A DNA stretch of 64,000 nucleotides. Source: a bacterium. Its GTDB lineage: Bacteria > Patescibacteriota > Minisyncoccia > JAHIHE01 > JAGLIN01. Shown here in pieces: positions 1-64,000 of this stretch. Position 1 is the stretch's first letter, and each line of letters begins with the position of its first letter. The notes under the pieces were generated by a model. The model saw only the letters and a list, made by a program, of their open reading frames with translations. It did no database searches and was not told the origin of the DNA. The stretch is taken from positions 5,675 to 69,674 of the forward strand of contig DAOWDU010000011.1 in assembly GCA_030638825.1 (NCBI GenBank). Reading direction: 5' to 3'. The position numbers and the translations under genes are program-made.

Positions 1-1133
1 CTTTTTTCGTCTACATTTATTCCTGCGCATAAATCACAAATGCCGTTGTCTGTGATAATATTGTTTTTAATTTCCGCTGACGATTTTGCTGCATAAATCC
101 CAAAGGTTGGACCTAAATATGTTTTGTAATGGTTGTTGTAGCTTATTGTATTGTGATTAATTGTGGCTGAAGAATTATGCAAATCAATTCCAATTTTATT
201 ATCAATTATTAAATTGTCAGTTATGGTCGGCGAGAAAACAGAATCAAAGGTAACATTGGCTAATGTTTCCTTTGATTCTGTTTTCTCTTCCTCAAAATTA
301 TAAACCTGAATTCCTTTGTTATTAAAATTTATTGTATTCTTCTGTATTATTGGGGAAGAATCTTCTTTTATATATATTCCATATTCATTGTCTTTCAAAA
401 TATTGTCATTGATCAAAGGCGAAGAATTTTCAATTAAGATGCCGCTCAAATTTTCTCCCGAGTTTTTAATTGTAAATCCCGCCAGTTTTGTTTTATTTGT
501 AATGCCGTTTTTAAATTCTATAACATTGCCAGAATTATTCCCATTTAATATTGTTTCATTTGTAAGTATTTGCTCAGAAATGAAAGAAGAAACGGAACTT
601 GGTTTTGGGTACCCAGAACCAAGTTCCGTTTCTTCTTTCGTTTCTGCCATCTCATTAGACCCAACCAAACTAATTCCCTCTTTCATAACAATATTTCCCA
701 AGTATTCTCCGCTGGCGATTTTGATTGTGTCTCCAAAATTGGCGTTATCAATCGCTGTTTGTATCTCAGAATAATCTTCTGGAACATTTATAATTTTCGG
801 TTCTTTATAGTTTTTAAGCTCCACTAATTTATTCAACGGACAAAAAAAATCTTTCTTCTCAATTCCAAATAGTTCTTTTCCAATTTCTGCAATAAAATCT
901 ATTTTCTGTGCAATATCAGATTCCGAATCCTCAGAGGATTCGGAATCTTTCACTTTGTCCTTATTATCGCTCTGCGCGTTTCTAACTTTGCCATTCCCAA
1001 ATTCTTCTAATAAATTTTTATTGTTCATCTCCGAATAAACATTCTTCTGCGACGCCAAAACAACTCCGCAGATAATAACTATGGGGAGGACTGAAATCAA
1101 GATTGTTATTGTCTTTTTGTTGAGTTTAGTCAT
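1..1133 (-). CDS. Right-handed beta-helix repeat protein (NosD/pectin-lyase-fold like), partial. The 5' part is in the window and the gene continues past position 1. N-terminal membrane anchor.
   Basis: Manual reverse-strand translation from the ATG at 1131-1133 gives MTKLNKKTITILISVLPIVIICGVVLA..., followed by repeated NxxIxxN/G beta-helix-like units (IKNNIITDNGI, INHNTISYNN, IQKNTINFNN). It is absent from the ORF track because no stop lies in the window. Confidence 0.55.
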   Translation of the reverse strand, partial: MTKLNKKTITILISVLPIVIICGVVLASQKNVYSEMNNKNLLEEFGNGKVRNAQSDNKDKVKDSESSEDSESDIAQKIDFIAEIGKELFGIEKKDFFCPLNKLVELKNYKEPKIINVPEDYSEIQTAIDNANFGDTIKIASGEYLGNIVMKEGISLVGSNEMAETKEETELGSGYPKPSSVSSFISEQILTNETILNGNNSGNVIEFKNGITNKTKLAGFTIKNSGENLSGILIENSSPLINDNILKDNEYGIYIKEDSSPIIQKNTINFNNKGIQVYNFEEEKTESKETLANVTFDSVFSPTITDNLIIDNKIGIDLHNSSATINHNTISYNNHYKTYLGPTFGIYAAKSSAEIKNNIITDNGICDLCAGINVDEK

Positions 1134-1149
1134 AATAAAAATATCTTAT

Positions 1150-2493
1150 CTATTCCAGCAACCATTTCCAAAGAGGCTGAAAAATAATTTCCTTTTCTTT
1201 TATTATTTCTTCTCCTTCTTTCTCGTCAGTAATTATTAAGCCAGTTTCTAGTTCAAATTCGTTCATTGCTCTCAAGAGAGAATTAAGTTCCCTCTTTTTT
1301 GTTTTAGGATCATCTAAATTCCAGCAAACCTGAATTAACTGTTTTACTTTTAATTTTTCCTTAATAACAAAATCAACTTCTCGGTGTCGCTCGTCCTTCC
1401 AATAAAAAAGTTCTAGATATGGATTTATTATTTTCCTTCTTTTCAATTCCAAATAAACAAGATTCTCTGCCATTTTTCCTAAATTTTTGCTAAATCTAAA
1501 ACCAATTGTGTTTGCCAATCCTGTATCTATGGGATAAGCTTTGCGAGGACTTTTTTCTTGCTCTTTAACTTTAAAAGAAAATCTTTTCTGAAAAAATATA
1601 AGATAAGCGGTTTCAAAATAACCAGAAAATTTTTCCACTGTATCAGCTGAAATTTCCAAAGACTTTTCTAGAGAGTTAAAAGTTATTAAAGAGGAAGGAT
1701 TACTTAAATAAAATTTTATTAAACTTTTCAATTTTTCTGGTTTTCTTATGTTATAACGCTTGATCAGATCTCTATTTAAAGCATCATCAAAATAAGAAAG
1801 AAGAATTTTTTCTTTTTTCTCCTCTACAGCTACTCTTGGAAAAGAGCCGAATTCTAAATATTTTCTTAATAAACTTTTTATTTTAATTCTCTTGGCGATA
1901 AGATTTAATTTGTCATCTTTTTCTACATAAAGATTATTAAATTCTAAAAATTCTTTAAAAGAGAGCGGGAAAATAGTGATATCCAAATGTCTGCCAGTTA
2001 ACAAAGTTGCTAGCTCTTGACTTAAAAGTTTTGCGTTAGAGCCAGAAATAACAATTTTCGCTTTTCTTAATTCGTTCATCATTCTAACCCATTTTTCCCA
2101 TTCTCTAACTTCCTGAATTTCGTCAATAAAAATATAAATTTCTTCTTTTGGATTTATAGATTCTAAATAAACTTCATAAATTTGTTGGAGTAATTTTGTA
2201 TCCAACTCAACGAATCTTGGATCTTCAAAATTTATTATCAAGATTTGATTTTTATTTACTCCTTTTTCAATTAGCTCTTTTGCTAACTGTTTCATAATGA
2301 AAGATTTACCGCTTCTTCTTGCTCCAGTAATGACTATCACCTGTTCTGAGAGAATGAGTTTTTTCAGTTCGTCCAAATAAAAATTTCTCTTGATTCCCAC
2401 ATCAAGATCTTTTTTCCAAAAATTCCAGTCTTCTAATATTTTTAATATCTCGTTTTTGTCCATTAGTTTTGTCCTATTAGGTAAAATCTGCAT
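1150..2493 (-). CDS. AAA+ ATPase of the COG1373 type (AAA domain plus DUF4143-like C-terminus)
   Basis: Walker A ITGARRSGKS and Walker B IFIDEIQ. Length and architecture are typical of this widespread predicted ATPase. Confidence 0.7.
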   Translation of the reverse strand: MQILPNRTKLMDKNEILKILEDWNFWKKDLDVGIKRNFYLDELKKLILSEQVIVITGARRSGKSFIMKQLAKELIEKGVNKNQILIINFEDPRFVELDTKLLQQIYEVYLESINPKEEIYIFIDEIQEVREWEKWVRMMNELRKAKIVISGSNAKLLSQELATLLTGRHLDITIFPLSFKEFLEFNNLYVEKDDKLNLIAKRIKIKSLLRKYLEFGSFPRVAVEEKKEKILLSYFDDALNRDLIKRYNIRKPEKLKSLIKFYLSNPSSLITFNSLEKSLEISADTVEKFSGYFETAYLIFFQKRFSFKVKEQEKSPRKAYPIDTGLANTIGFRFSKNLGKMAENLVYLELKRRKIINPYLELFYWKDERHREVDFVIKEKLKVKQLIQVCWNLDDPKTKKRELNSLLRAMNEFELETGLIITDEKEGEEIIKEKEIIFQPLWKWLLE

Positions 2494-2562
2494 TTTTTGT
2501 CTAATACACTAATTATATTAGTCAAAATCGGAGAAAATGTCAAATTATTATTATCTCTTATT

Positions 2563-4713
2563 TTACGGCAACGAATTAACATCTTTTTTTTTGTCTTCGC
2601 GAGACGATCTTTTCTTTTTCTTTGCCATTTCTTCAAACGCTTTTTTGTCTACTTCAATTTCTGGTTTATGTCTCGGATCATATTGTGTTAGGATTTTTTT
2701 GAGTTCTTCTTGAAGGGCAAAACTTTTCAAAGCTTTTTGAATAGATTCAATCGCTAATTTTTCCATTCTCTTATAATAGTGTTCTTCGTCAACTGCGTTT
2801 AATTCTCCTCCAGAGTCATGCCAAGTAGAATCAATGAATGAAATAATTAAATTTTCATCTGAGTCAACTGTGACAAGCATATTCCATTCGTGATCCATTT
2901 CTACAGAATGAGTAGTTAATACAATAAATTTATCAAAATTTGGCACACCTTCTTTTTCTAAAACATGTTTAGCAAAAGCAAGGGTTTTAGAATAATCACC
3001 ACAAATATATCCTCCTTCTAAAGTAAGATTAGGATCTTGAAAACTCATATTTTTTTCTTTTCTTTTTTCATCTTTTTCTTCGTCATATTCTACACCTTTT
3101 CCAATTACTTCAGAAATTATTTTGATGACTTCCTCTGGATTATCTTCAGCAACTTCTTTTAATTTTTCCAGTGAATAGCCATTTTTTTCCAAAAGTTCTA
3201 AAAACAATTTTTTAAATTCATCATTATTTTCATGTTCATTAAAATTATTTTTTTCTAATTCCTGTAAATTTTTAAATTCTTCTGAGGATGTTCCCTCCTT
3301 TTTTTCAAATATTATTTTATACATCTCATAGGTGTTGCTAATATTATCTACATCTACGCCATTTACATTTTCGTGACCACTCTGTTTAAACCATTCTATG
3401 AATTCTGACAAACTTTCAGTACTTATTTCTGGAAGTGTTTTGAATTGTAAATTGTTATGCATAATTTCACGATATTTTTGTTCCAATGATTGATCCATTG
3501 AGAATGTTCCATTTTCATTTTTTTTAAATATTAGCTCATTAACATCGCTAATATTATCTACATCTACGCCATTTACATTTTCGTGACCACTCTGTTTAAA
3601 CCATTCTATGAATTCTGACAAGATTTTATTATCTATTTTAGTGGTATTAGAATTATCGTCGAAATTGTTATCTAAAATCTCATGCCATTTTTGATTTAAT
3701 GTTTGATTTATCTCATAGTTATCTGCGCCTCCTATCTTAAAATCATTTAATTCTACCACTGAAACTTTGGAAGTGTCGGGTGTAATTTGGTTATCAATAT
3801 ATTTTTTAACCTCATTTTCTGGAATATTAAAACTATCAGCAATGATTTTTGCGACTTGCTCTTTATTTTCTATAAAATATTCTAATGAACTGCTTATGGT
3901 TTCTATCTTTTCTCCTTCTGCTGTAGTTCTTGGCGCATTAAAATTTATTCCCATGCTTTCTAAATCATTTTTAAGTTTATTCAGTTTTTCTTCGGTAAGA
4001 ATATTATTAAATGAAAAAGAAACAGTTTTTTCTGCGCTATTATTTTCATCAATTTCAGTTTCAACAAGAATTGAAAATGAATCTGGGTTATCTTGATTGT
4101 TATTGAAATGGTCAAAACTCTGTGATGGATATTTTTCCAATATATCAATAGGAGAATTTTGACTGTTTATCCGATCTATTTCTGCCATCAATTCTGGATT
4201 TTTTTCTAAGTCTTTCAGAGAAATTTTGTGACCTTTAATTTCCACTTTAACATCATCATCCACCAAAATATTTAAAGCTGGTGCACCATAGGAAGAAGCG
4301 TAAAGCGCTAATTCCCCCAAACTCACCACCTTTTTATGTTTTTTCGCAAACTCAAATGCTTCGTTAATTGATCCCTCAAGCTTTGAAGTTGTACCCGTTA
4401 CTAATTTCCCAGTTTTCTCGCTTTTCCAAAATTCATTCAAAGCTTTATCAATGCTATCTTTTATAAATTCAAGACTACCGCGATTTAAATTTTCTAGATT
4501 TTCAGGATTAAGACTTTCCAAATCAAGTCTCGCAAGTTCAATTAATTTATCCTTTGAAATATTTAATTCTCCCGCTTTCTTCTCAATTTTTTCAACAATA
4601 TCTTCTCTAAGCCCAGATATATCTTTTTCGGAAACTGGCTGATCATATTTATTCACTTTTTCACTATTTAAATCCTCAGGATTTGTATTAACTGTTTCTG
4701 AAAAAAATTTCAT
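2563..4713 (-). CDS. Hypothetical acidic protein (716 aa) with an internal exact duplication
   Basis: Long ORF with no recognisable catalytic motif. The peptide SEFIEWFKQSGHENVNGVDVDNIS occurs twice. It is encoded by two identical ~75 bp DNA segments (about 3338-3412 and 3548-3622). Confidence 0.5.
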   Translation of the reverse strand: MKFFSETVNTNPEDLNSEKVNKYDQPVSEKDISGLREDIVEKIEKKAGELNISKDKLIELARLDLESLNPENLENLNRGSLEFIKDSIDKALNEFWKSEKTGKLVTGTTSKLEGSINEAFEFAKKHKKVVSLGELALYASSYGAPALNILVDDDVKVEIKGHKISLKDLEKNPELMAEIDRINSQNSPIDILEKYPSQSFDHFNNNQDNPDSFSILVETEIDENNSAEKTVSFSFNNILTEEKLNKLKNDLESMGINFNAPRTTAEGEKIETISSSLEYFIENKEQVAKIIADSFNIPENEVKKYIDNQITPDTSKVSVVELNDFKIGGADNYEINQTLNQKWHEILDNNFDDNSNTTKIDNKILSEFIEWFKQSGHENVNGVDVDNISDVNELIFKKNENGTFSMDQSLEQKYREIMHNNLQFKTLPEISTESLSEFIEWFKQSGHENVNGVDVDNISNTYEMYKIIFEKKEGTSSEEFKNLQELEKNNFNEHENNDEFKKLFLELLEKNGYSLEKLKEVAEDNPEEVIKIISEVIGKGVEYDEEKDEKRKEKNMSFQDPNLTLEGGYICGDYSKTLAFAKHVLEKEGVPNFDKFIVLTTHSVEMDHEWNMLVTVDSDENLIISFIDSTWHDSGGELNAVDEEHYYKRMEKLAIESIQKALKSFALQEELKKILTQYDPRHKPEIEVDKKAFEEMAKKKKRSSREDKKKDVNSLP

Positions 4714-4754
4714 AGTTGTGGTTTAAAAATTAAATTACAATAAATTTCTATAAA

Positions 4755-5609
4755 TTATCGTTTATTCAATCTCTTCAAAATCTCCAAATCTTCCTCAGCT
4801 TTCCCGCCTGGTGTTTCCAAAATAAAATCCAAATTCTTTAATCTTGGCTCATTAATAATCATCTCAAATCCTTCTATTCCAATTTTGCCTTTACCAATAT
4901 TTTCATGTCGATCAATATGCGAATTGAAATCAGATTTTGAATCGTTGCAGTGAATAAGTTTTAATCTTTCCAGTCCAATTATTTTATCAAAATCATCAAA
5001 GGTTTTCTGGACCGCTTTTTTATCGCGTAAATCATAACCTGAAGCGAAAGCGTGAGCGGTGTCAAAGCACACACCTAATTTAATATTTTTGTCATCCTGA
5101 GCTTGTCGAGGGACTTCCTTAATAAAATAGGCGATTTCTTCAAAACTGTCGCCCATAATATTTCCAGAGCCAGCGGTGATTTCCAGCAGTAGGGAACAGG
5201 CATGCCTGTTCCCTACTGCTACTAACCCTTTAATTAATTTCTCCCGCGCTTCTTTTTCGCCTAGTTCTTTCGCGCTTCCTAGGTGAGTAACAACCGCTTT
5301 TGCGCCGAGTAAATCCGCTGTTTCTAGTTCTTTCTTAATTGCTGAAATTGAACCGTAATAAATTCTATTATTCGCCGAAGCGAGATTTATATAATATGGC
5401 GTATGAATGTAATAATTTTCTAAATTATATTTCTGGCAATTTTTTTTAAAATTATTTATAGCGCTCTCTGTAATTTCTTTCGCTTTTCCTCCTTGCGGAG
5501 ATCTGGAAAACATCTGAAAACACTCACAGCCAATCTCGTGAGCTCTTTCGGGAGTTTTTTCAATTTCCCCCGCGATTGAAATGTGCGCGCCAAAGTTCAT
5601 TAGTGACAA
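4755..5609 (-). CDS. nfo: Endonuclease IV (AP endonuclease family 2)
   Basis: Conserved Nfo blocks are present (HAPY-like IHTPYYINLAS, TAGSG, CFDTAHAFASGYD, LIHCNDS). The gene also contains two in-frame repeat insertions, described in the findings. Confidence 0.85.
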   Translation of the reverse strand: MSLMNFGAHISIAGEIEKTPERAHEIGCECFQMFSRSPQGGKAKEITESAINNFKKNCQKYNLENYYIHTPYYINLASANNRIYYGSISAIKKELETADLLGAKAVVTHLGSAKELGEKEAREKLIKGLVAVGNRHACSLLLEITAGSGNIMGDSFEEIAYFIKEVPRQAQDDKNIKLGVCFDTAHAFASGYDLRDKKAVQKTFDDFDKIIGLERLKLIHCNDSKSDFNSHIDRHENIGKGKIGIEGFEMIINEPRLKNLDFILETPGGKAEEDLEILKRLNKR

Positions 5610-6139
5610 TTTATTTTGCTGTATTTTTTAACAAGTTGATGAGCCCTATTTCTGATTTCTGTTTTACCTTTTTCTTCATCAGAAATTTTCATAAGCTCTC
5701 TGAAAAATCGGTCTGATTTTGGATAATTCCCATTGTGATTTTTTATATATCTTAAATGGCTTCTATAGTAAGTGTTCACTCTTTTATAAGGAATTCCAGA
5801 AGGTTTTTCTTTATAATATAAACACAGCTTAAAAACCCAAAATTCAAAGATATAAGAATCAAGCAGACCTTTGCTAAAAAATAGAAATTCATTGGTCATC
5901 AAATTCCAATATCTAAAATACCAAGTGACCACTTTTTTAGGATTGTCACATTCTAACGCTTTAATCATAATTTCATCATACTCTTTTGTAAAGGAATTTA
6001 AAACATTAATTGTGTTTGCCTGTTTTCCTGTTTCAATTGATTTGGATATTTTGCGTATTTGAAAATAAGATAAAATAACGCCAAGCGTTATTGCGGTGCA
6101 TGTTGTTATTTCTACAAAATCTCTTAAAATTCCGTTCAT
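5600..6139 (-). CDS. Hypothetical protein with an N-terminal transmembrane segment
   Basis: ORF of 179 aa with a hydrophobic N-terminus and no recognisable domain. Confidence 0.4.
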   Translation of the reverse strand: MNGILRDFVEITTCTAITLGVILSYFQIRKISKSIETGKQANTINVLNSFTKEYDEIMIKALECDNPKKVVTWYFRYWNLMTNEFLFFSKGLLDSYIFEFWVFKLCLYYKEKPSGIPYKRVNTYYRSHLRYIKNHNGNYPKSDRFFRELMKISDEEKGKTEIRNRAHQLVKKYSKINCH

Positions 6140-6194
6140 AAAAAGTTTGGTTAGCTGATCTAAAATTAGCTAAATTTCCCATCCTTCGACAAGC

Positions 6195-7190
6195 TCAGGA
6201 TGACAGTGTTGTTGTATTTTTTAAAATCATCTCTCTAATTCTTCTTACGCTATTTTCTACATCTTCCCCTTCCATTTCAAACCCAGAGGCAAGTTTATGC
6301 CCTCCTCCGCCTAAGCTCCTTGCTATTTCAGACACATCAATTCCTTTATAATCCTCGCTTCTTAAACTTCCTTTTATTTTTTTGTTCTCGCTCTCTGTTA
6401 GAAGCAGGGAAAATTTTGCATCGCTAACTGTATTAATAATACTAATCAAGCCAGACGCGTCTTCTTCTTTCGCGCCGCATTCTTCTATATCATTTTTACT
6501 AATATAAGATATTGCCATTTTTGTATTTTTATCTGTTTGAATTCTACTAAGCGCTTTCCCCCACAGTTTTATCGCGGGTACATTTTTCCCATTGAAAATA
6601 TTTTTCGCGATTTTATCTATGCGGGATCCTTTTCTCATCAGTTCTGCCGCAGTTTCAAGAGATTGCGGATCTGTGTTACTGTGTTGAAAGCCTCCTGTGT
6701 CTGTAAAAATTCCTGTGAGCAGACAATCAGAAATGTTCTTTGTGATTTTTATTCTCATTTCTTTTAGAAGATTGTAAATCAAAATTGCTGCAGAAGAAGC
6801 TTTATCGTCTATGATTAATATACAATCTTGTTCTGTTTTATTTTTTGGATGATGGTCAATGATTAATAAATTATTATGAGAAGAGGCAATCTCTCTTATG
6901 TCGTCTACGCCAGTTCTTGAAAAAAAAGCGCAGTCCAATAATACAACAAGATCGTAATGCTTTGGATCTATTTGATTTTTAATCTTTGAGACGCCAGGCA
7001 AGAATTTAAACACTTCGGGAATTTCGCTTTTAGAAAAACATTCTACATTTTTATTATCCAAACAACTAAGCGCGTGAGCCAATCCTAAAACAGATCCTAC
7101 CGCATCTCCGTCTGGATTTTTGTGGGTGAGGATTAAAATATTATCGCTGGATTTTATTAAATTTATTGCTTGTTGCATGGTATTAATCAT
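6195..7190 (-). CDS. DHH-family phosphoesterase (NrnA-like oligoribonuclease / pAp phosphatase)
   Basis: DHH motifs DGDAVGS and DHHPKN, and the DHHA1 GGGGH motif. The last codons and the stop come from a GTCAT-type hairpin element (see finding). Confidence 0.8.
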   Translation of the reverse strand: MINTMQQAINLIKSSDNILILTHKNPDGDAVGSVLGLAHALSCLDNKNVECFSKSEIPEVFKFLPGVSKIKNQIDPKHYDLVVLLDCAFFSRTGVDDIREIASSHNNLLIIDHHPKNKTEQDCILIIDDKASSAAILIYNLLKEMRIKITKNISDCLLTGIFTDTGGFQHSNTDPQSLETAAELMRKGSRIDKIAKNIFNGKNVPAIKLWGKALSRIQTDKNTKMAISYISKNDIEECGAKEEDASGLISIINTVSDAKFSLLLTESENKKIKGSLRSEDYKGIDVSEIARSLGGGGHKLASGFEMEGEDVENSVRRIREMILKNTTTLSS

Positions 7191-7205
7191 ATTACTATTC
7201 TAATT

Positions 7206-7343
7206 GTCATTGCGAGGAGGCTGAATGAACGAAGTGAGAGAAAAGCCGACGAAGCAATCCCGTAACTATGCAAGATGAACTTAATCACGGGATTGCTTCG
7301 TCGCCTTCTCTTCGCTACGCTCAATCGGGCTTCTCGCAATGAC
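7206..7343. mobile_element. 138-bp MITE-like palindromic element with 11-bp terminal inverted repeats (gtcattgcgag ... ctcgcaatgac)
   Basis: Terminal inverted repeats at 7206-7216 and 7333-7343. Internal inverted repeat gacgaagcaatcccg (7248-7262) / cgggattgcttcgtc (7288-7302). The whole element is an imperfect palindrome. It is intergenic, between the rbfA stop and the nrnA-like start. Confidence 0.6.
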
Positions 7344-7351
7344 AGTTTACT

Positions 7352-7690
7352 TCACAATCTATTCTCTTCAATAATTCTACCAATTTTCTCCACATCCTCC
7401 CCGCTCCGATCAATCACAAATCTAATTCTCGGCAAGGGCTTCATAAATAATTTCCGATTAAGTTTCCCCTGAATAAAATAAATATTTTCTTTTAGTTCCT
7501 TCTCAATTTTAACGCTCATCTCATCTGGCAGAACGCTTATAAAAATATCCGCGTAACGGAGATCTGCGGATGTTTTCACTTTGGTTATTGTCAGAATAAT
7601 ATTTTTTGAAAAATCAACATCAGTCAGGATTATTTTTCCAAGCTCTTGCTTGATTAGCTTGTTTATTTTTAGGATTCTTTGGGTTGACAT
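7352..7690 (-). CDS. rbfA: Ribosome-binding factor A
   Basis: 112 aa. The N-terminal block KINKLIKQELGKIIL is RbfA-like, and the gene lies immediately downstream of infB (conserved infB-rbfA arrangement). Confidence 0.75.
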   Translation of the reverse strand: MSTQRILKINKLIKQELGKIILTDVDFSKNIILTITKVKTSADLRYADIFISVLPDEMSVKIEKELKENIYFIQGKLNRKLFMKPLPRIRFVIDRSGEDVEKIGRIIEENRL

Positions 7691-7693
7691 AGT

Positions 7694-9493
7694 TTAATTT
7701 ATTTTTCTAATTTTACTTTCTTCTTTATACGCATTAAGCACATCTCCTTCTTCAATAATCACGCTTCCTTCATAAGTTATCCCAGCGTTGTTTCCTGATT
7801 TTACTTCTTTTACTATTTTTTTATTATATTGAATTTCTTTGGCTGTGCCGCGGCCTATTTTTTCGCCATCTCTCAGTATTTCAAGCAAAGATGCTTTTTC
7901 TATTTTTCCGTTTTCAACTTTTGCGCCGACAATCATCTCAACCACTTTTGCCGATTTCTTTCCAGATTTAAAAATCGCGATTACTTTCAAAACTCCCAAA
8001 TCTGTTCGGATAATTTCCGGCTCAAGAATATCAGAAAGATCTTTTTTAATGTCGCTGATTAATTCATAAATAACTTTATACATTTTAATGTCAACTTTTT
8101 CTTTTTCGGAAAACTTTTTTACTGATAAGTCTATATTAACATTAAATCCGATTATTTTTGCTCCAGAAGAGTGAGCCATTTTAATGTCGGTTTCTGTTAT
8201 ATTTCCCACACCCATTTTTAAGATTTGAATAGCGACTTCGTCTGATTTTATTGATTCCAAAATTTGGATTATAGCTTCCAATGATCCTTTCACATCCGCT
8301 TTAAGAATAATATTAAATTTTTTCATCTGATGTGATTTGACTAGCGCTTTTATTCTGGCGGTGCTGAGTATTTTGCCCTCGGAAGATCTTTCGTTTTCAA
8401 TGTTGTTAAATTTAGCCGCTCTTTTTTCAGCCGTTAAGCGATTTGTTTCACCAATTAAAAAGGATCCTACTTTTGGAACATCATTTAATCCTATAATTGT
8501 GACGGGCATAGACGGGATTGCTTTGTTGATTTTTTTGCCAGTAAAATCTTCCATCCTTTTAATTCTTCCCCAGTCAGATCCCACGCTCACATAATCGCTG
8601 TTTAGCAAAGTTCCGTTTTGGATTAAGACTGTCGCTACTGGTCCAATTTTGGGGTCAAGGTGCGATTCAATCACAAATCCTTCCGCGGGGCAATTTGGAT
8701 TGGCTTTTATTTCTTCCATTTCTGAGGATAGAATTATCATTTCTAATAACGCATCAATTCCCTCTCCCGTTTTTGCGGAAACATTTACGCAAACCGTTTT
8801 TCCTCCCCAGTCTTCTGGAGTAAGATCAATTTCAGAAAGTTCTTTTTTAACTTTCTCAATATTTTTTTCTGGTTTATCAGTTTTATTAATCGCGACCAAA
8901 ATTGGAACACCAGCTTCTTTTGCAAATTGCACCGCTTCTTTTGTTTGCGGTTTAACGCCGTCGTCGGCAGCGATGACGATAACCGCTAAATCTGTAATAT
9001 ACGCTCCTCGTTCTCTCATAGAATGAAATGCTTCATGTCCTGGTGTGTCAAGAAAGGTAATCGTTTCTCCTTTTTTCTTTACTTGATAAGCGCTAAAATG
9101 CTGAGTAATTCCACCAGATTCTCCAGCGGTTACATTCGTTTTTAAAATTTTATCAAGTAAGGTAGTTTTTCCGTGGTCAACATGTCCCATTACAACAACA
9201 ACTGGAGGTCTTTTTTTTGCTCCTGGACCAAGATTTTTTTTAATCTGCTGTTTTCTTTTTTGCGCTTCTGACTTTACTTTTTTGAGTTCAAATCCAAAAT
9301 CATCCGCAACAATTTCGGCGGTCTCAAAATCTAAAACCTCGTTAATATTGGCGAATATCTTATTCTTAATAAGTTCCGCAATAAGATCGGTCGTTTTGAT
9401 TTCCATTTTCTCCGCTAACTCTTTGACAGTTATATTTTCTGGAACTTCAAGAACAGTCTTTTCTTCTTTTTTGTTTTTACTTTCTTCTGGCAT
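7694..9493 (-). CDS. infB: Translation initiation factor IF-2
   Basis: GTPase G1 motif VVVVMGHVDHGKTTLLD and DTPGHEAF, with IF-2 C-terminal beta-barrel domains. Confidence 0.95.
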   Translation of the reverse strand: MPEESKNKKEEKTVLEVPENITVKELAEKMEIKTTDLIAELIKNKIFANINEVLDFETAEIVADDFGFELKKVKSEAQKRKQQIKKNLGPGAKKRPPVVVVMGHVDHGKTTLLDKILKTNVTAGESGGITQHFSAYQVKKKGETITFLDTPGHEAFHSMRERGAYITDLAVIVIAADDGVKPQTKEAVQFAKEAGVPILVAINKTDKPEKNIEKVKKELSEIDLTPEDWGGKTVCVNVSAKTGEGIDALLEMIILSSEMEEIKANPNCPAEGFVIESHLDPKIGPVATVLIQNGTLLNSDYVSVGSDWGRIKRMEDFTGKKINKAIPSMPVTIIGLNDVPKVGSFLIGETNRLTAEKRAAKFNNIENERSSEGKILSTARIKALVKSHQMKKFNIILKADVKGSLEAIIQILESIKSDEVAIQILKMGVGNITETDIKMAHSSGAKIIGFNVNIDLSVKKFSEKEKVDIKMYKVIYELISDIKKDLSDILEPEIIRTDLGVLKVIAIFKSGKKSAKVVEMIVGAKVENGKIEKASLLEILRDGEKIGRGTAKEIQYNKKIVKEVKSGNNAGITYEGSVIIEEGDVLNAYKEESKIRKIN

Positions 9494-9578
9494 TGTTGTA
9501 GAATTATTATTTAATTTAAAAGAAAAAATATTAAATATTAAATATTAATTTCTTAATATTCAATATTTTTTAATATTT

Positions 9579-10076
9579 CTATTTCTCCTTCGCAATTCCT
9601 ATCGCTTCTTCCTCTTCTTTTCCCAACGCATATTCCGATTTACCTTCTTTGATTTCTTTGGAATAAACTCTTACTCCGTCTCTTGAATAAAGACTTTGTA
9701 TGATAACACCGCTTAGGGAATTGTCAAGAAGGGCGATTACAAAACTTTGATTTCCTCCCACATCGCCGAACGGATTAAATCTCACCACACCGACTTTTTG
9801 GACGCATCCTGACAAATTATTTTTGATTTTTTTATTATCTGCAATTATTTTCTTAATCGCGCTATCAGTTTCATTCGTCTTTTTTATTTGCTTATAAATT
9901 ATTTCTTCTAAATCTTTTGCTTCACTGTTCGCGAAAAAACTGCGCGTTCTTTTTTTGATTTTTGATAAATTATAACTGAGATAAATATTCCATATAAAAA
10001 AAACAAGCAAAACAATACCTGTTAAAATTAGAACTGTTTCTTGATTTTGATTTATAAAATTTATTACATCTATCAT
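9579..10076 (-). CDS. DUF4446-like membrane-anchored protein
   Basis: N-terminal transmembrane segment. The conserved block VVRFNPFGDVGGNQSFVIALLD is typical of this family. Confidence 0.5.
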   Translation of the reverse strand: MIDVINFINQNQETVLILTGIVLLVFFIWNIYLSYNLSKIKKRTRSFFANSEAKDLEEIIYKQIKKTNETDSAIKKIIADNKKIKNNLSGCVQKVGVVRFNPFGDVGGNQSFVIALLDNSLSGVIIQSLYSRDGVRVYSKEIKEGKSEYALGKEEEEAIGIAKEK

Positions 10077-10080
10077 TTTG

Positions 10081-10155
10081 GGAATTTATCCTTTAGGATT
10101 TCATTTAAATAGTTTAGATAAGCGATACTTCTTGAAATCCTAAAGGGTAGATTCC
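10081..10155. repeat. About 75-bp hairpin-forming intergenic element (ggaatttatcctttaggatttca ... tgaaatcctaaagggtagattcc), copy 1
   Basis: The arms are inverted repeats. A second copy lies at 11362-11441. This copy sits 5 nt upstream of the minus-strand start at 10076 and sequesters an AAGGA-like Shine-Dalgarno sequence. Confidence 0.6.
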
Positions 10156-10249
10156 AAGAAGGGGCAAGGAAGCTTTACCAACTATCTTTATAATAGCTTT
10201 TACGCTTAGATAAGTCAATGTATTTATTAGCGGCAAATTAACTTAAAAA

Positions 10250-10276
10250 CTCTGGAAAACCCAGAGTTTTTAATTT
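10250..10276 (-). terminator. Intrinsic terminator hairpin downstream of tRNA-Phe
   Basis: aaaactctgg aaaa cccagagtttt, followed by a T-run on the minus strand. Confidence 0.55.
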
Positions 10277-10277
10277 G

Positions 10278-10350
10278 TGCCGAGAGGCGGACTTGAACCG
10301 CCGACACAAGGATTTTCAGTCCTTTGCTCTACCAACTGAGCTACCTCGGC
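10278..10350 (-). tRNA. tRNA-Phe (anticodon GAA)
   Basis: Manual cloverleaf fold of the reverse complement gccgaggtagctcagttggtagagcaaaggactgaaaatccttgtgtcggcggttcaagtccgcctctcggca. Anticodon loop ctGAAaa and T-arm GGTTCAAGTCC. Confidence 0.9.
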
Positions 10351-10514
10351 GAGCGTCATGTAAACATTAAAACATATAAACATTTAAACAAGTTGCGTAA
10401 TAAAGAATTTAATTCAAGAATAAAGTTTAGTGGTTTCTTTTTTATTTTTTACTGAAATCTTTATTCTAAAATTTGTTTATTTGTTTATATGTTTTAATGT
10501 TTATATGAACCCTG

Positions 10515-10599
10515 TGCCGAGGGCGGGACTTGAACCCGCACGCCCAAATATGAGCACAGGCCCTCAACCTGCCGTGTATACCAATTCCACCACCCCGGC
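10515..10599 (-). tRNA. tRNA-Leu (anticodon GAG), long variable arm
   Basis: The reverse complement gccggggtggtggaattggtatacacggcaggttgagggcctgtgctcatatttgggcgtgcgggttcaagtcccgccctcggca folds with the anticodon GAG in a 7-nt loop and has a long extra arm. Confidence 0.8.
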
Positions 10600-10640
10600 T
10601 AGTTAACTTATAACAGATGACTTATAACGAAATAACAATT

Positions 10641-10666
10641 GTCATTCCCGCGGAGGCGGGAATCCA
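10641..10666. repeat. GTCATTCCCGCGGAGGCGGGAATCCA hairpin repeat (family F, copy 1)
   Basis: 8-bp stem attcccgc / gcgggaat. Copy 2 at 41865-41890 carries compensating stem changes. Confidence 0.7.
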
Positions 10667-10669
10667 TTA

Positions 10670-11236
10670 CTACGATTTAGTTTTACTATTTATTTTATCA
10701 CTGTCTTTTTTCTCTGTATCTTCTTTTACTGTTTTATTTTCTTTTTCTATAACTGTTTCTTCAACTTTTACTTTTTCAATTTCTTTTTTATCGTCTTTCT
10801 TTTCTTCGCTCTCCAAGTTTTCTTTTGCTTTAGTAGAAGGCTCTGGTTTGTTCTCTTCCTGCTTGATCATCTCGCCTTTTGGTTTTGTTGCTTTGCCGAC
10901 TCTGTCTCGCATATAATTAAGCTTGGCTCGTCTTGTTTTTGTTATCTTTATTAGTTCTATCTTTTCTATCGTCGGAGCATTTAATGGAAAAACTCTTTCC
11001 ACTCCTATTCCGCCGGAAATTTTGCGAACCGTGATCGTTGTGTTAATCCCCTTTCTTCCCTTTTTGCCAATCACCAAACCTTCAAAGATTTGAACTCTTT
11101 CTTTTGTTTCCTGTTTCTTGCCACAGCCTTTTATTTCTGTTATTTTCTGATAAACCTTTACAACATGCCCTGGCTTAACATCAGGCAAATCAGTCCTGAC
11201 ACGGCTATGATTAAATTCTTGTAGTGTTGTTGTCAT
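10670..11236 (-). CDS. rplS: 50S ribosomal protein L19 with a Lys/Glu-rich C-terminal extension
   Basis: L19 signature KPGHVVKVYQKI...RVQIFEGLVIGKKGRKGINTTITVRKISGGIGVERVFPL...RRAKLNYMRDR. Confidence 0.9.
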   Translation of the reverse strand: MTTTLQEFNHSRVRTDLPDVKPGHVVKVYQKITEIKGCGKKQETKERVQIFEGLVIGKKGRKGINTTITVRKISGGIGVERVFPLNAPTIEKIELIKITKTRRAKLNYMRDRVGKATKPKGEMIKQEENKPEPSTKAKENLESEEKKDDKKEIEKVKVEETVIEKENKTVKEDTEKKDSDKINSKTKS

Positions 11237-11361
11237 ATAATTTGGTTACTATTAATCTTTTAATTTAACTATTTTATACTACTTTATAAGAGAGGATTAG
11301 TCAAGGCGAGCGCATATAAATATATAAACATATAAACATTTAAACAAAGTTTATATCATTT

Positions 11362-11441
11362 GGAATTTACCCTTTAGGGTTTCAAGAGTGGGATTAAACG
11401 ATTTCTTGTAAAATCTTTTGAAATCCTAAAGGATAAATTCC
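11362..11441. repeat. About 80-bp hairpin-forming intergenic element, copy 2 of the element at 10081-10155
   Basis: ggaatttaccctttagggtttca ... tgaaatcctaaaggataaattcc. The left arm of copy 1 is the exact complement of the right arm of copy 2. Confidence 0.6.
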
Positions 11442-11522
11442 GTAGCTTTAAATCATTCATTTTGCGGGAACTGGTTTTTTTAACTGGTTCCCAACATTTC
11501 CCAAACAAATAATATTATTGCA

Positions 11523-11548
11523 TCTTCAAAACAAAAGGAACTATTTAC
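11523..11548 (-). terminator. Intrinsic terminator downstream of ligA
   Basis: Perfect hairpin ggaactatttt acaa aaatagttcc, followed by a T-rich tract on the minus strand. Confidence 0.55.
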
Positions 11549-11562
11549 AAAATAGTTCCCGC

Positions 11563-13659
<2,097 letters not shown>

Positions 13660-13700
13660 CTATCATAGCCTCTTTTCTACGGCCGTGAGAAAGAGGCTAT
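13660..13700 (-). terminator. GC-rich hairpin (catagcctcttttctacggccgtgagaaagaggctatg). An identical stem sequence is re-used at 14293-14333.
   Basis: Stem-loop followed by T-rich sequence on the minus strand, immediately after the stop of the 13703-14233 gene. It is a near-identical direct repeat of the hairpin at 14293-14333. Confidence 0.55.
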
Positions 13701-13702
13701 GG

Positions 13703-14233
13703 TTATATTTCTATTTCTTCTATTAAAAATAATTTTATATAAGAGTCAACGGAATACTTTCTTAAGATGAGTTCAGTTTCTTTTTGGACGCTATAGGGAC
13801 AAATCCAGATACTTTGCTGAAGCATTTTATATTCTAAGAGACGAAGTTTTTCTCGCAACAAATCTCGCAGGTGTCTTTTTTCTTCGGGAATGTCAAAAAT
13901 TATCATCTGCCATTTCCCGTCTGGTCTTTTTTGTTTATTTTTTATTTTAAGTTTTGCTTTTAAAACTTTTTCAGCTCCTTTTTTTGTTAGAATAATTCCT
14001 TCATTTTGCTCCAGATTTTTAATCTTAATATAACCATTCTTTTTCAGACGATAAATTAATTGTCTAAATTGTCCCTTTGTCTGTTTTCTTTTATATTGAT
14101 CTTTCAATTCACGGAGAGATGGATAGCAATATTCTTTCATTTTTCTATACGAAAAAATAGTAAAAGTTTTATCTAACTTTTCAGCGTGATTATAAACATC
14201 TAATAAAAATTTATCAGTAATTGGCAGTTTCAT
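13703..14233 (-). CDS. Winged-helix DNA-binding domain fused to a Cas2-like (VapD / PaaX C-terminal fold) domain. Orphan: no cas1 or CRISPR array nearby.
   Basis: The C-terminal block MIIFDIPEEKRHLRDLLREKLRLLEYKMLQQSIWICPY matches the Cas2 pattern (YDI..R.R..L...G.R.Q.SVFEC). The N-terminus has a wHTH pattern. Confidence 0.5.
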   Translation of the reverse strand: MKLPITDKFLLDVYNHAEKLDKTFTIFSYRKMKEYCYPSLRELKDQYKRKQTKGQFRQLIYRLKKNGYIKIKNLEQNEGIILTKKGAEKVLKAKLKIKNKQKRPDGKWQMIIFDIPEEKRHLRDLLREKLRLLEYKMLQQSIWICPYSVQKETELILRKYSVDSYIKLFLIEEIEI

Positions 14234-14292
14234 GGAGCTTATTGAGTTTTAATATTTATCTAATTTTATTATACACTAATTCACGATATAGT

Positions 14293-14333
14293 CATAGCCT
14301 CTTTTCTACGGCCGTAGAAAAGAGGCTATGATT
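14293..14333 (-). terminator. GC-rich hairpin, second copy of the 13660-13700 hairpin, downstream of pilD
   Basis: catagcctcttttctacggccgtagaaaagaggctatg. Confidence 0.5.
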
Positions 14334-14398
14334 ATATTGCTACAGCTACATTTATCGTTCTGTACTATTCTGTATTTAGATGTGGTAAGTATGACAAT

Positions 14399-15244
14399 TT
14401 AATTTATTAAATTCAAATACCACTTAATAATTTTCTCTCCCCAAAACAATCCCACAAAGGTTCCGATTATTAAAAATGGACCGAAGGGAATCATACTGCC
14501 CATTTTTTTCCTGCCAGCTAAAATTAGGAAAATGCCGATTACTGATCCGAGAATAAATGCTAAAAATAAAGCGATTAAAATTACTGGCCAGCCCAAAATC
14601 AGTCCCATTAAAAATGCCAATTTAACATCTCCTCCGCCCATTCCTTTGCCTTTGGTAATGATAATTATTGTGTAGAAAAATCCGCCTGCGAGAATAGCTG
14701 CGATAAACGGATTAAAAATAGTTGTTAAATTTCCAATTTCCAATTTCCAATTTCCAATCAATTCCCAATGATTAAATTTCAAAATTTCAAATAATTTATA
14801 AATGAAGGTTATAATAATCGCAGGATAAATTATTTTGTCTGGAATAATATAGTGTTTTAGGTCATAGACAAAAATAACAATAAAAGTGGAACTGACATAA
14901 AACAGAAATAATAGATAAAGAAATTGAAAATTGAAAATTGAAAATTCACTGAAAATTGAAAATTGAAAATTGAAAATTAGCACAAATAATATCCCTGTCA
15001 TAATTTCTACCAACGGATACTGAATAGAAATTTTATTGCTACAGTATCGGCACTTGCCTTTTAAAAATATAAAGCTAAAAACTGGAATTAAGTCTTGCCA
15101 ATTTAAGATGTGTTTGCAGGATAAGCATCTCGATCTGTCATTTACTATTTTTTCTCCGTTTTCTAATCTATAAATGACCACATTCAAAAAACTGCCGATA
15201 ATCAGGCCGAAGATGAAAATAATTATATTGTATAAAATAAGCAT
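14399..15244 (-). CDS. pilD: Prepilin peptidase (A24 family), carrying two internal heptamer tandem-repeat arrays
   Basis: Zn-binding cysteines CLSC...CRYC, peptidase motif GGGDVKL, and multi-TM topology. Confidence 0.9.
   Translation of the reverse strand: MLILYNIIIFIFGLIIGSFLNVVIYRLENGEKIVNDRSRCLSCKHILNWQDLIPVFSFIFLKGKCRYCSNKISIQYPLVEIMTGILFVLIFNFQFSIFSEFSIFNFQFLYLLFLFYVSSTFIVIFVYDLKHYIIPDKIIYPAIIITFIYKLFEILKFNHWELIGNWKLEIGNLTTIFNPFIAAILAGGFFYTIIIITKGKGMGGGDVKLAFLMGLILGWPVILIALFLAFILGSVIGIFLILAGRKKMGSMIPFGPFLIIGTFVGLFWGEKIIKWYLNLIN
14728..14769. repeat. Heptamer tandem repeat (ttccaat) x4-5 inside pilD
   Basis: Four perfect copies at 14731-14758 plus a degenerate copy. The unit length is not a multiple of 3. 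Confidence 0.85.
14920..14978. repeat. Heptamer tandem repeat (gaaaatt) x7-8 inside pilD, interrupted by cact
   Basis: Three copies at 14926-14946, then cact, then four copies at 14951-14978. Confidence 0.85.
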
Positions 15245-15278
15245 TTGGATTAAACCAGTTTTTAGTTATTCTTAAGTT

Positions 15279-15689
15279 TTATGGAAAAGTGCATCCGTTT
15301 TGAGTGCAATCGGCAGTGGCAGTGGTTGTGCCATCTGACGCTTTTGCTTCGTTAGTTGCGGTTATAGTATAATTGAATGTCCCGGCTCCACTTGTGCCAC
15401 AATTTTGATCTGGAGCTGCTGATAGACTTGTAAAAGTGATGTCATGATCATAAGTGGTTCCAGTAAAATCTTCTACAACGATATCTCGATCATCGCAAAT
15501 GCTTACTATTCCTGGCACTGTTCTGCTTGCTTCTGCTTTAAACGCCGCATCTTTAGCTTTTTGCCTTGTGTTGTTTAAAGTTGTCATCACGATACTTGCT
15601 AAAATACCAATAATTGCGATAACAACCAAAAGTTCAATTAGGGTAAAGCCCTTTGAGTTTCTCGGGGTGAGCTCTTGTTTAAATTCCAT
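15279..15689 (-). CDS. Type IV pilin / pseudopilin (N-terminal methylation motif)
   Basis: [22 protein letters not shown] prepilin leader plus hydrophobic helix. C-terminal Cys pair CTQNGC. Confidence 0.85.
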
Positions 15690-15762
15690 AAAGATATTTT
15701 AAAAAATTAAAGCACTATAAAATTATTATTATCCTGTAACTATTATAACAGATTATGAAAAT

Positions 15763-15796
15763 AAAAACAGATAGAATTTTTCTATCTGTTTTTTTG
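15763..15796. terminator. Bidirectional intrinsic terminator hairpin after pilin gene 2
   Basis: aaaaacagatagaa ttttt ctatctgttttttt. Confidence 0.55.
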
Positions 15797-15818
15797 AATT
15801 TTATAGATCTACAAAATT

Positions 15819-16211
15819 CTAATTAAAAGTGCATCCATTTTGAGTGCAGGAAGCAACAAGAGTAACTGCAGGTGTAGCTGAATTCAATGCGCCATTATCC
15901 GCAGTTACAGTATAACTAAACGTTCCAACTCCACTTGTGCCACAATCTTGAGTTATTGTGGCAAAAACAGTAGCATGAATATAAGTGGAACCAGTAAAAT
16001 CAGTTACAACGATAGGATCATCATCACAAATACTAACTAATCCTGGTACTGTTCCAGCTGCTTCTGCTTTAAATGCTACATTTTTAGCTTTTTGTCTCGC
16101 GCTGTTTAAACTTACCATTACAACTGAAGCTAAAATACCGATAATTGCGATAACAACCAATAACTCAATCAAAGTAAAACCTTTCTTATTTATTTTTAAC
16201 ATTCGTTTCAC
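15819..16211 (-). CDS. Type IV pilin paralog
   Basis: [24 protein letters not shown]-terminus. C-terminal CTQNGCTF, as in the neighbouring pilin. Confidence 0.85.
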
Positions 16212-16225
16212 CTCCTTTCCTAATT

Positions 16226-16510
16226 TTATTTAGTTACAATTTTTAAAAGTTCTTTAAAATGCGAAAGAGCGTTTGGCAATTGCTTGTAAATTCTTTCAGC
16301 ATCATCTTCATTATAAGTATGAACAGTTTCATTTCTCATATCCACAAACTCAATCCAGTCCTCAGTGTAATTTATAATGCTCTGCCGATAAGCTTCACGG
16401 AAACATTCTTTGGGAGAAGCGCAAACAACTCCTTTTTCTTCTTCAAGAAGAGCTTTCAACATTTTCCATGAAATATCCAAAGTAAATTCAAACCGCTGAA
16501 TCTCTGACAA
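16226..16510 (-). CDS. HEPN-domain protein of the nucleotidyltransferase substrate-binding (HI0074) family. The N-terminal part appears displaced into another frame (16511-16595).
   Basis: [19 protein letters not shown] and the R-x4-H HEPN motif RNETVH. An ATG at 16593-16595 overlaps the MNT stop (ATGA coupling) but reads a different frame. Confidence 0.65.
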
Positions 16511-16591
16511 TATCTGTTTCGGGCACAGCCAAAACTTCTTCTAAACGCCTTACCGCTTTTTCAAATTGCTTGATTGTAATTTCAGATTTTG

Positions 16592-16897
16592 TCATAGCGC
16601 TTCAATCTTTTGTTTAGCCAGATTATAAAAATCAGGAGATACTTTTTTAAAATCAACAACATCAATTTTGTAAAGAATTGGCAAATTTTCAAAATCCTCT
16701 TTAATTTTTGCCATCACTTGCCAAGAAATTTCTTTCTCTCCCTCAATTCCAAGATCAATATCAGATCGCTCATTTCCCTTTCCCATAACCCTTGAGCCGA
16801 AGAAGAAAATTTTGTTCTGGTCAAGATTTAAATAGTTGCCAATAATATCTTTGGTTTCCTTTTTAAATTTATCCAAAGAATAAAATTCAAGTCTCAT
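16592..16897 (-). CDS. Minimal nucleotidyltransferase (MNT), partner of the downstream HEPN protein
   Basis: Pol-beta-type NTase motif GSRVMGKGNERSDIDLGIEG. Confidence 0.8.
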   Translation of the reverse strand: MRLEFYSLDKFKKETKDIIGNYLNLDQNKIFFFGSRVMGKGNERSDIDLGIEGEKEISWQVMAKIKEDFENLPILYKIDVVDFKKVSPDFYNLAKQKIEAL

Positions 16898-16914
16898 ATG
16901 CTAATTTTATACAA

Positions 16915-16950
16915 CGATTATAACATTGCTTACTTCTTTGCGCAATGAAA
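16915..16950 (-). promoter_or_regulatory. Candidate sigma70 promoter (TTGCGC - 17 - TGTTATAAT) for the MNT-HEPN operon
   Basis: On the minus strand: cattgcgcaaagaagtaagcaatgttataat, about 25 nt upstream of the MNT start. Confidence 0.4.
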
Positions 16951-17041
16951 AGCATCAATACGAGAACATTAAAACATTCAAACAAAATTTTGAAATCGCA
17001 GTATGTTTAAATGTTAATATGTTTATATGTTAACATGACGC

Positions 17042-18118
17042 TTATCTTCTCATCAACATTTTCAAATCGCTCACATTAGTTGAATAAGTCTTGGCGTCTT
17101 CTAGCGTTATCTTATTTCTTTTCACGAGATCTGCGAGTGAGTTATTTAAAGAGACCATTCCTTCATCAGCGCTAGTGTTAATGACAAGATTAAGCTGGTG
17201 AGTTTTGTTTTCCCTAATCAAATTCTTGACCGCGGAGTTAGAGGTCATTATTTCCACGGCTGGAATTCTGCCTCCGTCTATATTTGGAATAAGCCGTTGC
17301 GATAAAATTCCGAGAAGATTTCCAGCTAATTGAGATCTAATCTGATTTTGCTGGCTGGCGGGAAAACTGTCAATAATTCTATCTATAGTTTGAGCAGTGC
17401 TGTTAGTGTGCAGAGTAGCAAATACAAGGTGCCCAGTTTCTGCCGCGGTAATGGCAGTGCTCATTGTTTCCCAATCTCTCATTTCTCCAACCAAGATAAT
17501 ATCAGCATCTTCTCTGAAAATAGAACGAAGAGCGTTGCTAAACGATTTTGTGTCAATGCCAACTTCTCTCTGATTGATGATACATCTATTTTGAGTGTAG
17601 ACATGTTCAATCGGATCCTCAATTGTCACTATATGCGCGTTTCGCTGACTGTTTATTCTGTCAATGAGCGCCGCTAAAGTGGTTGATTTTCCATGTCCAG
17701 AAGGACCAACGACGAGCACAAAACCTTGTGATGGTTTTGTGAAATCATAAACCATTTCTGGAATGCCAAGTTGTTCAAGGTTTCTTATTTTGGAGGGAAT
17801 AAGCCGAAAAGAAGCGCTCATAAAACCTCTTTGGAAAAAGACATTTATTCTAAATCTCGTTTTTTTTTCAAACTCATACGAAATATCAAGTTCCTTGTTT
17901 TCTATAAATTTTTCTTTTTGCTCGCTTGTCAAAAATGCGCTAACAAGCTCCTCTACTTTTCTTGGAGTTAGGAGCTCTTTATTAGTCAGCGGGACTAATC
18001 TTCCGTCAATTCTAAGCGTTGGATATCGTCCAACTGATAAATGCAAATCGGACGCATTTTCTTGCGTCGTGCTAATTAGCAAATCATCTAACTCTTGTTT
18101 AGCGTTGATACTAGTCAT
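17042..18118 (-). CDS. pilT: Type IV pilus retraction ATPase PilT
   Basis: Walker A VVGPSGHGKSTTLAA, a PIEHVY-like block and the His box. 358 aa. Confidence 0.9.
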   Translation of the reverse strand: MTSINAKQELDDLLISTTQENASDLHLSVGRYPTLRIDGRLVPLTNKELLTPRKVEELVSAFLTSEQKEKFIENKELDISYEFEKKTRFRINVFFQRGFMSASFRLIPSKIRNLEQLGIPEMVYDFTKPSQGFVLVVGPSGHGKSTTLAALIDRINSQRNAHIVTIEDPIEHVYTQNRCIINQREVGIDTKSFSNALRSIFREDADIILVGEMRDWETMSTAITAAETGHLVFATLHTNSTAQTIDRIIDSFPASQQNQIRSQLAGNLLGILSQRLIPNIDGGRIPAVEIMTSNSAVKNLIRENKTHQLNLVINTSADEGMVSLNNSLADLVKRNKITLEDAKTYSTNVSDLKMLMRR

Positions 18119-18136
18119 ATTGATTCATATTAATGT

Positions 18137-18523
18137 TTACATGCTTTTCTTTAATACTTCTCTGATTTTTTCAATAACTTCTGACGGTGTAAAATGAGCC
18201 TTGATTATATAACTGTCAGCCCCTAAATCAAATCCTTTTTCTACATTTTCTTTCTGCCCCAAATTTGTTAAAAGCACGACAGGGATTCCTTTTAGCTCTA
18301 TGTTTTTTTTAATTATTTTCAAAACATCAAAGCCGTCCATTTTTGGCATAACAACATCCAAAAGAATTATATCTGGTTTTTGTTTTTCTAGCATCTTAAT
18401 GCCTATTATTCCATCCTTTGCAGTCGCAACTTCAAAGTTTTCTGATTCTAGTTTAATCTTATACATGTCAGATATGTAAGAATCATCTTCTATTATTAAA
18501 ACCGATGTTTTGTCTTTGATCAT
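18137..18523 (-). CDS. Single-domain response regulator (CheY-like receiver)
   Basis: Receiver residues DD...D (IIEDDSY, LLDVVMP), T/S and K. Confidence 0.85.
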   Translation of the reverse strand: MIKDKTSVLIIEDDSYISDMYKIKLESENFEVATAKDGIIGIKMLEKQKPDIILLDVVMPKMDGFDVLKIIKKNIELKGIPVVLLTNLGQKENVEKGFDLGADSYIIKAHFTPSEVIEKIREVLKKSM

Positions 18524-18524
18524 A

Positions 18525-18599
18525 TTGTTAAATTGTTAAATTGTTAAATTGTTAAATTGTTATGCGTGGCATAGCAATATTTTTATGCCATGCATAACA
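18525..18599. repeat. Octamer tandem repeat (attgttaa) x about 5, then a 15-bp inverted repeat (gttatgcgtggcata / tatgccatgcataac). It lies directly upstream of the response-regulator ATG.
   Basis: The tandem array spans 18525-18563, and the inverted repeat spans 18559-18573 / 18585-18599. The 21-mer atgcataacaatttaacaat recurs at 45370-45395. Confidence 0.7.
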
Positions 18600-18623
18600 A
18601 TTTAACAATGTAGCAATTTAATT

Positions 18624-20384
18624 TTATTCTTCCGTAACTCTCAAGACTTCCTCTATGGTTGTTAGTCCAGATAGAACTTTCATTATTCCATCTTGCTTCA
18701 TTGTCACCATTCCCTGTCTTTCCGCTTCTTTTGATATTTCAGCGTCTGAAATATTAGAAGACATTATGGATTCCAATTCGGGAGTCATTAAAAGAACTTC
18801 ATAAACTCCTATTCTTCCAGAAAATCCAGACTGTTTACATTCTTTGCATCCTTCTCCGTGAAAGAGTTTGAGACCTTTTTTTATATTAAAATCACTTTTC
18901 TGATCGTCGGGAACATTTTCAAGCTCTTTTCTGATAATTTTTTCCATAGAAAGTGAAGCTGGCATTTCTTTTTTGCAGTGGGAGCATATTTTTTTAACTA
19001 AGCGTTGCGCTATTGCTATATTTAAGGAGGACGATATTAAAAACGGTTCAACTCCCATATCAATCAAACGCGGGATAACGCCAATCGCGTTATTAGTGTG
19101 CAGCGTTGATAAAACCAAGTGTCCTGTTAGGGCGGCATGGGTCGCTAATTCGGCTGTTTCTTTGTCTCTTATTTCTCCAACCATTATAATATCTGGATCT
19201 TGCCGCAATATTGATCTTAATCCCGAAGAGAAGGTGTATCCTATTTCTGATCGTATTTGACTTTGATTTATTCCAACCATAAAATATTCTACAGGATCCT
19301 CCAAGGTCACAACATTTACTCCTTCCTTATTTAGTATTTTCATCATCGCGTAGAGAGTTGTTGATTTTCCGGAGCCTGTTGGTCCCGTCACAAGAACAAT
19401 TCCGAATGGCTTGCTTATATTGTCGTTGATTATTCGCAATCCATTTTTCCAAATGCCTAAGTTTTCCAGGGTGCTAATATTTGAAGATGTGTCTAAGATT
19501 CTCATTACCACTTTTTCTCCGTTGACGGTTGGAAAAGTAGAAACACGCAAATCAACACTTTTGCCTAAATTGCCCTCCTTAGAAAGAGTGAAACGAAATC
19601 TTCCATCTTGCGGTTTTCTGGTTTCATCTATTTTTAAATTGGCAAGTATTTTTATTCGAGAAGTGATCGCGGGAGTAATTTTTTTGGGGAGAACTAAGCT
19701 GTTGTGTAAAGTTCCGTCTAATCTATATCTAACTCTCAGTTCATTTTCATTTGGCTCAATGTGGATGTCGCTTGCTCTTCCTTCTACAGCGTGAGTAAGG
19801 ACAATATTTACAATCTTGCTTACGGGAGCTTCTCCAGTAATTCTTTCTATTTTTCTGCTTCCTGTTTCCTTTTTTAGATTTTGCTCCTTGCTAATAATTT
19901 GCTGGTCAACATTTTTTAGAACATTTTCTAATTCATCGTCTACTTTTTTATACTGTTTTACAGCGTCATAAAAATCGCTCCTAGACACCAAATATATTTT
20001 TGTGTTAGTCTTGTGCCTTATGGAAATAAATTTTAAGGCATCTAACGCTTCTGTATTATTCGGATCAAGCATAGCGACATTAACTGTTCCGTCATTTTCT
20101 CCAAATGGTATAAATTTATAAAACAACGCTGCTTTTTCTGGAATCTTTTTTAAAATTTCACTATCAATAATTTCATCTTTCAGTTTGATATAAGGGACCC
20201 CCAAAAAAGCTGCTTTAACTTTCGTCAGCTCTCTTTCGTCAGCCGTTTTTTTATCAATCAAAATGTCAAAAATATCCAAATTATCCTTCTTTGATTTTTC
20301 AAGCGCGTCATCAATTGTATGCTTATCAACTACATTGCTGGAAAGCAAGTAGTCGTAAGCTCTCTCAAGGTTTTTACTATTCAT
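18624..20384 (-). CDS. pilB: Type IV pilus assembly ATPase PilB (GspE family)
   Basis: N-terminal GSPII_E_N domain, Walker A LVTGPTGSGKSTTLYA, and a C-terminal Zn motif CSHC...CKEC. Confidence 0.9.
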   Translation of the reverse strand: MNSKNLERAYDYLLSSNVVDKHTIDDALEKSKKDNLDIFDILIDKKTADERELTKVKAAFLGVPYIKLKDEIIDSEILKKIPEKAALFYKFIPFGENDGTVNVAMLDPNNTEALDALKFISIRHKTNTKIYLVSRSDFYDAVKQYKKVDDELENVLKNVDQQIISKEQNLKKETGSRKIERITGEAPVSKIVNIVLTHAVEGRASDIHIEPNENELRVRYRLDGTLHNSLVLPKKITPAITSRIKILANLKIDETRKPQDGRFRFTLSKEGNLGKSVDLRVSTFPTVNGEKVVMRILDTSSNISTLENLGIWKNGLRIINDNISKPFGIVLVTGPTGSGKSTTLYAMMKILNKEGVNVVTLEDPVEYFMVGINQSQIRSEIGYTFSSGLRSILRQDPDIIMVGEIRDKETAELATHAALTGHLVLSTLHTNNAIGVIPRLIDMGVEPFLISSSLNIAIAQRLVKKICSHCKKEMPASLSMEKIIRKELENVPDDQKSDFNIKKGLKLFHGEGCKECKQSGFSGRIGVYEVLLMTPELESIMSSNISDAEISKEAERQGMVTMKQDGIMKVLSGLTTIEEVLRVTEE

Positions 20385-20402
20385 GTGTCATACTAAAATA
20401 TT

Positions 20403-21506
20403 TTATTCTTCAAATCCTCTTAAAGCCAAGCCAACGGCGACGGAAAAACTTGTTGATATCTGGTTTAGCTTTTTGGACAATACTTTGTCGTAGGCAATAT
20501 TTTTCCAAGGGCTGGCGATTTCTACTGCAATAGAAAGTTCTTTGGAGAAATAACTAATTAATCCAGGCAGGCTCGCTGAGCTTCCTGATATAATTATTTT
20601 GTTGATATTTTTCTTATTTCTATTGAAATAAGAATCGTTTACTTTTTTAATTTCCGATGTAAGTATATTGACAATCGGCAGCGCGATTTCAGAGACCTTT
20701 TTTTGCGGGCCATCAAAAGTTAAACCGACATCTCTTTTTAAGGCTTCCGCTCTGTTAAAATCAATGTTAAATCCATGGCTTATCATTTTAGTTATCTCTT
20801 CTCCTCCAGCTCCTGGCGTGCTATGACTTTCTAAAACAGAGCCGTTTTTGACAACTATTATGCTCGTTGTTTTGTTTCCAATGTCAACAATCATAGAAGC
20901 TTCCTTATTGTTTCCAACCAACGATCTTGCTAACGAAAATGATTCAGTTTCCAAAGCAACTAACCTCAAGTCTGTTTGTTTGATAATGTCAGTATATTTC
21001 TTCGTTATTTCTCTTGGAATAGCAACGAGCAACACAGTTATTTTTTTATTTTGTTTTAAGCTGGTGTCTTGCTTGTCAAGATTTTCTTCTGCGGTTTCTT
21101 TGTTTACAATGCTCCAATCAAAAACAACTTCGTCTAATGGCAATGGTATATACTGTCTGGCTTCATAATTAACAGCTTCGCTAATCTCATTTTCCGGAAT
21201 GTCCGGCAATTCCATAATGGATGAAAAAGCAGAGGATATTGGGATTGAAATGGTTGTCTCTTTGGCTGTTATCCCCGCTTCGTTGATGATTTTTAGCAAG
21301 TCGTTTAATATTTCAGTATCTGACATTTTTACATCTGCCGCTCTTCTTCCGTTGCTTAAAATTTCCATATATTCCTTCGTTTCAGTGTAAGCGTAATTTT
21401 CCAATTTTATTTCTTTGCCATTTGATCCAAGCTGGACCATTCTTATTCCCGTGGTTCCTATATCAATTCCCAAAGAACTGCAGGGTTTCTTTTTAAATAA
21501 ATCCAT
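20403..21506 (-). CDS. pilM: Type IV pilus assembly protein PilM (actin-like ATPase)
   Basis: LGIDIGTTGIRMVQL N-terminal phosphate-1 motif, and length. Confidence 0.8.
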   Translation of the reverse strand: MDLFKKKPCSSLGIDIGTTGIRMVQLGSNGKEIKLENYAYTETKEYMEILSNGRRAADVKMSDTEILNDLLKIINEAGITAKETTISIPISSAFSSIMELPDIPENEISEAVNYEARQYIPLPLDEVVFDWSIVNKETAEENLDKQDTSLKQNKKITVLLVAIPREITKKYTDIIKQTDLRLVALETESFSLARSLVGNNKEASMIVDIGNKTTSIIVVKNGSVLESHSTPGAGGEEITKMISHGFNIDFNRAEALKRDVGLTFDGPQKKVSEIALPIVNILTSEIKKVNDSYFNRNKKNINKIIISGSSASLPGLISYFSKELSIAVEIASPWKNIAYDKVLSKKLNQISTSFSVAVGLALRGFEE

Positions 21507-21532
21507 AAATAAATTGTTACATTGTTAAATAT

Positions 21533-22078
21533 TTATTCTTCGTTTCTCACCTTAACTTTCATTGAAGCGTTCTTTTCTATTTTCGGAAGTTTAACCGTAA
21601 GAATGCCGTTTTTGATTGTCGCTTCAACTCCTTCTGTTTTAATATCGCTTGGCAAAATAATTGAACGCGAAAAATTCCCCCAAAAACATTCTTGATAATA
21701 ATAATCGTCAGCTACGACATTGTCAGGATTTTCTCTCTTTCCTTTGATAGTCACCATATCGCTCGTAACGGAAATATCTAAGTTTTCAGGTCGGACGCCG
21801 CCAATAATTGATTTTACAACAATGAGTTCTTTTGTTTTGTAAACATCTACTGTCAACTGGCCTTCTTCGTTAATATCATCTTCTTTTCCTGAAAGCCATT
21901 CCTTGTCAATTTTTTTGTTTTCAGAATTATTCTCGTCAGTGTCTCCGTTGTCCGCTTCATTCTCGTTTGTTGTTTCTGTTTCTTTTTCTTCATCAGAATC
22001 AGAACTAACAATTCTGTTTAAAAATGATTTTTTTTGTTTTGTCATATTATTCATATTAACATTTAAATATATAAACAT
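21533..22078 (-). CDS. Hsp20/alpha-crystallin small heat-shock protein with an acidic N-terminal extension
   Basis: Alpha-crystallin domain: LTVDVYKTKELIVVKSIIGGVRPENLDISV ... GILTVKLPK. Confidence 0.75.
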   Translation of the reverse strand: MFIYLNVNMNNMTKQKKSFLNRIVSSDSDEEKETETTNENEADNGDTDENNSENKKIDKEWLSGKEDDINEEGQLTVDVYKTKELIVVKSIIGGVRPENLDISVTSDMVTIKGKRENPDNVVADDYYYQECFWGNFSRSIILPSDIKTEGVEATIKNGILTVKLPKIEKNASMKVKVRNEE

Positions 22079-22164
22079 TTAAACACAAATTTTAAAATAT
22101 AAAAAGCGACTGCTTGTTTATATGTTTACATGTTTACACGATTACATTATACCATTTTTAAAAA

Positions 22165-25100
22165 TTACAACAAGGACTTTATTTTTTCTTTCAGTTTTTT
22201 TATTTTTTTTTCGCTTTCCATAAATTTTTCTCTTTCTTTTTCAACAATTTCCCGCGGAGCATTGCCGACAAAATCATCATTGCCAAGTTTTGTTTTTATC
22301 TGGAAAATATATTTTTCTATATTTTCTATTTTTTTTTCTAAATTCTTTTTTTCTTTTTCTTTGTCAATTATTCCCTCTAAATAAATTTCAATATCGCCAA
22401 CAACTAAATAAACCGCGTCTTTGATTTTATCGTCCTTTTCTTTTATTTCTAATTTATCAATTCCAGTTCTGAGATTTTTGATTAAATGCGCTTGTGATTT
22501 GATAAATTCTTTTTTATTTCCAGCGTAAATTACAGCTTCAATTTTTTTACCTGGCTCAACCTTATATTCCGCGCGCGCGTTGCGAATGGCTTTAATAATA
22601 TTTTGAATTATTTCAAAATCGCGGGCTGTTGTGATTGTAGGGAACGGGCATGCCTGTTCCCTACAATCACGGTCAGCCCACTTTTCCACCATCAGTAAAT
22701 TTTCACTGTCTAAATTCTTCCAAATTTCTTCTGTCACAAACGGAATAAAAGGGTGAAATAAAATTAAAACTTGTTTTAAAATATAATTTAAAATCTCATT
22801 TTTATTTTTTTCAATTTTAGAAATTTCAATATACCAGTCAGCGAAATCGTTCCAGGTAAATTCTTTTATTTTTTCGCCAGCTTGCGAAAATTTATAATTA
22901 TTCAAATCATCTGTGACTTCTTTAGTTAAATTGTTTAGATTATTTAAGATCCATTTATCTGCTAATGTGGCATCAGAAGCTGGGCTTCCAATTGGAAGCC
23001 CAGCTTCTTTAGTATTATCAATATTCATAATAATATACCGTGAAACATTCCACAACTTATTCACAAAATTCCGATACCCTTCAACTTTTTCTTCATACAT
23101 CTTAATGTCATTTCCTGGACTGGATCCGATAATCATACTCAATCTCAAAGCGTCCGTTCCGTATTTCTCGATCATCTCGATCGGATCAATCCCATTTCCA
23201 AGAGACTTGCTCATTTTCTTTCCCTGCTTATCTCGTACCATTCCATGCAAATAAACATTTTCAAACGGGACTTCGCCAAGCGTATAAGTCGTCATCAAAA
23301 TCATTCTTGCCACCCAAAAAAACAAAATATCATAACCCGTTTCCATCACGCTTGTTGGATGAAACTTTTTCAAATCTGGACTATTCGCAACCCAATCTTC
23401 AAAAGTTTTATATTTCTCGTGATCCTGATTTAATAAAGTTGAAAATGTCCAAAGACCTGAGGAGAACCAGGTGTCTAGAGTGTCGGTGTCCTGTGTCCAG
23501 TTTTTTCCTTCTGGTGGATTAGTCCCAATATATATTTCTTGATTTTTATATTTCTTACCTTTCGGTATCATAGTATATACTATGGAACTATTATCAAATT
23601 TATTATTTAATTCATATTTCCATCCCGCTTGCCACTCTTTTGTTTTTCTCCAATCTTCATTAATCGCTTGCTCCCAAGTTCTATTTTTTAAAATTACATC
23701 TAGCGCTAACTGTGGAGCTTTGTGCGCAACAATAGCAATTTTTTTACCTTGATATTTATCTATTAAATCATTAAGAAAATCCCTGATTCTTTTTTCAACA
23801 TCTTTATAGCTCTCGCCCTTTGGAAATGGTTTGTCTATTACATTTTTTTCTATCACCAAAATTTCAGACGCACCAGCTTGTGTTAAATCTCCATAATCAC
23901 ACTCACGCAATCTTTCATCCTGAATGATTTTTACACCTCTATCACTAAACGTTAGGCTTGCAGAATCAACTGCTCGTTTCAAATCTGAACAAAATACAAT
24001 ATCAAATTTCTCATTTTCAATTGTTTTCTTTAAATCTTTTGACTGCTGAATTCCTAATTTTGATAATTTTACATCATAATGACCAGACGCTTTATTCTTC
24101 TCATTATCAATCGTCGTCCCATGAACAAAATAAGTAATATCAATTCCTGATTCCTGATTCCTGATTCCTGATTCATTTTTATACCAAACCGGAATCCGAT
24201 GCCCAAACCATAACTGACGGGAAATACACCAATCATGCAAATTTTCCATCCAATTATGATATGTTTTTTCAAATCTTTCAGGAATGATTTCAATTTTCTT
24301 GTCATTTTTTTCATCAGCTTTATTCACCACTTCCAAAGCAATTTCCTTCAAGGACTTATTTTGAAAATATTTATTTCCTCCAATTGTAATTTTCTTGTCA
24401 ACGGCGACAAACCATTGTTTTGATGGCAAAGGTTCAATCGGGGTATCACAGCGGTAGCAAATGCTTAAACTTTGATCTACTTCTTCAACTTTTTCAATTA
24501 AATTATTTTTCTCAAAATACTGGACTATTTTTTCTCGCGCTTCTAAAACTGTTAGTCCTTCATAATCTTTTCCTGCGTTCTCATTCATCTTCCCGTCTTC
24601 GCCAATAATTTTTATTTTCTCCAAATCATTTTTCTCTGCCATTTCCCAGTCAGTCATACTGTGCGCGGGAGTTACTCCTAATGCCCCAGTTCCAAACTTT
24701 ATTTCAACTTCTCTATCTGAAATAATTTTAATTTTATGTTTGCCATTTCCTAAATTTATTTCAAAAACTTTGCCAATATACTTTTTATATCTCTCATCTT
24801 TTGGATTAACAGCAACCGCTGTATCGCCTAACTTTGTTTCTGGTCTTGTTGTCGCGATTGTGATTGGAAAGTCTTTGTCATATTTAAAATAATACAGTTT
24901 CCCTTTTTGCTCTTCGTGTTCAACTTCATCATCCGCTAAAGTTGATTCGCATCTTGGGCACCAGTTGACAATTCTGTCTCCTCTATATATTAATTTATCA
25001 TTGAACATTTTTGTAAATACTTCCCTCACTGCGCGTGATAATCCATCATCAAGTGTGTATCTTTCCCTTGACCAATCGCAAGAAGAACCCATTTTTCTGG

Positions 25101-25512
25101 TTTGATTTTTAATTGTACTTTTTGAATTTTCTACATATTCATTTACTCGCTCCAGAAATTTCTCTCTGCCTAAATCATATTTCGTCTTCCCCTCTTTTGC
25201 GATTATCTTTTCTACTTTCGTCTGTGTCGCGATTGAAGCGTGGTCTGTTCCAGGAAGCCATAAAGTATTTTTTCCTTTCATTCTATTATACCTAATCATC
25301 AAATCCTGATAAGCAAGCATTGAAGCATGTCCTAAATGCAAAACTCCCGTCGCATTCGGCGGCGGCATTGAGATTGAAAAGTTTTGTAGGGAACAGGTAT
25401 GCCTGTTCCCTACAAAACTATTCGGATTAAAAAAACCAGACTTTTCCCAAGTCTTATAAATTTTATCTTCCACCTCTTGAGGATCATATGCTTTTGGAAT
25501 TTCTTTTTTCAT
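22165..25512 (-). CDS. valS: Valyl-tRNA synthetase with inserted domains
   Basis: HIGH (PNATGVLHLGHA), KMSKS and the anticodon-binding/coiled-coil C-terminus. 1115 aa, longer than typical ValRS because of insertions. Confidence 0.95.
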   Translation of the reverse strand: MKKEIPKAYDPQEVEDKIYKTWEKSGFFNPNSFVGNRHTCSLQNFSISMPPPNATGVLHLGHASMLAYQDLMIRYNRMKGKNTLWLPGTDHASIATQTKVEKIIAKEGKTKYDLGREKFLERVNEYVENSKSTIKNQTRKMGSSCDWSRERYTLDDGLSRAVREVFTKMFNDKLIYRGDRIVNWCPRCESTLADDEVEHEEQKGKLYYFKYDKDFPITIATTRPETKLGDTAVAVNPKDERYKKYIGKVFEINLGNGKHKIKIISDREVEIKFGTGALGVTPAHSMTDWEMAEKNDLEKIKIIGEDGKMNENAGKDYEGLTVLEAREKIVQYFEKNNLIEKVEEVDQSLSICYRCDTPIEPLPSKQWFVAVDKKITIGGNKYFQNKSLKEIALEVVNKADEKNDKKIEIIPERFEKTYHNWMENLHDWCISRQLWFGHRIPVWYKNESGIRNQESGIDITYFVHGTTIDNEKNKASGHYDVKLSKLGIQQSKDLKKTIENEKFDIVFCSDLKRAVDSASLTFSDRGVKIIQDERLRECDYGDLTQAGASEILVIEKNVIDKPFPKGESYKDVEKRIRDFLNDLIDKYQGKKIAIVAHKAPQLALDVILKNRTWEQAINEDWRKTKEWQAGWKYELNNKFDNSSIVYTMIPKGKKYKNQEIYIGTNPPEGKNWTQDTDTLDTWFSSGLWTFSTLLNQDHEKYKTFEDWVANSPDLKKFHPTSVMETGYDILFFWVARMILMTTYTLGEVPFENVYLHGMVRDKQGKKMSKSLGNGIDPIEMIEKYGTDALRLSMIIGSSPGNDIKMYEEKVEGYRNFVNKLWNVSRYIIMNIDNTKEAGLPIGSPASDATLADKWILNNLNNLTKEVTDDLNNYKFSQAGEKIKEFTWNDFADWYIEISKIEKNKNEILNYILKQVLILFHPFIPFVTEEIWKNLDSENLLMVEKWADRDCREQACPFPTITTARDFEIIQNIIKAIRNARAEYKVEPGKKIEAVIYAGNKKEFIKSQAHLIKNLRTGIDKLEIKEKDDKIKDAVYLVVGDIEIYLEGIIDKEKEKKNLEKKIENIEKYIFQIKTKLGNDDFVGNAPREIVEKEREKFMESEKKIKKLKEKIKSLL
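22631..22670. repeat. Family-A palindrome (gtgattGTAGGGAACgGGCATGCCTGTTCCCTACaatcac), in frame in valS
   Basis: 40-bp palindrome with one central mismatch. It encodes ...ACPFPTITT... in valS. Confidence 0.8.
22975..23008. repeat. Family-B palindrome (aGAAGCTGGGCTTCCAATTGGAAGCCCAGCTTCt), in frame in valS
   Basis: Perfect 34-bp palindrome. It encodes EAGLPIGSPAS. Confidence 0.8.
24143..24175. repeat. Heptamer tandem repeat (attcctg) x4 inside valS
   Basis: Encodes ESGIRNQESGI at the start of the ValRS insertion. Confidence 0.8.
25380..25419. repeat. Family-A palindrome (agttttGTAGGGAACAGGtATGCCTGTTCCCTACaaaact), in frame near the valS N-terminus
   Basis: It encodes the VGNRHTCSLQ insertion between the conserved N-terminal segment and the HIGH region. 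Confidence 0.8.
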
Positions 25513-25585
25513 AAGAATAGTCTAACATAGATTTGAGAATAAATAAAACATATAAGCATTTAAATTTCGTTTGTGTGTTTGTGTG

Positions 25586-25597
25586 TTTTTATGCTAT
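25586..25597 (+). promoter_or_regulatory. Extended -10 element (TGCTATAAT) upstream of the VirB6-like gene
   Basis: tatgctataat lies 37 nt upstream of the ATG at 25634. It is preceded by gtttgtgtgtttgtgtgttt repeats. Confidence 0.4.
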
Positions 25598-25633
25598 AAT
25601 ATGTTTATTACAAAATCATTTTAAAACAAAAAT

Positions 25634-28030
25634 ATGAACTTGAAATCAAGAAGCGTTTTTAAAAATATTCCTGGTGTGTTTTTGTTGTTGTTTGTCGTTG
25701 TCGCTGTTTTTATTCCATTAGGAGAAGCAAAAGCATTAGATCTTATTTCTTTTGATATTTTTAGCAGTTTAACGGAATGGACTGCTAAATTGTTAAAAGG
25801 AGATAGCGCAGTTATGACGACTATTTATTGGTTTGCATATCGGGTAATAAGTCTGGGCTTGTATTTCACGACGGTGTTGGTCTATTTCGGTTCCTGGCTG
25901 GTTGATGTTTTTCTTGACGAAGATATTTACGCGAGTGTTCTTAATATGAACGATTCAACTTCAGCGGTCGCTATCGGCTGGAGAACTGTTCGAGATGCTT
26001 GCAACACCTTTTTTATTTTATTTCTTCTGGTAATCGCTTTTTCCACAATCTTGCGAATTCAAGCGTATAGCGCCAAAAGTTTGCTTCCTAAATTGATAAT
26101 CTCTCTCTTTTTAATAAACTTCAGCGCAGTTATCGCAATGATGGTTATTGATCTGGGACAGGTTTTTATGTTTGAAATAAAGACCTGGATGGGAGCGGGA
26201 GGTTTTTCTGCTCCTAGCGGCGCCGGCAGTCCGCTGACTACAATCGTGGACTATTTTCATAACGAATATGGCTTGCACGAACCGCCGCCTTCAGGGGCAT
26301 ATTTAATGTCAGATGTCGTTGGCGTTATGTTTGCGGTTGCTTATTCCGCTATTCTCGGTCTTCTCTATATTATGCTGGCGCTGTTCCTAATGGTTCGGAT
26401 TATAGTTTTCGTAATCCTGATCATAATTTCTCCGTTTGCTTTTTTCAGTATGATCTTGCCAGGAATGAGGACATACACTTCCCAATGGTGGCAGAGTTTG
26501 GTAAGCCACGCCATCTTCGGTCCCGTTTTTCTCTTCTTCATTTTTCTGGCTAGCAAAATGGCGCAATCAATGCAGACATTTAATTCTACTGTTCCTGAAC
26601 CTGCGGATATGGAGCCCTTGTCTTACATAATCGCAAAATTAATCCCCCATATAGTCGCAATGGGAATGCTCATGGCGGCAATTCCCGTCACCCAAAAATT
26701 AGGCGTAGCCGGCGCCAACAAATTCATCGGCGGCGCGGCAGGGATTGGGAAGATTGGAATTGGAGCGGTGGCAGGAGCTAAGTTGGCGGGTGGGTTTGGG
26801 AAGAAGGTTGGGGCTCCTATAACAAGAAGAAGTGGTGTGCCTGATAAGATGAGAAGGGGAACTGATAATATTAAAGGTAGTATCGCTGAAAATAAATGGG
26901 CGCAAAAGGCTGGTATAAGCAAGATTATCTTAAGGGGAGATTCCAATAAATTTAGCAGTCAAAGAGATCAGGTTGAAAAAGAGAAAAAAGGATGGATTAA
27001 CAGTGCACAAAAAGATAATCTTTATGGAGAACTTAAAAATTCTAAGGGGAAGTCTAGCGCTGAAATTGCGGCAATTATTGAAAGAATGTCTGAAAAGAAA
27101 ATGCTTAATGAAAAAGATCTTAAAAGTCACAAGATTGAAGGTCAAACTTTGTCTAATATACTTTCAAGAGCAAAACCTGCTTTGGATGCAGACAAGCTTA
27201 AGGAGTCTATGCCACAATGGGCAGCGATAGTTGAAGCGGGACCGGGAAAAGGAAAGGAAAATATAATAAAAGGAAGAACCAAAGAAATTACAACTGAAAT
27301 GGTTGAAGAAAATAAGTTGAGTTCTTTGAATAATGCCGCTCTTGAGAGCGCTGATGTTATGAAGACAATATTTGATCAACATGATGATCCTGATAAATGG
27401 CTTTCTTCACAAAGTACAGCAAGACAGGATTCAGCAAATATAGGTTTGGAAAACTTGCTTAAAAAATACCAGAAAGAGATACACAACGAAGGCGTTGGAG
27501 GTGTAGATTTTAACAATGTAAATAATGCTGCTATCGGACATGCAAACCCTATAGGAAATACGGGAATGGACGGAGATAAACTCAGAAAAGAAATTGATAG
27601 CATACAAAAATCATTAGCCAAGAATGATAAAAATGGACATGAGAAACTCAATAGACCGACGATTCTTGCTAATGGAGAAATAGATATTGACCTTACTACT
27701 GGAAGAATAGATTTTGCTGGAGCGCCCATTCCAGTAGCAGGAACGCCAGAACATACAGCATGGGAAAGTAGAAGAAAAGAAACTGCAGAAGGAATGAAAG
27801 GTGAAACCGGATTCAAATATAAGAGTAGAGAATTTTATGAGGATATGGGGCAATATTTAGCTAAGGCTCAACTTGACACATTAAGAAAATCTGGGAACAC
27901 TGAACAAATGAGAGCAGCGAAAGATTCTATTCTTTCGCGTGGGGCACGTGTTGGTCATGTGAGTACCGCTTCTCCCGAAATTCGTAGCTATGTTAGTGTT
28001 GGAGGTAATACTTACTATGAAAACTTGTAA
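25634..28030 (+). CDS. Large polytopic membrane protein, VirB6/ConG-like (T4SS channel component), with a Gly-rich linker and a hydrophilic C-terminal half
   Basis: Signal peptide, then an extracytoplasmic segment and 6-8 TM helices (W..VRDACNTFFILFLLVIAF pattern). Gly-rich GVAGANKFIGGAAGIGKIGIGAVAGAKLAGG. Confidence 0.45.
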   Translation: MNLKSRSVFKNIPGVFLLLFVVVAVFIPLGEAKALDLISFDIFSSLTEWTAKLLKGDSAVMTTIYWFAYRVISLGLYFTTVLVYFGSWLVDVFLDEDIYASVLNMNDSTSAVAIGWRTVRDACNTFFILFLLVIAFSTILRIQAYSAKSLLPKLIISLFLINFSAVIAMMVIDLGQVFMFEIKTWMGAGGFSAPSGAGSPLTTIVDYFHNEYGLHEPPPSGAYLMSDVVGVMFAVAYSAILGLLYIMLALFLMVRIIVFVILIIISPFAFFSMILPGMRTYTSQWWQSLVSHAIFGPVFLFFIFLASKMAQSMQTFNSTVPEPADMEPLSYIIAKLIPHIVAMGMLMAAIPVTQKLGVAGANKFIGGAAGIGKIGIGAVAGAKLAGGFGKKVGAPITRRSGVPDKMRRGTDNIKGSIAENKWAQKAGISKIILRGDSNKFSSQRDQVEKEKKGWINSAQKDNLYGELKNSKGKSSAEIAAIIERMSEKKMLNEKDLKSHKIEGQTLSNILSRAKPALDADKLKESMPQWAAIVEAGPGKGKENIIKGRTKEITTEMVEENKLSSLNNAALESADVMKTIFDQHDDPDKWLSSQSTARQDSANIGLENLLKKYQKEIHNEGVGGVDFNNVNNAAIGHANPIGNTGMDGDKLRKEIDSIQKSLAKNDKNGHEKLNRPTILANGEIDIDLTTGRIDFAGAPIPVAGTPEHTAWESRRKETAEGMKGETGFKYKSREFYEDMGQYLAKAQLDTLRKSGNTEQMRAAKDSILSRGARVGHVSTASPEIRSYVSVGGNTYYENL

Positions 28031-28051
28031 ATTTAGAAAATCTATAGCATT

Positions 28052-28825
28052 ATGAAAGAAATATATATAGAAAGAATTAAAAAATTACCAGATTTTGTTC
28101 AAGATTCACTTGGCGAAAGTGCTGATGTGGCCAATATTAAAATAAGGGAAAATTATATATTTGATGAAGAAAAATTACTTTCTCTTTCAGATATCAAAGC
28201 TGAGATAATATTAAAAGATATAAGTATAGAAGAAATAAATAATAGAATTCAAAAAGAACTAAACCTTGATAATGAAGCTTCTAACAAAATAACCCTTATC
28301 ATTCTCACCGAAATTTTTTATCCGATTAAAAGTTATTTCCCGGGGATAGAAGATGAAATCCTGAAACTGGGCGGGGAAGTTCCAAAAATAAAGCCGAAGA
28401 AAATAAGCGAGCAGTTTTTGAAAAGAGAAGAAGAAATGGGAAGGATGAAAGAGGAAGAAAAAAGGAGAGAAGAAGAGAGAATAAAAGACACAATTATTAA
28501 AAAGCCGATTAAAGATTTGATAAAAGAATTTGCGGAAGTTGGCGAACAGCAGATTGGAAGCCAGAAAGCGATTATTTTGAAAGAGATGCCTGTGCCGATG
28601 AAGCCGCTCGTGAAGTATTGGATGAAGGATTATTTAGAAAAAATGGGACATTATGAGCACTCCAATATTGACCGTGTTAAATATGTCTATCATGATAAAA
28701 ATACCCGCAAAATGAATGACGAAGAAAGACGGCAATTGAATTTGATTCTGAAATCGCTGGATGAAGGGATTTTGCTGGCTTATTCTACGCGACTTAAAAA
28801 AATAGATTTTAGTAAAATGGATTAA
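28052..28825 (+). CDS. Hypothetical protein (257 aa) within the T4SS-like cluster
   Basis: ORF with a charged coiled-coil central region and no known motif. Confidence 0.45.
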   Translation: MKEIYIERIKKLPDFVQDSLGESADVANIKIRENYIFDEEKLLSLSDIKAEIILKDISIEEINNRIQKELNLDNEASNKITLIILTEIFYPIKSYFPGIEDEILKLGGEVPKIKPKKISEQFLKREEEMGRMKEEEKRREEERIKDTIIKKPIKDLIKEFAEVGEQQIGSQKAIILKEMPVPMKPLVKYWMKDYLEKMGHYEHSNIDRVKYVYHDKNTRKMNDEERRQLNLILKSLDEGILLAYSTRLKKIDFSKMD

Positions 28826-28972
28826 GAAATAATTTCTAATTTTCAATTTCTAATTTCTATTAAATTTTCAAGGAATTAAGTTTCAAATAATATTTTGAAA
28901 ACAAGAATTTAGAACTTGAAGAATTTAGAACTTTAATAAAAATTAGAAATTAGAAATTGAAAATTTAAATTC

Positions 28973-29422
28973 ATGCAATACGGTGTTCCACAATTTATAA
29001 ATGTAGAGGATAAAATAGTTGGTCCTTTTACAGGGAAGCAAACGGTCTGCCTTATTGTCGGCGGCGGGATTTTGATGCTGTTCTTTTCAATTTTTGATTT
29101 TGTCTTTTTCGCGTTTGCGGCCATAATAATTATTCCTCTAACCCTGGCGTTTGCTTTTTGGAAACCAAAAGGGATTTCTGTTTTCAGGTTGATTTTAAAC
29201 AGAGTAAACTTTGGCGTTTCTAATCATCTTTATGTTTGGAGGAGAGAGCCTGATGACAGGATGTTTAAGGCAGCGCAAAAAGTAAAATCATCCAAAAAAA
29301 TAGCTGAAAAAAATGTTTCCAGAAATAGGATCAGAGAGCTAGCCTGGCTTCTTGATACAAGCACCTCTGTAAATCTTCCCTACGAAGTTAAGACAAGAGC
29401 GAGAGAAGGAATTAGAAAATAA
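28973..29422 (+). CDS. PrgI-family / VirB3-like small membrane protein
   Basis: VPQFINVEDKIVGPFTGKQTVCLIVGGGILMLFF matches the PrgI pattern (K..GPFT.RQ), followed by two TM helices. Confidence 0.55.
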   Translation: MQYGVPQFINVEDKIVGPFTGKQTVCLIVGGGILMLFFSIFDFVFFAFAAIIIIPLTLAFAFWKPKGISVFRLILNRVNFGVSNHLYVWRREPDDRMFKAAQKVKSSKKIAEKNVSRNRIRELAWLLDTSTSVNLPYEVKTRAREGIRK

Positions 29423-29490
29423 TGTGGAGTGCGTTGTCAGTATTGGTGTGTTGTTGTTTAGTGGAGCTCAAAGAATTGAAATAAGTTCTT

Positions 29491-29545
29491 AATTTCAAAA
29501 TCCAAATTATGTCAAATTATTCCAAATCAAATCCAAATTTAAAAA
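29491..29545. repeat. Left inverted repeat (ccaaat-rich) flanking the four-helix-bundle gene
   Basis: aatttcaaaatccaaattatgtcaaattattccaaatcaaatccaaattt. It is the reverse-complement partner of 29927-29995 and a homolog of 30751-30800. Confidence 0.7.
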
Positions 29546-29922
29546 CTCAAAAGATTTATGATCTAGAAGAAAGAACAGCTATATTTGGAGAAAATGTAGT
29601 AGAGTTCTGTAAATCTTTACCTCAAAATAATATAAGCATTCCATTGCTTAGGCAGGTAATCAGATCAGGAACAAGTGTAGGAGCAAATTATTGCGAAGCA
29701 GATGGAGCAGAATCAGGAAAAGATTTTAAGCATAAGATTGCCATTTGTAAAAAGGAATCAAAAGAAACAAAGCATTGGTTCCGAATGATTGCCAAAGCTC
29801 TTCCAGATAAAGCTAATGAATGTCGAAAACTATGGAAAGAAGCTCAAGAATTAACTTTAATTTTTTCTTCTATTTTAAATCCAAAAAAGAAAGACAAAGA
29901 CAAAATAAGCGATAAACAATGA
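29509..29922 (+). CDS. Four-helix-bundle protein of the 23S rRNA intervening-sequence protein family (the DGR Avd fold family)
   Basis: LEERT...GANYCEA...ICKKESKETKHWFRM matches the S23/IVS four-helix-bundle family signature (KE..ET.YWL). Confidence 0.7.
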   Translation: MSNYSKSNPNLKTQKIYDLEERTAIFGENVVEFCKSLPQNNISIPLLRQVIRSGTSVGANYCEADGAESGKDFKHKIAICKKESKETKHWFRMIAKALPDKANECRKLWKEAQELTLIFSSILNPKKKDKDKISDKQ

Positions 29923-29926
29923 GTAA

Positions 29927-29995
29927 TTTTAGCATTTGATATTTGAATTTGATTTGGAATAATTTGAGCTTTGGAATAATTTGGAATTTATAAAC
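29927..29995. repeat. Right inverted repeat (atttgg-rich) flanking the four-helix-bundle gene
   Basis: ttttagcatttgatatttgaatttgatttggaataatttgagctttggaataatttggaattt, about 90% identical to 30806-30875. Confidence 0.7.
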
Positions 29996-30064
29996 CTATT
30001 TTAGCAAAATAAATTATCATTCACTCTTTATAATTTTTTATTTTCAACCTCTAACCCTAACATC

Positions 30065-30739
30065 ATGTCTACTCCCCTCAAACAAAAAAAAATAGGTCTA
30101 AGTTCCCAAAAATATCTGGAGATCGCCGAGATAAAAGATGGCGTTGTTGTGATGAAAAATACAAGCCTGAAAGCTGTTTTGATGGTTTCTTCCATAAACT
30201 TTGCGTTGAAATCCATTGACGAGCAAGACGCTATCATTTATCATTTTCAGAGTTTTTTGAACTCCATTGATTTTTCGGTCCAAATAGTTATAAATTCCAG
30301 ACAATTAAATCTGGACAATTATTTGCGCGCGCTTAAAGATCAAGAGAAAAAACAAAGCAACGAGCTTTTACGAATGCAAACTTCCAGTTATATAGAATAT
30401 ATTCAGGGACTTATTAAGATGGCCAATATCGTAAGCAAAACATTTTATATCGTTATTCCTTTCGCGCCTTCGGAGTCCAGAGGCGACGGACTTATGTCAA
30501 AAATGAAAGCAGTGGCTAATCCAGCCAAACTTATGTCAGGCAGAGAATCGTTTGAAAAATATAAAGATCAACTGCTGCAAAGAGTTGACCATGTTATAGA
30601 AAATTTAAGTGGAGCAGGGTTGCGAATGACCATGCTCAATACACAGGAGCTGATAGAGCTTTATTACAATTTATACAATCCCGAAATTTCAGAAAAAAAA
30701 GGTTTAGCGGATGTGGAGGAATTGGATCTGGCTCGTTAA
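30065..30739 (+). CDS. VirB4 N-terminal-domain-like protein (possible detached N-terminal part of the T4SS ATPase)
   Basis: KYLEIAEIKDGVVVMKNTSLKAVLMVSSINF resembles the VirB4/TrbE N-terminal pattern (..tKdGsl.avl.v.g.d). No TM segment. Confidence 0.4.
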   Translation: MSTPLKQKKIGLSSQKYLEIAEIKDGVVVMKNTSLKAVLMVSSINFALKSIDEQDAIIYHFQSFLNSIDFSVQIVINSRQLNLDNYLRALKDQEKKQSNELLRMQTSSYIEYIQGLIKMANIVSKTFYIVIPFAPSESRGDGLMSKMKAVANPAKLMSGRESFEKYKDQLLQRVDHVIENLSGAGLRMTMLNTQELIELYYNLYNPEISEKKGLADVEELDLAR

Positions 30740-30750
30740 ATTAAAAATTA

Positions 30751-30875
30751 AAATTGTTCCAAATTACTCCAAATCAAATCTAAAATCCAAATCTTAAAAA
30801 TAAATTTTAGTATTTGAAATTTGGATTTGATTTGGAATAATTTGAGCTTTGGAACAATTTGGATTTTTATAGATT
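30751..30875. mobile_element. Solo copy of the ccaaat/atttgg inverted-repeat pair forming a ~120-bp hairpin (MITE-like), between the two VirB4-like ORFs
   Basis: L2 (30751-30800) and R2 (30806-30875) are adjacent. They are homologous to L1 and R1, which flank the gene at 29509-29922. Confidence 0.6.
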
Positions 30876-30897
30876 AAATTATTATAATAAAAAATAT

Positions 30898-32739
30898 ATG
30901 TCTTTACTGGATAAAATTCTACCAAACAAAACTCAATCCAAAACAACCATAGATCCTTCCCAAAAGTCCGCTCTTTTGGAGTCGGAAAAAATATATCAAA
31001 GAGGATTGGCGACGGTCAAAGATATTATCGCTCCCGCGGCTTTTAAAATTGAGTCGGATCATGTAATGATTAACAAAAAAATGGCCTCAACCTTTTTTGT
31101 TTACGCTTATCCGAGGTTTTTGCAAACAAACTGGTTTTCTCCGATTATAAACCTGGACACGACTTTTGATATTGCAATGTTTATTCATCCTCAAAGCACC
31201 GCTGAGATTTTAAGGAATTTGCGGAAGATTATAACCCAAATCCAATCGCAAATTTCTATTAACGAAGAAAAGGGGTTGGTAAGAGACCCAATTTTGGAAA
31301 CTGCTTTTCAGGATGTTGAGAATTTAAGAGATGATTTGCAGCAGGGAGTTGAGCATTTTTTTCAGTTCGGTCTTTATATCACAATATATGGAGATACAAA
31401 AGAAGAACTAAGAAAAATTGAGACTCAAATAGAAGCAATTTTAGAATCAAAACTTATTTATATCAAACCAGCCATTATGCAAATGGAGGCGGGATTTAAT
31501 TCAACGCTTCCGCTCGGATCTGATAAACTGATGATCGGAAATAATATGAACACCTCTCCCCTTTCCACTACTTTTCCTTTTGTATCCAGCGACTTAACTT
31601 CCAATCAGGGGATATTATATGGGATTAACAGGCACAATAACAGTTTGGTTCTGTTTGACAGATTTTCTATGGAAAATGCGAATATGGTTATTTTCGCCAA
31701 ATCTGGCGCTGGAAAAAGTTACGCTGTGAAACTTGAAATTTTACGAAGTTTAATGATGGACACTGAAGTTATTATTATTGATCCTGAAGATGAATATAAA
31801 CATCTTTGTGAAACTACAGGAGGAACTTTCTTGAGAATTTCTCTGTCGTCAAAACATCATATCAATCCGTTTGACTTGCCGACCGCTATGGAAGATGAAA
31901 CTCCAGCTGATGTTTTGCGAACCGCTATTTCAAATATTTCAGGACTTTTAAAAGTTATGCTTGGAAAAATCTCCACGGAAGAAGATTCAATTTTAGACAG
32001 AGCGATCGCGGAAACTTATGCTATTAAAGATATCACTCCCGAAGCTGATTTTACTAATTTAGAAATGCCGACAATGACAGACTTGCAGATGGTTTTAGAA
32101 AATATGAAGGGCGCGGAAAGTTTATCTATCAGAATTAAAAAATATACAGAAGGAACTTTCGCTGGGTTTTTAAATCACAAGACAAACATTAGTGTTGATA
32201 CAGGAATGATTGTTTTCAATATCAGAGATATGGAAGATGAATTAAGGCCAGTAGCGATGTATTTAATCCTGCATTTTATTTGGACATTGATTAGAACAAA
32301 AACGAAAAAAAGAATGATGGTTATTGACGAAGCCTGGTGGATGATGCAGCACGAGGATGCCGCTTCGTTTCTTTTTGGAATTGCGAAAAGATGCCGAAAG
32401 TATTATTTAGGTCTGACGACTATTACGCAGGATGTGACTGATTTTATGGGCTCTAGATTTGGCAAGCCGATTGTGACGAATTCCTCAATTCAGCTTTTGC
32501 TCAAACAGTCCCCCGCGGCGATTAAAGTTATCGTGGACACATTTTATCTGACAGACGAAGAAAAGTTTTTGCTCTTGGAAAGCAATGTCGGGGAAGGAAT
32601 TTTCTTCGCTGGCCCGAAGCGCGCGGCGATCAAAGTTGTCGCTTCTTATTCCGAAGATCAAATTATAACTTCTGACCCGGCGCAATTGTTGGAAATTGAG
32701 AGGGCGAAGAAGGAATTAAGAGAGATAGCGGGAGAGTAG
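30898..32739 (+). CDS. VirB4/TrbE/CagE-family T4SS ATPase (C-terminal ATPase part). The start is reassigned to the ATG at 30898.
   Basis: Walker A FAKSGAGKSYAVK, Walker B MMVIDEAWWMM and RK...TQ. The ORF-track start at 30859 is a TTG inside the repeat element, and a tataat lies 9 nt before the ATG at 30898. Confidence 0.7.
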   Translation: MSLLDKILPNKTQSKTTIDPSQKSALLESEKIYQRGLATVKDIIAPAAFKIESDHVMINKKMASTFFVYAYPRFLQTNWFSPIINLDTTFDIAMFIHPQSTAEILRNLRKIITQIQSQISINEEKGLVRDPILETAFQDVENLRDDLQQGVEHFFQFGLYITIYGDTKEELRKIETQIEAILESKLIYIKPAIMQMEAGFNSTLPLGSDKLMIGNNMNTSPLSTTFPFVSSDLTSNQGILYGINRHNNSLVLFDRFSMENANMVIFAKSGAGKSYAVKLEILRSLMMDTEVIIIDPEDEYKHLCETTGGTFLRISLSSKHHINPFDLPTAMEDETPADVLRTAISNISGLLKVMLGKISTEEDSILDRAIAETYAIKDITPEADFTNLEMPTMTDLQMVLENMKGAESLSIRIKKYTEGTFAGFLNHKTNISVDTGMIVFNIRDMEDELRPVAMYLILHFIWTLIRTKTKKRMMVIDEAWWMMQHEDAASFLFGIAKRCRKYYLGLTTITQDVTDFMGSRFGKPIVTNSSIQLLLKQSPAAIKVIVDTFYLTDEEKFLLLESNVGEGIFFAGPKRAAIKVVASYSEDQIITSDPAQLLEIERAKKELREIAGE

Positions 32740-32798
32740 AAATGAGGGTGCCATAGTCTCCGCAGAGCTGTGGCACCGTCCGTTAGAATGTCCGTTAT

Positions 32799-33725
32799 TT
32801 GTCCGTTAAAAATTATTTTATGGATAATATAAAAAATGATAAAACAGAAAAAGAGATAGAAGAAAAAGTTTCGGAGAAATTGAAGAAGGATATAAAAAAA
32901 TTGCTATCAGATAAAGAAGGAAGAACGCCATCGGAGAGTCTAGGAAAGGAGTGGAGAAGAATACTATCAGGAGGAACTGAAAAAAATGAAGCGTTTAAAA
33001 AACATAGTGAAAATTATAATGATAGACAAAGTAGTAGAAAACATAGAAGAGCTGGTAGTAAAAAAAGTCTCCCGCCCTTGAAAGATTTAAGAGAAAAAGA
33101 TAAAGAAGAAAAAAAAGCAAAAGAAAAGTTTCAAAATAAACTTAGTAAGATTAATCGACAATCTGTTAAGAATATTAAGAGAAATGTTAAGGAAAGATCA
33201 AGGAAAATTGCGGAAAGAAGAAAAGTAGCTTTTAAAAAAAAGCTTAAGGAGAAGATGAAGAAAAAACTTACGATGAATGCAAAACAAGGGAAAAGCATTC
33301 ATATGACTTGCCTGTTTGCATTTATGATGTTCCTTGCTTTTTTTAATGATGTCTTGTTGGATATACTTGTTGCGATGACTGTTGAAATTATTGCGTTGGC
33401 AATTTCGCTAACAGGAATAGGAGCCGCGGTAGGATTGCCTATTATCGCTTTTGTAGAATCTGCGGGAAATGTTATTGATGCTGCAACAGGCATAATCCTT
33501 ACAATTTTCTCATTATATATAGGAGGGCATACCAAGGCTGGTATGAAAAAAGGTTTAAGATCTTTGGCTAAATATGTAGGAGGTTTTATTATTGAGCTGA
33601 TTCCTATTTTAAATTTGTTTGTAAGTTGGATGGTGGTTGTTGCATCAGACTGGCTTGCAGTTAGGAAAAGAGCGGAAAAAGCGGAAGCAATGGATGAGGA
33701 AATTAATCAGATAAGCGGAAGATAA
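32799..33725 (+). CDS. Membrane protein with a Lys-rich N-terminal region and a C-terminal 4-TM domain
   Basis: The N-terminal 170 aa are highly basic and the C-terminus has 4 hydrophobic helices. Confidence 0.45.
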   Translation: MSVKNYFMDNIKNDKTEKEIEEKVSEKLKKDIKKLLSDKEGRTPSESLGKEWRRILSGGTEKNEAFKKHSENYNDRQSSRKHRRAGSKKSLPPLKDLREKDKEEKKAKEKFQNKLSKINRQSVKNIKRNVKERSRKIAERRKVAFKKKLKEKMKKKLTMNAKQGKSIHMTCLFAFMMFLAFFNDVLLDILVAMTVEIIALAISLTGIGAAVGLPIIAFVESAGNVIDAATGIILTIFSLYIGGHTKAGMKKGLRSLAKYVGGFIIELIPILNLFVSWMVVVASDWLAVRKRAEKAEAMDEEINQISGR

Positions 33726-33801
33726 AATTTTCAAAATTTGATAGTTTATTTCAAAAGTGCTATTATTGAGATAGTGAAGTTTAGATTTATAAATAAAAAA
33801 C

Positions 33802-34158
33802 ATGGAAACAAAAAAAGAAATAACAATAGATGAATTAGCGGGAATGATGCAACGGGGGTTTGTAGCGCTTGAAAATAAAATGGATAGCAAGTTTGATAAA
33901 TTAGATAGCAAGTTTGACAGGCTTGATAATAAAGTTAATGGATTAAAGAGCGAGATGGATAGAAAGTTTGACAGAGTTGATGAAAGGTTTGATCAAGTTT
34001 TAACTAATCAGGATCATATTTTGGGAAGATTGGAAAATTTAGAAACGGACAACACGGCAGGCGCAGAAGCTTCTCGGCGGCAGGAAGATAAATTAGAGGA
34101 TTACGAAAAAAGAATTATTGTTACAGAGAAAAAATTAGGAATTGGCGCGGCAATTTAA
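33802..34158 (+). CDS. Small coiled-coil protein, paralog of the gene at 50731-51018
   Basis: The shared N-terminal block TIDELAGMMQRGF aligns with TIDDLAIMIGKGF. Internal KFD(K/R)LD repeats. Confidence 0.5.
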   Translation: METKKEITIDELAGMMQRGFVALENKMDSKFDKLDSKFDRLDNKVNGLKSEMDRKFDRVDERFDQVLTNQDHILGRLENLETDNTAGAEASRRQEDKLEDYEKRIIVTEKKLGIGAAI

Positions 34159-34173
34159 ATAACCCTTAAACTT

Positions 34174-35391
34174 ATGCAAACAAAAAAAACTACTTTTATA
34201 ATAGCTTTTATCTCGGCGATATTTGTTAGCGTGAATTTTATGGTTGCCAAAGCGTATGTGCCGTTAGTCAGGCTTCCTGGATTGCCGACAGAGGGGGAGA
34301 TTAATTTATCGCAATACATTATTGGATTATATAATTTTTTATTAAGCATCGTGGGAATAGTCGCTGTAATGATGCTGATTATCGGGGGGATGAAATATAT
34401 AACCGCGGCTGGAAACGCTTCAATTATATCTGACGCTAAGGACACAATTTCAAACGCCTTATTCGGTTTATTGCTGGCGCTTTTGTCCTGGGTGATCGTG
34501 AGCACAATAAACCCTGATGTTTTATACATAAAAAATCCTGGCGCCGATTTTACAGAGGTACTTAAAGACGATCTCGGCGCATGCGGTTATTATGATCCTG
34601 ATCCTGCTATCATCGCTCCTGCTCCTAATTGTGTTTGTAAAGACAGCGCAGTTGCTTTTGCTAGTATAACTAGTCAAGAAGCATGTCAGGATATTTGCGT
34701 CAATGCTTGTGGAACGACAGAAGCTTCTCCTTGCATCGGAGGGACTTCAAATAATCCAATAAATGGCGTGTGTCATTGTGTTGATGGCAATAAAGAAGTA
34801 GATGTTGATTATGGAAATGCCCCAATAGACGCAAAATGTAATGAGGTTTGTAGCAATCCAAGTTTTGCTGAGGATGGGAAATATCATGGAGTAAAAACTG
34901 ATCTTGATATACTTAAATTAAATGATGACAATGAAATGATTCCTATTTCAAGAATAGATGAAGATACCTTTACTTTAAAAACGAATAAAGATTATTTTTT
35001 TGATTTTTCCGATTCCTATGATTGCAGAGGTGAAATAGTTAGTTTTGCGATTGAGTTTAACGGAGGGAAGCCAACTATTTTCGATGCTCCCGACAGATGG
35101 TGCTGTATGATAAATAATCCTGCTTGTCCATCAACTTGGGGAGAACTTTGTAATGCAGGACTTCTTTTTAAAACTATGTGTGACGATCCTACCTGTAGTA
35201 TTGATTTAAAACTATGTACTTGTTTTGAACCCAATGAAGATCGTTCAAATTATCCAATATACAAAGTAAGCTATAGTAGTGATGGGCTAAAAAAACTTTG
35301 GACAGGAATAACAAATAGAACTTCAGATGGAGGTATTGTTAGGTGTTACGAGGATGCTGAAAAGCTTTTTAGTGTAAGAGTTGAAAATTAA
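34174..35391 (+). CDS. Secreted/membrane protein with a VirB2/TrbC-like pilin N-terminus and a Cys-rich C-terminal extracellular domain
   Basis: Signal peptide, then two hydrophobic helices (IVGIVAVMMLIIGGMKYITAAG ... LFGLLLALLSWVIVSTINPD). The C-terminal 270 aa contain more than 20 Cys. Confidence 0.45.
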   Translation: MQTKKTTFIIAFISAIFVSVNFMVAKAYVPLVRLPGLPTEGEINLSQYIIGLYNFLLSIVGIVAVMMLIIGGMKYITAAGNASIISDAKDTISNALFGLLLALLSWVIVSTINPDVLYIKNPGADFTEVLKDDLGACGYYDPDPAIIAPAPNCVCKDSAVAFASITSQEACQDICVNACGTTEASPCIGGTSNNPINGVCHCVDGNKEVDVDYGNAPIDAKCNEVCSNPSFAEDGKYHGVKTDLDILKLNDDNEMIPISRIDEDTFTLKTNKDYFFDFSDSYDCRGEIVSFAIEFNGGKPTIFDAPDRWCCMINNPACPSTWGELCNAGLLFKTMCDDPTCSIDLKLCTCFEPNEDRSNYPIYKVSYSSDGLKKLWTGITNRTSDGGIVRCYEDAEKLFSVRVEN

Positions 35392-35400
35392 ATAAAAAAA

Positions 35401-35432
35401 ATGGCATAAAATGCCAAATTATTATTATTTAA
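35401..35432. terminator. Bidirectional intrinsic terminator between convergent genes
   Basis: aatggcat aaa atgccaaatt, flanked by A-runs and T-runs on both sides. Confidence 0.6.
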
Positions 35433-35434
35433 AT

Positions 35435-36073
35435 TCATTCGAGATAAAACCATATTTTTTTTATCTCACAGGAAGTTTCCTTTAGAGCGATAGAAGAAGG
35501 ATCTGCCGATTGGCGTTCTATTAAATAGAAATCTCCTTCAATATCCTGACTTTGTTTTCCGATATCGAAACAATCCAAACGATCGGAACGGTCAGACAAA
35601 AAAGAATATTCAATCTCCCTGTTCCATGGTTCTCCTCTGTAAGCTATTACTTTAACCCTATATCTTACGGAGTTATAGCGCACATTATTGAACCTTTCGT
35701 CGTCATTTTTAACAATAGAGAATTTCAATATATTATTCTCTATCCCTACATTGACCAAATTCATATCTGGTCTTTTTTCTGATGATATTTCCTGAGGGAG
35801 ATTTGAAACAGGATAATATATTCCTGTTTTTCCTATTTCCTCTGTTTCTGGCTCTTCGGTTCCTACTGGAACAGCATCTGTCTCAGTATCAGTACCACCT
35901 ATACCAGTATCGGTAGCAGTGATAATTTCGCTGATTCCTATTACTCCTGGTCCAAATACTGCTGCGGTTAGTGTTATCGCTAAGAAAGCGACAAACCATG
36001 GAGCGACTGGCCATTCTCTTTTTTCGTGCTTGTTTTCTCCCTGTACAGGAGTCGTCTTTTCTTTTTCATACAT
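35435..36073 (-). CDS. Hypothetical membrane-anchored protein
   Basis: TM helix PWFVAFLAITLTAAVF followed by a T/E-rich linker. Confidence 0.45.
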   Translation of the reverse strand: MYEKEKTTPVQGENKHEKREWPVAPWFVAFLAITLTAAVFGPGVIGISEIITATDTGIGGTDTETDAVPVGTEEPETEEIGKTGIYYPVSNLPQEISSEKRPDMNLVNVGIENNILKFSIVKNDDERFNNVRYNSVRYRVKVIAYRGEPWNREIEYSFLSDRSDRLDCFDIGKQSQDIEGDFYLIERQSADPSSIALKETSCEIKKIWFYLE

Positions 36074-36304
36074 ATCTATTCACCTCAACTGTTTCAGATC
36101 ACCTCCTAACATTATTTCTTTATAGATGATCATTTTTATTGGCTACTCTCAAAATATCCAACAAAAAAGACCATCCAAAGAAATCTATTTTATAAAGAAC
36201 AATTTTTTAAAATAAGCATATAGCCTATCCTCTCCTCTATTTGCATTATACATTACTATAACGAGCAAGTCTATCACAAAGAAAAAGTTTGTCAAGACCG
36301 TTTC

Positions 36305-37604
36305 CTACACCCTGTATGATTTTAAAATCTTCTCCAACGACAAAAACTTAAAATTATTTTTTATTAAAAAACTCTTTTTCTCTTCTGGCAATTCTTCAAC
36401 AGTAAAAATAAAATAAATCTTTTTGTAGTTTTTTAACTTATCAATAAATTCACTTTTTCTAATCAAGTCATTAATCAATTTTTGATCTATCTTCTTAGAT
36501 TTTAATTTACATTCGCCAATCAGCGCTATTTTGTTTTTTTTATCAACCGCTACGATATCTATCTCTTTATTGTCGTTAGTTGCGTTAGATCTTTTCCAAA
36601 AAGAGCCGATTTGTTCAAAATTAAAAACATTGTCTTTGTTATTATTTTGTTCTATTAAGTAGGTTTTGATTAAATTCTCAAACTTAAAACCTAAATAACT
36701 ATCTAAATCCTTAATAATATAATCAAACAAAGCAGTCCAATTTTTTATTTCAATCAGATGATTTTTTTATAAAGATAGCGAAACCAAAAAGATAAAAATT
36801 CATCTCTAATTTTATACAGGCTTAATTTGGAGCTTGATTTTTTTTCTAAAATGGGAGTTTTTCTTTCTATGATCTCATAAAAATCTTCCAAGGCTTTTAA
36901 AAAAACTCCCAGAGAATTTATATTTATACCAGTATAGTTATGAATTTCATTTCTGGTTGTTTTGCCCAGAGAGATAGCAGTCAGAATTGAAAAGTATTTT
37001 TCATAAGATTTGCCGAATTCTTCAATCAAAATGTTCTTTCCTTCTTTGATTAAAAAAGCGTCTTCCTGGCAAAATAATTTTTTAATAATTTGTTTAGCGT
37101 TTTTTTTCGCTAAATCATCGTCTTCCAACAATTCAAAATATTTGGGCATTCCATTGAAAAGCGAATAGAAAATCAAAAAATTTTTGGAAGATAATAATTT
37201 AAAATCCCTTAAAATAGCTTGCTGGGTTTTTAAATCAAAAGGTCTAAGCTCTATAATTTTGTTAGCTCGATTATACAAAGGCTCCTTAGAAGAAGTAAAG
37301 ATTTTTTTAATGAGAGTAAACATTGAGCCAACGCAAAATATAGCAATTTTACTTTTATCTTTATTTAAGTCCCAGAATTTTTGCAAATCCGAAAAGAAAG
37401 AAGGGTTAACTGATTTAAAATTTTTTCTGTTTTTTTGCTAACGAAAAAATAAAGAAAAGGCTGTTTTCTGAAAGTATAAAGGATTAGAGCTGTTTTTCCT
37501 ACTCTTCTTTTTCCCTGAAGAACAATTAGTTGTCCTTTCTTTTTGCTAGTTTGAACAATTTTGTTGATTGTTGTTATTTCTTTTTCTCTATCGTAGAACT
37601 TCAT
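36305..37604 (-). pseudogene. Degraded AAA+ ATPase of the DUF234/COG1672 type, split into three ORFs (37365-37604, 36754-37386, 36305-36730)
   Basis: Walker A GKRRVGKTAL in the first fragment, a middle region, and a DUF234-like PD-(D/E)xK C-terminus (EIDIVAVD...ALIGECK) in the last. The fragments overlap or are separated by frame changes and stops. Confidence 0.6.
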
Positions 37605-37731
37605 AAAATAGTTATGATTATAACGGTTATATTTACTACCGTAGTAACAGAAGAACTTATTTTTGTCAATGGCTCCATCTCATATTTTTATATAGATTCC
37701 GCTTTGCGCATTCAAATTATTAATAAATATC

Positions 37732-37821
37732 TGGCGGCGGGAGAGGGATTCGAACCCCCGATACCTTTTCAGATATAGCAGTTTTCGAAACTGCCCCGTT
37801 CAACCGCTCCGGCATCCCGCC
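37732..37821 (-). tRNA. tRNA-Ser (anticodon CGA), CCA encoded
   Basis: The reverse complement ggcgggatgccggagcggttgaacggggcagtttcgaaaactgctatatctgaaaaggtatcgggggttcgaatccctctcccgccgcca has anticodon stem gcagt/actgc, loop ttCGAaa and a long variable arm. Confidence 0.85.
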
Positions 37822-37928
37822 TGATTAACCTATAACTGAAAACAAATAACTTATAACTCGCGATGGCAAAAAAGAAAAGAGCGTTTCTATAATTTCTGTT
37901 CTTTGAATAGTGTTAATTTGAAATGCAT

Positions 37929-39620
37929 TTAATTTTCGTAGATGTCATAATCTTCGTAGTCGTAATAATCGTAATAATCGTAATCATAATTATAATCATA
38001 ATTCAAAATATCAATTATCCTGATGGTATTTTCCTTTGAAGTGGCTATTACTAGGATATTATTTTTGGCAAAATAATCAAAACTGATATCTTTAGTAGGC
38101 AAGTTTATATATCTAATATAAGTGTAGCCGTAATTCGTAAATTCAAAACGCTGGTCAAAGCGTTCTTCTATTTTGCTGTCCGTAAATAATGGCTCAAAGA
38201 CTTTGAACATTTTCTTTTTAGCAACGCTTTCTTGCTCCCAATCCCCCATCGTTTTCAGCAAAGAGACAAGATCGTTTGATTCTATCGCAATTGCAAATCT
38301 AAAAGCGTTTGTTCCTGTTTTTATGGCAAAAATATTATAGCTTTCAGTTGTTGTTTCCCAAAAACTGTCTGGGAAGTTCTTGGTTTCAATTCTGATATCT
38401 TCCAACGCTTCTTTCAGTGAGACTATATTGTTATCGTCTTTTATTACAATTCTCAATTCTTTAATATCGTCATCTCTCCCGAATTTTTCGTTAATAGCGC
38501 TTTCCTTAAATCCCATTTTGACGATGTCGTCTTTAGTAAATTCAATAGAGCTCTTAATTTGAGCGAACTCTTTTATTTCTGTTCCAATAATAACTACTGG
38601 AGGCTCGAACGGAGTCGGGGTGAGTTTTCTAACGAGAACATAATAAATCGCTCCGGATAGAATAATTAAAAGAAGCGCTATCGGAATAATTTTTTTCCAG
38701 GGCAGCGAAAACAGCTTTATATTGTATTTTTTTATTACCCTGCTTTTTAATTTCTTGTATTTTTCTTTCTCAGAAATAATTTTTTGCTTTTCTTTCATTT
38801 CGGCAGTGCTTTTCATATCTTCTATTTCATCTTTTTTTTCTTTTAGTTTAATCCTTTTAGAAACAGAGCTGTATTTTTTTTGTTTTCCGAAAATCAGTCT
38901 ATTCTCCGGCGATTGATAGCCGTCATCGTTATAGAAACTTTTTATTGCCTCCTTTTTCTTTTCTGGCTCTTTCTCTGTCTTAAGAGATTTTTCCTTTGTT
39001 AATACTCCAGAATTTTTATATTCTTTTTCCTTGTTTTCTTTCTCTATATTTTTTATATCTTCAACACGCTTTGTTATTTTGCGAGGTTCTGTGGGTTTAT
39101 CGTCCTTGAGTTTTTTTGAAATATTATTCCAAAATGATTGTTTGTCTTCCTCTGTTTTTTCTATTTCAGCCGCTCTTTTTTCCTCTAATTCATCGTCCGT
39201 CTTTTCTGTCTGGACTTCCTGATTTTCTTTCTTGTCAATTGTTTCTGAAATTTTATCAATAAGATCCTCCAATTCTTTTTTGTCATCGCTTTTCAAATCA
39301 ACTTGTTTTTCTTCTTGCTCTGTTGCCTTTTCTTCGCTTGCCGTATCTACTATAGCAGTTTCTTCCTCTGTATCTTTTTTCACTGATTCTTTTTCATCGT
39401 CATTTTTTGAAATTCTTTCTATAAGATTTTTTAGTTCGTCAATTTCTTCATCCTTTAATTTTCCGGAAGTTGTGTCGGGCGCCACGACAGAACCAGATAT
39501 TTCCGCAGTGGCAATATCTGGTTTCTTTTGACCTTGCTCCTCTTTTAATAATTTTCCGCTTTCATTATCAGAAGAAGCAAGATCATCTTTCATTGTTCTT
39601 ATTTTTATTTTTCCTTTCAT
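37929..39620 (-). CDS. Hypothetical acidic coiled-coil membrane protein with a C-terminal Tyr/Asp-rich tail
   Basis: One TM helix (IIPIALLLIILSGAIYYVLV), a long E/K-rich N-terminal half, and the tail YDYNYDYDYYDYYDYEDYDIYEN. Confidence 0.5.
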   Translation of the reverse strand: MKGKIKIRTMKDDLASSDNESGKLLKEEQGQKKPDIATAEISGSVVAPDTTSGKLKDEEIDELKNLIERISKNDDEKESVKKDTEEETAIVDTASEEKATEQEEKQVDLKSDDKKELEDLIDKISETIDKKENQEVQTEKTDDELEEKRAAEIEKTEEDKQSFWNNISKKLKDDKPTEPRKITKRVEDIKNIEKENKEKEYKNSGVLTKEKSLKTEKEPEKKKEAIKSFYNDDGYQSPENRLIFGKQKKYSSVSKRIKLKEKKDEIEDMKSTAEMKEKQKIISEKEKYKKLKSRVIKKYNIKLFSLPWKKIIPIALLLIILSGAIYYVLVRKLTPTPFEPPVVIIGTEIKEFAQIKSSIEFTKDDIVKMGFKESAINEKFGRDDDIKELRIVIKDDNNIVSLKEALEDIRIETKNFPDSFWETTTESYNIFAIKTGTNAFRFAIAIESNDLVSLLKTMGDWEQESVAKKKMFKVFEPLFTDSKIEERFDQRFEFTNYGYTYIRYINLPTKDISFDYFAKNNILVIATSKENTIRIIDILNYDYNYDYDYYDYYDYEDYDIYEN

Positions 39621-39634
39621 AATATATTTTTATT

Positions 39635-41725
39635 TTACACTCCCTTATGCGTCAAACTTATTCTTCCTTGATCGTCAATTTCTTTTACTTTCACGGCAAT
39701 AACATCGCCAAGATTAACAACATCTTCAACTTTCTCAACCCTATTGGGAGCAAGTTCTGAAATATGAACCAGTCCATCTTGTCCAGGGAGAACTTCCACA
39801 AAAGCGCCGAAAGTCATAATTCGCACAACCTTGCCTTGAAAAACTTCTCCGACAACAACTTCTCTTGTTAATTCTTTGATCCAGTCTTCCGCTTTCTTCG
39901 CTTCTGTCGCATCTTTGGAAGTAATCATTACTAAGCCATCATCTTCAATATCTATCGCTACGCCAGTTTCGGCAATAATTTCGTTAATCATTTTTCCACC
40001 AGGTCCGATGACATCTTTTATTTTTTCAGGGTTTATTTTCATTGTTGTAATTCGTGGCGCATATTGAGAAAGCTCTTTTCTTGATTCCGAAATCGCTTCA
40101 TTCATCGTCTCAATAATTTTCATCCTCGCTTCTCTTGCCTTAGTTAAAACTTCTTCAACTATTTCCAAAGTTATTCCCGCTACTTTCACATCCATTTGCA
40201 TCGCCGTAATTCCTTTTTCTGTTCCCGCTACCTTGAAATCCATATCGCCGTGATGATCTTCATAGCCCTGAATGTCAGTTAATATTTTATGATTCCCATT
40301 ATCATCAGAAATCAAACCCATCGCAATTCCCGCCGCTGGTCGTGGAATAAAAATCCCTGCGTCCATTAAAGCCAACGAACTTCCGCAAACACTTGCCATT
40401 GAAGATGAGCCATTAGATGATAAAATTTCCGAAACTAAACGAATTGTATATGGAAATTCTTCTTTGTCTTGAGGAATTAATGGTTGCAACGCTTTTTCTG
40501 CCAAAGCGCCGTGCCCGATTTCTCTTCGTCCCGGTCCGCGCATTGGTCCAGTTTCTCCAACTGAAAATGAAGGGAATGTATAGTGATGCATAAATCTTTT
40601 TTTGCCATCTTCTTCCATACTATCCATAGTTTGCTCATCTCCGGGAGAACCCAAAGTTGCTACAGTCAAAGCTTGCGTTTCTCCTCTGTTAAATAATCCC
40701 GAGCCATGCGTTCTTGGAAGCAATCCAACTTGCGCGCTGATTTTTCTAATTTCTTCCACGTTTCTTTTATCTGGCCGTTTATCTTCTTCCAAAATCGCTT
40801 TATGAACCAAAGCGTCTATTTCTTCATCTGTCACTAAGTCCGCGATATATTTTAAAGCCTTATCATCGCCAAATTTTTCTTCTATAAATTTGTGCAAATC
40901 TTCTCTGAGCTGTTTGCTCTCTTTGTTTTTTTCTTCTTTATTTTCCGCAAAAACAACCTTCTCTAATCTTTCTGCTAAGAACTTTCGCATCTCATTTTCT
41001 ACCTCTTTATCCGCTTGAATTAATTTCGCTTCTCTCTTCTCTTTTCCAACCTCTGAAATTATTTCTTTCTGGAAATTAATTATTTCTTTAACGCATTTTT
41101 GCGAGAATTTAATTTTCTCCAAAACCTCATCTTCCGCAACTTCGTTTCCCCCGCCTTCAATCATATTTATTTGATCATCTTTTCCGGCGATAATAACATC
41201 AAATGAACTTTCGTCTCTTTGTTCATAGGTTGGATTGACGATAAGTTCTCCGTCAACTTTTGCCACTCGCACGGCGCCAATCGGTCCATCCCAAGGAATA
41301 TCAGAAATCGCCAATGCCAAAGATGCTCCAATTAAAGAGCAAATGTCCGGATCGTTCGCCTGATCTACAGACAAAATCGTCAAAACAACTTGAATATCAT
41401 TTCTAATTCTGCTGTTAAATAACGGTCTAATTGTTCTGTCCACCATTCGTCCTGACAAAATCGCTTCATCCGTCGGACGACCTTCTCTCTTGATAAATCT
41501 GCTTCCTTTAATTTTTCCCGCCGCGTAAAGTCGCTCTTCGTAATCTACCATTAAGGGAAAATAATTAATCCCCTCCCTGATATTGTCGCTCATTACGGCT
41601 GTCGCCAAAACGACTGTATCGCCATACTGAACTGTCACTGACCCATTCGCCTGATTTGCCATCTTGCCAGTTTCCACAATTATTTCTTTCCCCGCAAGAC
41701 TTTTCTTAAATGTTTTCACTTCCAT
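39635..41725 (-). CDS. pnp: Polynucleotide phosphorylase
   Basis: Two RNase PH domains, and KH and S1 domains at the C-terminus. 696 aa. Confidence 0.95.
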   Translation of the reverse strand: MEVKTFKKSLAGKEIIVETGKMANQANGSVTVQYGDTVVLATAVMSDNIREGINYFPLMVDYEERLYAAGKIKGSRFIKREGRPTDEAILSGRMVDRTIRPLFNSRIRNDIQVVLTILSVDQANDPDICSLIGASLALAISDIPWDGPIGAVRVAKVDGELIVNPTYEQRDESSFDVIIAGKDDQINMIEGGGNEVAEDEVLEKIKFSQKCVKEIINFQKEIISEVGKEKREAKLIQADKEVENEMRKFLAERLEKVVFAENKEEKNKESKQLREDLHKFIEEKFGDDKALKYIADLVTDEEIDALVHKAILEEDKRPDKRNVEEIRKISAQVGLLPRTHGSGLFNRGETQALTVATLGSPGDEQTMDSMEEDGKKRFMHHYTFPSFSVGETGPMRGPGRREIGHGALAEKALQPLIPQDKEEFPYTIRLVSEILSSNGSSSMASVCGSSLALMDAGIFIPRPAAGIAMGLISDDNGNHKILTDIQGYEDHHGDMDFKVAGTEKGITAMQMDVKVAGITLEIVEEVLTKAREARMKIIETMNEAISESRKELSQYAPRITTMKINPEKIKDVIGPGGKMINEIIAETGVAIDIEDDGLVMITSKDATEAKKAEDWIKELTREVVVGEVFQGKVVRIMTFGAFVEVLPGQDGLVHISELAPNRVEKVEDVVNLGDVIAVKVKEIDDQGRISLTHKGV

Positions 41726-41864
41726 TTTTTTATACCTTTCTTTAATTACTGATCTGCAAACTCTAGACTAATATTATTTCTTAAAACAATATTTTAATCT
41801 AACTGTTTATAGATCAGTAAAATTTTAATTAGTTTATTATTTAAAGTTGGTTATTGGTTTATTT

Positions 41865-41890
41865 GTCATTCCCGTGAAGACGGGAATCCA
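41865..41890. repeat. GTCATTCCCGTGAAGACGGGAATCCA hairpin repeat (family F, copy 2)
   Basis: Stem attcccgt / acgggaat. Compared with copy 1 (attcccgc / gcgggaat) the stem change is compensated. Confidence 0.7.
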
Positions 41891-41991
41891 GTTTGTCTCA
41901 ATAAACAATATCTTTCGTAAAAATTTATTAAGTATAAAAAACTGAAACAGTCTATCTGTTTGGTGATTAGGGAGTTGATTAGTTAAATTAT

Positions 41992-42252
41992 TTATTTTTT
42001 AATCTTTCCTAAAATTAGTTCTATACAACCGCCATATTCACCCGTGTGTAAAATTGTGTAATGACCCGAAGATAACTTCTTCTTTAATTCATTGTTATTG
42101 TTAGATTTATCAATTTGGTTTTTACGAAAAAACAGTTTGCGTTCAATAGCGTAAACATTTCTGTGTCTCCACCAACCCTGCATAGCTACAGCGACCGAAA
42201 CTAACAAAGCTACAGTTGAAATGAATATTGATATTGTTTCTATATTTTCCAT
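41992..42252 (-). CDS. Small membrane protein (hypothetical)
   Basis: ORF of 86 aa with an N-terminal TM helix. Confidence 0.3.
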   Translation of the reverse strand: MENIETISIFISTVALLVSVAVAMQGWWRHRNVYAIERKLFFRKNQIDKSNNNNELKKKLSSGHYTILHTGEYGGCIELILGKIKK

Positions 42253-42267
42253 TCTGGTATTTTTACT

Positions 42268-42885
42268 TTAGCAATCTGGATAACCAGAGCATAATTGTTT
42301 ACCATTAAAACCATAAAATGGTTCTCTTTTAATTTCTGCTCCTGTATACATATTTTTATCTTGAATTGGCCAAAAAAATCTTATATAATAATTTTTAGCA
42401 TCTTTTGATAAATTACCAACAGTAAGTATTTTAGATGTTTCCTCTTGCTTAATCCATGTTTCCTCAAGAGGCATATCATATGTTCCTTTGGATAAAAATA
42501 TTTTTGTTACTTTATTACTATCAATATTGTAAGTTACACTAATAGCGTAACCATCTTTTTCAAATACTTTTACCCAAGTATCAACGTTTGTCTGAATTGC
42601 AACATCGGTGGGTTCTGGATTTTCATTTACAGGTTTACCAAAAGCTGAAGCAAAATACGAAATATTTTTATCTAAGAGTGCAGGAATGTCAAATATGACA
42701 TGAATTATTTCTGGTTCTTCTTGTCCAACTTTCTTAGCCTCTTGTTTTTGTAAGTTATCATTTTCTGATTGATTAGTTTTATCTTCGCCAGAAAATATTA
42801 TAACAATCACTATTCCAAAAAAAATAGCTAAGATAATTTTCCAATATTTTTCATACCAAGGTTTTGATATTTTTTGTTCTGTCAT
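42268..42885 (-). CDS. Hypothetical membrane-anchored protein
   Basis: ORF of 205 aa with an N-terminal TM helix. Confidence 0.4.
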   Translation of the reverse strand: MTEQKISKPWYEKYWKIILAIFFGIVIVIIFSGEDKTNQSENDNLQKQEAKKVGQEEPEIIHVIFDIPALLDKNISYFASAFGKPVNENPEPTDVAIQTNVDTWVKVFEKDGYAISVTYNIDSNKVTKIFLSKGTYDMPLEETWIKQEETSKILTVGNLSKDAKNYYIRFFWPIQDKNMYTGAEIKREPFYGFNGKQLCSGYPDC

Positions 42886-42928
42886 AATAATTATTTTAAA
42901 AAATTAATAAAATTACATTCTTATTTAT

Positions 42929-43261
42929 TTACACCTTAATCTCCACCCCCGTTTCTCTAATCTCATTCGCCAAAGAATCATATTTATCATTAAAATCCTT
43001 CAGCGTAAAACCAACAGGTTCAATCGTATAATTCAAATTAAAAATCTTTCGTTTCTTCCATAAATATTGCGATGCCTCAAAAGAATCTTTAAACTTAGAA
43101 GAAACAACACACAAATCAATATCACTCCATTCGCGCTGAGAACCACGAGCAAAAGAACCAAAAAGAATGACTTTTTTAATAGGCAGTCTGTCTTCCTTTA
43201 AAATGTCCAAATATTTCCCTATTTCTTTTTCTACTTTTTTCGGTATTCTTTTTCTAACCAT
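42929..43261 (-). CDS. Minimal nucleotidyltransferase (MNT, antitoxin-like)
   Basis: ILFGSFARGSQREWSDIDLCVVS pol-beta NTase motif. Confidence 0.75.
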   Translation of the reverse strand: MVRKRIPKKVEKEIGKYLDILKEDRLPIKKVILFGSFARGSQREWSDIDLCVVSSKFKDSFEASQYLWKKRKIFNLNYTIEPVGFTLKDFNDKYDSLANEIRETGVEIKV

Positions 43262-43272
43262 AAAAATAATTC

Positions 43273-43791
43273 TTATAGTCGCTCTTTCCTATATCTATCA
43301 TAATCATCCCTAATAATCCAAGAAGCGACAGTAAAAATCATTTCCAAAGTAATCTTCATTGGATGACTAACAACATATTCCTTAAGAGGATCAATTAAAG
43401 GATCGTTTTCTAACTCTTTCAAAGCAGTTTTAGCTTCTGTTTCATAATCATAGAGAGTTCTTAACTTCCAAGTGTCCATCAGTTTAAAAATCTTTTCTTG
43501 TAATTCTGGATAAATTCTATAGAATCCGCAGTCAATTAAAAGTTCTTTGCCCTCTTTATTGATAATCATAGGACTACCTGGATTACCAAAAAAAGATGAT
43601 CTTTTCAAAAGACCAATGTCCTTATCATGATCATGAACACATTCCCAAATCTTTTTACAATCACTCTTAATCTCAACAATATCATCTCTTGTTATTTTAA
43701 CAGTTTCATCGGTTCTAATTATTATTTCTTTAGTTTCACCCAATAATAAATTAGATAAAATATTCCCAATTTTTTTTATTTTTTCAATCAT
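43273..43791 (-). CDS. Hypothetical protein, tandem paralog of the gene at 43817-44383 (shared C-terminal block)
   Basis: The C-terminus ENDPLIDPLKEYVV...IFTVASWIIRDDYDRY aligns with EDDPIFLPIKDYAF...IIAVYFRDFVLEE in the upstream gene. Confidence 0.45.
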   Translation of the reverse strand: MIEKIKKIGNILSNLLLGETKEIIIRTDETVKITRDDIVEIKSDCKKIWECVHDHDKDIGLLKRSSFFGNPGSPMIINKEGKELLIDCGFYRIYPELQEKIFKLMDTWKLRTLYDYETEAKTALKELENDPLIDPLKEYVVSHPMKITLEMIFTVASWIIRDDYDRYRKERL

Positions 43792-43816
43792 ATAATTTAA
43801 ATTATATTTTTATTTT

Positions 43817-44383
43817 TTATTTCCCATCACAATCCTCAATCTTAAATCCCAATTCTTCCAAAACAAAATCCCGGAAATAAACGGCGATGATACCGAGAAT
43901 AGCAAAAAGATTTATTCCTTTTTTGAAAGCATAATCTTTAATCGGAAGAAATATTGGATCGTCTTCCATGTCTTCAACAACTTTTCGCGTTTTTTCTTGG
44001 GCGTCATAAGCATTCGTCGGTTTTGGATCAGCCAAAATTTTATCAAGAATTTTTTGTTTATTCGCATCAACAATTTCTTTTGCTTTGCTTTCAATTAAAA
44101 CATTCGTTCCCCTTTCAGTAAGAACAGTCGGAGAAGCGGACTTTGTATAGTTTATTTTTAAACTGCCTTCTATGTAGGAAACGCGATTACCAATAAAAGA
44201 AACTTTTTTATCAAGCTTTTTAAAATCTCCGTCTAAATTTTCAATGTCTTTTTCTAAATCTCCTATTTGATTTCGCAGACTTTTATAAAGAAACCAGCCG
44301 CCGAATCCCACAAAAACAGCTGGTCCTATTTTGTCAGCGGTAAGCCCATAATATTTTAAAATGTCAAAAACATATTCAATCAT
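43817..44383 (-). CDS. Hypothetical membrane protein, first gene of a three-gene operon with its paralog and an MNT
   Basis: N-terminal and C-terminal hydrophobic helices, with a coiled-coil middle. Confidence 0.45.
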   Translation of the reverse strand: MIEYVFDILKYYGLTADKIGPAVFVGFGGWFLYKSLRNQIGDLEKDIENLDGDFKKLDKKVSFIGNRVSYIEGSLKINYTKSASPTVLTERGTNVLIESKAKEIVDANKQKILDKILADPKPTNAYDAQEKTRKVVEDMEDDPIFLPIKDYAFKKGINLFAILGIIAVYFRDFVLEELGFKIEDCDGK

Positions 44384-44623
44384 AGATTTTTAAAAATTAA
44401 AATATTTTTATTTCTTCTCTTCCACCTCATACTCCACATCTTCTAAATATTCTTTCTTCTTCCCTAATTTCTTTCTACCCACAACTTTATCATAAAGATA
44501 AGAAGCAACCGCCAAAAAAGCCGCTTTTTTTATTTTTCTTTTTTTGAGATTTATTTTTTCTTTTAGTTTTTTAAACATAAAAATATATTGCTAAATTTCT
44601 TGGAGTACAAATTAGCTAAATTT

Positions 44624-44693
44624 GTCATAGTGAGCTTGTCGAACTATGATAAATTTAGCGAGTCTACCCATCCTTCGACAAGCTCAGGATGAC
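44624..44693. repeat. Pair of GTCAT-type hairpin elements in opposite orientation (gtcatagtgagcttgtcgaactatgat ... catccttcgacaagctcaggatgac)
   Basis: Same family as 5091-5116 and 6180-6204. The 27-mer cccatccttcgacaagctcaggatgac is shared with 6178-6204. Confidence 0.7.
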
Positions 44694-44717
44694 GATTTAA
44701 TTTAGCAATAGAACAAT

Positions 44718-45233
44718 TTACTTAATCAAAAACTTCCTCTTATTCTGGCTTAAATCTATAAAATCATCCACTACCCCTAACAATTTCCCTGAGGCGGTTT
44801 CGCCGAAAGCTACTGCTTCTACGCGGCAGCCTTTGTTGATTTTTAAATATTCCACCAATGGCTCATAATCGCCATCGCCGGATACGATTACAACCACATC
44901 AAGTTTATCAGCTAATTTGATTGTGTCAACCGCTAGTCCGACATCCCAGTCGGCCTTTTTCGCTCCGCCTGCGAAAATTTGCAGATCTTTTTCTTTTATT
45001 TCAAAGCCGAGTTTTTCCATCGCTTCAAAAAATGATTTTTCCTCTCCGCTTTCTGTTTTAATAACATAAGTAATCGCTCTGATTAAAGTTCTTCCCGCAA
45101 CCGCGACTGACAAAACTTCTTTGAAATTTACTCTGGCTTTATATAAATTTCTCGCGCTATGATACATATTTTGCGCGTCAACAAAGACCCCAATCCGCTG
45201 GTCTTTGTGTTTGATTGTTTTAGATGTTGGCAT
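44718..45233 (-). CDS. NYN-domain protein (LabA-like RNase fold)
   Basis: IGVFVDAQNMYHSARNL ... VVIVSGDGDYEPLVEYL, with NYN catalytic aspartates. Confidence 0.75.
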   Translation of the reverse strand: MPTSKTIKHKDQRIGVFVDAQNMYHSARNLYKARVNFKEVLSVAVAGRTLIRAITYVIKTESGEEKSFFEAMEKLGFEIKEKDLQIFAGGAKKADWDVGLAVDTIKLADKLDVVVIVSGDGDYEPLVEYLKINKGCRVEAVAFGETASGKLLGVVDDFIDLSQNKRKFLIK

Positions 45234-45339
45234 AATTTTAAATTGTTAAATAATTATTTAGAAATTAATTGAAACTCGTAGAAATTTGTTGAAATTAGTT
45301 GTTGCTCGCAAAACACAATTGAATTTCTATTAATTTCAA

Positions 45340-45395
45340 TTAGTTTCTATAAATTTCTGTATTATAATGCTATGCATAACAATTTAACAATATTT
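45340..45395 (-). promoter_or_regulatory. Candidate promoter/operator (TTGTTA-18-TATAAT) containing the atgcataacaatttaacaat box shared with the response-regulator upstream region
   Basis: On the minus strand: tattgttaaattgttatgcatagcattataat. It lies upstream of the NYN gene. Confidence 0.4.
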
Positions 45396-45674
45396 TTATT
45401 TTTTCTTTCCCGCTTTCAATTTCAGCGATTTTGTTATTTTGCTAAACCTTTCCTCACTATTATTCTGAATGTCTTTCAAAAGTTTTTTTCTTTTGGCAAC
45501 CATTTGCAAAAGTCCTCTGCGGGAATGATTGTCTTTTTTGTTTACCTTTAAATGCTCCGTTAATTCTTTAATTCTTTCCGTTAAAACAGCCACCTGAACT
45601 TCGGAAGATCCCGTGTCTTCTTTATGAGTTTTGAACTTGTCTATAATTTTTTTCTTCTTGTCTTTTTTGATCAT
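45396..45674 (-). CDS. rpsO: 30S ribosomal protein S15
   Basis: DTGSSEVQVAVLTERIKELTEHLK...HSRRGLL S15 signature. Confidence 0.9.
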   Translation of the reverse strand: MIKKDKKKKIIDKFKTHKEDTGSSEVQVAVLTERIKELTEHLKVNKKDNHSRRGLLQMVAKRKKLLKDIQNNSEERFSKITKSLKLKAGKKK

Positions 45675-45785
45675 TTTTATTATTTCATTAATTAAATCAA
45701 AAACGCTTGCTTTCTAAAATTCAAGCATTTTACTGCTATTATAATAACATAAAGATAGAGATTAGACAAATTTTAATTGCTAATT

Positions 45786-47195
45786 TTAACAGGCCGATTT
45801 GTCGCCTTTGATAATCGTCAAAAATGTTTTGAATAAAATAATTAAATCTAACAGTAACGACCAGTTTTCAATATAATAAATATCAAGCTTTGCTTCTTTC
45901 TCAAAATCAAGATTAGAACTGCCGCTTACTTGCGCCATGCCAGTCATCCCAGATTTTATCGTAAGAAGTTTTTTGTGATGTTTTTTGTATTGCGCGACTT
46001 CTTCTGGTTCATGAGGGCGCGGTCCGACCAAGCTAATATCTCCCTTTAAAACATTAATCAATTGCGGGAATTCATCAAGACGGGTTTTTCTGATAAATTT
46101 TCCGACTTTGGTTATGCGCGGATCATCTTTCATTTTGAAAAGCGGGCCTTCTTCTCTTTCGTTATATTTTGCAAATTCAGGATTGAGATTTCCTTCTTTG
46201 TCATATTTCATCTCGTGAGCATTTTCTATCATAGAACGAAATTTATAAAGTCTAAACTTTTTTCCTCTGGAGATTCTTTCAAGTCTTGCAAAAACTGGTC
46301 CAGCGCTGTCTGATTTTATAATAAGAGCCATGACAGCAAAAAATGGTGATAAAATAATAAGACCAATAAAAGACGCAACGATGTCAAAAATTCTTTTAAT
46401 AACTGTTCCCCAGCCGTCAAGGGGGGTTCTTTTAACTTCAATAAAGGTAATATCTGAAATAGTCTGCATTTCAAAAAGAGCTGCTTGCGCCTGAAACATA
46501 TCGGGGACGAATTTAAAATCAATATTTTTTTCCTGGCAAAAATCAAGCAAATCGTGAATTCTTTCCCTTTCTACTTTTGTGGAGCAGAGAATTATTTCGT
46601 CAATTCCAGGATCTTTAAAAATTTTTTCCAAGTCTTCTATTCTAAAATCTCTTAATTTGCGAACCACTTTGTAGCCAAGAATTTTATTTTTCTTAATTTC
46701 CCGATGAACTGTTTTGACAATTCCGTTGTCGCCTAATAAAACTAACCTATGAAAACCAAGCTTGTATTTATGAGCCAGCCAACTTTGAATAATTCTGATC
46801 ATCACGCGGCCAGAAACGACGGTCGTAATCGCGAAAAACCAGGCTGCAAAAAATATAAAACGGGAAGAAAACATTTCCCGCTGCATAAAAGCGATAAAAA
46901 TTATAACCATAAAACTGGCTGAGACTCCGATCATAATTTGGAATATTTCTTTCCACAACTTGCGGACATTGCTTAAGCTGTATAAGCCAATTAGAGCGAA
47001 CGAAATAATAAAAACAGGAGACACGGCAAATGTTATCTCCATAAAACGGCTAAGTGGCAAATCAAAAACAATCGGTCTTAACTGTGATAGCTCTCCGCTA
47101 AATCTTAAAGAATATGCCAGTATTCCCGCCAGCATTATCATTAAAAAATCTATTGGAACCAAGAGGACATTAAAAATAAGTTCTGATCGTTTCAT
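45786..47195 (-). CDS. Polyprenyl-phosphate sugar phosphotransferase (bacterial sugar transferase, WbaP/PglC-like, with an N-terminal membrane and CoA-binding region)
   Basis: The C-terminal catalytic block RLYKFRSM ... LDEFPQLINVLKGDISLVGPRP. Confidence 0.85.
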   Translation of the reverse strand: MKRSELIFNVLLVPIDFLMIMLAGILAYSLRFSGELSQLRPIVFDLPLSRFMEITFAVSPVFIISFALIGLYSLSNVRKLWKEIFQIMIGVSASFMVIIFIAFMQREMFSSRFIFFAAWFFAITTVVSGRVMIRIIQSWLAHKYKLGFHRLVLLGDNGIVKTVHREIKKNKILGYKVVRKLRDFRIEDLEKIFKDPGIDEIILCSTKVERERIHDLLDFCQEKNIDFKFVPDMFQAQAALFEMQTISDITFIEVKRTPLDGWGTVIKRIFDIVASFIGLIILSPFFAVMALIIKSDSAGPVFARLERISRGKKFRLYKFRSMIENAHEMKYDKEGNLNPEFAKYNEREEGPLFKMKDDPRITKVGKFIRKTRLDEFPQLINVLKGDISLVGPRPHEPEEVAQYKKHHKKLLTIKSGMTGMAQVSGSSNLDFEKEAKLDIYYIENWSLLLDLIILFKTFLTIIKGDKSAC

Positions 47196-47339
47196 AATTC
47201 ATTTCTTACGCCGCTTAAAACAAATAAATAATAAGCCGAATTTTGTTTTCTGATATAAAATCAAAATGATAATCATCTATCTAGCCATACTATTGCTAGT
47301 ATGATCAAGCGAGCTACTTTTTTCCCAACTAACTTACAA

Positions 47340-47693
47340 CTTACAACTTACAATTTTAATATTGTTATTTGTTATGAGTTATAGGTTATAAGTTAGTCAG
47401 GATTTGCTCTTGCACCAGGCAGGGTTTACCATCATTTGCTGTCACCAGCAAGGAAAGAGCGTAGATTTAAATTTATAAAAATTCAAATCATCGCCCAACT
47501 TTTCACCTTTTATCATGTATAACATGATTAGTATAGTCTCTGTGGCACTTTCCCTATCCTAAAAAAATTAGAACGGTTGCCGTTAGCAACTGCCTGCTTC
47601 CAGGTTATTTTAAAGTAATCTGGGGTGTTCGGACTTTCCTCTCCTATTCTTTAAAAGAACAAAAGCGATTATCTAATTTACCATTTTAAGCTC
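47340..47693 (-). ncRNA. rnpB: RNase P RNA (bacterial type), ends approximate
   Basis: The non-coding region is GC-richer than its surroundings. The minus strand carries GAGGAAAGUCCGAAC (P4 5' strand), GGGAAAGUGCCACAGAGA, AAGGUGAAAAG, GGUAAACCCUGCCUGG and GCAAGAGCAAAU in canonical order. An extended -10 TGTATAAT lies at 47700-47707 (minus strand). Confidence 0.6.
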
Positions 47694-47751
47694 TTTCATT
47701 ATACAAAAAACAATCACTTTGTCAATCTAAATTTTGTGCTATAATACTCTT

Positions 47752-49809
47752 ATGGAAAATATTTTAGAAAGTTTAAATAAGAGACAGCAAAAGGCCGTTA
47801 CCGCGACGGACGGGCCGGTTTTGATAATTGCGGGACCGGGATCCGGGAAGACGAAAGTTTTAACGCATCGCATCGCTTATATTATAAAAAATAAGGCGGT
47901 CAGTCCGACTAATATTCTTGCGGTAACTTTTACGAATAAAGCTGCCCAGGAAATGAAAAGCAGGGTAGGCGTGTTGCTTGAGAAGATGGTTTATGCAAAT
48001 AATTCTAACTTTTATAAAAAATCATTTGACGATGACGCCCCTCACCCCAACCCTCTCCCGCGGGGAGAGGGAGTTTCCAGTTTCCAGTTTCCTGTCATTG
48101 GCACTTTTCATAGCATTTGTGTGAGAATTTTGCGGCAGGAGGCGGAGTTGATCGGCTATAAAAAAGGATTTACTATTTATGATGACAGTGACCAGCAAGC
48201 AATAATTAAAAAGATTATGAATAATTTACAGATAAGTCCAGAGCAGTTTAATCCGCGGGCGGTCTTGTCTCATATTTCTAACGCTAAAAATGAATTGAAA
48301 AGTCCGAAAGATTTTAGTGATATCGCCGACGGTTATTTTCAGGAACAGGTTAGTATTGTTTATAATGCGTATCAGAAAAAATTAAAAGATAATAATTCTT
48401 TGGATTTTGACGATTTAATTATGCAGACAATTTTATTGTTTTTAGACAAGCCGGAGATTTTGCGAAAATACCAAGATAAATTCCGTTATGTGATGGTTGA
48501 TGAATATCAAGACACGAATTACGCGCAATACAAACTGGTTGATTTATTAAGCAAAACTCATCGGAATTTATGCGTTGTTGGCGATGACTGGCAGAGTATT
48601 TACAAATGGCGCGGCGCGGACATTAGAAATATTTTGGATTTTGAGAAAAATTATTCTGAAGCGGAAGTTATTTTGCTAGAACAAAATTATCGATCAACGC
48701 AAACAATTTTAGACGCCTCATATCAAATAATTTCCCGCAATGTCAATCGCAAGGAGAAAAAGCTTTGGAGTGAAAAAGAGGCGGGCGAGCCGATCGTTAT
48801 TTACGAAGCGGCTGACGAAAAAGGAGAAGCAGAATTTGTTATTTCGGAAATTGCCAGATTAACAAATAATAAAATAAATTTAAAAGACATTGCGATTTTA
48901 TATCGCACAAACGCTCAATCAAGATCAATAGAGGAAGCATTTTTGCAATATGGCGTTCCCTATAAAATCGTCGGCGGTATAAAATTTTATCTGCGAAAAG
49001 AGGTAAAAGACATTATCGCCTATCTGCGGCTTATTCAAAATCCAAATGACACAGCGAGTCTGGAAAGAATTATCAATATTCCTAAAAGAGATATTGGACA
49101 GGTGACTTTCAGAAAGATAATGGCAGAAATGGAAAAGAGTGGAAACGATGTTATTGAAGCATTGTTTAATTGTAATTGTGAAAATATTCCAGAAGGCAAG
49201 ATTAAGAAAATAAAAAGCTTTGCGGAAATTATTCTAAAGTGCCAAGATAAAATTGACAAAATTAAAATTTCTGAATTGCTTACTTATCTTTTGAAAAGCA
49301 TTAATTATGAAAAGCATATCAAAGATGGAACTGATGATGGAGAAAAAAAATGGGAAAATGTGAAAGAGCTTTTTAGCGCTGTGGAAAAATACGATAATCT
49401 GCCGGCGAAAGAAAATTTGAAAATATTTTTAGAAGAAATCGCGCTGGCGACGGATTTAGATAAGATAGACGATTCGCAGGATGCCGTAACTTTAATGACG
49501 CTCCATTCTGCTAAGGGCCTTGAGTTCAGCGCTGTTTTTATAATTGGGATGGAAGAAGGATTGCTTCCTCATTCCAGAAGCATTCAGGATCCTTCTGAGA
49601 TGGAAGAGGAAAGAAGATTGTGTTATGTCGGAATTACAAGAGCGAAAAAGAAAGCGTATCTTATCTTCGCGAGAACCAGAAAAATTTACGGCTCAACGCA
49701 AGCAAATATGCCCTCCCGTTTCATTTCCGACATCCCAGAAGAGTTAGCGGAATTTAAGAGGCAGGAGTATAGTTATTTGGGAGAGGATGAAGTTGTTGAA
49801 GTTGATTAA
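47752..49809 (+). CDS. pcrA: ATP-dependent DNA helicase PcrA/UvrD. The start is reassigned to the ATG at 47752.
   Basis: LNKRQQKAV...GPVLIIAGPGSGKTKVLTHRIAYII (motif I), motifs II-VI, and the 2B domain. The ORF-track start at 47734 overlaps the TGCTATAAT -10 box. Confidence 0.9.
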   Translation: MENILESLNKRQQKAVTATDGPVLIIAGPGSGKTKVLTHRIAYIIKNKAVSPTNILAVTFTNKAAQEMKSRVGVLLEKMVYANNSNFYKKSFDDDAPHPNPLPRGEGVSSFQFPVIGTFHSICVRILRQEAELIGYKKGFTIYDDSDQQAIIKKIMNNLQISPEQFNPRAVLSHISNAKNELKSPKDFSDIADGYFQEQVSIVYNAYQKKLKDNNSLDFDDLIMQTILLFLDKPEILRKYQDKFRYVMVDEYQDTNYAQYKLVDLLSKTHRNLCVVGDDWQSIYKWRGADIRNILDFEKNYSEAEVILLEQNYRSTQTILDASYQIISRNVNRKEKKLWSEKEAGEPIVIYEAADEKGEAEFVISEIARLTNNKINLKDIAILYRTNAQSRSIEEAFLQYGVPYKIVGGIKFYLRKEVKDIIAYLRLIQNPNDTASLERIINIPKRDIGQVTFRKIMAEMEKSGNDVIEALFNCNCENIPEGKIKKIKSFAEIILKCQDKIDKIKISELLTYLLKSINYEKHIKDGTDDGEKKWENVKELFSAVEKYDNLPAKENLKIFLEEIALATDLDKIDDSQDAVTLMTLHSAKGLEFSAVFIIGMEEGLLPHSRSIQDPSEMEEERRLCYVGITRAKKKAYLIFARTRKIYGSTQANMPSRFISDIPEELAEFKRQEYSYLGEDEVVEVD
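48037..48092. repeat. In-frame palindromic element (gcccctcaccccaaCCCTCTCCCGCGGGGAGAGGGag) plus a 3x heptamer repeat (agtttcc), inside pcrA
   Basis: Perfect 21-bp palindrome at 48051-48071. The region encodes PHPNPLPRGEGVSSFQFPV, inserted between helicase motifs. Confidence 0.75.
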
Positions 49810-49827
49810 ACTGTCATTAATACCATT

Positions 49828-50688
49828 ATGTTTTCTAAAACCGAAATTAAAAAATTACTTGAAGAAAAAGATTTGAAAGTTCTGAAAAGGTTAGGACAGA
49901 ATTTTTTGATTGATGAAAAAGTTTTAAATGAAATAATTAGAGCGTCGGAACTTAATAAAGATGATTTTATTTTGGAAATTGGTCCAGGTTTGGGAACGCT
50001 TACCGATGAACTTGTTAAAAAATGTGGAACAGTTGTGGCGATAGAGAAAGATAAAAAAATGGCAGAGTTGATTTTTAAAGAAGCTGAGCTTCCTATAGGA
50101 AGCTCAGCTTCTCGCGCTTTTTTAAAAATCATCAACGATGATATTTTAAAAATAAATTTAAACAAGCTTATTGAAGAATATTCTAAAAACAAAAAATATA
50201 AATTGATTTCTAATATTCCATATTACATCACTTCGCCTGTGATAAAATTATTTTTAGAAAATAGCATCCAGCCGGAGCTGATTGTTTTGCTTGTTCAAAA
50301 AGAAGTAGCGGAAAGGATCTGCGCGAAGCCGGGAAAATTAAGTATTTTAGCTTTGAGCGTCCAAATATACGGCGAGCCGGAGATTGTTAGCTATGTTGAT
50401 AAAGCCGCGTTTTATCCCGAGCCAAAAGTTGATTCGGCGATTTTAAAAATCAAAAACATTAAAAAAGAATTCTCTGAAGAGTATTACAAAAAACTTTTCA
50501 AAATTATAAAAATCGGGTTTTCGTCTAAAAGAAAAAAGCTGGCAAATAATTTATCAGCTGGATTGTATCTTACCAAAAAAGAAAGTGAAGATATTTTGCA
50601 ACAATCAAACATAAATCTAAACACTCGCGCGCAGGAATTGAGTTTGGAGGAGTGGGATAAATTAGTAAAATTGACGCTGTTGAAATAA
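49828..50688 (+). CDS. rsmA: 16S rRNA (adenine1518/1519-N6)-dimethyltransferase
   Basis: LGQNFLIDEKVLNEII and LEIGPGLGTLT SAM-binding motifs. Confidence 0.9.
   Translation: MFSKTEIKKLLEEKDLKVLKRLGQNFLIDEKVLNEIIRASELNKDDFILEIGPGLGTLTDELVKKCGTVVAIEKDKKMAELIFKEAELPIGSSASRAFLKIINDDILKINLNKLIEEYSKNKKYKLISNIPYYITSPVIKLFLENSIQPELIVLLVQKEVAERICAKPGKLSILALSVQIYGEPEIVSYVDKAAFYPEPKVDSAILKIKNIKKEFSEEYYKKLFKIIKIGFSSKRKKLANNLSAGLYLTKKESEDILQQSNINLNTRAQELSLEEWDKLVKLTLLK
50079..50112. repeat. Family-B palindrome (aGAAGCTGAGCTTCCTATAGGAAGCTCAGCTTCt), in frame in rsmA
   Basis: Perfect 34-bp palindrome. It encodes EAELPIGSSAS. It differs from the valS copy by compensated changes (G to A paired with C to T, AATT versus TATA centre). 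Confidence 0.8.
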
Positions 50689-50730
50689 TTTGGTAAAATA
50701 AAAATAGTTAAAAAAGATAATAAAAATATT

Positions 50731-51018
50731 ATGGTCTTGAAAAAGAATTTGAAAAAGAAAAAGCAAGCTAAAATCAAAGAAACAACTATTGATGATTTGG
50801 CGATAATGATTGGAAAGGGATTTAAACATGTAGAAGGACGGATAAATTCTCTTGAACGAGAACAGGAAAAAACAAAAGAAGAAATAAAAGAATTTAGAAG
50901 AGAAAATTATTTAGAGCATGAAGAAATGAAAATACGCTTTGATAATGTCGCTCATCGTTTTGAATTGGTAGAATTGCAAAAAAGAGTTGGGGTTTTAGAA
51001 GGACGAGCGATGGTTTAG
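50731..51018 (+). CDS. Small coiled-coil protein, paralog of the gene at 33802-34158
   Basis: Shared N-terminal block TIDDLAIMIGKGF. Confidence 0.45.
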   Translation: MVLKKNLKKKKQAKIKETTIDDLAIMIGKGFKHVEGRINSLEREQEKTKEEIKEFRRENYLEHEEMKIRFDNVAHRFELVELQKRVGVLEGRAMV

Positions 51019-51037
51019 GGTTTTTTGAAGGAAAATT

Positions 51038-51084
51038 TGAAACAGGATTTGTCCCTTGACAAACCCTGTTTTTTGTTATACGAT
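51038..51084 (+). promoter_or_regulatory. Near-consensus sigma70 promoter (TTGACA-17-TACGAT) with a palindromic operator-like inverted repeat centred on the -35
   Basis: gaaacaggatttgtccc TTGACA aaccctgtttt. Inverted-repeat arms: aaacagg/cctgttt and tttgtc/gacaaa. Confidence 0.45.
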
Positions 51085-51203
51085 GACTTGTTCTGATGAT
51101 GGAGGATTATGTCTGAAAAAGACTTATATCTTTAGCTCATCAGGTCCCGCTGGATTTATTTGGCGGGAAGTGGAATGAAGATTGACAATTTAAAAGGAGT
51201 TGA

Positions 51204-52547
51204 ATGATTATGAATGATAGGAAAAGCGGTCGTGATTGGTCGGGGGTGGGTTTTACTCCACATAAAGAGATAAAGAAAAGAAACAAAAATACGGTAGCAA
51301 ATAAAGGAAGCGGGAAATCGTCTTCTCTTGTAAAATTTTTGCTTTCGCTTGTTGTGGCGGTTGTTTTGATTGCAATTGTTGTCGGCGTTTTTAGGCTGAT
51401 AGATTTTGCGGCAATAGGAGTGGCAATGCTTATAATATTTATAATGATTGTCCTTTTACTTGCGGTAATTGTTGCTGGAATATTTTCAGTGTATACCTTT
51501 TTTGCCCCAAGAGATTGGTTTTGGGGAGGAAAACCTGAAGAAGGAACGGCGTGTACAATCGTGGCTGGAACAAAAAACAAAAAAGGAAGTTTTGTTAAAG
51601 CCGAAATAAGTTATGTAGGACACAAACTTGCCGAAAATTGGGATGTTGTTCCTGATGAAGATTTTCAAGCAGGAAAGAAAAGTTTTCTTGAACGAATTGG
51701 TTTAGGGGGAATTTTTTGGATTGGATTTCCCAGTATTCGCAGAAGATATAAGGATTTTTTTAGCTGGACAACAGTACTTAATAATGGGGAATTTGAAGAC
51801 CATAATGGGGAATTTGATCATGTGCCTCTAACAGAAGATACTTATGTGATTTTAATTCCCAAGGCTGAGACAACAGAATCCATGGTTCCTATGGACATTA
51901 CGATGCTAATGACAGCACAAATTATAAATCCCATGAAAGCAAGACATAAAGTTGAGCATTGGTTACAAAATATTGCTGCCTTGATTAAAGCTCCAGCCGT
52001 AAAACTTATTGCTCAAATGGATAATCCAAGGGATTTAATTGGAAACGAAGAATTAACAAAAGTATTTTATAATAAGCTTGAAAAATCTGGAGATATAAAA
52101 TACTTTAGAGATGTCTATGGCGTTAAGGTGTCAAGAGTTGAAGTTATTGCAATAGACCTTGATAAGGAAGCGGAAGAGGCTGCAAAGAAAAAATGGAAGA
52201 ATGAACAAGTAGCAGCAGCATTTATTGTTGAGGAGGAAGGAAAAGGAAAAGGATATAGTAAGAGAATAGGGATACAGACAGAGGCTGATGTGAAGCGGAT
52301 TGAAGATATAAATAGTAAAGTCCAAGAATTCGGAGATTTAGGATTAACTATAGAATATCTTAAAGCTGCAGAAAAGTCAGGCAAAATAGTTCTTCCTCCG
52401 CCAACAATGATTGGAGATGCTATAAAGCAAGCTCTTGGAGGAGATGAGTCATCCAATAAGCTCGCCAAGTTGCTTGAAGAAGCAAATATAACTAAGGAGG
52501 ACATAAGAGATTTTATCAAAGCTAAAGCGAAAGGCAAGGAGGAATAG
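51204..52547 (+). CDS. SPFH/band-7 (flotillin/stomatin-like) membrane protein
   Basis: Two N-terminal TM helices. SPFH-like core (YGVKVSRVEVIAIDL), followed by an Ala/Glu/Lys-rich coiled coil (EAEEAAKKKWKNEQVAAAFIVEEEGKG). Confidence 0.55.
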   Translation: MIMNDRKSGRDWSGVGFTPHKEIKKRNKNTVANKGSGKSSSLVKFLLSLVVAVVLIAIVVGVFRLIDFAAIGVAMLIIFIMIVLLLAVIVAGIFSVYTFFAPRDWFWGGKPEEGTACTIVAGTKNKKGSFVKAEISYVGHKLAENWDVVPDEDFQAGKKSFLERIGLGGIFWIGFPSIRRRYKDFFSWTTVLNNGEFEDHNGEFDHVPLTEDTYVILIPKAETTESMVPMDITMLMTAQIINPMKARHKVEHWLQNIAALIKAPAVKLIAQMDNPRDLIGNEELTKVFYNKLEKSGDIKYFRDVYGVKVSRVEVIAIDLDKEAEEAAKKKWKNEQVAAAFIVEEEGKGKGYSKRIGIQTEADVKRIEDINSKVQEFGDLGLTIEYLKAAEKSGKIVLPPPTMIGDAIKQALGGDESSNKLAKLLEEANITKEDIRDFIKAKAKGKEE

Positions 52548-52550
52548 GAA

Positions 52551-53300
52551 ATGAGTTTTGCAATTGTTGCAATAATGATCTTTCTTGTACTTCTTTTTCT
52601 ATTTTTTGTAGTTCTAATAATAATAGGACTTACGACAAATAGAAGTGGCGAAAGATCGGAAACGGGAAGACCTTCAGTTTTCTCTTCCCTAACCTCCAAA
52701 CTCCCATCCGCCGGAACCATTCTCGTGATTCTAGTTGTCGCTGTGATATCATTAGCGACAATAATTTGGGCATTGCAATTTCTGTTTGGTTTTTTTACAT
52801 TTGCTGAGAGCCAAACTCCAGAATGCTTCAACAACGAAACCAACAAAGATTACGGGTATAGCCGTATCAATGATGGAAAATTTGTGATTGAAGACGGAAA
52901 ATTGTCAGTGTTCAAATCAATCAGGATAACAAGCACAAACATAATCTGGGAATATCCAGAGTTTGGTTTCTCTATTGGGGGAATTGAAGGAAGGAAAGGA
53001 GAGAGAGTAACGGTAGATGTTCTGTTAGAAAGCAGAACAGGGAGCTGTTCGTTCAACTTTACCGTAGGTCCTTCTGCTGGTGTAAAAAAAGTAAAGTTCA
53101 GCATCAGCGAAAACGATCAGGTTTTGGTGAGAGTTGACAACTCTCCAATACCTATTGGAGAGAAACGATTTAATTCCAGTGGGAGTTATGACCTCACTGT
53201 AGATATAACTTCCAATAAACTGGATGAAACTGCAGAAACTCGCAAGAGCTGCAGTTTGTTCATCCCATCTTTCTATTTAACCGAAGCAACTTTCGGTTAG
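52551..53300 (+). CDS. Hypothetical membrane protein (downstream of the SPFH gene)
   Basis: Two TM helices in the N-terminal 90 aa, then a beta-rich soluble domain. Confidence 0.45.
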   Translation: MSFAIVAIMIFLVLLFLFFVVLIIIGLTTNRSGERSETGRPSVFSSLTSKLPSAGTILVILVVAVISLATIIWALQFLFGFFTFAESQTPECFNNETNKDYGYSRINDGKFVIEDGKLSVFKSIRITSTNIIWEYPEFGFSIGGIEGRKGERVTVDVLLESRTGSCSFNFTVGPSAGVKKVKFSISENDQVLVRVDNSPIPIGEKRFNSSGSYDLTVDITSNKLDETAETRKSCSLFIPSFYLTEATFG

Positions 53301-53319
53301 ATAAAATTAACAATAATTT

Positions 53320-53386
53320 ATAGAGAATGTTTTTCTGACGCTAAGTATCAGATTAAAACATTCTCTTATTTTTTTGCCAAACAACG
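53320..53386 (+). terminator. Intrinsic terminator (long stem agagaatgtttt ... aaaacattctct, then a T-run)
   Basis: Hairpin with a nested ctga...tcag inner stem, followed by tatttttttg. Confidence 0.5.
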
Positions 53387-53432
53387 CAAGTTATGTTAGA
53401 ATGTTAGCATGTTAAAATGTTAAAATGAAATT

Positions 53433-54083
53433 ATGAATATTGTTTGGTACGGGCAAAGCTGTTTCAAGATTCAAAGCAAAGATATAATTTTAATCACCGA
53501 TCCCTTTGATAAAAAAATTGGGCTAAGACCGCCTTTTGGATCAGCCGATATTGTGACCATTAGCCATAATCATTATGATCACAATAACTTTCAAGTCATC
53601 AAGAACGATCCCTTTATTGTTGATAGTGTTGGAGAATATGAAATAAAAAAAGTGACAATTAAGGGAATAGACTCTTGCCATGATAATCAGGGAGGGAAAG
53701 AGAAGGGACAAAATACGATTTATAAAATAGAAATGGAAGGAATAAAAATCTGCCATTTGGGAGATTTTGGGCAAAGTACCCTTGTCAATGGACAGCTGGA
53801 AAAAATAGGCCAGATTGATATTTTGTTTATTCCCATCGGCGGAGTTTTCACGATTGATTGGAAATCAGCAAGCGCCATCATCAGCCAAATTGAACCGAGA
53901 ATAATAATTCCGATGCACTATAAAATTCCAGGAGTGAAAGGAGATTTATTGAAGTTAGATACCGTTGATCAATTCTGCAAAGAACGCGGTGTGTCATCCA
54001 AAGACGCTGTTAATAAGTTTAGTATTAAAAAGAAAGATTTGCCTCAAGAAGGATCGGAAACGGTGATTATGAAAGTCGCATAA
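53433..54083 (+). CDS. Metal-dependent hydrolase of the MBL fold (UPF0173 family)
   Basis: ISHNHYDHNN (HxHxDH) and downstream His/Asp ligands. 216 aa. Confidence 0.8.
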   Translation: MNIVWYGQSCFKIQSKDIILITDPFDKKIGLRPPFGSADIVTISHNHYDHNNFQVIKNDPFIVDSVGEYEIKKVTIKGIDSCHDNQGGKEKGQNTIYKIEMEGIKICHLGDFGQSTLVNGQLEKIGQIDILFIPIGGVFTIDWKSASAIISQIEPRIIIPMHYKIPGVKGDLLKLDTVDQFCKERGVSSKDAVNKFSIKKKDLPQEGSETVIMKVA

Positions 54084-54093
54084 TAATTTTATT

Positions 54094-54372
54094 TTGAAAA
54101 AAATTATTAAAAAAATTCAAAATAAGCCAGAAAAAGAAAAGGTTATGATAATGTGGATCCTGGTTATTTTTTGTATGCTGATTATGATTGGCATTTGGAA
54201 AATAAATCTTGCTTTAAATAAACCAACAGAAATAAATTCTAATAATTATAGCAATTTAAATTTACCGCCTTTTCCAGAATTAGAAGAATTGAATGAAGAA
54301 ATTGGTAGTTTAGAAAAATTAAACGAAGAAGTAATTGAAAAAGATAAAATAGAGAAAAAATTAGAAAATTAA
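54094..54372 (+). CDS. Small membrane protein (hypothetical)
   Basis: ORF of 92 aa with one TM helix and a coiled-coil C-terminus. Confidence 0.35.
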   Translation: MKKIIKKIQNKPEKEKVMIMWILVIFCMLIMIGIWKINLALNKPTEINSNNYSNLNLPPFPELEELNEEIGSLEKLNEEVIEKDKIEKKLEN

Positions 54373-54376
54373 AAAT

Positions 54377-54913
54377 TTGAATAATATGAAAATTAAACAA
54401 GAAAATAACCTGGCTTTCGTAGATGGGCAGAACTTATATTTAGGAACGATAACGGGGAAAAATAAATGGGTTGTTGATTTGGAGAAATTTAGAATCTATT
54501 TAAGCAGAAAATATAAAGTTAAGAAGGCTTATTATTTTTTGGGATATATAAATGGAAGTTATCAGGGTTTGTATGACGAGATACAAGAAGCTGGTTTTAT
54601 TTTAAAATTTAGGGAGCATAATACTATTATGATTGGCGAGAAAAAAGGAAATGTTGATACAGATATTATTTTTTCTATTATGGAAAAAATGTACAGAAGA
54701 GAAAAATTCGATAAAGTTATTTTAGTTTCAGGCGACGGCGATTACAAACAATTAGTTGATTTTTTGATTAAGGAAAATAAGTTTGAAAAAATTCTTTTCC
54801 CAAATAAAAAATTTGCCTCATCGTTATATAGGCAAATTACAAGAGTTTACTATGATTATTTAGAAAATATAAGATACAAAGTGGGCAAAAATCAAAAAGG
54901 GGACCTTAGGTAG
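54377..54913 (+). CDS. NYN-domain protein (second, divergent paralog)
   Basis: NLAFVDGQNLY ... VILVSGDGDYKQLVDFL. Confidence 0.7.
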   Translation: MNNMKIKQENNLAFVDGQNLYLGTITGKNKWVVDLEKFRIYLSRKYKVKKAYYFLGYINGSYQGLYDEIQEAGFILKFREHNTIMIGEKKGNVDTDIIFSIMEKMYRREKFDKVILVSGDGDYKQLVDFLIKENKFEKILFPNKKFASSLYRQITRVYYDYLENIRYKVGKNQKGDLR

Positions 54914-55099
54914 TTAGCCGTTCGGGATCCCTTTTCGTATTAATACCTACATAATAGCAGATTTGAAAACCCTGTCAAGAGCAAATTCTTAGAGCAAATT
55001 CTTAATAAAGTTATTAAAAATAGAAAAATCGGAAAATTAGAAATAATCAATTTTACAGGTTAAAATCTAAGTTCCAGTAAATAATAAAATATTTTAAAT

Positions 55100-57571
55100 A
55101 TGAAAAAAGAAGAAATTAAAAAAGCTGAACCGCAAAATAATATCGGCAAAATTGAAGACAAGCCGATTACTGATGAGATGCAGGAATGCTATCTTGACTA
55201 CGCGATGAGCGTGATTGTTTCTCGCGCGCTGCCGGATGTTCGTGATGGGTTGAAGCCAGTTCACAGAAGAATTTTATACGCGATGCATGACATTGGGCTG
55301 AAACCGCAAGCGAAATTTAAAAAATCTGCTACTGTTGTCGGAGAAGTTTTGGGAAAATATCATCCGCATGGAGACGCCGCTGTTTATGAATCAATGGTCA
55401 GAATGGCGCAGGATTTTTCAATGCGCTATCCGTTAGTAAACGGACAAGGAAATTTCGGCTCAATGGATGGCGATTCAGCGGCGGCAATGAGATACACCGA
55501 AGTTAAAATGGCATCTATCGCGGAAGAAATGCTTTATGATATAGATAAAGACACTGTTAATTTTGCGGATAATTATGACAAGAGCCGAAAAGAACCGACT
55601 GTGATGCCCGCTAAACTTCCGCAGCTTTTGTTAAATGGGACGATCGGAATTGCGGTCGGAATGGCGACAAATATTCCGCCGCATAATTTAAACGAGATTG
55701 TTGACGCGACTATTTATTTAATAGACAATGACGATGCGACGATAGAAGATTTATTGAAATTTGTAAAAGGTCCGGATTTTCCGACAGGCGGATTAATTTA
55801 TGGACAGAAAGATATTTTGCAAGCGTATTCAACTGGAAAAGGGAGATTGGATATGCGCGCTAAAGCTGAGATTGTGGAAAATAAAAAAGGACGATTTCAG
55901 ATTATAGTTTCCGAAATGATTTATCAAGTTAACAAATCCACTCTCATTGAAAGAATAGCGGAACTAGTAAAAACAAAAAAGATTGAAGGAATCAAAGATT
56001 TGCGCGACGAATCAGACAGAGATGGCGTGAGAATCGCGATTGATCTTAAAAATGACGCCTATCCGAAGAAGATTTTGAACAGACTCTATAAGCTCACCGA
56101 TTTGCAAAAAGCGTTTCATTATAATATGCTCGCTCTTGTTGACGGATTGCAGCCAAGAATTCTGAATTTAAAAATGATCCTTGAATATTATATTATCCAT
56201 CGCGAAGAGGTTGTCCGCAGAAGAACGCAGTTTGAATTAAATAAAGCAAAAGAACGAGCGCATATTTTAGAAGGCTTGACTATTGCTTTAGATCAAATTA
56301 GCGAAGTTATTAAAACAATTAGAAAAGCGCCGACGAAAGAAAAAGCGCACAGCGACTTAATGAAAAAATTTAAATTAAGCGAACGGCAAGCGACAGCTAT
56401 TTTAGAAATGAGATTGCAAACGCTGGCGGGATTAGAAAGGCAGAAAATAAAAGATGAGTTGGAAGAAAAATTAAAACTGATTAAAAAATTAGAAGCGATT
56501 TTAAAAAGCAAAATTAAAATTAAAGAAATTATAAAAAACGAATTAGAAGAAGTTAAAAACAAATTTGGCGACGAAAGAAGAACCAGAATATACAAAGGCG
56601 GGCTTGATGAATTCTCGCAAGAAGATTTAATTCCGAAAGAAGATGTCATTATAACTTTAACCAGAGAAGGCTATATTAAAAGAATGGATTCCCAGACTTA
56701 TCACGTTCAGCATCGTGGCGGCAAAGGAGTTATCGGCGCGGCGATGAAAGAGGAAGATGTGATTGATCATTTTTTCCTGACTAATACGCATAATAACTTA
56801 TTATTCTTTACAAATTATGGCCGAGTATTTCAAACAAAAGCGCACGAAATTCCAGCAAGCGCCAGAACAGCAAAGGGACATTCAATTGTAAACTTCTTAC
56901 AGCTTTCTCCTGAAGAGACAATTACAGCTGTTGTTTCTTTGGAAAAAGAAAAAAATATCAGTTTCCTTGTAATGGCGACAAAAAATGGTATAATAAAGAA
57001 AACGAGTATAGACGAATTTTCCAATGTCAGGAGATCTGGGCTGATCGCAATTAAATTAAAAAAAGGCGATGAATTGAAATGGGTGAAATCAAGCAATGGC
57101 GAAGATACAGTTTTCATAGTTGCTTCCACGGGACAGTCAATCAGATTTAAAGAGAAAGATATTCGTTCAATGGGCAGGACCGCTTCTGGCGTCAAAGCAA
57201 TCAAACTAAAAGCGTCAAGCGAGGTTATCAGTATGAATGTAATTACTGATTCTCAAAAAGACAAGAATTATATTTTCACTGTTTCGGAAAATGGCTTTGG
57301 AAAACTGAGCGATCTGAAATTTTATAAAATTCAAAACAGAGGAGGAAGCGGAATAAAAACAGCCATCACTAATTCAAAAACAGGGACGCTGGTCAATTCA
57401 AAAATAATAAACGAAACGCAGTTTGATAATGATTTAATAATTATTTCTCAAAAAGGACAAGTAATCAGAACGCCGCTCGCAAAGATCGCAAAATCTGGTC
57501 GCGCGACTCAGGGCGTTAGAATAATGAGATTGAAAAGCGATGATAAAATTTCGTCAGTAGCGGTAGTGTGA
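55100..57571 (+). CDS. gyrA: DNA gyrase subunit A
   Basis: Active-site region [14 protein letters not shown], and a C-terminal beta-pinwheel with GyrA box QHRGGKG. Confidence 0.93.
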
Positions 57572-57595
57572 ATGTTTATATGTTAAAATGTTTAT

Positions 57596-58156
57596 ATGAC
57601 AATAGATATTAATAAAATTGGCAGTGGGGGGTTTATGAATCCAGATAAAATTGTGGAAGAACTCAATATTAAAAACGGGATGTTCGTTGCTGATTTTGGC
57701 TGTGGCGCTGGATATTTTACAATCCCAATCGCTAAAATAATAAAAAACAGCGGCAAAATTTACGCAATAGATGTTTTAAATGAATCGTTAGAAAATGTTT
57801 TAAGCAAAGCAAAATTATATGATTTGCTTAATATTAAAACTGTTCGGGCTAATATAGAAATAATTGGCGGATCAAAAATAGAAAGCGGTTCCGTTGATTT
57901 GGTAATTCTCGCCAATATACTTTTTCAATGCAATGATCATAGTTCGGTTTTGAACGAAGCTAAGAGAATCTTGAAGAATAATGGCAGTGTTGTTGTTGTA
58001 GATTGGATTCCCAAAAAAGTTCCTTTAGGACCAAAATATGAGCATTGCCTCAGCGAGGAAACTATAAAAAAACTTGCTATAAAGAATGGACTGAAAGTTG
58101 TCAGAAAAATAGACGCTGGAAATCAGCATTATGGGATGGTGTTGAAAAACATATAA
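57596..58156 (+). CDS. Class I SAM-dependent methyltransferase
   Basis: Motif I VADFGCGAGYFTIPIA. Confidence 0.8.
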   Translation: MTIDINKIGSGGFMNPDKIVEELNIKNGMFVADFGCGAGYFTIPIAKIIKNSGKIYAIDVLNESLENVLSKAKLYDLLNIKTVRANIEIIGGSKIESGSVDLVILANILFQCNDHSSVLNEAKRILKNNGSVVVVDWIPKKVPLGPKYEHCLSEETIKKLAIKNGLKVVRKIDAGNQHYGMVLKNI

Positions 58157-58216
58157 ACATATAAACATATAAACATATAAACATATAAACATATAAACAT
58201 ATAAACATATAAACAT
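58151..58216. repeat. Octamer tandem repeat (atataaac) x8.25, overlapping the methyltransferase stop codon
   Basis: Perfect copies from 58151. The unit is the core of the recurrent intergenic ACATATAAACA motif. Confidence 0.9.
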
Positions 58217-58263
58217 GGGGGCTTCAAAGGTTTGTTTAAATGTTTACATGCTTATATGTTTAA

Positions 58264-59646
58264 ATGATCTTTATGACTAAGCAAAAAATATTTTTAATTG
58301 GTTTTATACTTTCCGTCTTATCAATAATCGCCTGGTATATAGTTGGCTGTCCTTTGGCGGAGAAATGTCCGTTTGTGAGATTTGAAAAAGAAGAAGCTCC
58401 AAAGGTAATTCTGACATTTGTCGGTCCTACGGACAATGCCAGCGACTGGAACGCAATTTTTTCTAAGTTTAACGCTTATAAAAAAAGACCGGAAAATGGT
58501 TTTTTGGATGTGATTATAAAATACGAAAGGGTGTGCAATCCAATCTGCGATCAGGATGATTACGAAGATATGGTAAGAGAAAGGCAATATGAAGACGAGG
58601 GACCGAATATCTTTATGGCTTATAGCTCCTGGATTCCAAGACACAAGGATAAGCTTTTGCCTGCGCCAAAAGGAATGATGAATCTGGCGGAATTTGAGAA
58701 CACTTTTGCGCAAGTGACAAAAAATGACTTAACCGATGAAAAGGGAAATATTTACGCGCTTCCGTTTTATGTGGATACTTTGGCCTTGTATTATGATAAC
58801 GATGCTTTTTTAAATGAGAATTTAATAAAGCCTCCTATAAATTGGGATGAATTTGAGGAGTATGTGGAAAAATTAACTATTGTTGATGAAGATGGAAATT
58901 TTATAAGAGCTGGAGCTGCTTTTGGAGGCGGAAGCAATATAAATAGAGGCCAAGATATTTTAATGCTTCTAATAATGCAGAATAATATCAGCAGTAAGAC
59001 AGTAGGAAATTTGGTTTCATTTAATAATAAAGGTAGTCCTGCAGCGATAAATTTTTATACTGACTTTACCAATCCTAAAAAGAGATTTTATACCTGGAAT
59101 GAAAATCAAATGTATTCCATAGACGCTTTTACTCAGAAGAAAGCTGCGATGATGATTAATTATTCTCATCATATTGATAATGTAATTGAGAAAACGAGTA
59201 ATAATTTGAATTTTAAAATTGCTCCAATTCCTCAATTGGATAGAAATAGTAAAGTTAATTATGCTAGTTACTGGGTTCCTGTTGTTCCCAAAAAAGCTCC
59301 TTGCGGAAAAGAAGCAAAAACGAACGCGAATTGCTACAGTTTAGCTTGGGAATTTTTAGATTTTGCGGCTAAAAAACAAAATGCCAAATTATATTTAGAT
59401 TCCACAAAAAAACCTGCTGCTAATTTAGAACTTGCGAAAGAGCAATTTACAGATTTTAATGATCAGCGAAGCGTGTTTGCCGGACAGGTGTTTACGGCTA
59501 AAAGTTGGGAACATCCAGATAGCTCATTGAGCGATAAAATTTTAGTGAAAATGATAGATTCTATAATAACAACTAATCAAGAATTCAAAAAAAGTATTTT
59601 CGAAGCAATGGCTGTGGCTGCTAGATATGTTGATAGTTTGAATTAG
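58264..59646 (+). CDS. Extracellular solute-binding protein (family 1, sugar-type ABC substrate-binding protein). Orphan: no permease genes adjacent.
   Basis: N-terminal TM/lipobox-like anchor (IVGC), LPFYVDTLALYYDNDAF and PPINWDEF family-1 SBP blocks. Confidence 0.55.
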   Translation: MIFMTKQKIFLIGFILSVLSIIAWYIVGCPLAEKCPFVRFEKEEAPKVILTFVGPTDNASDWNAIFSKFNAYKKRPENGFLDVIIKYERVCNPICDQDDYEDMVRERQYEDEGPNIFMAYSSWIPRHKDKLLPAPKGMMNLAEFENTFAQVTKNDLTDEKGNIYALPFYVDTLALYYDNDAFLNENLIKPPINWDEFEEYVEKLTIVDEDGNFIRAGAAFGGGSNINRGQDILMLLIMQNNISSKTVGNLVSFNNKGSPAAINFYTDFTNPKKRFYTWNENQMYSIDAFTQKKAAMMINYSHHIDNVIEKTSNNLNFKIAPIPQLDRNSKVNYASYWVPVVPKKAPCGKEAKTNANCYSLAWEFLDFAAKKQNAKLYLDSTKKPAANLELAKEQFTDFNDQRSVFAGQVFTAKSWEHPDSSLSDKILVKMIDSIITTNQEFKKSIFEAMAVAARYVDSLN

Positions 59647-59667
59647 AGATAAATAATTTAAATTAAA

Positions 59668-59699
59668 AACCGCCATTATGATTATAGCGGTTTTTTGGT
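59668..59699 (+). terminator. Intrinsic terminator after the SBP gene
   Basis: aaaaaccgc cattatgattata gcggttttttgg. Confidence 0.65.
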
Positions 59700-59780
59700 T
59701 TATAATTTGAAAACATAACGAATAAGAAACAAGGACACAAGAAATAAGAAATTTGTTTGGGATTTGTATCTTGATTAATA

Positions 59781-59857
59781 TGGTGGGCCATCCTGGACTC
59801 GAACCAGGGACTTCGACCTTATAAGGATCGCGCTCTAACCAACTGAGCTAATGGCCC
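59781..59857 (-). tRNA. tRNA-Ile with anticodon UAU (reads AUA), CCA encoded
   Basis: The reverse complement gggccattagctcagttggttagagcgcgatccttataaggtcgaagtccctggttcgagtccaggatggcccacca has anticodon stem cgatc/ggtcg, loop ctTATaa, A37 and the GGTTCGAGTCC T-arm. Confidence 0.8.
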
Positions 59858-60011
59858 AAAGTCATATAAACATTTAAGCATATAAGCATTTAAATATGTT
59901 GAGACTTCAGCTTTTTGTTTATATGTTTAGGTGTTTACATGTTTACATGATGTTATTCTAATAAAAAAATGTTAATTCGTCAATTCCAATATTCAAAATA
60001 TTCAATTATTT

Positions 60012-61016
60012 TTACTTTTTACTGTGAAACTTCTTGTGAATATTTTTCAAATGCTTGTCTGTGATGTGCGTGTAAATTTGAGTTGTCGTGATACTGGAAT
60101 GGCCGAGCATTGACTGGACGCTTCTAATGTCAGCGCCGTTCATTAGTAAATCTGTCGCAAAACTGTGCCGCAAAGTATGGGGCGTCACTTTTTTTACGAT
60201 GCCCGCTTTGACGGCATATTTTTCTACTATTCTTTGAATAGTTCTTACTGTCAGTCGTAAAGATTGATTTGCTTTTGCTTTATTTTTCTTACTGTTTTTT
60301 TTGCTTTTATTTTCATTATTGCAATAGCCACCGCCTTTTTTTCTAAAATTTATAAATAACGCAGGGTCAATATCTTTCCTTTTTTTAAGATAATCTATTA
60401 TGGCATCTTTTGCTGAGTCGGAAATAAAAACAAGACGGATTTTTCCTCCCTTTCCCCTTATAGAAAACTCGCCGCTTTTGAGATTTATGTTTTCCCTGTT
60501 TAAATTAGCAAGTTCCGAGACGCGAAGTCCAGTGGAAAATAGCAATTCTAAAATCGCTTTATCGCGCAGGCGATGGAAATATTGAAGGCGACATTCCGGA
60601 ATGTCGCCTTCAATATTTCCATCGCCTGTTTTCACAGATTCTAATAATCTTTTTATCTCATCCGCTTCTAAAAATTCTACTTCTCGCTCTTGCGTTTTTC
60701 CAAGCTCCACTTTTTCACTTGCCAATGTTTCAATATCTTGTTTTGCTAAATATTTCAAAAAACCGCGCAAGGCGATTATATAATAATCCTGTGTTGCTTT
60801 TTTTAAATTTTTTTCTTTACGATCTTTATATCTATTGAGATATAACCTGAATTTCTTTACCAATTCACCTGTAATATCCTCTGGATTTCTGATCATTGCC
60901 CAATCTAAAAACCGATTTAAATAATGATCGTAGTTTCTAATTGTCAGCTGTGATCTATTTTTCTCAATCTCCAAATATTCAAGAAATTCAATTTTTAATT
61001 CTTTTATTTTTTCCAT
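60012..61016 (-). CDS. Tyrosine recombinase (XerC/XerD / phage-integrase family) with a Lys/Asn-rich insertion
   Basis: The C-terminal catalytic block HTLRHSFATDLLMNGADIRSVQSMLGHSSITTTQIYTH (R...HxxR...Y). XerD-like N-terminal core-binding domain. Confidence 0.8.
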   Translation of the reverse strand: MEKIKELKIEFLEYLEIEKNRSQLTIRNYDHYLNRFLDWAMIRNPEDITGELVKKFRLYLNRYKDRKEKNLKKATQDYYIIALRGFLKYLAKQDIETLASEKVELGKTQEREVEFLEADEIKRLLESVKTGDGNIEGDIPECRLQYFHRLRDKAILELLFSTGLRVSELANLNRENINLKSGEFSIRGKGGKIRLVFISDSAKDAIIDYLKKRKDIDPALFINFRKKGGGYCNNENKSKKNSKKNKAKANQSLRLTVRTIQRIVEKYAVKAGIVKKVTPHTLRHSFATDLLMNGADIRSVQSMLGHSSITTTQIYTHITDKHLKNIHKKFHSKK

Positions 61017-61117
61017 AATTTTATTTTACGACATAAAACTGAATTTGTCTATTTTCTTTATGTCTATTTTCTTTATTTGCAAAAATATAAAATTATGTTA
61101 TTCTTTTTAAGTAGTTT

Positions 61118-61190
61118 GCGGATGTAGTTCAGTGGCTAGAACATCTCCTTGCCAAGGAGAAGGTCGCCGGTTCGACTCCGGTCATCCGCT
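61118..61190 (+). tRNA. tRNA-Gly (anticodon GCC)
   Basis: gcggatgtagttcagtggctagaacatctccttGCCaaggagaaggtcgccggttcgactccggtcatccgct. Acceptor stem gcggatg/catccgc. Confidence 0.85.
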
Positions 61191-61234
61191 CAAATTTAGT
61201 ATTTAGTATACAGTATTTAGTATTAAGCCAAAAA

Positions 61235-62434
61235 ATGATAAATAAAATAATTTTAACAATTGCGATATTATTTACAACACTCGCAACTCCCATTTTTGCG
61301 CAAAGTAATATTTCAAGTTCTGATGATAAAGTTGACCTTTATTTTTTTTGGGCGAATGGTTGTCCGCATTGCTCAAATGAAAAGGAATTTTTAAAAGAGC
61401 TGGAACAAGAATATTTAACTTTAGAAATTCATTATTTGGAAGTAACTCGCGATAAAGAAAGTATTGAATTGTTAAAAAAAGTCGGCAAAGAGCTAGATGT
61501 TAATATTTCCGGAGTACCTTTTACGGTAGTCGGCGAACACTATTTTATTGGTTATAATGAGCAAACTGGAGTGGCCATTAAAGAGGCGGTACAATGCGCT
61601 TTGCAAAATGGCTGTTATGACACAATTGGAAGTTTAATTACTTCCGCCACTCCTTTTCCTGAGCCGCAAAAAATAAAAACTATTCCAGAAAAAATAGACT
61701 TGCCATTTATTGGAGAAATGGAAACAAAAAATATTTCTTTGCCAATGTTAACAATAATTATCGGCGCGCTTGACGGGTTCAATCCCTGCGCGATGTGGGT
61801 ATTGGTATTTTTAATCGGCCTGCTTCTCGGAATGAAGGACAGAAAAAGAATGTGGATTTTGGGATCAATTTTCATTGTTACCTCCGCGTTTGTTTATTTT
61901 CTATTTATGTCTGCCTGGCTAAACCTTATTATATTCTTAGGTTTTATTGTTTGGATAAGAATTGTTATAGGACTGGTGGCTTTAGCTGGAGGCGGGTATA
62001 GTTTGAAGGAATATTTTATGAATAAAGAGGCGGTATGCAAAATTACTAATAATGATAAAAGACAAAAAACATTTAGCAAGCTAAAAGATATCACTCAACA
62101 AAAAAAAATGTGGTTGGCTATCGCTGGGATTATACTTTTGGCATTCGCTGTTAATTTGGTGGAATTGATTTGTTCCGCGGGACTGCCAGCGGTATATGTT
62201 CAGATTTTAACTTTGACGGAACTTCCAACTTGGCAATATTACGCGTATTTAGTTCTTTATATTTTCGTTTTTATGCTTGACGATCTATTTATCTTTTTTG
62301 TCGCTATGAAAACATTACAGATAACTGGAGTAACTACCAAATACATTCGCGCGTCGCGTCTAATTGGCGGAATAGTAATGATTGCTGTTGGCGTTCTCCT
62401 AATTTTCAAACCAGAGTTGTTGATGTTTGGATAG
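61235..62434 (+). CDS. Thiol:disulfide oxidoreductase: signal peptide plus thioredoxin-like CxxC domain, fused to a CcdA/DsbD-like transmembrane domain
   Basis: WANGCPHCSNEKEF (CxxC). TM domain with Cys in two helices (DGFNPCAMWVL, LICSAGLPAVY). Confidence 0.55.
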   Translation: MINKIILTIAILFTTLATPIFAQSNISSSDDKVDLYFFWANGCPHCSNEKEFLKELEQEYLTLEIHYLEVTRDKESIELLKKVGKELDVNISGVPFTVVGEHYFIGYNEQTGVAIKEAVQCALQNGCYDTIGSLITSATPFPEPQKIKTIPEKIDLPFIGEMETKNISLPMLTIIIGALDGFNPCAMWVLVFLIGLLLGMKDRKRMWILGSIFIVTSAFVYFLFMSAWLNLIIFLGFIVWIRIVIGLVALAGGGYSLKEYFMNKEAVCKITNNDKRQKTFSKLKDITQQKKMWLAIAGIILLAFAVNLVELICSAGLPAVYVQILTLTELPTWQYYAYLVLYIFVFMLDDLFIFFVAMKTLQITGVTTKYIRASRLIGGIVMIAVGVLLIFKPELLMFG

Positions 62435-62452
62435 ATTCTGTAAATAAACTAA

Positions 62453-64000
62453 ATGATCAAAAAACTAATCAACGGAAAAACTGGGTCTATCACGACTGCC
62501 GCTTTTATTTTGGGAGCGGCATCTTTGGCAAGCAAAACGCTGGGGCTGCTTAGAGAAAATATTTTAGCGAGAGAATTTGGCGCTGGCCGTGAGATGGATA
62601 TTTATTTAGCCGCTTTTAGAATTCCTGATTTCATTTTTAACATCGTCGTGATCGGCGCTTTGTCTGCCGGTTTCATTCCCGTCTTTACAAAACTTATTTC
62701 CGAAAAAAAAGAACAGCGCGCTTTTCGAACTGCGAACGCTGTTTTAAATTTGCTTTTTGTAATTCTAATTTTTTTATGCGTCTTAGCAATTATTTTCGCG
62801 CCGAGTTTAATCAATCTTTTAACGCCTGGATTTGATAGCGCTAAAAAAGAAGCGACGGTTGAACTTACCCGCATTATGTTTTTAAGTCCGATCTTTTTAC
62901 TTCTCAGCAGTGTCATTGGCGGCATTCTTCAATCTTATCAAAGATTTTTTATTTATTCGCTCTCTCCCATTTTATACAATCTTGGCATTATCGCGGGAGC
63001 GCTTTATTTCACAGAATTGTGGGGATTGAAAGGATTGGCGTGGGGAGTTGTTCTCGGATCGTTTTTGCATTTTGTAGTCCAAATTCCTGTTGTTAGAAAA
63101 TTGGGATTTAGCTATCAGTGGATTATAGACCTAAAAGACAGCGGAGTTAGAAAAATTATCAAGATGATGATTCCTCGCACTCTTACGCTTTTCATAGTCC
63201 AGTTTAATCTTGTGATAATTACTATTATTGCTTCTACTTTGGATGAAGGAAGTTTGGCAGTTTTTAATTTTGCTAATAATTTGCAAAGTTTTCCTTTGGG
63301 ACTTTTTGCTATTTCATTTGCGATCGCTTCATTTCCAGTGTTGTCAGCTTTGAGCGGTGAAGAAAAAAGAAATGAGTTTGCGAAAAATTTAAACATTATT
63401 ACGAAACAAATATTATTTTTTATAATTCCAGCGAGCGTTTTGCTTATTATCTTGCGCGCGCAAATTGTCAGAGTGATTTTAGGATGGGGAAAATTTGACT
63501 GGCAGGATACTATTTTAACTTTGAACGCTTTGCAGATTTTTGCGTTAAGTTTATTTGCGCAAGCGTTAATCCCTCTTTTTTCACGCGCTTTTTGGGCATT
63601 GCATAATGCTAAAACACCATTTTTGACAGCTCTAATAAGCGCTGTCATAAATTTAATTTTGGCTATTACTCTAAGCGAACAATTTGGAATTTCTGGACTG
63701 GTCGGCGCTTTTTCTATTTCCGCGATTATTAACGCTTTACTCTTGTATTATTTTATAAATAAAAAACTGGACTTTGCTTGTCACCGTAAAATTTACAAAC
63801 CGCTTTTAAAAATAATTTTCGCTTCTGTAATCGCTGGATTATTTTCCTACGCAACTTTATATGCTATTGAACCTTTTCTAAACACGCGAACTGTCATCGG
63901 AATTTTTACGCAAGGATTATCAGCGGGACTTGTTGGAATTGCCGTTTATTGTTTTCTTGCCTGGAAACTTTCTATTGAAGAATTTATGATTTTCAAAAAT
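62453..64000 (+). CDS. murJ: Lipid II flippase MurJ (MviN), partial. The 3' end is beyond the window.
   Basis: Manual translation from the ATG at 62453 gives MIKKLINGKTGSITTAAFILGAASLASKTLGLLRENILAREFGAGREMDIYLAAFRIPDFIFN..., which is the MurJ N-terminal consensus. More than 12 TM helices follow with no stop to 64000. Confidence 0.85.
   Translation, partial: MIKKLINGKTGSITTAAFILGAASLASKTLGLLRENILAREFGAGREMDIYLAAFRIPDFIFNIVVIGALSAGFIPVFTKLISEKKEQRAFRTANAVLNLLFVILIFLCVLAIIFAPSLINLLTPGFDSAKKEATVELTRIMFLSPIFLLLSSVIGGILQSYQRFFIYSLSPILYNLGIIAGALYFTELWGLKGLAWGVVLGSFLHFVVQIPVVRKLGFSYQWIIDLKDSGVRKIIKMMIPRTLTLFIVQFNLVIITIIASTLDEGSLAVFNFANNLQSFPLGLFAISFAIASFPVLSALSGEEKRNEFAKNLNIITKQILFFIIPASVLLIILRAQIVRVILGWGKFDWQDTILTLNALQIFALSLFAQALIPLFSRAFWALHNAKTPFLTALISAVINLILAITLSEQFGISGLVGAFSISAIINALLLYYFINKKLDFACHRKIYKPLLKIIFASVIAGLFSYATLYAIEPFLNTRTVIGIFTQGLSAGLVGIAVYCFLAWKLSIEEFMIFKN

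Follow-up and report, generated by a model that had tools for sequence, protein, structure and literature searches.

A palindromic element in a T4SS-like operon

The stretch of DNA analysed here, hereafter the window (64 kb), contains a T4SS-like operon on its forward strand. In this operon, a PrgI/VirB3-like gene that is kept in all relatives (28973-29422; PF12666) is followed by a gene for a four-helix-bundle (4HB) protein of 137 aa (29509-29922; S23p, 23S_rRNA_IVP or TIGR02436 family). Two host genes come next: a TraC-like N-terminal protein of 224 aa (30065-30739; PF26593) and a VirB4-type ATPase (30898-32739; PF19044, PF12846 and PF01935), whose ATG at 30898 is aligned with the start in L218, the locus of the closest relative. 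The 4HB gene lies between a C/A-rich left arm of CAAAT-type units (29479-29545) and a G/T-rich right arm of ATTTG-type units (29925-30001), its reverse complement, both on the forward strand and about 65 nt each. A preliminary description of the sequence had reported such a pair of arms, and a repeat search recovered them with 91% complementarity over a 33-nt core (29512-29544 against 29935-29967), which a gapped alignment lengthens to 29479-29544 and 29935-30001. As also described, the left arm overlaps the start of the gene: the ATG at 29509 is inside it, and the arm codes for residues 1-12.

Left arm, ORF and right arm form a full element of ~510 bp (29489-29998, forward strand), the ends being the approximate limits of homology with a second element at locus L219. 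Its predicted fold pairs the arms around the ORF (z = -4.2). The 20-mer TTTGATTTGGAATAATTTGA occurs 4 times in the window when at most 3 mismatches are allowed, against 0.18 expected. The right arm holds a sigma-70-like site with an extended -10 (29936-29963), a weak consensus match only. A role of the arms as intrinsic terminators was ruled out, with no terminator-like site within them. As in rRNA-type intervening sequences (IVSs), terminal inverted repeats give a long stem around the insert and, as in the ORF-bearing subclass, an S23p-family ORF lies inside; the insertion is between the PrgI-like and TraC-like genes and not in a 23S or 16S rRNA helix, and no rRNA occurs anywhere in the window.

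A second, abutting pair of homologous arms lies between the two VirB4-related ORFs, the TraC-like gene and the ATPase gene, where the preliminary description had placed it. This solo copy (30742-30869, forward strand; 128 nt) has arms at 30742-30799 and 30805-30869 and a 5-nt loop; the arms are 85% complementary over 30760-30799 and 30805-30844, and the predicted folding energy is -44.2 kcal/mol (z = -8.3). The left arms of the full element and the solo are direct copies, 78% identical over 64 nt, and so are the right arms, which have an identical 30-nt core and are 82% identical over their full 89 nt; the homology claimed for the latter is real, and the figure of about 90% is slightly too high when all 89 nt are counted. 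These two are the only copies of this arm type within the window. Like a MITE, the solo is short and non-coding, with terminal inverted repeats as its boundaries. The idea that the hairpin splits a VirB4 gene was ruled out: almost all of the 120 homologues listed for the TraC-like protein are likewise encoded by a gene of their own, with a length of ~222-226 aa.

Another solo hairpin, of a different arm family built of AATTTCT heptamers, occupies the spacer 5′ of the PrgI-like gene (28829-28974, forward strand; 58 nt between the arms). Its arm sequence is that of the arms around 4HB genes at two other loci (L004 and L053), and it is missing from the same spacer in L218. L053, whose element has arms of the AATTTCT type, belongs to the complete Campbellbacteria genome CP011215.1. 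Some other hairpins of the window use 8-nt units.

The 4HB protein matches PF05635 (E 1.7e-12; 47.9 bits against a cutoff of 33.8) and TIGR02436 (E 1.1e-19; 70.6 bits against a cutoff of 24), and a profile of its family finds the crystal structure 2RLD in the PDB at 1.8e-18. The AF2 monomer model (pLDDT 85) has helices at residues 19-35, 43-65, 70-97 and 99-123, with residues 1-15 disordered. In Foldseek searches this model superposes on 2RLD with TM 0.90 (rmsd 1.9) and on 2GSC with TM 0.83, and on the Avd structures of diversity-generating retroelements (DGRs), 4DWL and 8UB7, with TM 0.57-0.74 (0.69 for 4DWL). As modelled, the protein is structurally much closer to the S23p crystal structures than to Avd. 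The nearest known relative of the element is the ORF-bearing rRNA IVS and not a DGR. Both crystal relatives, 2RLD and 2GSC, have five chains. Searches of PADLOC and of PHROGs returned no match for the protein, and membership of a defence-system or phage family was dropped from consideration. In many genomes, genes annotated as “four helix bundle protein” rank with the most frequent small genes that lack an explanation.

Mobility and conservation across relatives and phyla

The closest relative provides a direct comparison of filled and empty sites: L218 carries the full element, and its solo site is empty, so that the solo hairpin appears as a clean 119-nt indel (30748-30866) against a 38-nt spacer. 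The abutting pair, taken before as an empty site or a solo version, is the latter, an ORF-less copy; the true empty site is that of L218. At L219, an element with both arms and the ORF sits in an unrelated, hydrogenase-type operon, where the encoded protein is 86% identical to that of the window and a right-arm core of 45 nt is identical. A sister element is present in two relatives: its copies L088_s4 and L093_s1 encode proteins 82% identical to each other and occupy different spacers of the same operon as in the window; they have in common 35-bp terminal inverted-repeat arms (exact within L088, with one mismatch in L093), and their homology stops at the arm ends. The element is therefore mobile as a whole, and the limits of the mobile unit are the ends of its arms.

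More generally, the operon of the relatives carries 4HB genes of different subfamilies in spacer 1, 2 or 4, or none at all, so that presence and absence vary among relatives. Loss of the ORF is seen as well: L004 and L005 contain internally deleted remnants that retain the ATG and the first codons, and L088 has a solo alongside a full copy with the same arms. Metagenomes yielded ~28 solos and ~6 4HB-linked copies of the arm type of the window, in gene contexts that are almost entirely different; these come from 130 matches to a 19-mer, ~90 of which lack both a partner arm and a 4HB gene and were counted as chance matches. Elements lose their ORF and give rise to solo hairpins, which are themselves dispersed, and further arm copies exist with and without the gene. 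Two findings named beforehand as contrary to a mobile element did not materialize, as the arms are not common to the spacers of the operon and copies lie elsewhere. In IMG/VR, three matches to the 19-mer were found, all without a partner arm, and the 4HB subfamily is absent; carriage by phages was dropped as an explanation.

Many copies in different contexts (~28 solos) and insertion polymorphism (a site filled in the window and empty in L218) are features of MITEs. Neither the L218 junction nor the ends of the elements in L088, L093 and L219 show an evident target-site duplication, although AT-rich flanks could mask one of 1-3 nt. More than 90 loci are all without a linked transposase, and the parent element, which in an autonomous MITE parent would encode a transposase, codes for the 4HB protein only. 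The MITE label thus fits a non-coding unit bounded by terminal inverted repeats and its dispersed copies, and does not extend to a transposase-bearing parent. Taken together, these comparisons support the view that the element of the window and the abutting arms are a discrete mobile unit and its ORF-less derivative.

How general this arrangement is was seen in a survey of 80 loci of one subfamily, picked by similarity to the query, in which more distant TIGR02436 members are represented by only three subfamilies, from relatives of the window operon. Flanking inverted repeats (score at least 30) occur around 61 of 79 homologous 4HB genes (77%) from many phyla; reverse-only and complement-only controls reach the same score in 4-8 of 79, and other ORFs of the same loci are so flanked in 2-3% of cases. 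These controls replaced an RNAduplex comparison with mismatched partners, which is confounded by heptamer motifs common to arms of different loci. Horizontal spread is indicated by 4HB proteins that are 54-73% identical across Patescibacteria, Nitrospirota, Desulfobacterota, Chloroflexota, Verrucomicrobiota and others, and by an element GC content of 0.34, against 0.43 in the flanks; none of 40 related loci scanned contains rRNA. The 4HB gene shares its strand with both neighbours in 53 loci and is opposite to both in 2, so that insertion is almost always in sense orientation. The arms have a median of ~38 nt (5.4 heptamers) and consist of repeated 7-nt units, for example CAAATGN or TAATTTC; a lag of 7 fits best in 97 of the 122 arms, and a first impression of an 8-nt period for this subfamily was wrong.

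Strong purifying selection acts on the protein and also on the arms at the level of primary sequence. Against L218, where synonymous sites differ by 42-45% and the non-arm spacer by 25%, the dN/dS of the 4HB ORF is 0.05 (a further value is 0.067), the right arm shows 0 differences in 79 positions and the left arm 4 in 67. Because 77% of the 79 homologues carry arms and dN/dS is ~0.05, the 4HB gene is the signature gene of an element family and not a passenger; of the MITE-like element with cargo suggested in the preliminary description, the mobile element holds and the cargo does not. Mismatches in the stems, read on the sense strand, show no bias of G.U over A.C (62 against 75), so nothing favours selection at the RNA level over the DNA level. 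The inner parts of many solo stems keep CAAA/TTTG cores more than perfect pairing, a pattern that repeats bound by a protein would explain no less well than a plain stem for RNase III. RNAalifold detected no compensatory pairs among 29 solo hairpins, a set in which the core was fixed by the search pattern (an ascertainment bias).

Origin and function of the element

The best reading of these data is that of an IVS-type palindromic selfish element of transcribed operon spacers, with MITE-like ORF-less derivatives. Its architecture is that of the ORF-bearing 23S rRNA IVSs, but housed in short spacers between co-directional protein-coding genes. We consider it likely that the insertion at 29489-29998 belongs, as a member that looks autonomous, to a widespread family of such elements, and that the hairpins at 30742-30869 and 28829-28974 are ORF-less derivatives.

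A classical DNA MITE or IS, with arms that would be the terminal inverted repeats of a transposase encoded elsewhere and with the 4HB gene as a frequent passenger, would account for inverted repeats that extend to the very ends of the unit, for the excess of ORF-less over ORF-bearing copies of this arm type (~28 to 6), for the local clustering of full and solo copies in the window, L088 and L005, and for stem mismatches without strand bias. We think it rather unlikely, however, since the same small gene lies within the arms in most of the surveyed cases across phyla, co-transfers with them and is strongly selected, and the near-exclusive sense orientation is unexpected for the passenger of a DNA transposon. 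Moreover, neither a target-site duplication at the filled/empty junction or the element ends nor a linked transposase was seen, and the only recombinase of the window, an XerC/D-like gene, is 30 kb away. The hairpins could instead be punctuation of the T4SS-like operon that benefits the host through RNA processing, stability or termination, with the 4HB genes as ordinary regulated host genes in their loops. In every relative, almost all spacers of this operon do contain some hairpin, the conservation of arm sequence is very strong, 10 of the 34 spacers of the window fold far better than shuffled sequence, and the right arms have a promoter-like motif. But hairpin families differ between close relatives at the same spacer, one relative lacks any, identical elements sit in unrelated operons and phyla, the signature of intrinsic terminators is absent, and decayed remnants and nested insertions resemble the turnover of junk, all of which makes operon punctuation quite improbable.

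We give almost no credence to a DGR remnant or accessory, in which the 4HB protein would be the Avd partner of a reverse transcriptase encoded elsewhere, and the repeats relatives of a TR/VR pair. The fold does resemble that of Avd, and PF05635 is treated as Avd-like in published work (PMC10053308). Nevertheless, none of the 28 window ORFs scanned, all neighbours included, has a reverse transcriptase domain; the only long repeats around the gene, the arms and their copies at the solo hairpin, are inverted, 40-65 nt long and heptamer-built, not direct TR/VR repeats with adenine-specific differences, in agreement with the earlier statement that neither component is visible in the window. The unit is a closed 510-bp element, its protein is nearer to the S23p structures and a PADLOC match is lacking.

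For the IVS-type selfish element, we suggest the following course of events. With no obvious promoter of its own, the element would be transcribed by read-through from the host operon, and in the transcript its arms would form a 40-65-bp stem, a length compatible with cleavage by RNase III. Cutting of this stem, by analogy with the rRNA IVSs, may free the 4HB mRNA and separate the flanking cistrons undamaged; an insertion in a conserved, essential-looking operon could be tolerated because the flanking cistrons would be spared. The 4HB protein, from a family with pentameric rings and with RNA binding in DGR complexes, is most likely the specificity factor of the element itself, which would bind the heptamer arrays of its own arms, as RNA or DNA. 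Once bound, it may regulate how the transcript is processed or translated, and/or help the element to be copied into transcribed spacers in its vicinity. No mobility enzyme was found linked to the element and we know of no catalytic activity of the 4HB protein; catalysis of the copying would be supplied by host enzymes. A bolder version can be entertained as a tentative possibility: the TIGR02436/S23p protein might be the recognition factor of an unrecognised class of transposase-less elements, a pentamer that reads the ~5 heptamers of each arm and steers RNase III processing, its own translation and the spread of palindrome copies to transcribed spacers close by, with the rRNA IVSs as a special case. 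Such reading of heptamers by a pentamer would be comparable to that of TRAP-like rings on spaced repeats.

Comparison with known elements

A literature search retrieved no description of inverted-repeat-flanked 4HB elements outside rRNA, and such elements do not figure in the paper on the patescibacterial T4SS. These findings turn a curiosity of rRNA into a general, testable class of selfish element, in which most genes of one large 4HB subfamily are the sole gene of a discrete element with heptamer-repeat arms that hops between operon spacers and between phyla and spawns hairpin-only derivatives. They account for a large part of the long hairpins between genes in the reduced genomes of Patescibacteria, and probably for assembly breaks at such hairpins; they provide a concrete hypothesis for the 4HB protein, the binding of heptamer arrays, and they are relevant to the question of how RNA processing sites inside an essential operon, for instance the patescibacterial T4SS, are tolerated or put to use.

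The closest known counterparts are the ORF-bearing 23S rRNA IVSs of Coxiella and Leptospira (PMC4990558), which similarly span ~430-510 nt, have terminal inverted repeats forming a long stem and a single S23p/PF05635 ORF in the loop, and show a lower GC content than their host. They are also sporadic and horizontally spread, exist in short ORF-less versions and lie in sense orientation in a highly transcribed unit. In Coxiella burnetii, RNase III cuts the IVS, which combines an S23p ORF with an inverted-repeat stem of 28 bp, and the S23p protein is apparently not made in vivo; the origin of rRNA IVSs and the function of their ORF have been standing questions since the early 1990s (PMC4990558). 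Unlike rRNA IVSs, which occupy helix 9, 25 or 45, the element of the window is located between protein-coding genes, its arms are heptamer arrays and its solos are dispersed like MITEs. As a class, rRNA IVSs are removed from the transcript by RNase III without religation; excision by this enzyme is a demonstrated feature of theirs, and for the window element it is proposed by analogy only. The Avd proteins of DGRs (4DWL and 8UB7) have the same 4HB superfamily fold as the window protein, Avd being a pentamer that binds nucleic acids and serves a mobile or variable element as accessory factor; in contrast, no reverse transcriptase was found among the window ORFs scanned, and no TR/VR pair around the 4HB gene.

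The Correia elements of Neisseria and the enterobacterial ERIC sequences are intergenic palindromes of 100-150 bp, dispersed in many contexts and co-transcribed with the flanking genes, whose hairpins are RNase targets and which may carry outward promoters. The window-type elements are likewise dispersed intergenic palindromes, with arm families that are highly diverse and heptamer-built, unlike those of Correia and ERIC, and with no TA duplication seen, which Correia elements do make; we know of no ORF-bearing parent of Correia or ERIC that codes for a 4HB protein. REP/REPIN sequences offer another parallel, as short intergenic palindromes with many non-autonomous copies spread by one dedicated protein gene, RAYT, an HUH nuclease encoded outside the repeats and usually present as a single copy flanked by REPs. 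In the case reported here, the palindrome itself encloses the protein gene, whose 4HB product does not look catalytic, and it is the whole element that is horizontally mobile across phyla.

Arms, fold and protein of the window element

The four arms proposed in the preliminary description were all recovered by repeat finding at the positions claimed. The pair surrounding the four-helix-bundle (4HB) gene, L1 (29512-29544) and R1 (29935-29967), shows 91% complementarity and pairs over 29479-29544 / 29935-30001 in a gapped alignment; the pair of the ORF-less or "solo" hairpin at 30742-30869, L2 (30760-30799) and R2 (30805-30844), shows 85% around a loop of 5 nt. Compared as direct copies, L1 and L2 are 78% identical and R1 and R2 82%, with an identical 30-nt core, and an arm-derived 20-mer occurs four times in the window (≤3 mismatches) against 0.18 expected. 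Relative to shuffles, the solo region folds as a single long hairpin (-44.2 kcal/mol, z -8.3), and the fold of the 551-nt region containing the gene pairs both arms (z -4.2). The full element spans ~29489-29998, limits set where homology to a copy in a hydrogenase operon ends, at the arm ends.

The ORF at 29509-29922 matches the PF05635 / TIGR02436 profiles of four-helix-bundle proteins, and its ATG falls within the left arm, in agreement with the overlap reported earlier. An AF2 model of the 137-aa protein (pLDDT 85) contains four helices, with the arm-encoded residues 1-15 disordered, and aligns with two crystal structures of the S23p family, 2RLD (TM 0.90) and 2GSC (TM 0.83), and more loosely (TM 0.57-0.74) on Avd, the accessory protein of diversity-generating retroelements (DGRs). 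Both R arms carry an identical sigma-70-like site (TTGAnA, 16 nt, TG-n-AATAAT) at 29936-29963 and 30814-30841, pointing to the downstream gene. Such sites in the region total no more than in shuffles, and an outward promoter that the arms might supply is only a lead.

The window, of low GC (34%), is a chromosome segment of Patescibacteria type with a conserved T4SS-like operon, in the order 800-aa protein, 257-aa protein, PrgI/VirB3-like, TraC-like 224-aa protein, VirB4 ATPase and further genes, the last being pilin-like. A published survey found this operon near-universal in Patescibacteria, often at a highly expressed location, and makes no mention of four-helix-bundle genes (PMC12102498). 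The TraC-like protein is encoded by its own gene (~222-226 aa) in nearly all of 120 listed homologues, which rules out a VirB4 gene split by the hairpin. In a 95%-related operon (L003), a Fic-domain gene (6793-7857) follows the VirB4 ATPase, where the window has a 308-aa membrane-like ORF.

Turnover, spread and conservation of the elements

We named the operon spacers s1 (before PrgI), s2 (PrgI/TraC-N), s3 (TraC-N/VirB4) and s4 (after VirB4). In the window, s1 holds a solo hairpin with AATTTCT arms, s2 the full element and s3 the solo hairpin with CAAAT arms. The closest relative, L218 (4HB 93% identical), has the same full element in s2, no AATTTCT hairpin in s1 and just 38 nt in s3, where the window hairpin appears as a clean 119-nt indel. 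The abutting arms had been described as an empty-site or solo version: they are a solo, ORF-less copy, and the empty site is the 38-nt s3 of L218. The comparison with relatives proposed at the same time revealed that the presence of a 4HB gene between the PrgI-like and VirB4-like genes is indeed variable. In L003, s2 has only 80 nt, and s1 carries a different 4HB gene (26% identical) with TTCTATTG arms. In L004, s1 retains the L003-type element as a remnant with an internal deletion, and s2 has a third 4HB gene, whose arms equal those of the window's s1 solo; in L005, s2 and s3 contain the same decayed remnant, reduced to the first six codons and interrupted in both cases by another palindromic repeat. 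Further 4HB genes occur in s2 and s4 of L088 and L089, s2 of L090 and s1 of L093. The L088 s4 and L093 s1 elements are the same (proteins 82% identical), with common 35-bp arms that match exactly inside L088 and with one mismatch in L093, and their homology starts and stops exactly at the arm ends. As in the window, a full element and a solo hairpin with the same arms occur together in L088, in s2 and s1 respectively.

Between the window and L218, 42-45% of the synonymous sites of the ORF have changed (dN/dS 0.05), with 0/79 changes in the right arm, 4/67 in the left and 14/56 in the upstream non-arm spacer. For L088 s4 and L093 s1, dN/dS is 0.067 and dS >1, and the arms are still nearly identical. 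Low dN/dS and near-unchanged arms together indicate constraint on both the protein and the arm primary sequence, beyond mere complementarity. In agreement with the latter, the CAAA/TTTG cores in the inner parts of solo stems are better conserved than perfect pairing. The median arm-to-arm match score across different elements is 24, versus ~17 for shuffled sequence; between an arm and its own partner it is 38. A G.U test on arm stems for RNA- versus DNA-level selection gave no bias.

Outside this operon, a NiFe-hydrogenase-type operon of another organism contains a 4HB gene that is 86% identical and is flanked by the same arms (R-arm core of 45 identical nt); homology again ends at the arm ends. 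An arm-derived 19-mer matched >120 loci in JGI metagenomes; among the matches listed, ~28 are solo hairpins (partner arm within 120 nt, no 4HB gene) between ORFs nearly all unrelated to each other, ~6 are linked to a 4HB gene, and the others resemble chance matches. The search for further arm copies, with or without the gene, was thus positive. Many solos still have AATCCAAATGACAAAAAA in their loops, which in full elements is coding sequence for the N-terminus (NPNDKK), and solos are best explained as ORF-deleted derivatives of these.

A one-genome-per-species scan yielded at least 573 4HB loci, the best 80 of which (54-73% identity to the window protein) come from Patescibacteria, Nitrospirota, Desulfobacterota, Chloroflexota, Zixibacteria, Verrucomicrobiota, Actinomycetota, Ignavibacteria, Brocadiales and others. 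Inverted repeats scoring ≥30 flank 61 of 79 4HB genes, against 4-8 of 79 in reverse-only or complement-only controls and 2-3% of other ORFs in the same loci, where one hit is a second 4HB gene. Relative to the ATG, the left arm typically covers -34 to +7; the right arm typically lies +13 to +57 past the stop. Arms have a median length of 38 nt (5.4 units), a best period of 7 nt in 97 of 122 cases, with unit consensus (C/T/A)AA(T/A)TN(C/A), and a polarity with C > G in the 5' arm of 51 elements and G > C in 7. The neighbours on both sides share the strand of the 4HB gene in 53 loci; in 2, both are on the opposite one. Element GC is 0.34 versus 0.43 in the flanks, which holds even for hosts of 60-67% GC. 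All 40 loci scanned for rRNA lie outside rRNA genes, and no carriage of the subfamily was found on IMG/VR viral contigs. The architecture is general for this protein subfamily, as judged from the best 80 of at least 573 loci.

Other hairpins and side observations

Among 34 window intergenic spacers of 60-420 nt, 10 fold with z ≤ -5 versus shuffles. These, together with the many public contigs bearing such 4HB genes that are <1 kb, and a relative's contig that stops in s2, suggest that the palindromes break assemblies. A 94-nt hairpin at 18528-18621 (z -16.8) consists of TTAAATTG octamers. It is similar both to the TTCTATTG/TTATATTG arms in the L003-type element and to the solo hairpin in s3 of two relatives (L091/L092), and is probably a further ORF-less derivative of a different arm family. 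A G+C-rich hairpin (CATAGCCTCTTTTCTACGGCCGT.AGAAAGAGGCTATG) is present twice, at 13662-13729 and 14265-14332, on either side of a minus-strand 176-aa ORF (13703-14233) with a PaaX_M / Cas2-like domain, which may be another gene within a duplicated palindromic repeat. A methyltransferase gene (57596-58156, 186 aa; region 57572-58271) has ATGTTTATATG-type units upstream and a (CATATAAA)x8 array with its partner arm downstream; the same CATATAAA octamer builds a 150-nt hairpin in the tRNA-Phe/tRNA-Leu spacer (10356-10508), and none of the loci examined contained a relative of this arm family with a 4HB gene. The nested palindromic repeat at 7202-7347 (ends ATTGTCATTGCGAGG...CTCGCAATGACA, z -14) belongs to the family that breaks both decayed 4HB elements of L005 (3730-3900, 4720-4890), so palindromic repeat families insert into one another. 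Long palindromes within coding sequence are unusual; the window has a perfect one of 62 nt (60567-60628) within a XerC/D-like integrase ORF (60012-61016) and one of 72 nt, 94% complementary (575-646), within ORF 316-774. At 232-287 there is a hairpin of 26 bp.

Apart from hairpins, a minus-strand valyl-tRNA-synthetase-like ORF (22165-25512, 1115 aa) contains a histidine-phosphatase domain (His_Phos_1, residues 464-601, E 1.9e-30) inserted inside the catalytic tRNA-synt_1 region, and tRNA-Ile (59781-59857, minus strand) has the anticodon TAT (UAU), not the lysidine-dependent CAU type that is usual. The RNase P RNA (class A; 47216-47684, minus strand) matches over 469 nt a model of 367 positions, which implies sizeable insertions.

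Nature of the elements and comparison with known systems

The evidence shows a discrete palindromic element, mobile both horizontally and locally, whose single gene encodes the 4HB protein and which has ORF-less hairpin derivatives. The preliminary description had seen a MITE-like element with cargo, and the mobile unit and its ORF-less derivatives stand. However, a conventional MITE, with arms mobilised by a transposase encoded elsewhere and the 4HB gene as a passenger, is weakened by the constant association of gene and arms, the purifying selection on the gene and the sense bias of insertions, which speak against a cargo role. Hairpins owned by the host as operon punctuation would fit poorly with the turnover between close relatives and with the recurrence of identical elements across unrelated operons and across phyla; the arms are not common spacer sequence of this operon. 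A DGR remnant is likewise disfavoured, since no reverse transcriptase was found among the 28 window ORFs scanned and the repeats around the gene include no TR/VR pair, as had been noted before.

Proteins of the 4HB/S23p family form pentameric rings, and the related Avd is part of the DGR ribonucleoprotein; for these reasons, and given the extreme conservation of the arm heptamers, arm binding by the 4HB protein is our preferred hypothesis. No target-site duplication was seen at the L218 filled/empty junction or at the element ends in L088, L093 and the hydrogenase locus (AT-rich flanks would hide 1-3 nt), and no mobility enzyme was found at the loci examined. In the literature on rRNA intervening sequences (IVSs) and DGR/Avd, we found no description of elements with heptamer arms and a 4HB gene at their core that are inserted in sense into the spacers of protein-coding operons and have MITE-like derivatives. 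We classify them as selfish elements of the IVS type that lie outside rRNA; a minority possibility is that they define a new, transposase-less class of mobile element.

Among described entities, the closest is the ORF-bearing IVS of 23S rRNA, and the window element has all of its structural features except the location. The 428-nt Coxiella IVS combines a terminal inverted-repeat stem of 28 bp with an S23p ORF and is excised by RNase III; a mobile origin has been suspected for a long time, without explanation (PMC4990558). Genes of the 23S_rRNA_IVP family are also on record from insertions in CPR rRNA (PMC11270868). By analogy, the window element would be co-transcribed with its operon, as the orientation bias and the dispensability of an own promoter suggest, its stem would be an RNase III substrate, and excision would render the insertion harmless.

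Follow-up and report, generated by a model that had tools for sequence, protein, structure and literature searches.

The window, the whole 64-kb stretch of DNA that we analyzed from a member of the Patescibacteria (CPR bacteria), contains a gene for a UvrD/PcrA-type helicase at positions 47752 to 49809 on the plus strand (685 amino acids, ATG at 47752). Its product is database protein P0001 (100% identity), which matches Pfam families PF00580 (UvrD-helicase, E=4.9e-94) and PF13361 (UvrD_C, E=1.9e-83) and, by phmmer, PcrA of PDB entry 1pjr (E=3.6e-186). Between helicase motif Ia (TFTNKAA) and motif Ib (GTFHS), the gene carries a GC-rich palindrome and a tandem heptamer, and, as a first-pass annotation of this DNA had claimed, both are translated in frame. 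The sequence at 48037 to 48092 is gCCCCTCACCCCAACCCTCTCCCgcgGGGAGAGGGAG followed by three copies of AGTTTCC, and it is read as APHPNPLPRGEG-VSSFQFP (A96-PHPNPLPRGEG-VSSFQFP114). The element itself is a 36-mer at 48038 to 48073 (CCCCTCACCCCAACCCTCTCCCGCGGGGAGAGGGAG on the plus strand), which matches a published triplex motif (TM) on the minus strand. On the plus strand, the block CCCTCACCC at 48039 to 48047 directly repeats the first arm of the hairpin and is the third-strand block in the scheme of Holder 2015. The hairpin, CCCTCTCCC-gcg-GGGAGAGGG, follows at 48051 to 48071 and has a 9-bp stem and a 3-nt loop. The heptamer run occupies 48072 to 48092 of the same strand and encodes SSFQFP; Tandem Repeats Finder reports a period of 7, 3.0 copies, and 100% matches.

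The region from 48030 to 48080 is the longest block with at least 70% GC throughout (30-nt windows) in a window of 34% GC, which agrees with the earlier remark that the composition is foreign to the host. The 21-nt hairpin core had 0 matches in 100 dinucleotide-preserving shuffles, and five of the six reading frames of the 36-nt element are free of stop codons. We found a single TM copy in the 64-kb window, the one in PcrA. The genome is otherwise rich in perfect palindromes and in 7- to 8-mer tandem repeats inside genes. The identical element is present in L001, another assembly of this organism with 99.9% identity; the difference between the two assemblies at 50544 to 51054 is merely a scaffold gap of Ns. 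As DNA, the hairpin is predicted to be moderately stable, with a ΔG of −10.6 kcal/mol, or −11.3 kcal/mol for the G-rich strand. The DNA fold z-scores are only −1.2 to −2.0, which is unremarkable alone, and we therefore rejected hairpin stability as an explanation.

The annotation had also linked a TGTCAT word at 48093 to 48098 (plus strand) to a superfamily of GTCAT-tagged elements. We found that this word lies in the codons cct-gtc-att, which encode the conserved P114-V115-I116 just before motif Ib. P114 is invariant in 83 homologues, and in relatives, the codons for the two residues that follow are gtt atc, att atc, or gtc atc. True tagged elements continue as TGTCATTGCGAG and end in an inverted partner, CTCGCAATGACA, as at 7205 to 7344 in the window and in the RecG gene of relative L004. 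The sequence at 48093 instead reads TGTCATTGGCAC and has no partner, and the proposed link falls away. Overall, the window has 48 copies of TGTCAT, more than the 26.5 ± 5.6 expected.

Sequence identity of the GC-rich element

The published pattern for the BoxC/PIT/TMECO triplex motif is 5'-CCCTCNCCC N3-6 GGGNGAGGG N3 GGGNGAGGG-3' (Holder 2015, PMC4666352). A regular-expression search with the strict pattern gave a match on the minus strand at 48039 to 48071, CCCTCTCCC-CGC-GGGAGAGGG-TTG-GGGTGAGGG. The G-rich strand, which is modeled as the triplex-forming one, is thus the minus (template) strand. Judged by its sequence, the palindrome is a solo copy of this known kind of repeat, and the copy that lies between ppiC and ilvC in E. 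coli is built in the same way. With a relaxed pattern, more than 10 phyla were represented among the matches listed from GTDB genomes, and the blocks were conserved while the flanks were not. The general pattern also gave many matches among the viral contigs listed. The first-pass annotation had pointed to REP-like sequences in distant bacteria, and the resemblance is real in that the element belongs to a motif spread across phyla.

BoxC/PIT/TMECO repeats have been known since the 1990s, according to the work cited in PMC4666352, which includes BoxC papers of that decade and Hoyne/Maher 2000. For E. coli oligonucleotides, a class II purine-motif intrastrand triplex was demonstrated by CD and NMR (PMC4666352). 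The minus strand here, GGGAGAGGGTTGGGGTGAGGGG, has four G-tracts, so a G-quadruplex reading is conceivable; published biophysics on the same motif found the triplex favored for the isolated strand (PMC4666352). The element resembles the described repeats in its three-block sequence of about 33 to 37 nt, in being G/C rich in any host, in its conserved stems and variable loops, in occurring singly or in inverted pairs, and in the local sequence variability between close relatives (PMC4666352). That study also reported more rearrangement around TMs and discussed slippage. The setting is different. The motif was described as "always located intergenically" in E. coli K-12 (PMC4666352), whereas here it is in frame and translated in an essential gene of a 34%-GC CPR genome. 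The TMECO pattern was reported in proteobacterial genomes (PMC4666352); we found it across many phyla, including CPR bacteria, and in viral contigs. Our literature search found nothing on TMs inside genes or on TMs in CPR bacteria, an absence that is not proof of novelty.

A variable PcrA loop and copies in other genes

The element lies in a loop between the helix of residues 62 to 83 (motif Ia) and the strand of residues 115 to 117 (motif Ib). In an AlphaFold2 model with a mean pLDDT of 80, residues 84 to 110 have a pLDDT below 50 and lack secondary structure. Residues 77 to 115 replace residues 81 to 88 (8 residues) of G. stearothermophilus PcrA in 1pjr, a segment that we take to be the end of the first 1A segment. 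In the first-pass annotation, a surface loop in domain 1B or 2B had been raised as a point to check; the insert is in a surface loop, disordered in the model, that belongs to neither of these domains.

By an alignment of 60 homologues, codon comparison, and the AlphaFold2 model, the lineage-variable part of the loop spans approximately residues 87 to 110 (48010 to 48081, plus strand). PHPNPLPRGEG occurs in P0001 and in no other homologue. The 82%-identical relative P0012/L002, the shortest close orthologue, has no hairpin element at this site and reads VYANNSN-LSFPV, which delimits what is extra in the loop. As had been proposed, the element is an insertion and not a conserved part of the family. 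The 89%-identical P0002/L006 instead has (AATACCA)x5 at the site, so relative to this closest relative, the loop has been replaced rather than extended by a simple 36-nt insertion. At the same site, three further relatives (P0008/L004, P0013/L008, and P0006/L009) have C-run/G-run hairpins of other sequence, one to three in number and all in frame, and these are tandemly duplicated in L008 and L009. The stem is retained among relatives despite the change in sequence (CCCTCTCCC/GGGAGAGGG versus CCCCCTTT/AAAGGGGG). Loop length and content differ in nearly every relative at 80 to 89% identity, and the adjoining residues FQFP/IQYP are semi-conserved.

The palindrome and the heptamers had been described as one feature, and both are indeed present and in frame. 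However, degenerate heptamers occur at the same place in relatives, in 1 to 3 units (GTTTCTGGTTTCCAATTTCC in L004, AGTTTTCAGTTTCC in L008, and GAGTTTCC in L009). Because relatives with other hairpins also carry GTTTCC repeats there, we assign the heptamer run, on sequence comparison, to the PcrA target-site region and not to the mobile element.

Searching other genomes, as the annotation had advised, recovered the exact 36-mer in 75 metagenome contigs. It is in frame in genes for TilS (L140), an MnmC-like methyltransferase (L146), and FemAB (L149), on contigs of 34 to 41% GC, and it also occurs in high-GC organisms from similar environments. Relative L002, whose PcrA lacks the element, has a copy in RecG, GACGAT-GCCCCTCACCCCAACTCTCTCCCGCAGGGAGAGGGAG, that is 41/43 identical to the window element and is read in the same frame as DDAPHPNSLPQGEG. 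This copy lies between motifs Ia and Ib of RecG and is absent in the RecG of L010. Related TMs are in frame in PriA (L109) and UDP-galactopyranose mutase (L121). The hosts observed include PcrA, RecG, PriA, MetRS, TilS, and FemAB, and copies in different genes use three different reading frames. We recognized neither a target-site duplication nor a clean pair of empty and filled sites at the PcrA, RecG, and KsgA sites, where the flanks are too diverged. The near-identical contigs L002 and L003 differ by 84-, 104-, and 109-nt deletions beside the RecG and KsgA hotspots; this could reflect either instability or misassembly, and we gave it no weight.

Association with DUF559 genes

TMs also flank genes for YcjD-like DUF559 proteins. 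Such genes are bracketed by inverted TMs in Proteobacteria, CPR bacteria, and viral contigs. Among the loci from the TM scan that have a DUF559 open reading frame, TMs directly flank it in 7/7, on both sides in at least six, and in a fixed inverted arrangement in most. We also drew a sample that was chosen by DUF559 and not by TMs, using a four-sequence DUF559 alignment. In each of the eight closest loci (six of them distinct), inverted TM or TM-like hairpins stand on both sides of the gene. The hairpin variants that flank DUF559 genes include CCCTCTCCC, TCCTCTCCC, and CCTTCTCCC. At least 35 of the 120 best DUF559 homologues have TM-encoded C-terminal tails, such as NPHPNPLPQAGEG, and the tail reads "PHPNPLPxGEG." Full TM-DUF559-TM units are present in CPR bacteria (Levybacteria L344 and Patescibacteria L346). 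In E. coli K-12, ycjD has TM copies downstream only, in the order degenerate TM, duplicated ycjD 3' fragment, and intact TMECO.

The PcrA copy is a solo TM and not a full unit. An hmmsearch with a local HMM found no DUF559 gene in the 64-kb window or in approximately 120 kb of close relatives, so TM-DUF559 activity in this lineage is hypothetical. Among E. coli genomes, counted as totals only, TMs are present in 5426/5426 and ycjD is present in 3378/5426 (62%). DUF559 is therefore unnecessary for TM retention.

PMC4666352 found no link between TMs and known mobile elements; here, inverted TMs bracket DUF559 genes. The arrangement suggests, from sequence, a partnership like that of REPs and RAYTs. 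The adjacency would be equally expected if DUF559 were a homing gene and TMs, already in place, were its targets. Our literature search found no link between DUF559 and repeats, which again is not proof of novelty.

As REPs, REPINs, and RAYTs are described in PMC3116915, PMC3333891, and PMC3733652, the two systems share short GC-rich hairpin repeats that occur as singlets and inverted doublets, and a single-copy nuclease gene flanked by inverted repeat copies and far outnumbered by the repeats. The same sources describe RAYT as an IS200/IS605-like Y1 transposase. The partner of TMs, a putative mobilizer only, is instead DUF559, with a Vsr-like PD-(D/E)xK fold and not that of a Y1 HUH transposase. 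The GTAG/CGTC tag of REPs is absent from the element, which starts with GCCCCTCACC and ends with GGGAGAGGGAG. The family A palindromes of the window do start with GTAG. In addition, REPs are extragenic by definition, whereas this TM is intragenic. In that respect, it resembles the Rickettsia palindromic elements (RPEs) as presented in PMC10969869, which are palindromes in a small, dense genome, occur in frame in housekeeping genes that are unrelated to one another, and add translated peptide segments that the protein fold can accommodate. RPEs, by the same account, are approximately 100 to 150 bp long and genus specific and have their own conserved peptide per family; the TM is 36 nt long and pan-bacterial and can be read in five frames. 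With regard to MITEs, the element is itself the hairpin, and with flanks this diverged, no target-site duplication was recognized.

The small dispersed repeats of cyanobacteria (Elhai et al. 2008) are reportedly of approximately 21 to 27 nt, nest mutually, and sometimes lie within genes. Both they and TMs are very small dispersed repeats, and their sequence families differ. We know of no nuclease partner for the cyanobacterial repeats.

Origin of the PcrA copy

We think it probable that the PcrA element is a solo copy of a pan-bacterial TM carried as a passenger in a tolerant loop, with TM-DUF559-TM units as its likely source. According to this model, a three-block TM (CCCTCACCC, CCCTCTCCC, loop, and GGGAGAGGG) came to lie in frame in a surface loop of PcrA. 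The loop between motifs Ia and Ib, being disordered and tolerant of length, would accept it. The TM would be translated as a Pro/Gly-rich linker (APHPNPLPRGEG) that most likely plays no role in the helicase. It would be a selfish or neutral passenger, and selection would filter solely for compatibility with the reading frame. The heptamers and the variability of the loop would be consistent with published reports of replication slippage and of instability near TMs, and instability may have produced the heptamers. The likely source of solo TMs is a small composite in which two inverted TMs surround a gene for a YcjD-like DUF559 endonuclease of the Vsr fold. DUF559 may mobilize them, in which case solo TMs would relate to DUF559 as REPs and REPINs do to RAYT transposases, and the PcrA TM would be a derivative of a TM-DUF559-TM unit.

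A local de novo origin, in which replication slippage and template switching built the hairpin and heptamers within an unstable loop and no dispersed element contributed, is unlikely. The loop is hypervariable and has tandem heptamers (AGTTTCC x3 here and AATACCA x5 in L006), the hairpins of L008 and L009 are tandem duplicates, and the genome has many perfect palindromes and many 7- to 8-mer tandem repeats inside genes. However, the identical 36-mer is found in unrelated genes and organisms (the 75 metagenome contigs), the L002 RecG copy matches at 41/43 positions in the same frame, and the element fits a three-block pattern conserved across phyla. Identical copies and a cross-phylum pattern make independent local generation implausible. 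An assembly chimera, with a foreign GC-rich read spliced into the contig, would account for the composition and for the same 36-mer in high-GC organisms of similar environments. We give this almost no credence: the element is present in two assemblies (the window and L001), the frame is kept exactly with orthologous sequence on both sides, and relatives have analogous in-frame elements in independent JGI, ENA, and NCBI assemblies.

The element might instead be maintained by selection. A nucleic acid function at the site (pausing of transcription or translation, tuning of PcrA expression by an mRNA hairpin or pyrimidine triplex, or a programmed hotspot of recombination or variation) could explain why several relatives have hairpins of different sequence with their stems kept and why TMs also occur in RecG and PriA, which are helicases acting on unusual DNA structures. 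We regard it as quite improbable, since the close relatives L002 and L006 have no hairpin at all, the same element is present in TilS, FemAB, methyltransferase, and mutase genes, and the fold z-scores are modest. PIT/TMECO, moreover, had neither promoter nor terminator activity nor an in vivo triplex footprint in E. coli (PMC4666352). An adaptive Pro/Gly-rich loop, specific to this lineage and used for protein-protein or protein-DNA contacts of PcrA, would agree with the maintained frame, the translation, and the semi-conserved FQFP/IQYP residues. It is very improbable, as conservation of the loop is already lost at 89% overall identity and the loop is predicted to be disordered, and its peptide is set by the DNA motif and recurs in unrelated proteins and as DUF559 tails.

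The passenger model has a broader form, which we offer tentatively and lean somewhat against: TMs would be the hairpin ends, or cognate repeats, of widespread and so far unrecognized mini mobile elements built on YcjD-like DUF559 (Vsr-fold) genes, a second REP/RAYT-like system that settles in essential genes. Settling there would be possible because five of the six frames of the ends give flexible Pro/Ser/Gly/Glu linkers. If this is true, TM ends or the whole element would settle in essential genes of gene-dense genomes such as those of CPR bacteria.

TMs are confined neither to intergenic DNA nor to Proteobacteria. CPR genomes, which are gene dense and AT rich, carry them in frame within essential enzymes, at loops that are disordered, and sister lineages have different mini-palindromes in the same few permissive loops. 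The phenomenon is RPE-like, occurs in a new phylum, and leads to variation in protein length. For annotators, it offers an explanation for the recurrent peptides PHPNPLPxGEG, PSPQPSPxGRG, and LPLPAGEGWGEG in many predicted proteins. The TM-DUF559-TM architecture provides a testable hypothesis on what moves BoxC and on the role of DUF559/YcjD.

The triplex motif in the PcrA gene

The window contains a UvrD/PcrA helicase gene at 47752-49809 on the plus strand (PF00580, E=4.9e-94; PF13361, E=1.9e-83; phmmer E=3.6e-186 with G. stearothermophilus PcrA, 1pjr). By direct reading, positions 48037-48092 are gCCCCTCACCCCAACCCTCTCCCgcgGGGAGAGGGAG followed by three copies of AGTTTCC, and Tandem Repeats Finder assigned the heptamer run (48072-48092) a period of 7 with 3.0 perfectly matching (100%) copies. 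The first-pass annotation described a GC-rich palindrome plus heptamers translated inside the helicase and unlike the host in composition. We found both statements to hold: the element is read in frame as A96-PHPNPLPRGEG-VSSFQFP-114, and 48030-48080 is the longest stretch of at least 70% GC in a window of 34% GC. The 21-nt hairpin core had no matches in 100 shuffles, so chance occurrence is not expected. The element sequence is identical in another assembly of this organism (ENA ERZ23498405, 99.9% identical). By the names of its homologues, the organism falls in Patescibacteria/CPR and is Paceibacteria-like. In the 36-mer at 48038-48073, five of the six reading frames are open, and the encoded peptides are rich in Pro, Ser, Gly, and Glu.

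REP-like relatives in distant bacteria had been suggested for this element. We scanned the GTDB genome collection with the relaxed pattern CCTCACCCC-N0-6-CTCTCCC-N2-6-GGGAGAG and found at least 138 matches at 120 or more loci. Among the matches listed, the hosts were Pseudomonas, Xanthomonas, Enterobacteriaceae, Acinetobacter, Rhizobiales, Chloroflexota, Acidobacteriota, Planctomycetota, Verrucomicrobiota, cyanobacteria, Omnitrophota, and others; the blocks were conserved, the flanks were unrelated, and the first spacer was mostly GGCC, AACC, AGCC, or GACC. A Citrobacter copy pointed to E. coli, where the motif occurs, for example, between ppiC and ilvC (CCCTCTCCCtgtGGGAGAGGGtcgGGGTGAGGG). The BoxC/PIT/TMECO "intrastrand triplex motif" has the pattern CCCTCNCCC N3-6 GGGNGAGGG N3 GGGNGAGGG (Holder et al. 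2015, PMC4666352), and the minus strand of the window at 48039-48071 matches it exactly. Given this match and the spread across many phyla, the suggestion was therefore correct and the element is of a known kind. From its sequence, we identified it as a solo BoxC/PIT/TMECO motif (TM).

Previous work found 23 TMECO motifs in E. coli K-12, every one intergenic, with neither promoter nor terminator activity; in vitro, the strand on its own folds into a stable triplex, a footprint was not seen in vivo, known mobile elements were not associated with the motif, and rearrangement between strains was greater at loci that carry it (PMC4666352). What is new here is the context, as the TM lies in frame in an essential CPR helicase, within a disordered hypervariable loop. 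The TM in PcrA is most likely a tolerated passenger.

Variable loops in PcrA and KsgA

We aligned the 60 closest PcrA homologues and found that the segment from motif Ia (TFTNKAA) to motif Ib (GTFHS) varies in length and content in nearly every sequence. The window protein (P0001) was the only one compared that carries the TM, which is thus an insertion and not a conserved part of the family. At the same place, the relative L002 (protein P0012, 82% identical to the window PcrA) has only aat aat tca aat tta tca ttt ccc gtt, without the element, and L006 (P0002, 89% identical) has (AATACCA)x5 without a GC hairpin. L004 (P0008) has CCCCCCCGCCCCCTTTgctAAAGGGGGAG, L008 (P0013) and L009 (P0006) have three and two hairpin units of this type, and L010 (P0011) has TCCGCCcaaGGCGGA plus CCAGCCtcgGGCTGG.

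Domains 1B and 2B had been named as possible locations of the insert. In a split phmmer match, however, query residues 77-115 replace residues 81-88 of 1pjr. In an AlphaFold2 model built with 83 homologues as input (mean pLDDT 80), residues 84-110 score below 50, lack secondary structure, and sit between helix 62-83 and strand 115-117. From these features, the insert is predicted to be a flexible loop where motifs Ia and Ib join, outside 1B and 2B by what we take to be the domain boundaries of PcrA.

The heptamers had been described together with the palindrome. In the relatives compared, GTTTCC heptamers are absent beside the element copies in RecG and KsgA, and degenerate ones (one to three units) follow the unrelated PcrA hairpins of L004, L008, and L009. 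Because of this distribution, the heptamers are a property of the PcrA site, not of the element, and a local by-product. Slippage beside a replication obstacle may plausibly have produced them. Perfect heptamer runs also occur in the ValRS gene (ATTCCTG x4.6, 24143-24174, encoding ESGIRNQESGI) and in the open reading frame (ORF) at 14402-15265 (AATTTCC x4.4, 14728-14758; AAATTGA x8.7, 14921-14978), and therefore the PcrA run is not unique in the genome. The proposed link of the TGTCAT at 48093 to a GTCAT superfamily proved spurious: it is cct-gtc-att, the codons for P114 (invariant), V, and I, whereas genuine TGTCAT elements have the termini TGTCATTGCGAG...CTCGCAATGACA (7205-7344). The element at 7205-7344 is palindromic and about 140 nt long, sequence of this kind also lies at 44619-44698, and TGTCAT is overrepresented in the window, with 48 copies against an expected 26.5.

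KsgA adjoins PcrA, and one KsgA loop shows the same variable occupancy. It is empty in L002 and contains a 34-nt perfect palindrome (EAELPIGSSAS) in the window, another palindrome (KATFANVAFG) in L005, L006, and L010, and a C-run/G-run hairpin (IPPAPFAKGG) in L008, of the type in the L008 PcrA loop. Both a small number of permissive loops and a preference of the elements for existing hairpins as targets fit this reuse. The 34-nt palindrome (AGAAGCTGRGCTTCCWA|TWGGAAGCYCAGCTTCT) occurs twice, in ValRS (22975-23008) and KsgA/RsmA (50079-50112), in frame as EA(E/G)LPIGS(S/P)AS with the antisense frame likewise open. The two copies differ at two symmetric position pairs and both are still perfect; therefore, palindromy is maintained or regenerated. 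A 62-nt perfect palindrome without a loop (60567-60628), within a minus-strand gene for an integrase of the XerC/D type (60015-61025), has the core GAAGGCGACATTC..GAATGTCGCCTTC, which is the element filling the KsgA loop in L005, L006, and L010. Between L002 and L003, near-identical contigs from sister samples, deletions of 84, 104, and 109 nt (L002 3195-3273, 3675-3774, and 6678-6786) take out conserved parts of RecG and KsgA. Two of the three begin right at repeat hotspots, and the deletions reflect either genuine instability or misassembly.

Copies in other genes and other repeats of the window

In L002, whose PcrA lacks the TM, RecG has GACGAT-GCCCCTCACCCCAACTCTCTCCCGCAGGGAGAGGGAG, in the frame used in the window PcrA (DDAPHPNSLPQGEG) and also between helicase motifs Ia and Ib. 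At exactly this site, RecG of L010 has nothing and RecG of L004 (6206-8425) has a different palindrome, an in-frame copy related to the TGTCAT element at 7205-7344. An exact-sequence search of other DNA, as the first-pass annotation had suggested, found the 36-mer in 75 metagenome contigs (GC 0.34-0.72). Long open frames are meaningful on the low-GC contigs because noncoding frames there are rich in stop codons. On these contigs, the 36-mer is in frame in TilS (L140; TilS_C, 6.6e-13), in an MnmC-like methyltransferase (L146; 4.5e-22), where an 8-mer tandem repeat lies between two inverted copies, and in FemAB (L149; 6e-47); in L160 it is intergenic. Related copies are in frame in PriA (L109) and UDP-galactopyranose mutase (L121). 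The contig L149 has a GC content of 41%, and its FemAB gene holds at least four different repeat insertions, all in frame: the TM, a KSQ repeat, and two palindromes (CHSEFISES...ILKQVQND and ATKAAFANAAF).

We also observed further repeats. A family of perfect palindromes with a GTAG head, (T)GTAGGGAACAGGC..GCCTGTTCCCTAC(A), lies in frame in an AP_endonuc_2 protein gene (5185-5220), twice in ValRS (22631-22670 and 25380-25419), and in PcrA of L008 (1569-1596), encoding peptides similar to VGNRHACSL; apart from lying within genes, these palindromes resemble classical GTAG-tagged REPs. ValRS (22168-25521, minus strand, 1,118 aa) carries a His_Phos_1 histidine-phosphatase domain (E=1.9e-30, residues 467-604) inside the synthetase core, and its gene additionally holds three palindromes and one heptamer run. 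A beta-helix protein ORF (3-1145, minus strand) has in-frame palindromes of 56, 72, and 31 nt (232-287, 575-646, and 918-948). The palindrome family TCATAGCCTCTTTTCTACGG|CCGTAGAAAAGAGGCTATGA has two apparently intergenic copies (13655-13710 and 14292-14331). Intergenic hairpins whose arms are inverted 7- to 8-mer tandem arrays, such as (ATTGTTAA)x4.9 ... (TAACAATT)x3.4 and (AAACATAT)x8.8 ... (TGTTTAAA)x4.2, occur at 10356-10508, 18519-18622, 22048-22147, 47323-47402, 58147-58266, and 59863-59949, one of them directly upstream of PcrA. GC skew changes sign, at its cumulative minimum, at about 47 to 48 kb, coinciding with a 555-nt intergenic region (47196-47751) between divergent genes; either a strand bias of the genes or an origin of replication could account for this.

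Triplex motifs flanking DUF559 genes

In L109, from a Gastranaerophilales metagenome-assembled genome (MAG), PriA (1774-4404) contains an in-frame block just before Walker A, in which a TM precedes a DUF559 domain (PF04480, 3.8e-37) and a TM in inverted orientation follows it. All DUF559 ORFs in the TM-scan loci (seven loci plus one fragment found by HMM) are directly flanked by TMs, in at least six of the seven loci on both sides, usually in the order [hairpin-GGGTGAGGG] - DUF559 ORF - [CCCTCACCC-hairpin]. In a betaproteobacterial MAG (L022, about 2100-2650), the unit lies within MetRS and separates its core from the C-terminal tRNA-binding domain; both this unit and that of L109 are complete and lie in essential genes. 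We then considered 15 viral-contig loci picked for DUF559 rather than for TMs. Inverted TMs or TM-like hairpins bracket all eight of the closest loci (six distinct) and none of the seven distant ones. Of the 120 best protein-database homologues of DUF559, at least 35 have TM-encoded C-terminal tails (for example, PSPRPSP, NPHPNPLPQAGEG, SPHPNPLPKG, and LTPTLSPKAERE), with the peptide and frame of the window PcrA; they include Candidatus Levybacteria and other Patescibacteria. Full units were confirmed at the DNA level in these CPR loci. In the Levybacteria locus (L344), CCCTCTCCCtttgatGGGAGAGGGaaaaGGGAGAGGG is followed after 9 nt by the DUF559 ORF, whose stop codon lies inside the loop of CCCCTCACCCCgaCCCTCTCCCttgaGGGAGAGGG.

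The ycjD gene (DUF559) of E. coli K-12 adjoins fabI. Downstream of ycjD come a degenerate TM, then a second copy of the ycjD 3' fragment, and then an intact TMECO motif; no TM was seen upstream of ycjD at this locus. BoxC was reportedly first noted beside fabI/envM. What can be said of the role of DUF559 is limited because TMs are present in 5426/5426 E. coli genomes and ycjD in 3378/5426, and because the adjacency fits equally DUF559 moving TMs or homing into them. The TM-DUF559-TM architecture is reproducible, and the arrangement of these sequences suggests a REP/RAYT-like system. We regard it as the most interesting outcome of this analysis, as it turns the origin of BoxC into a testable question.
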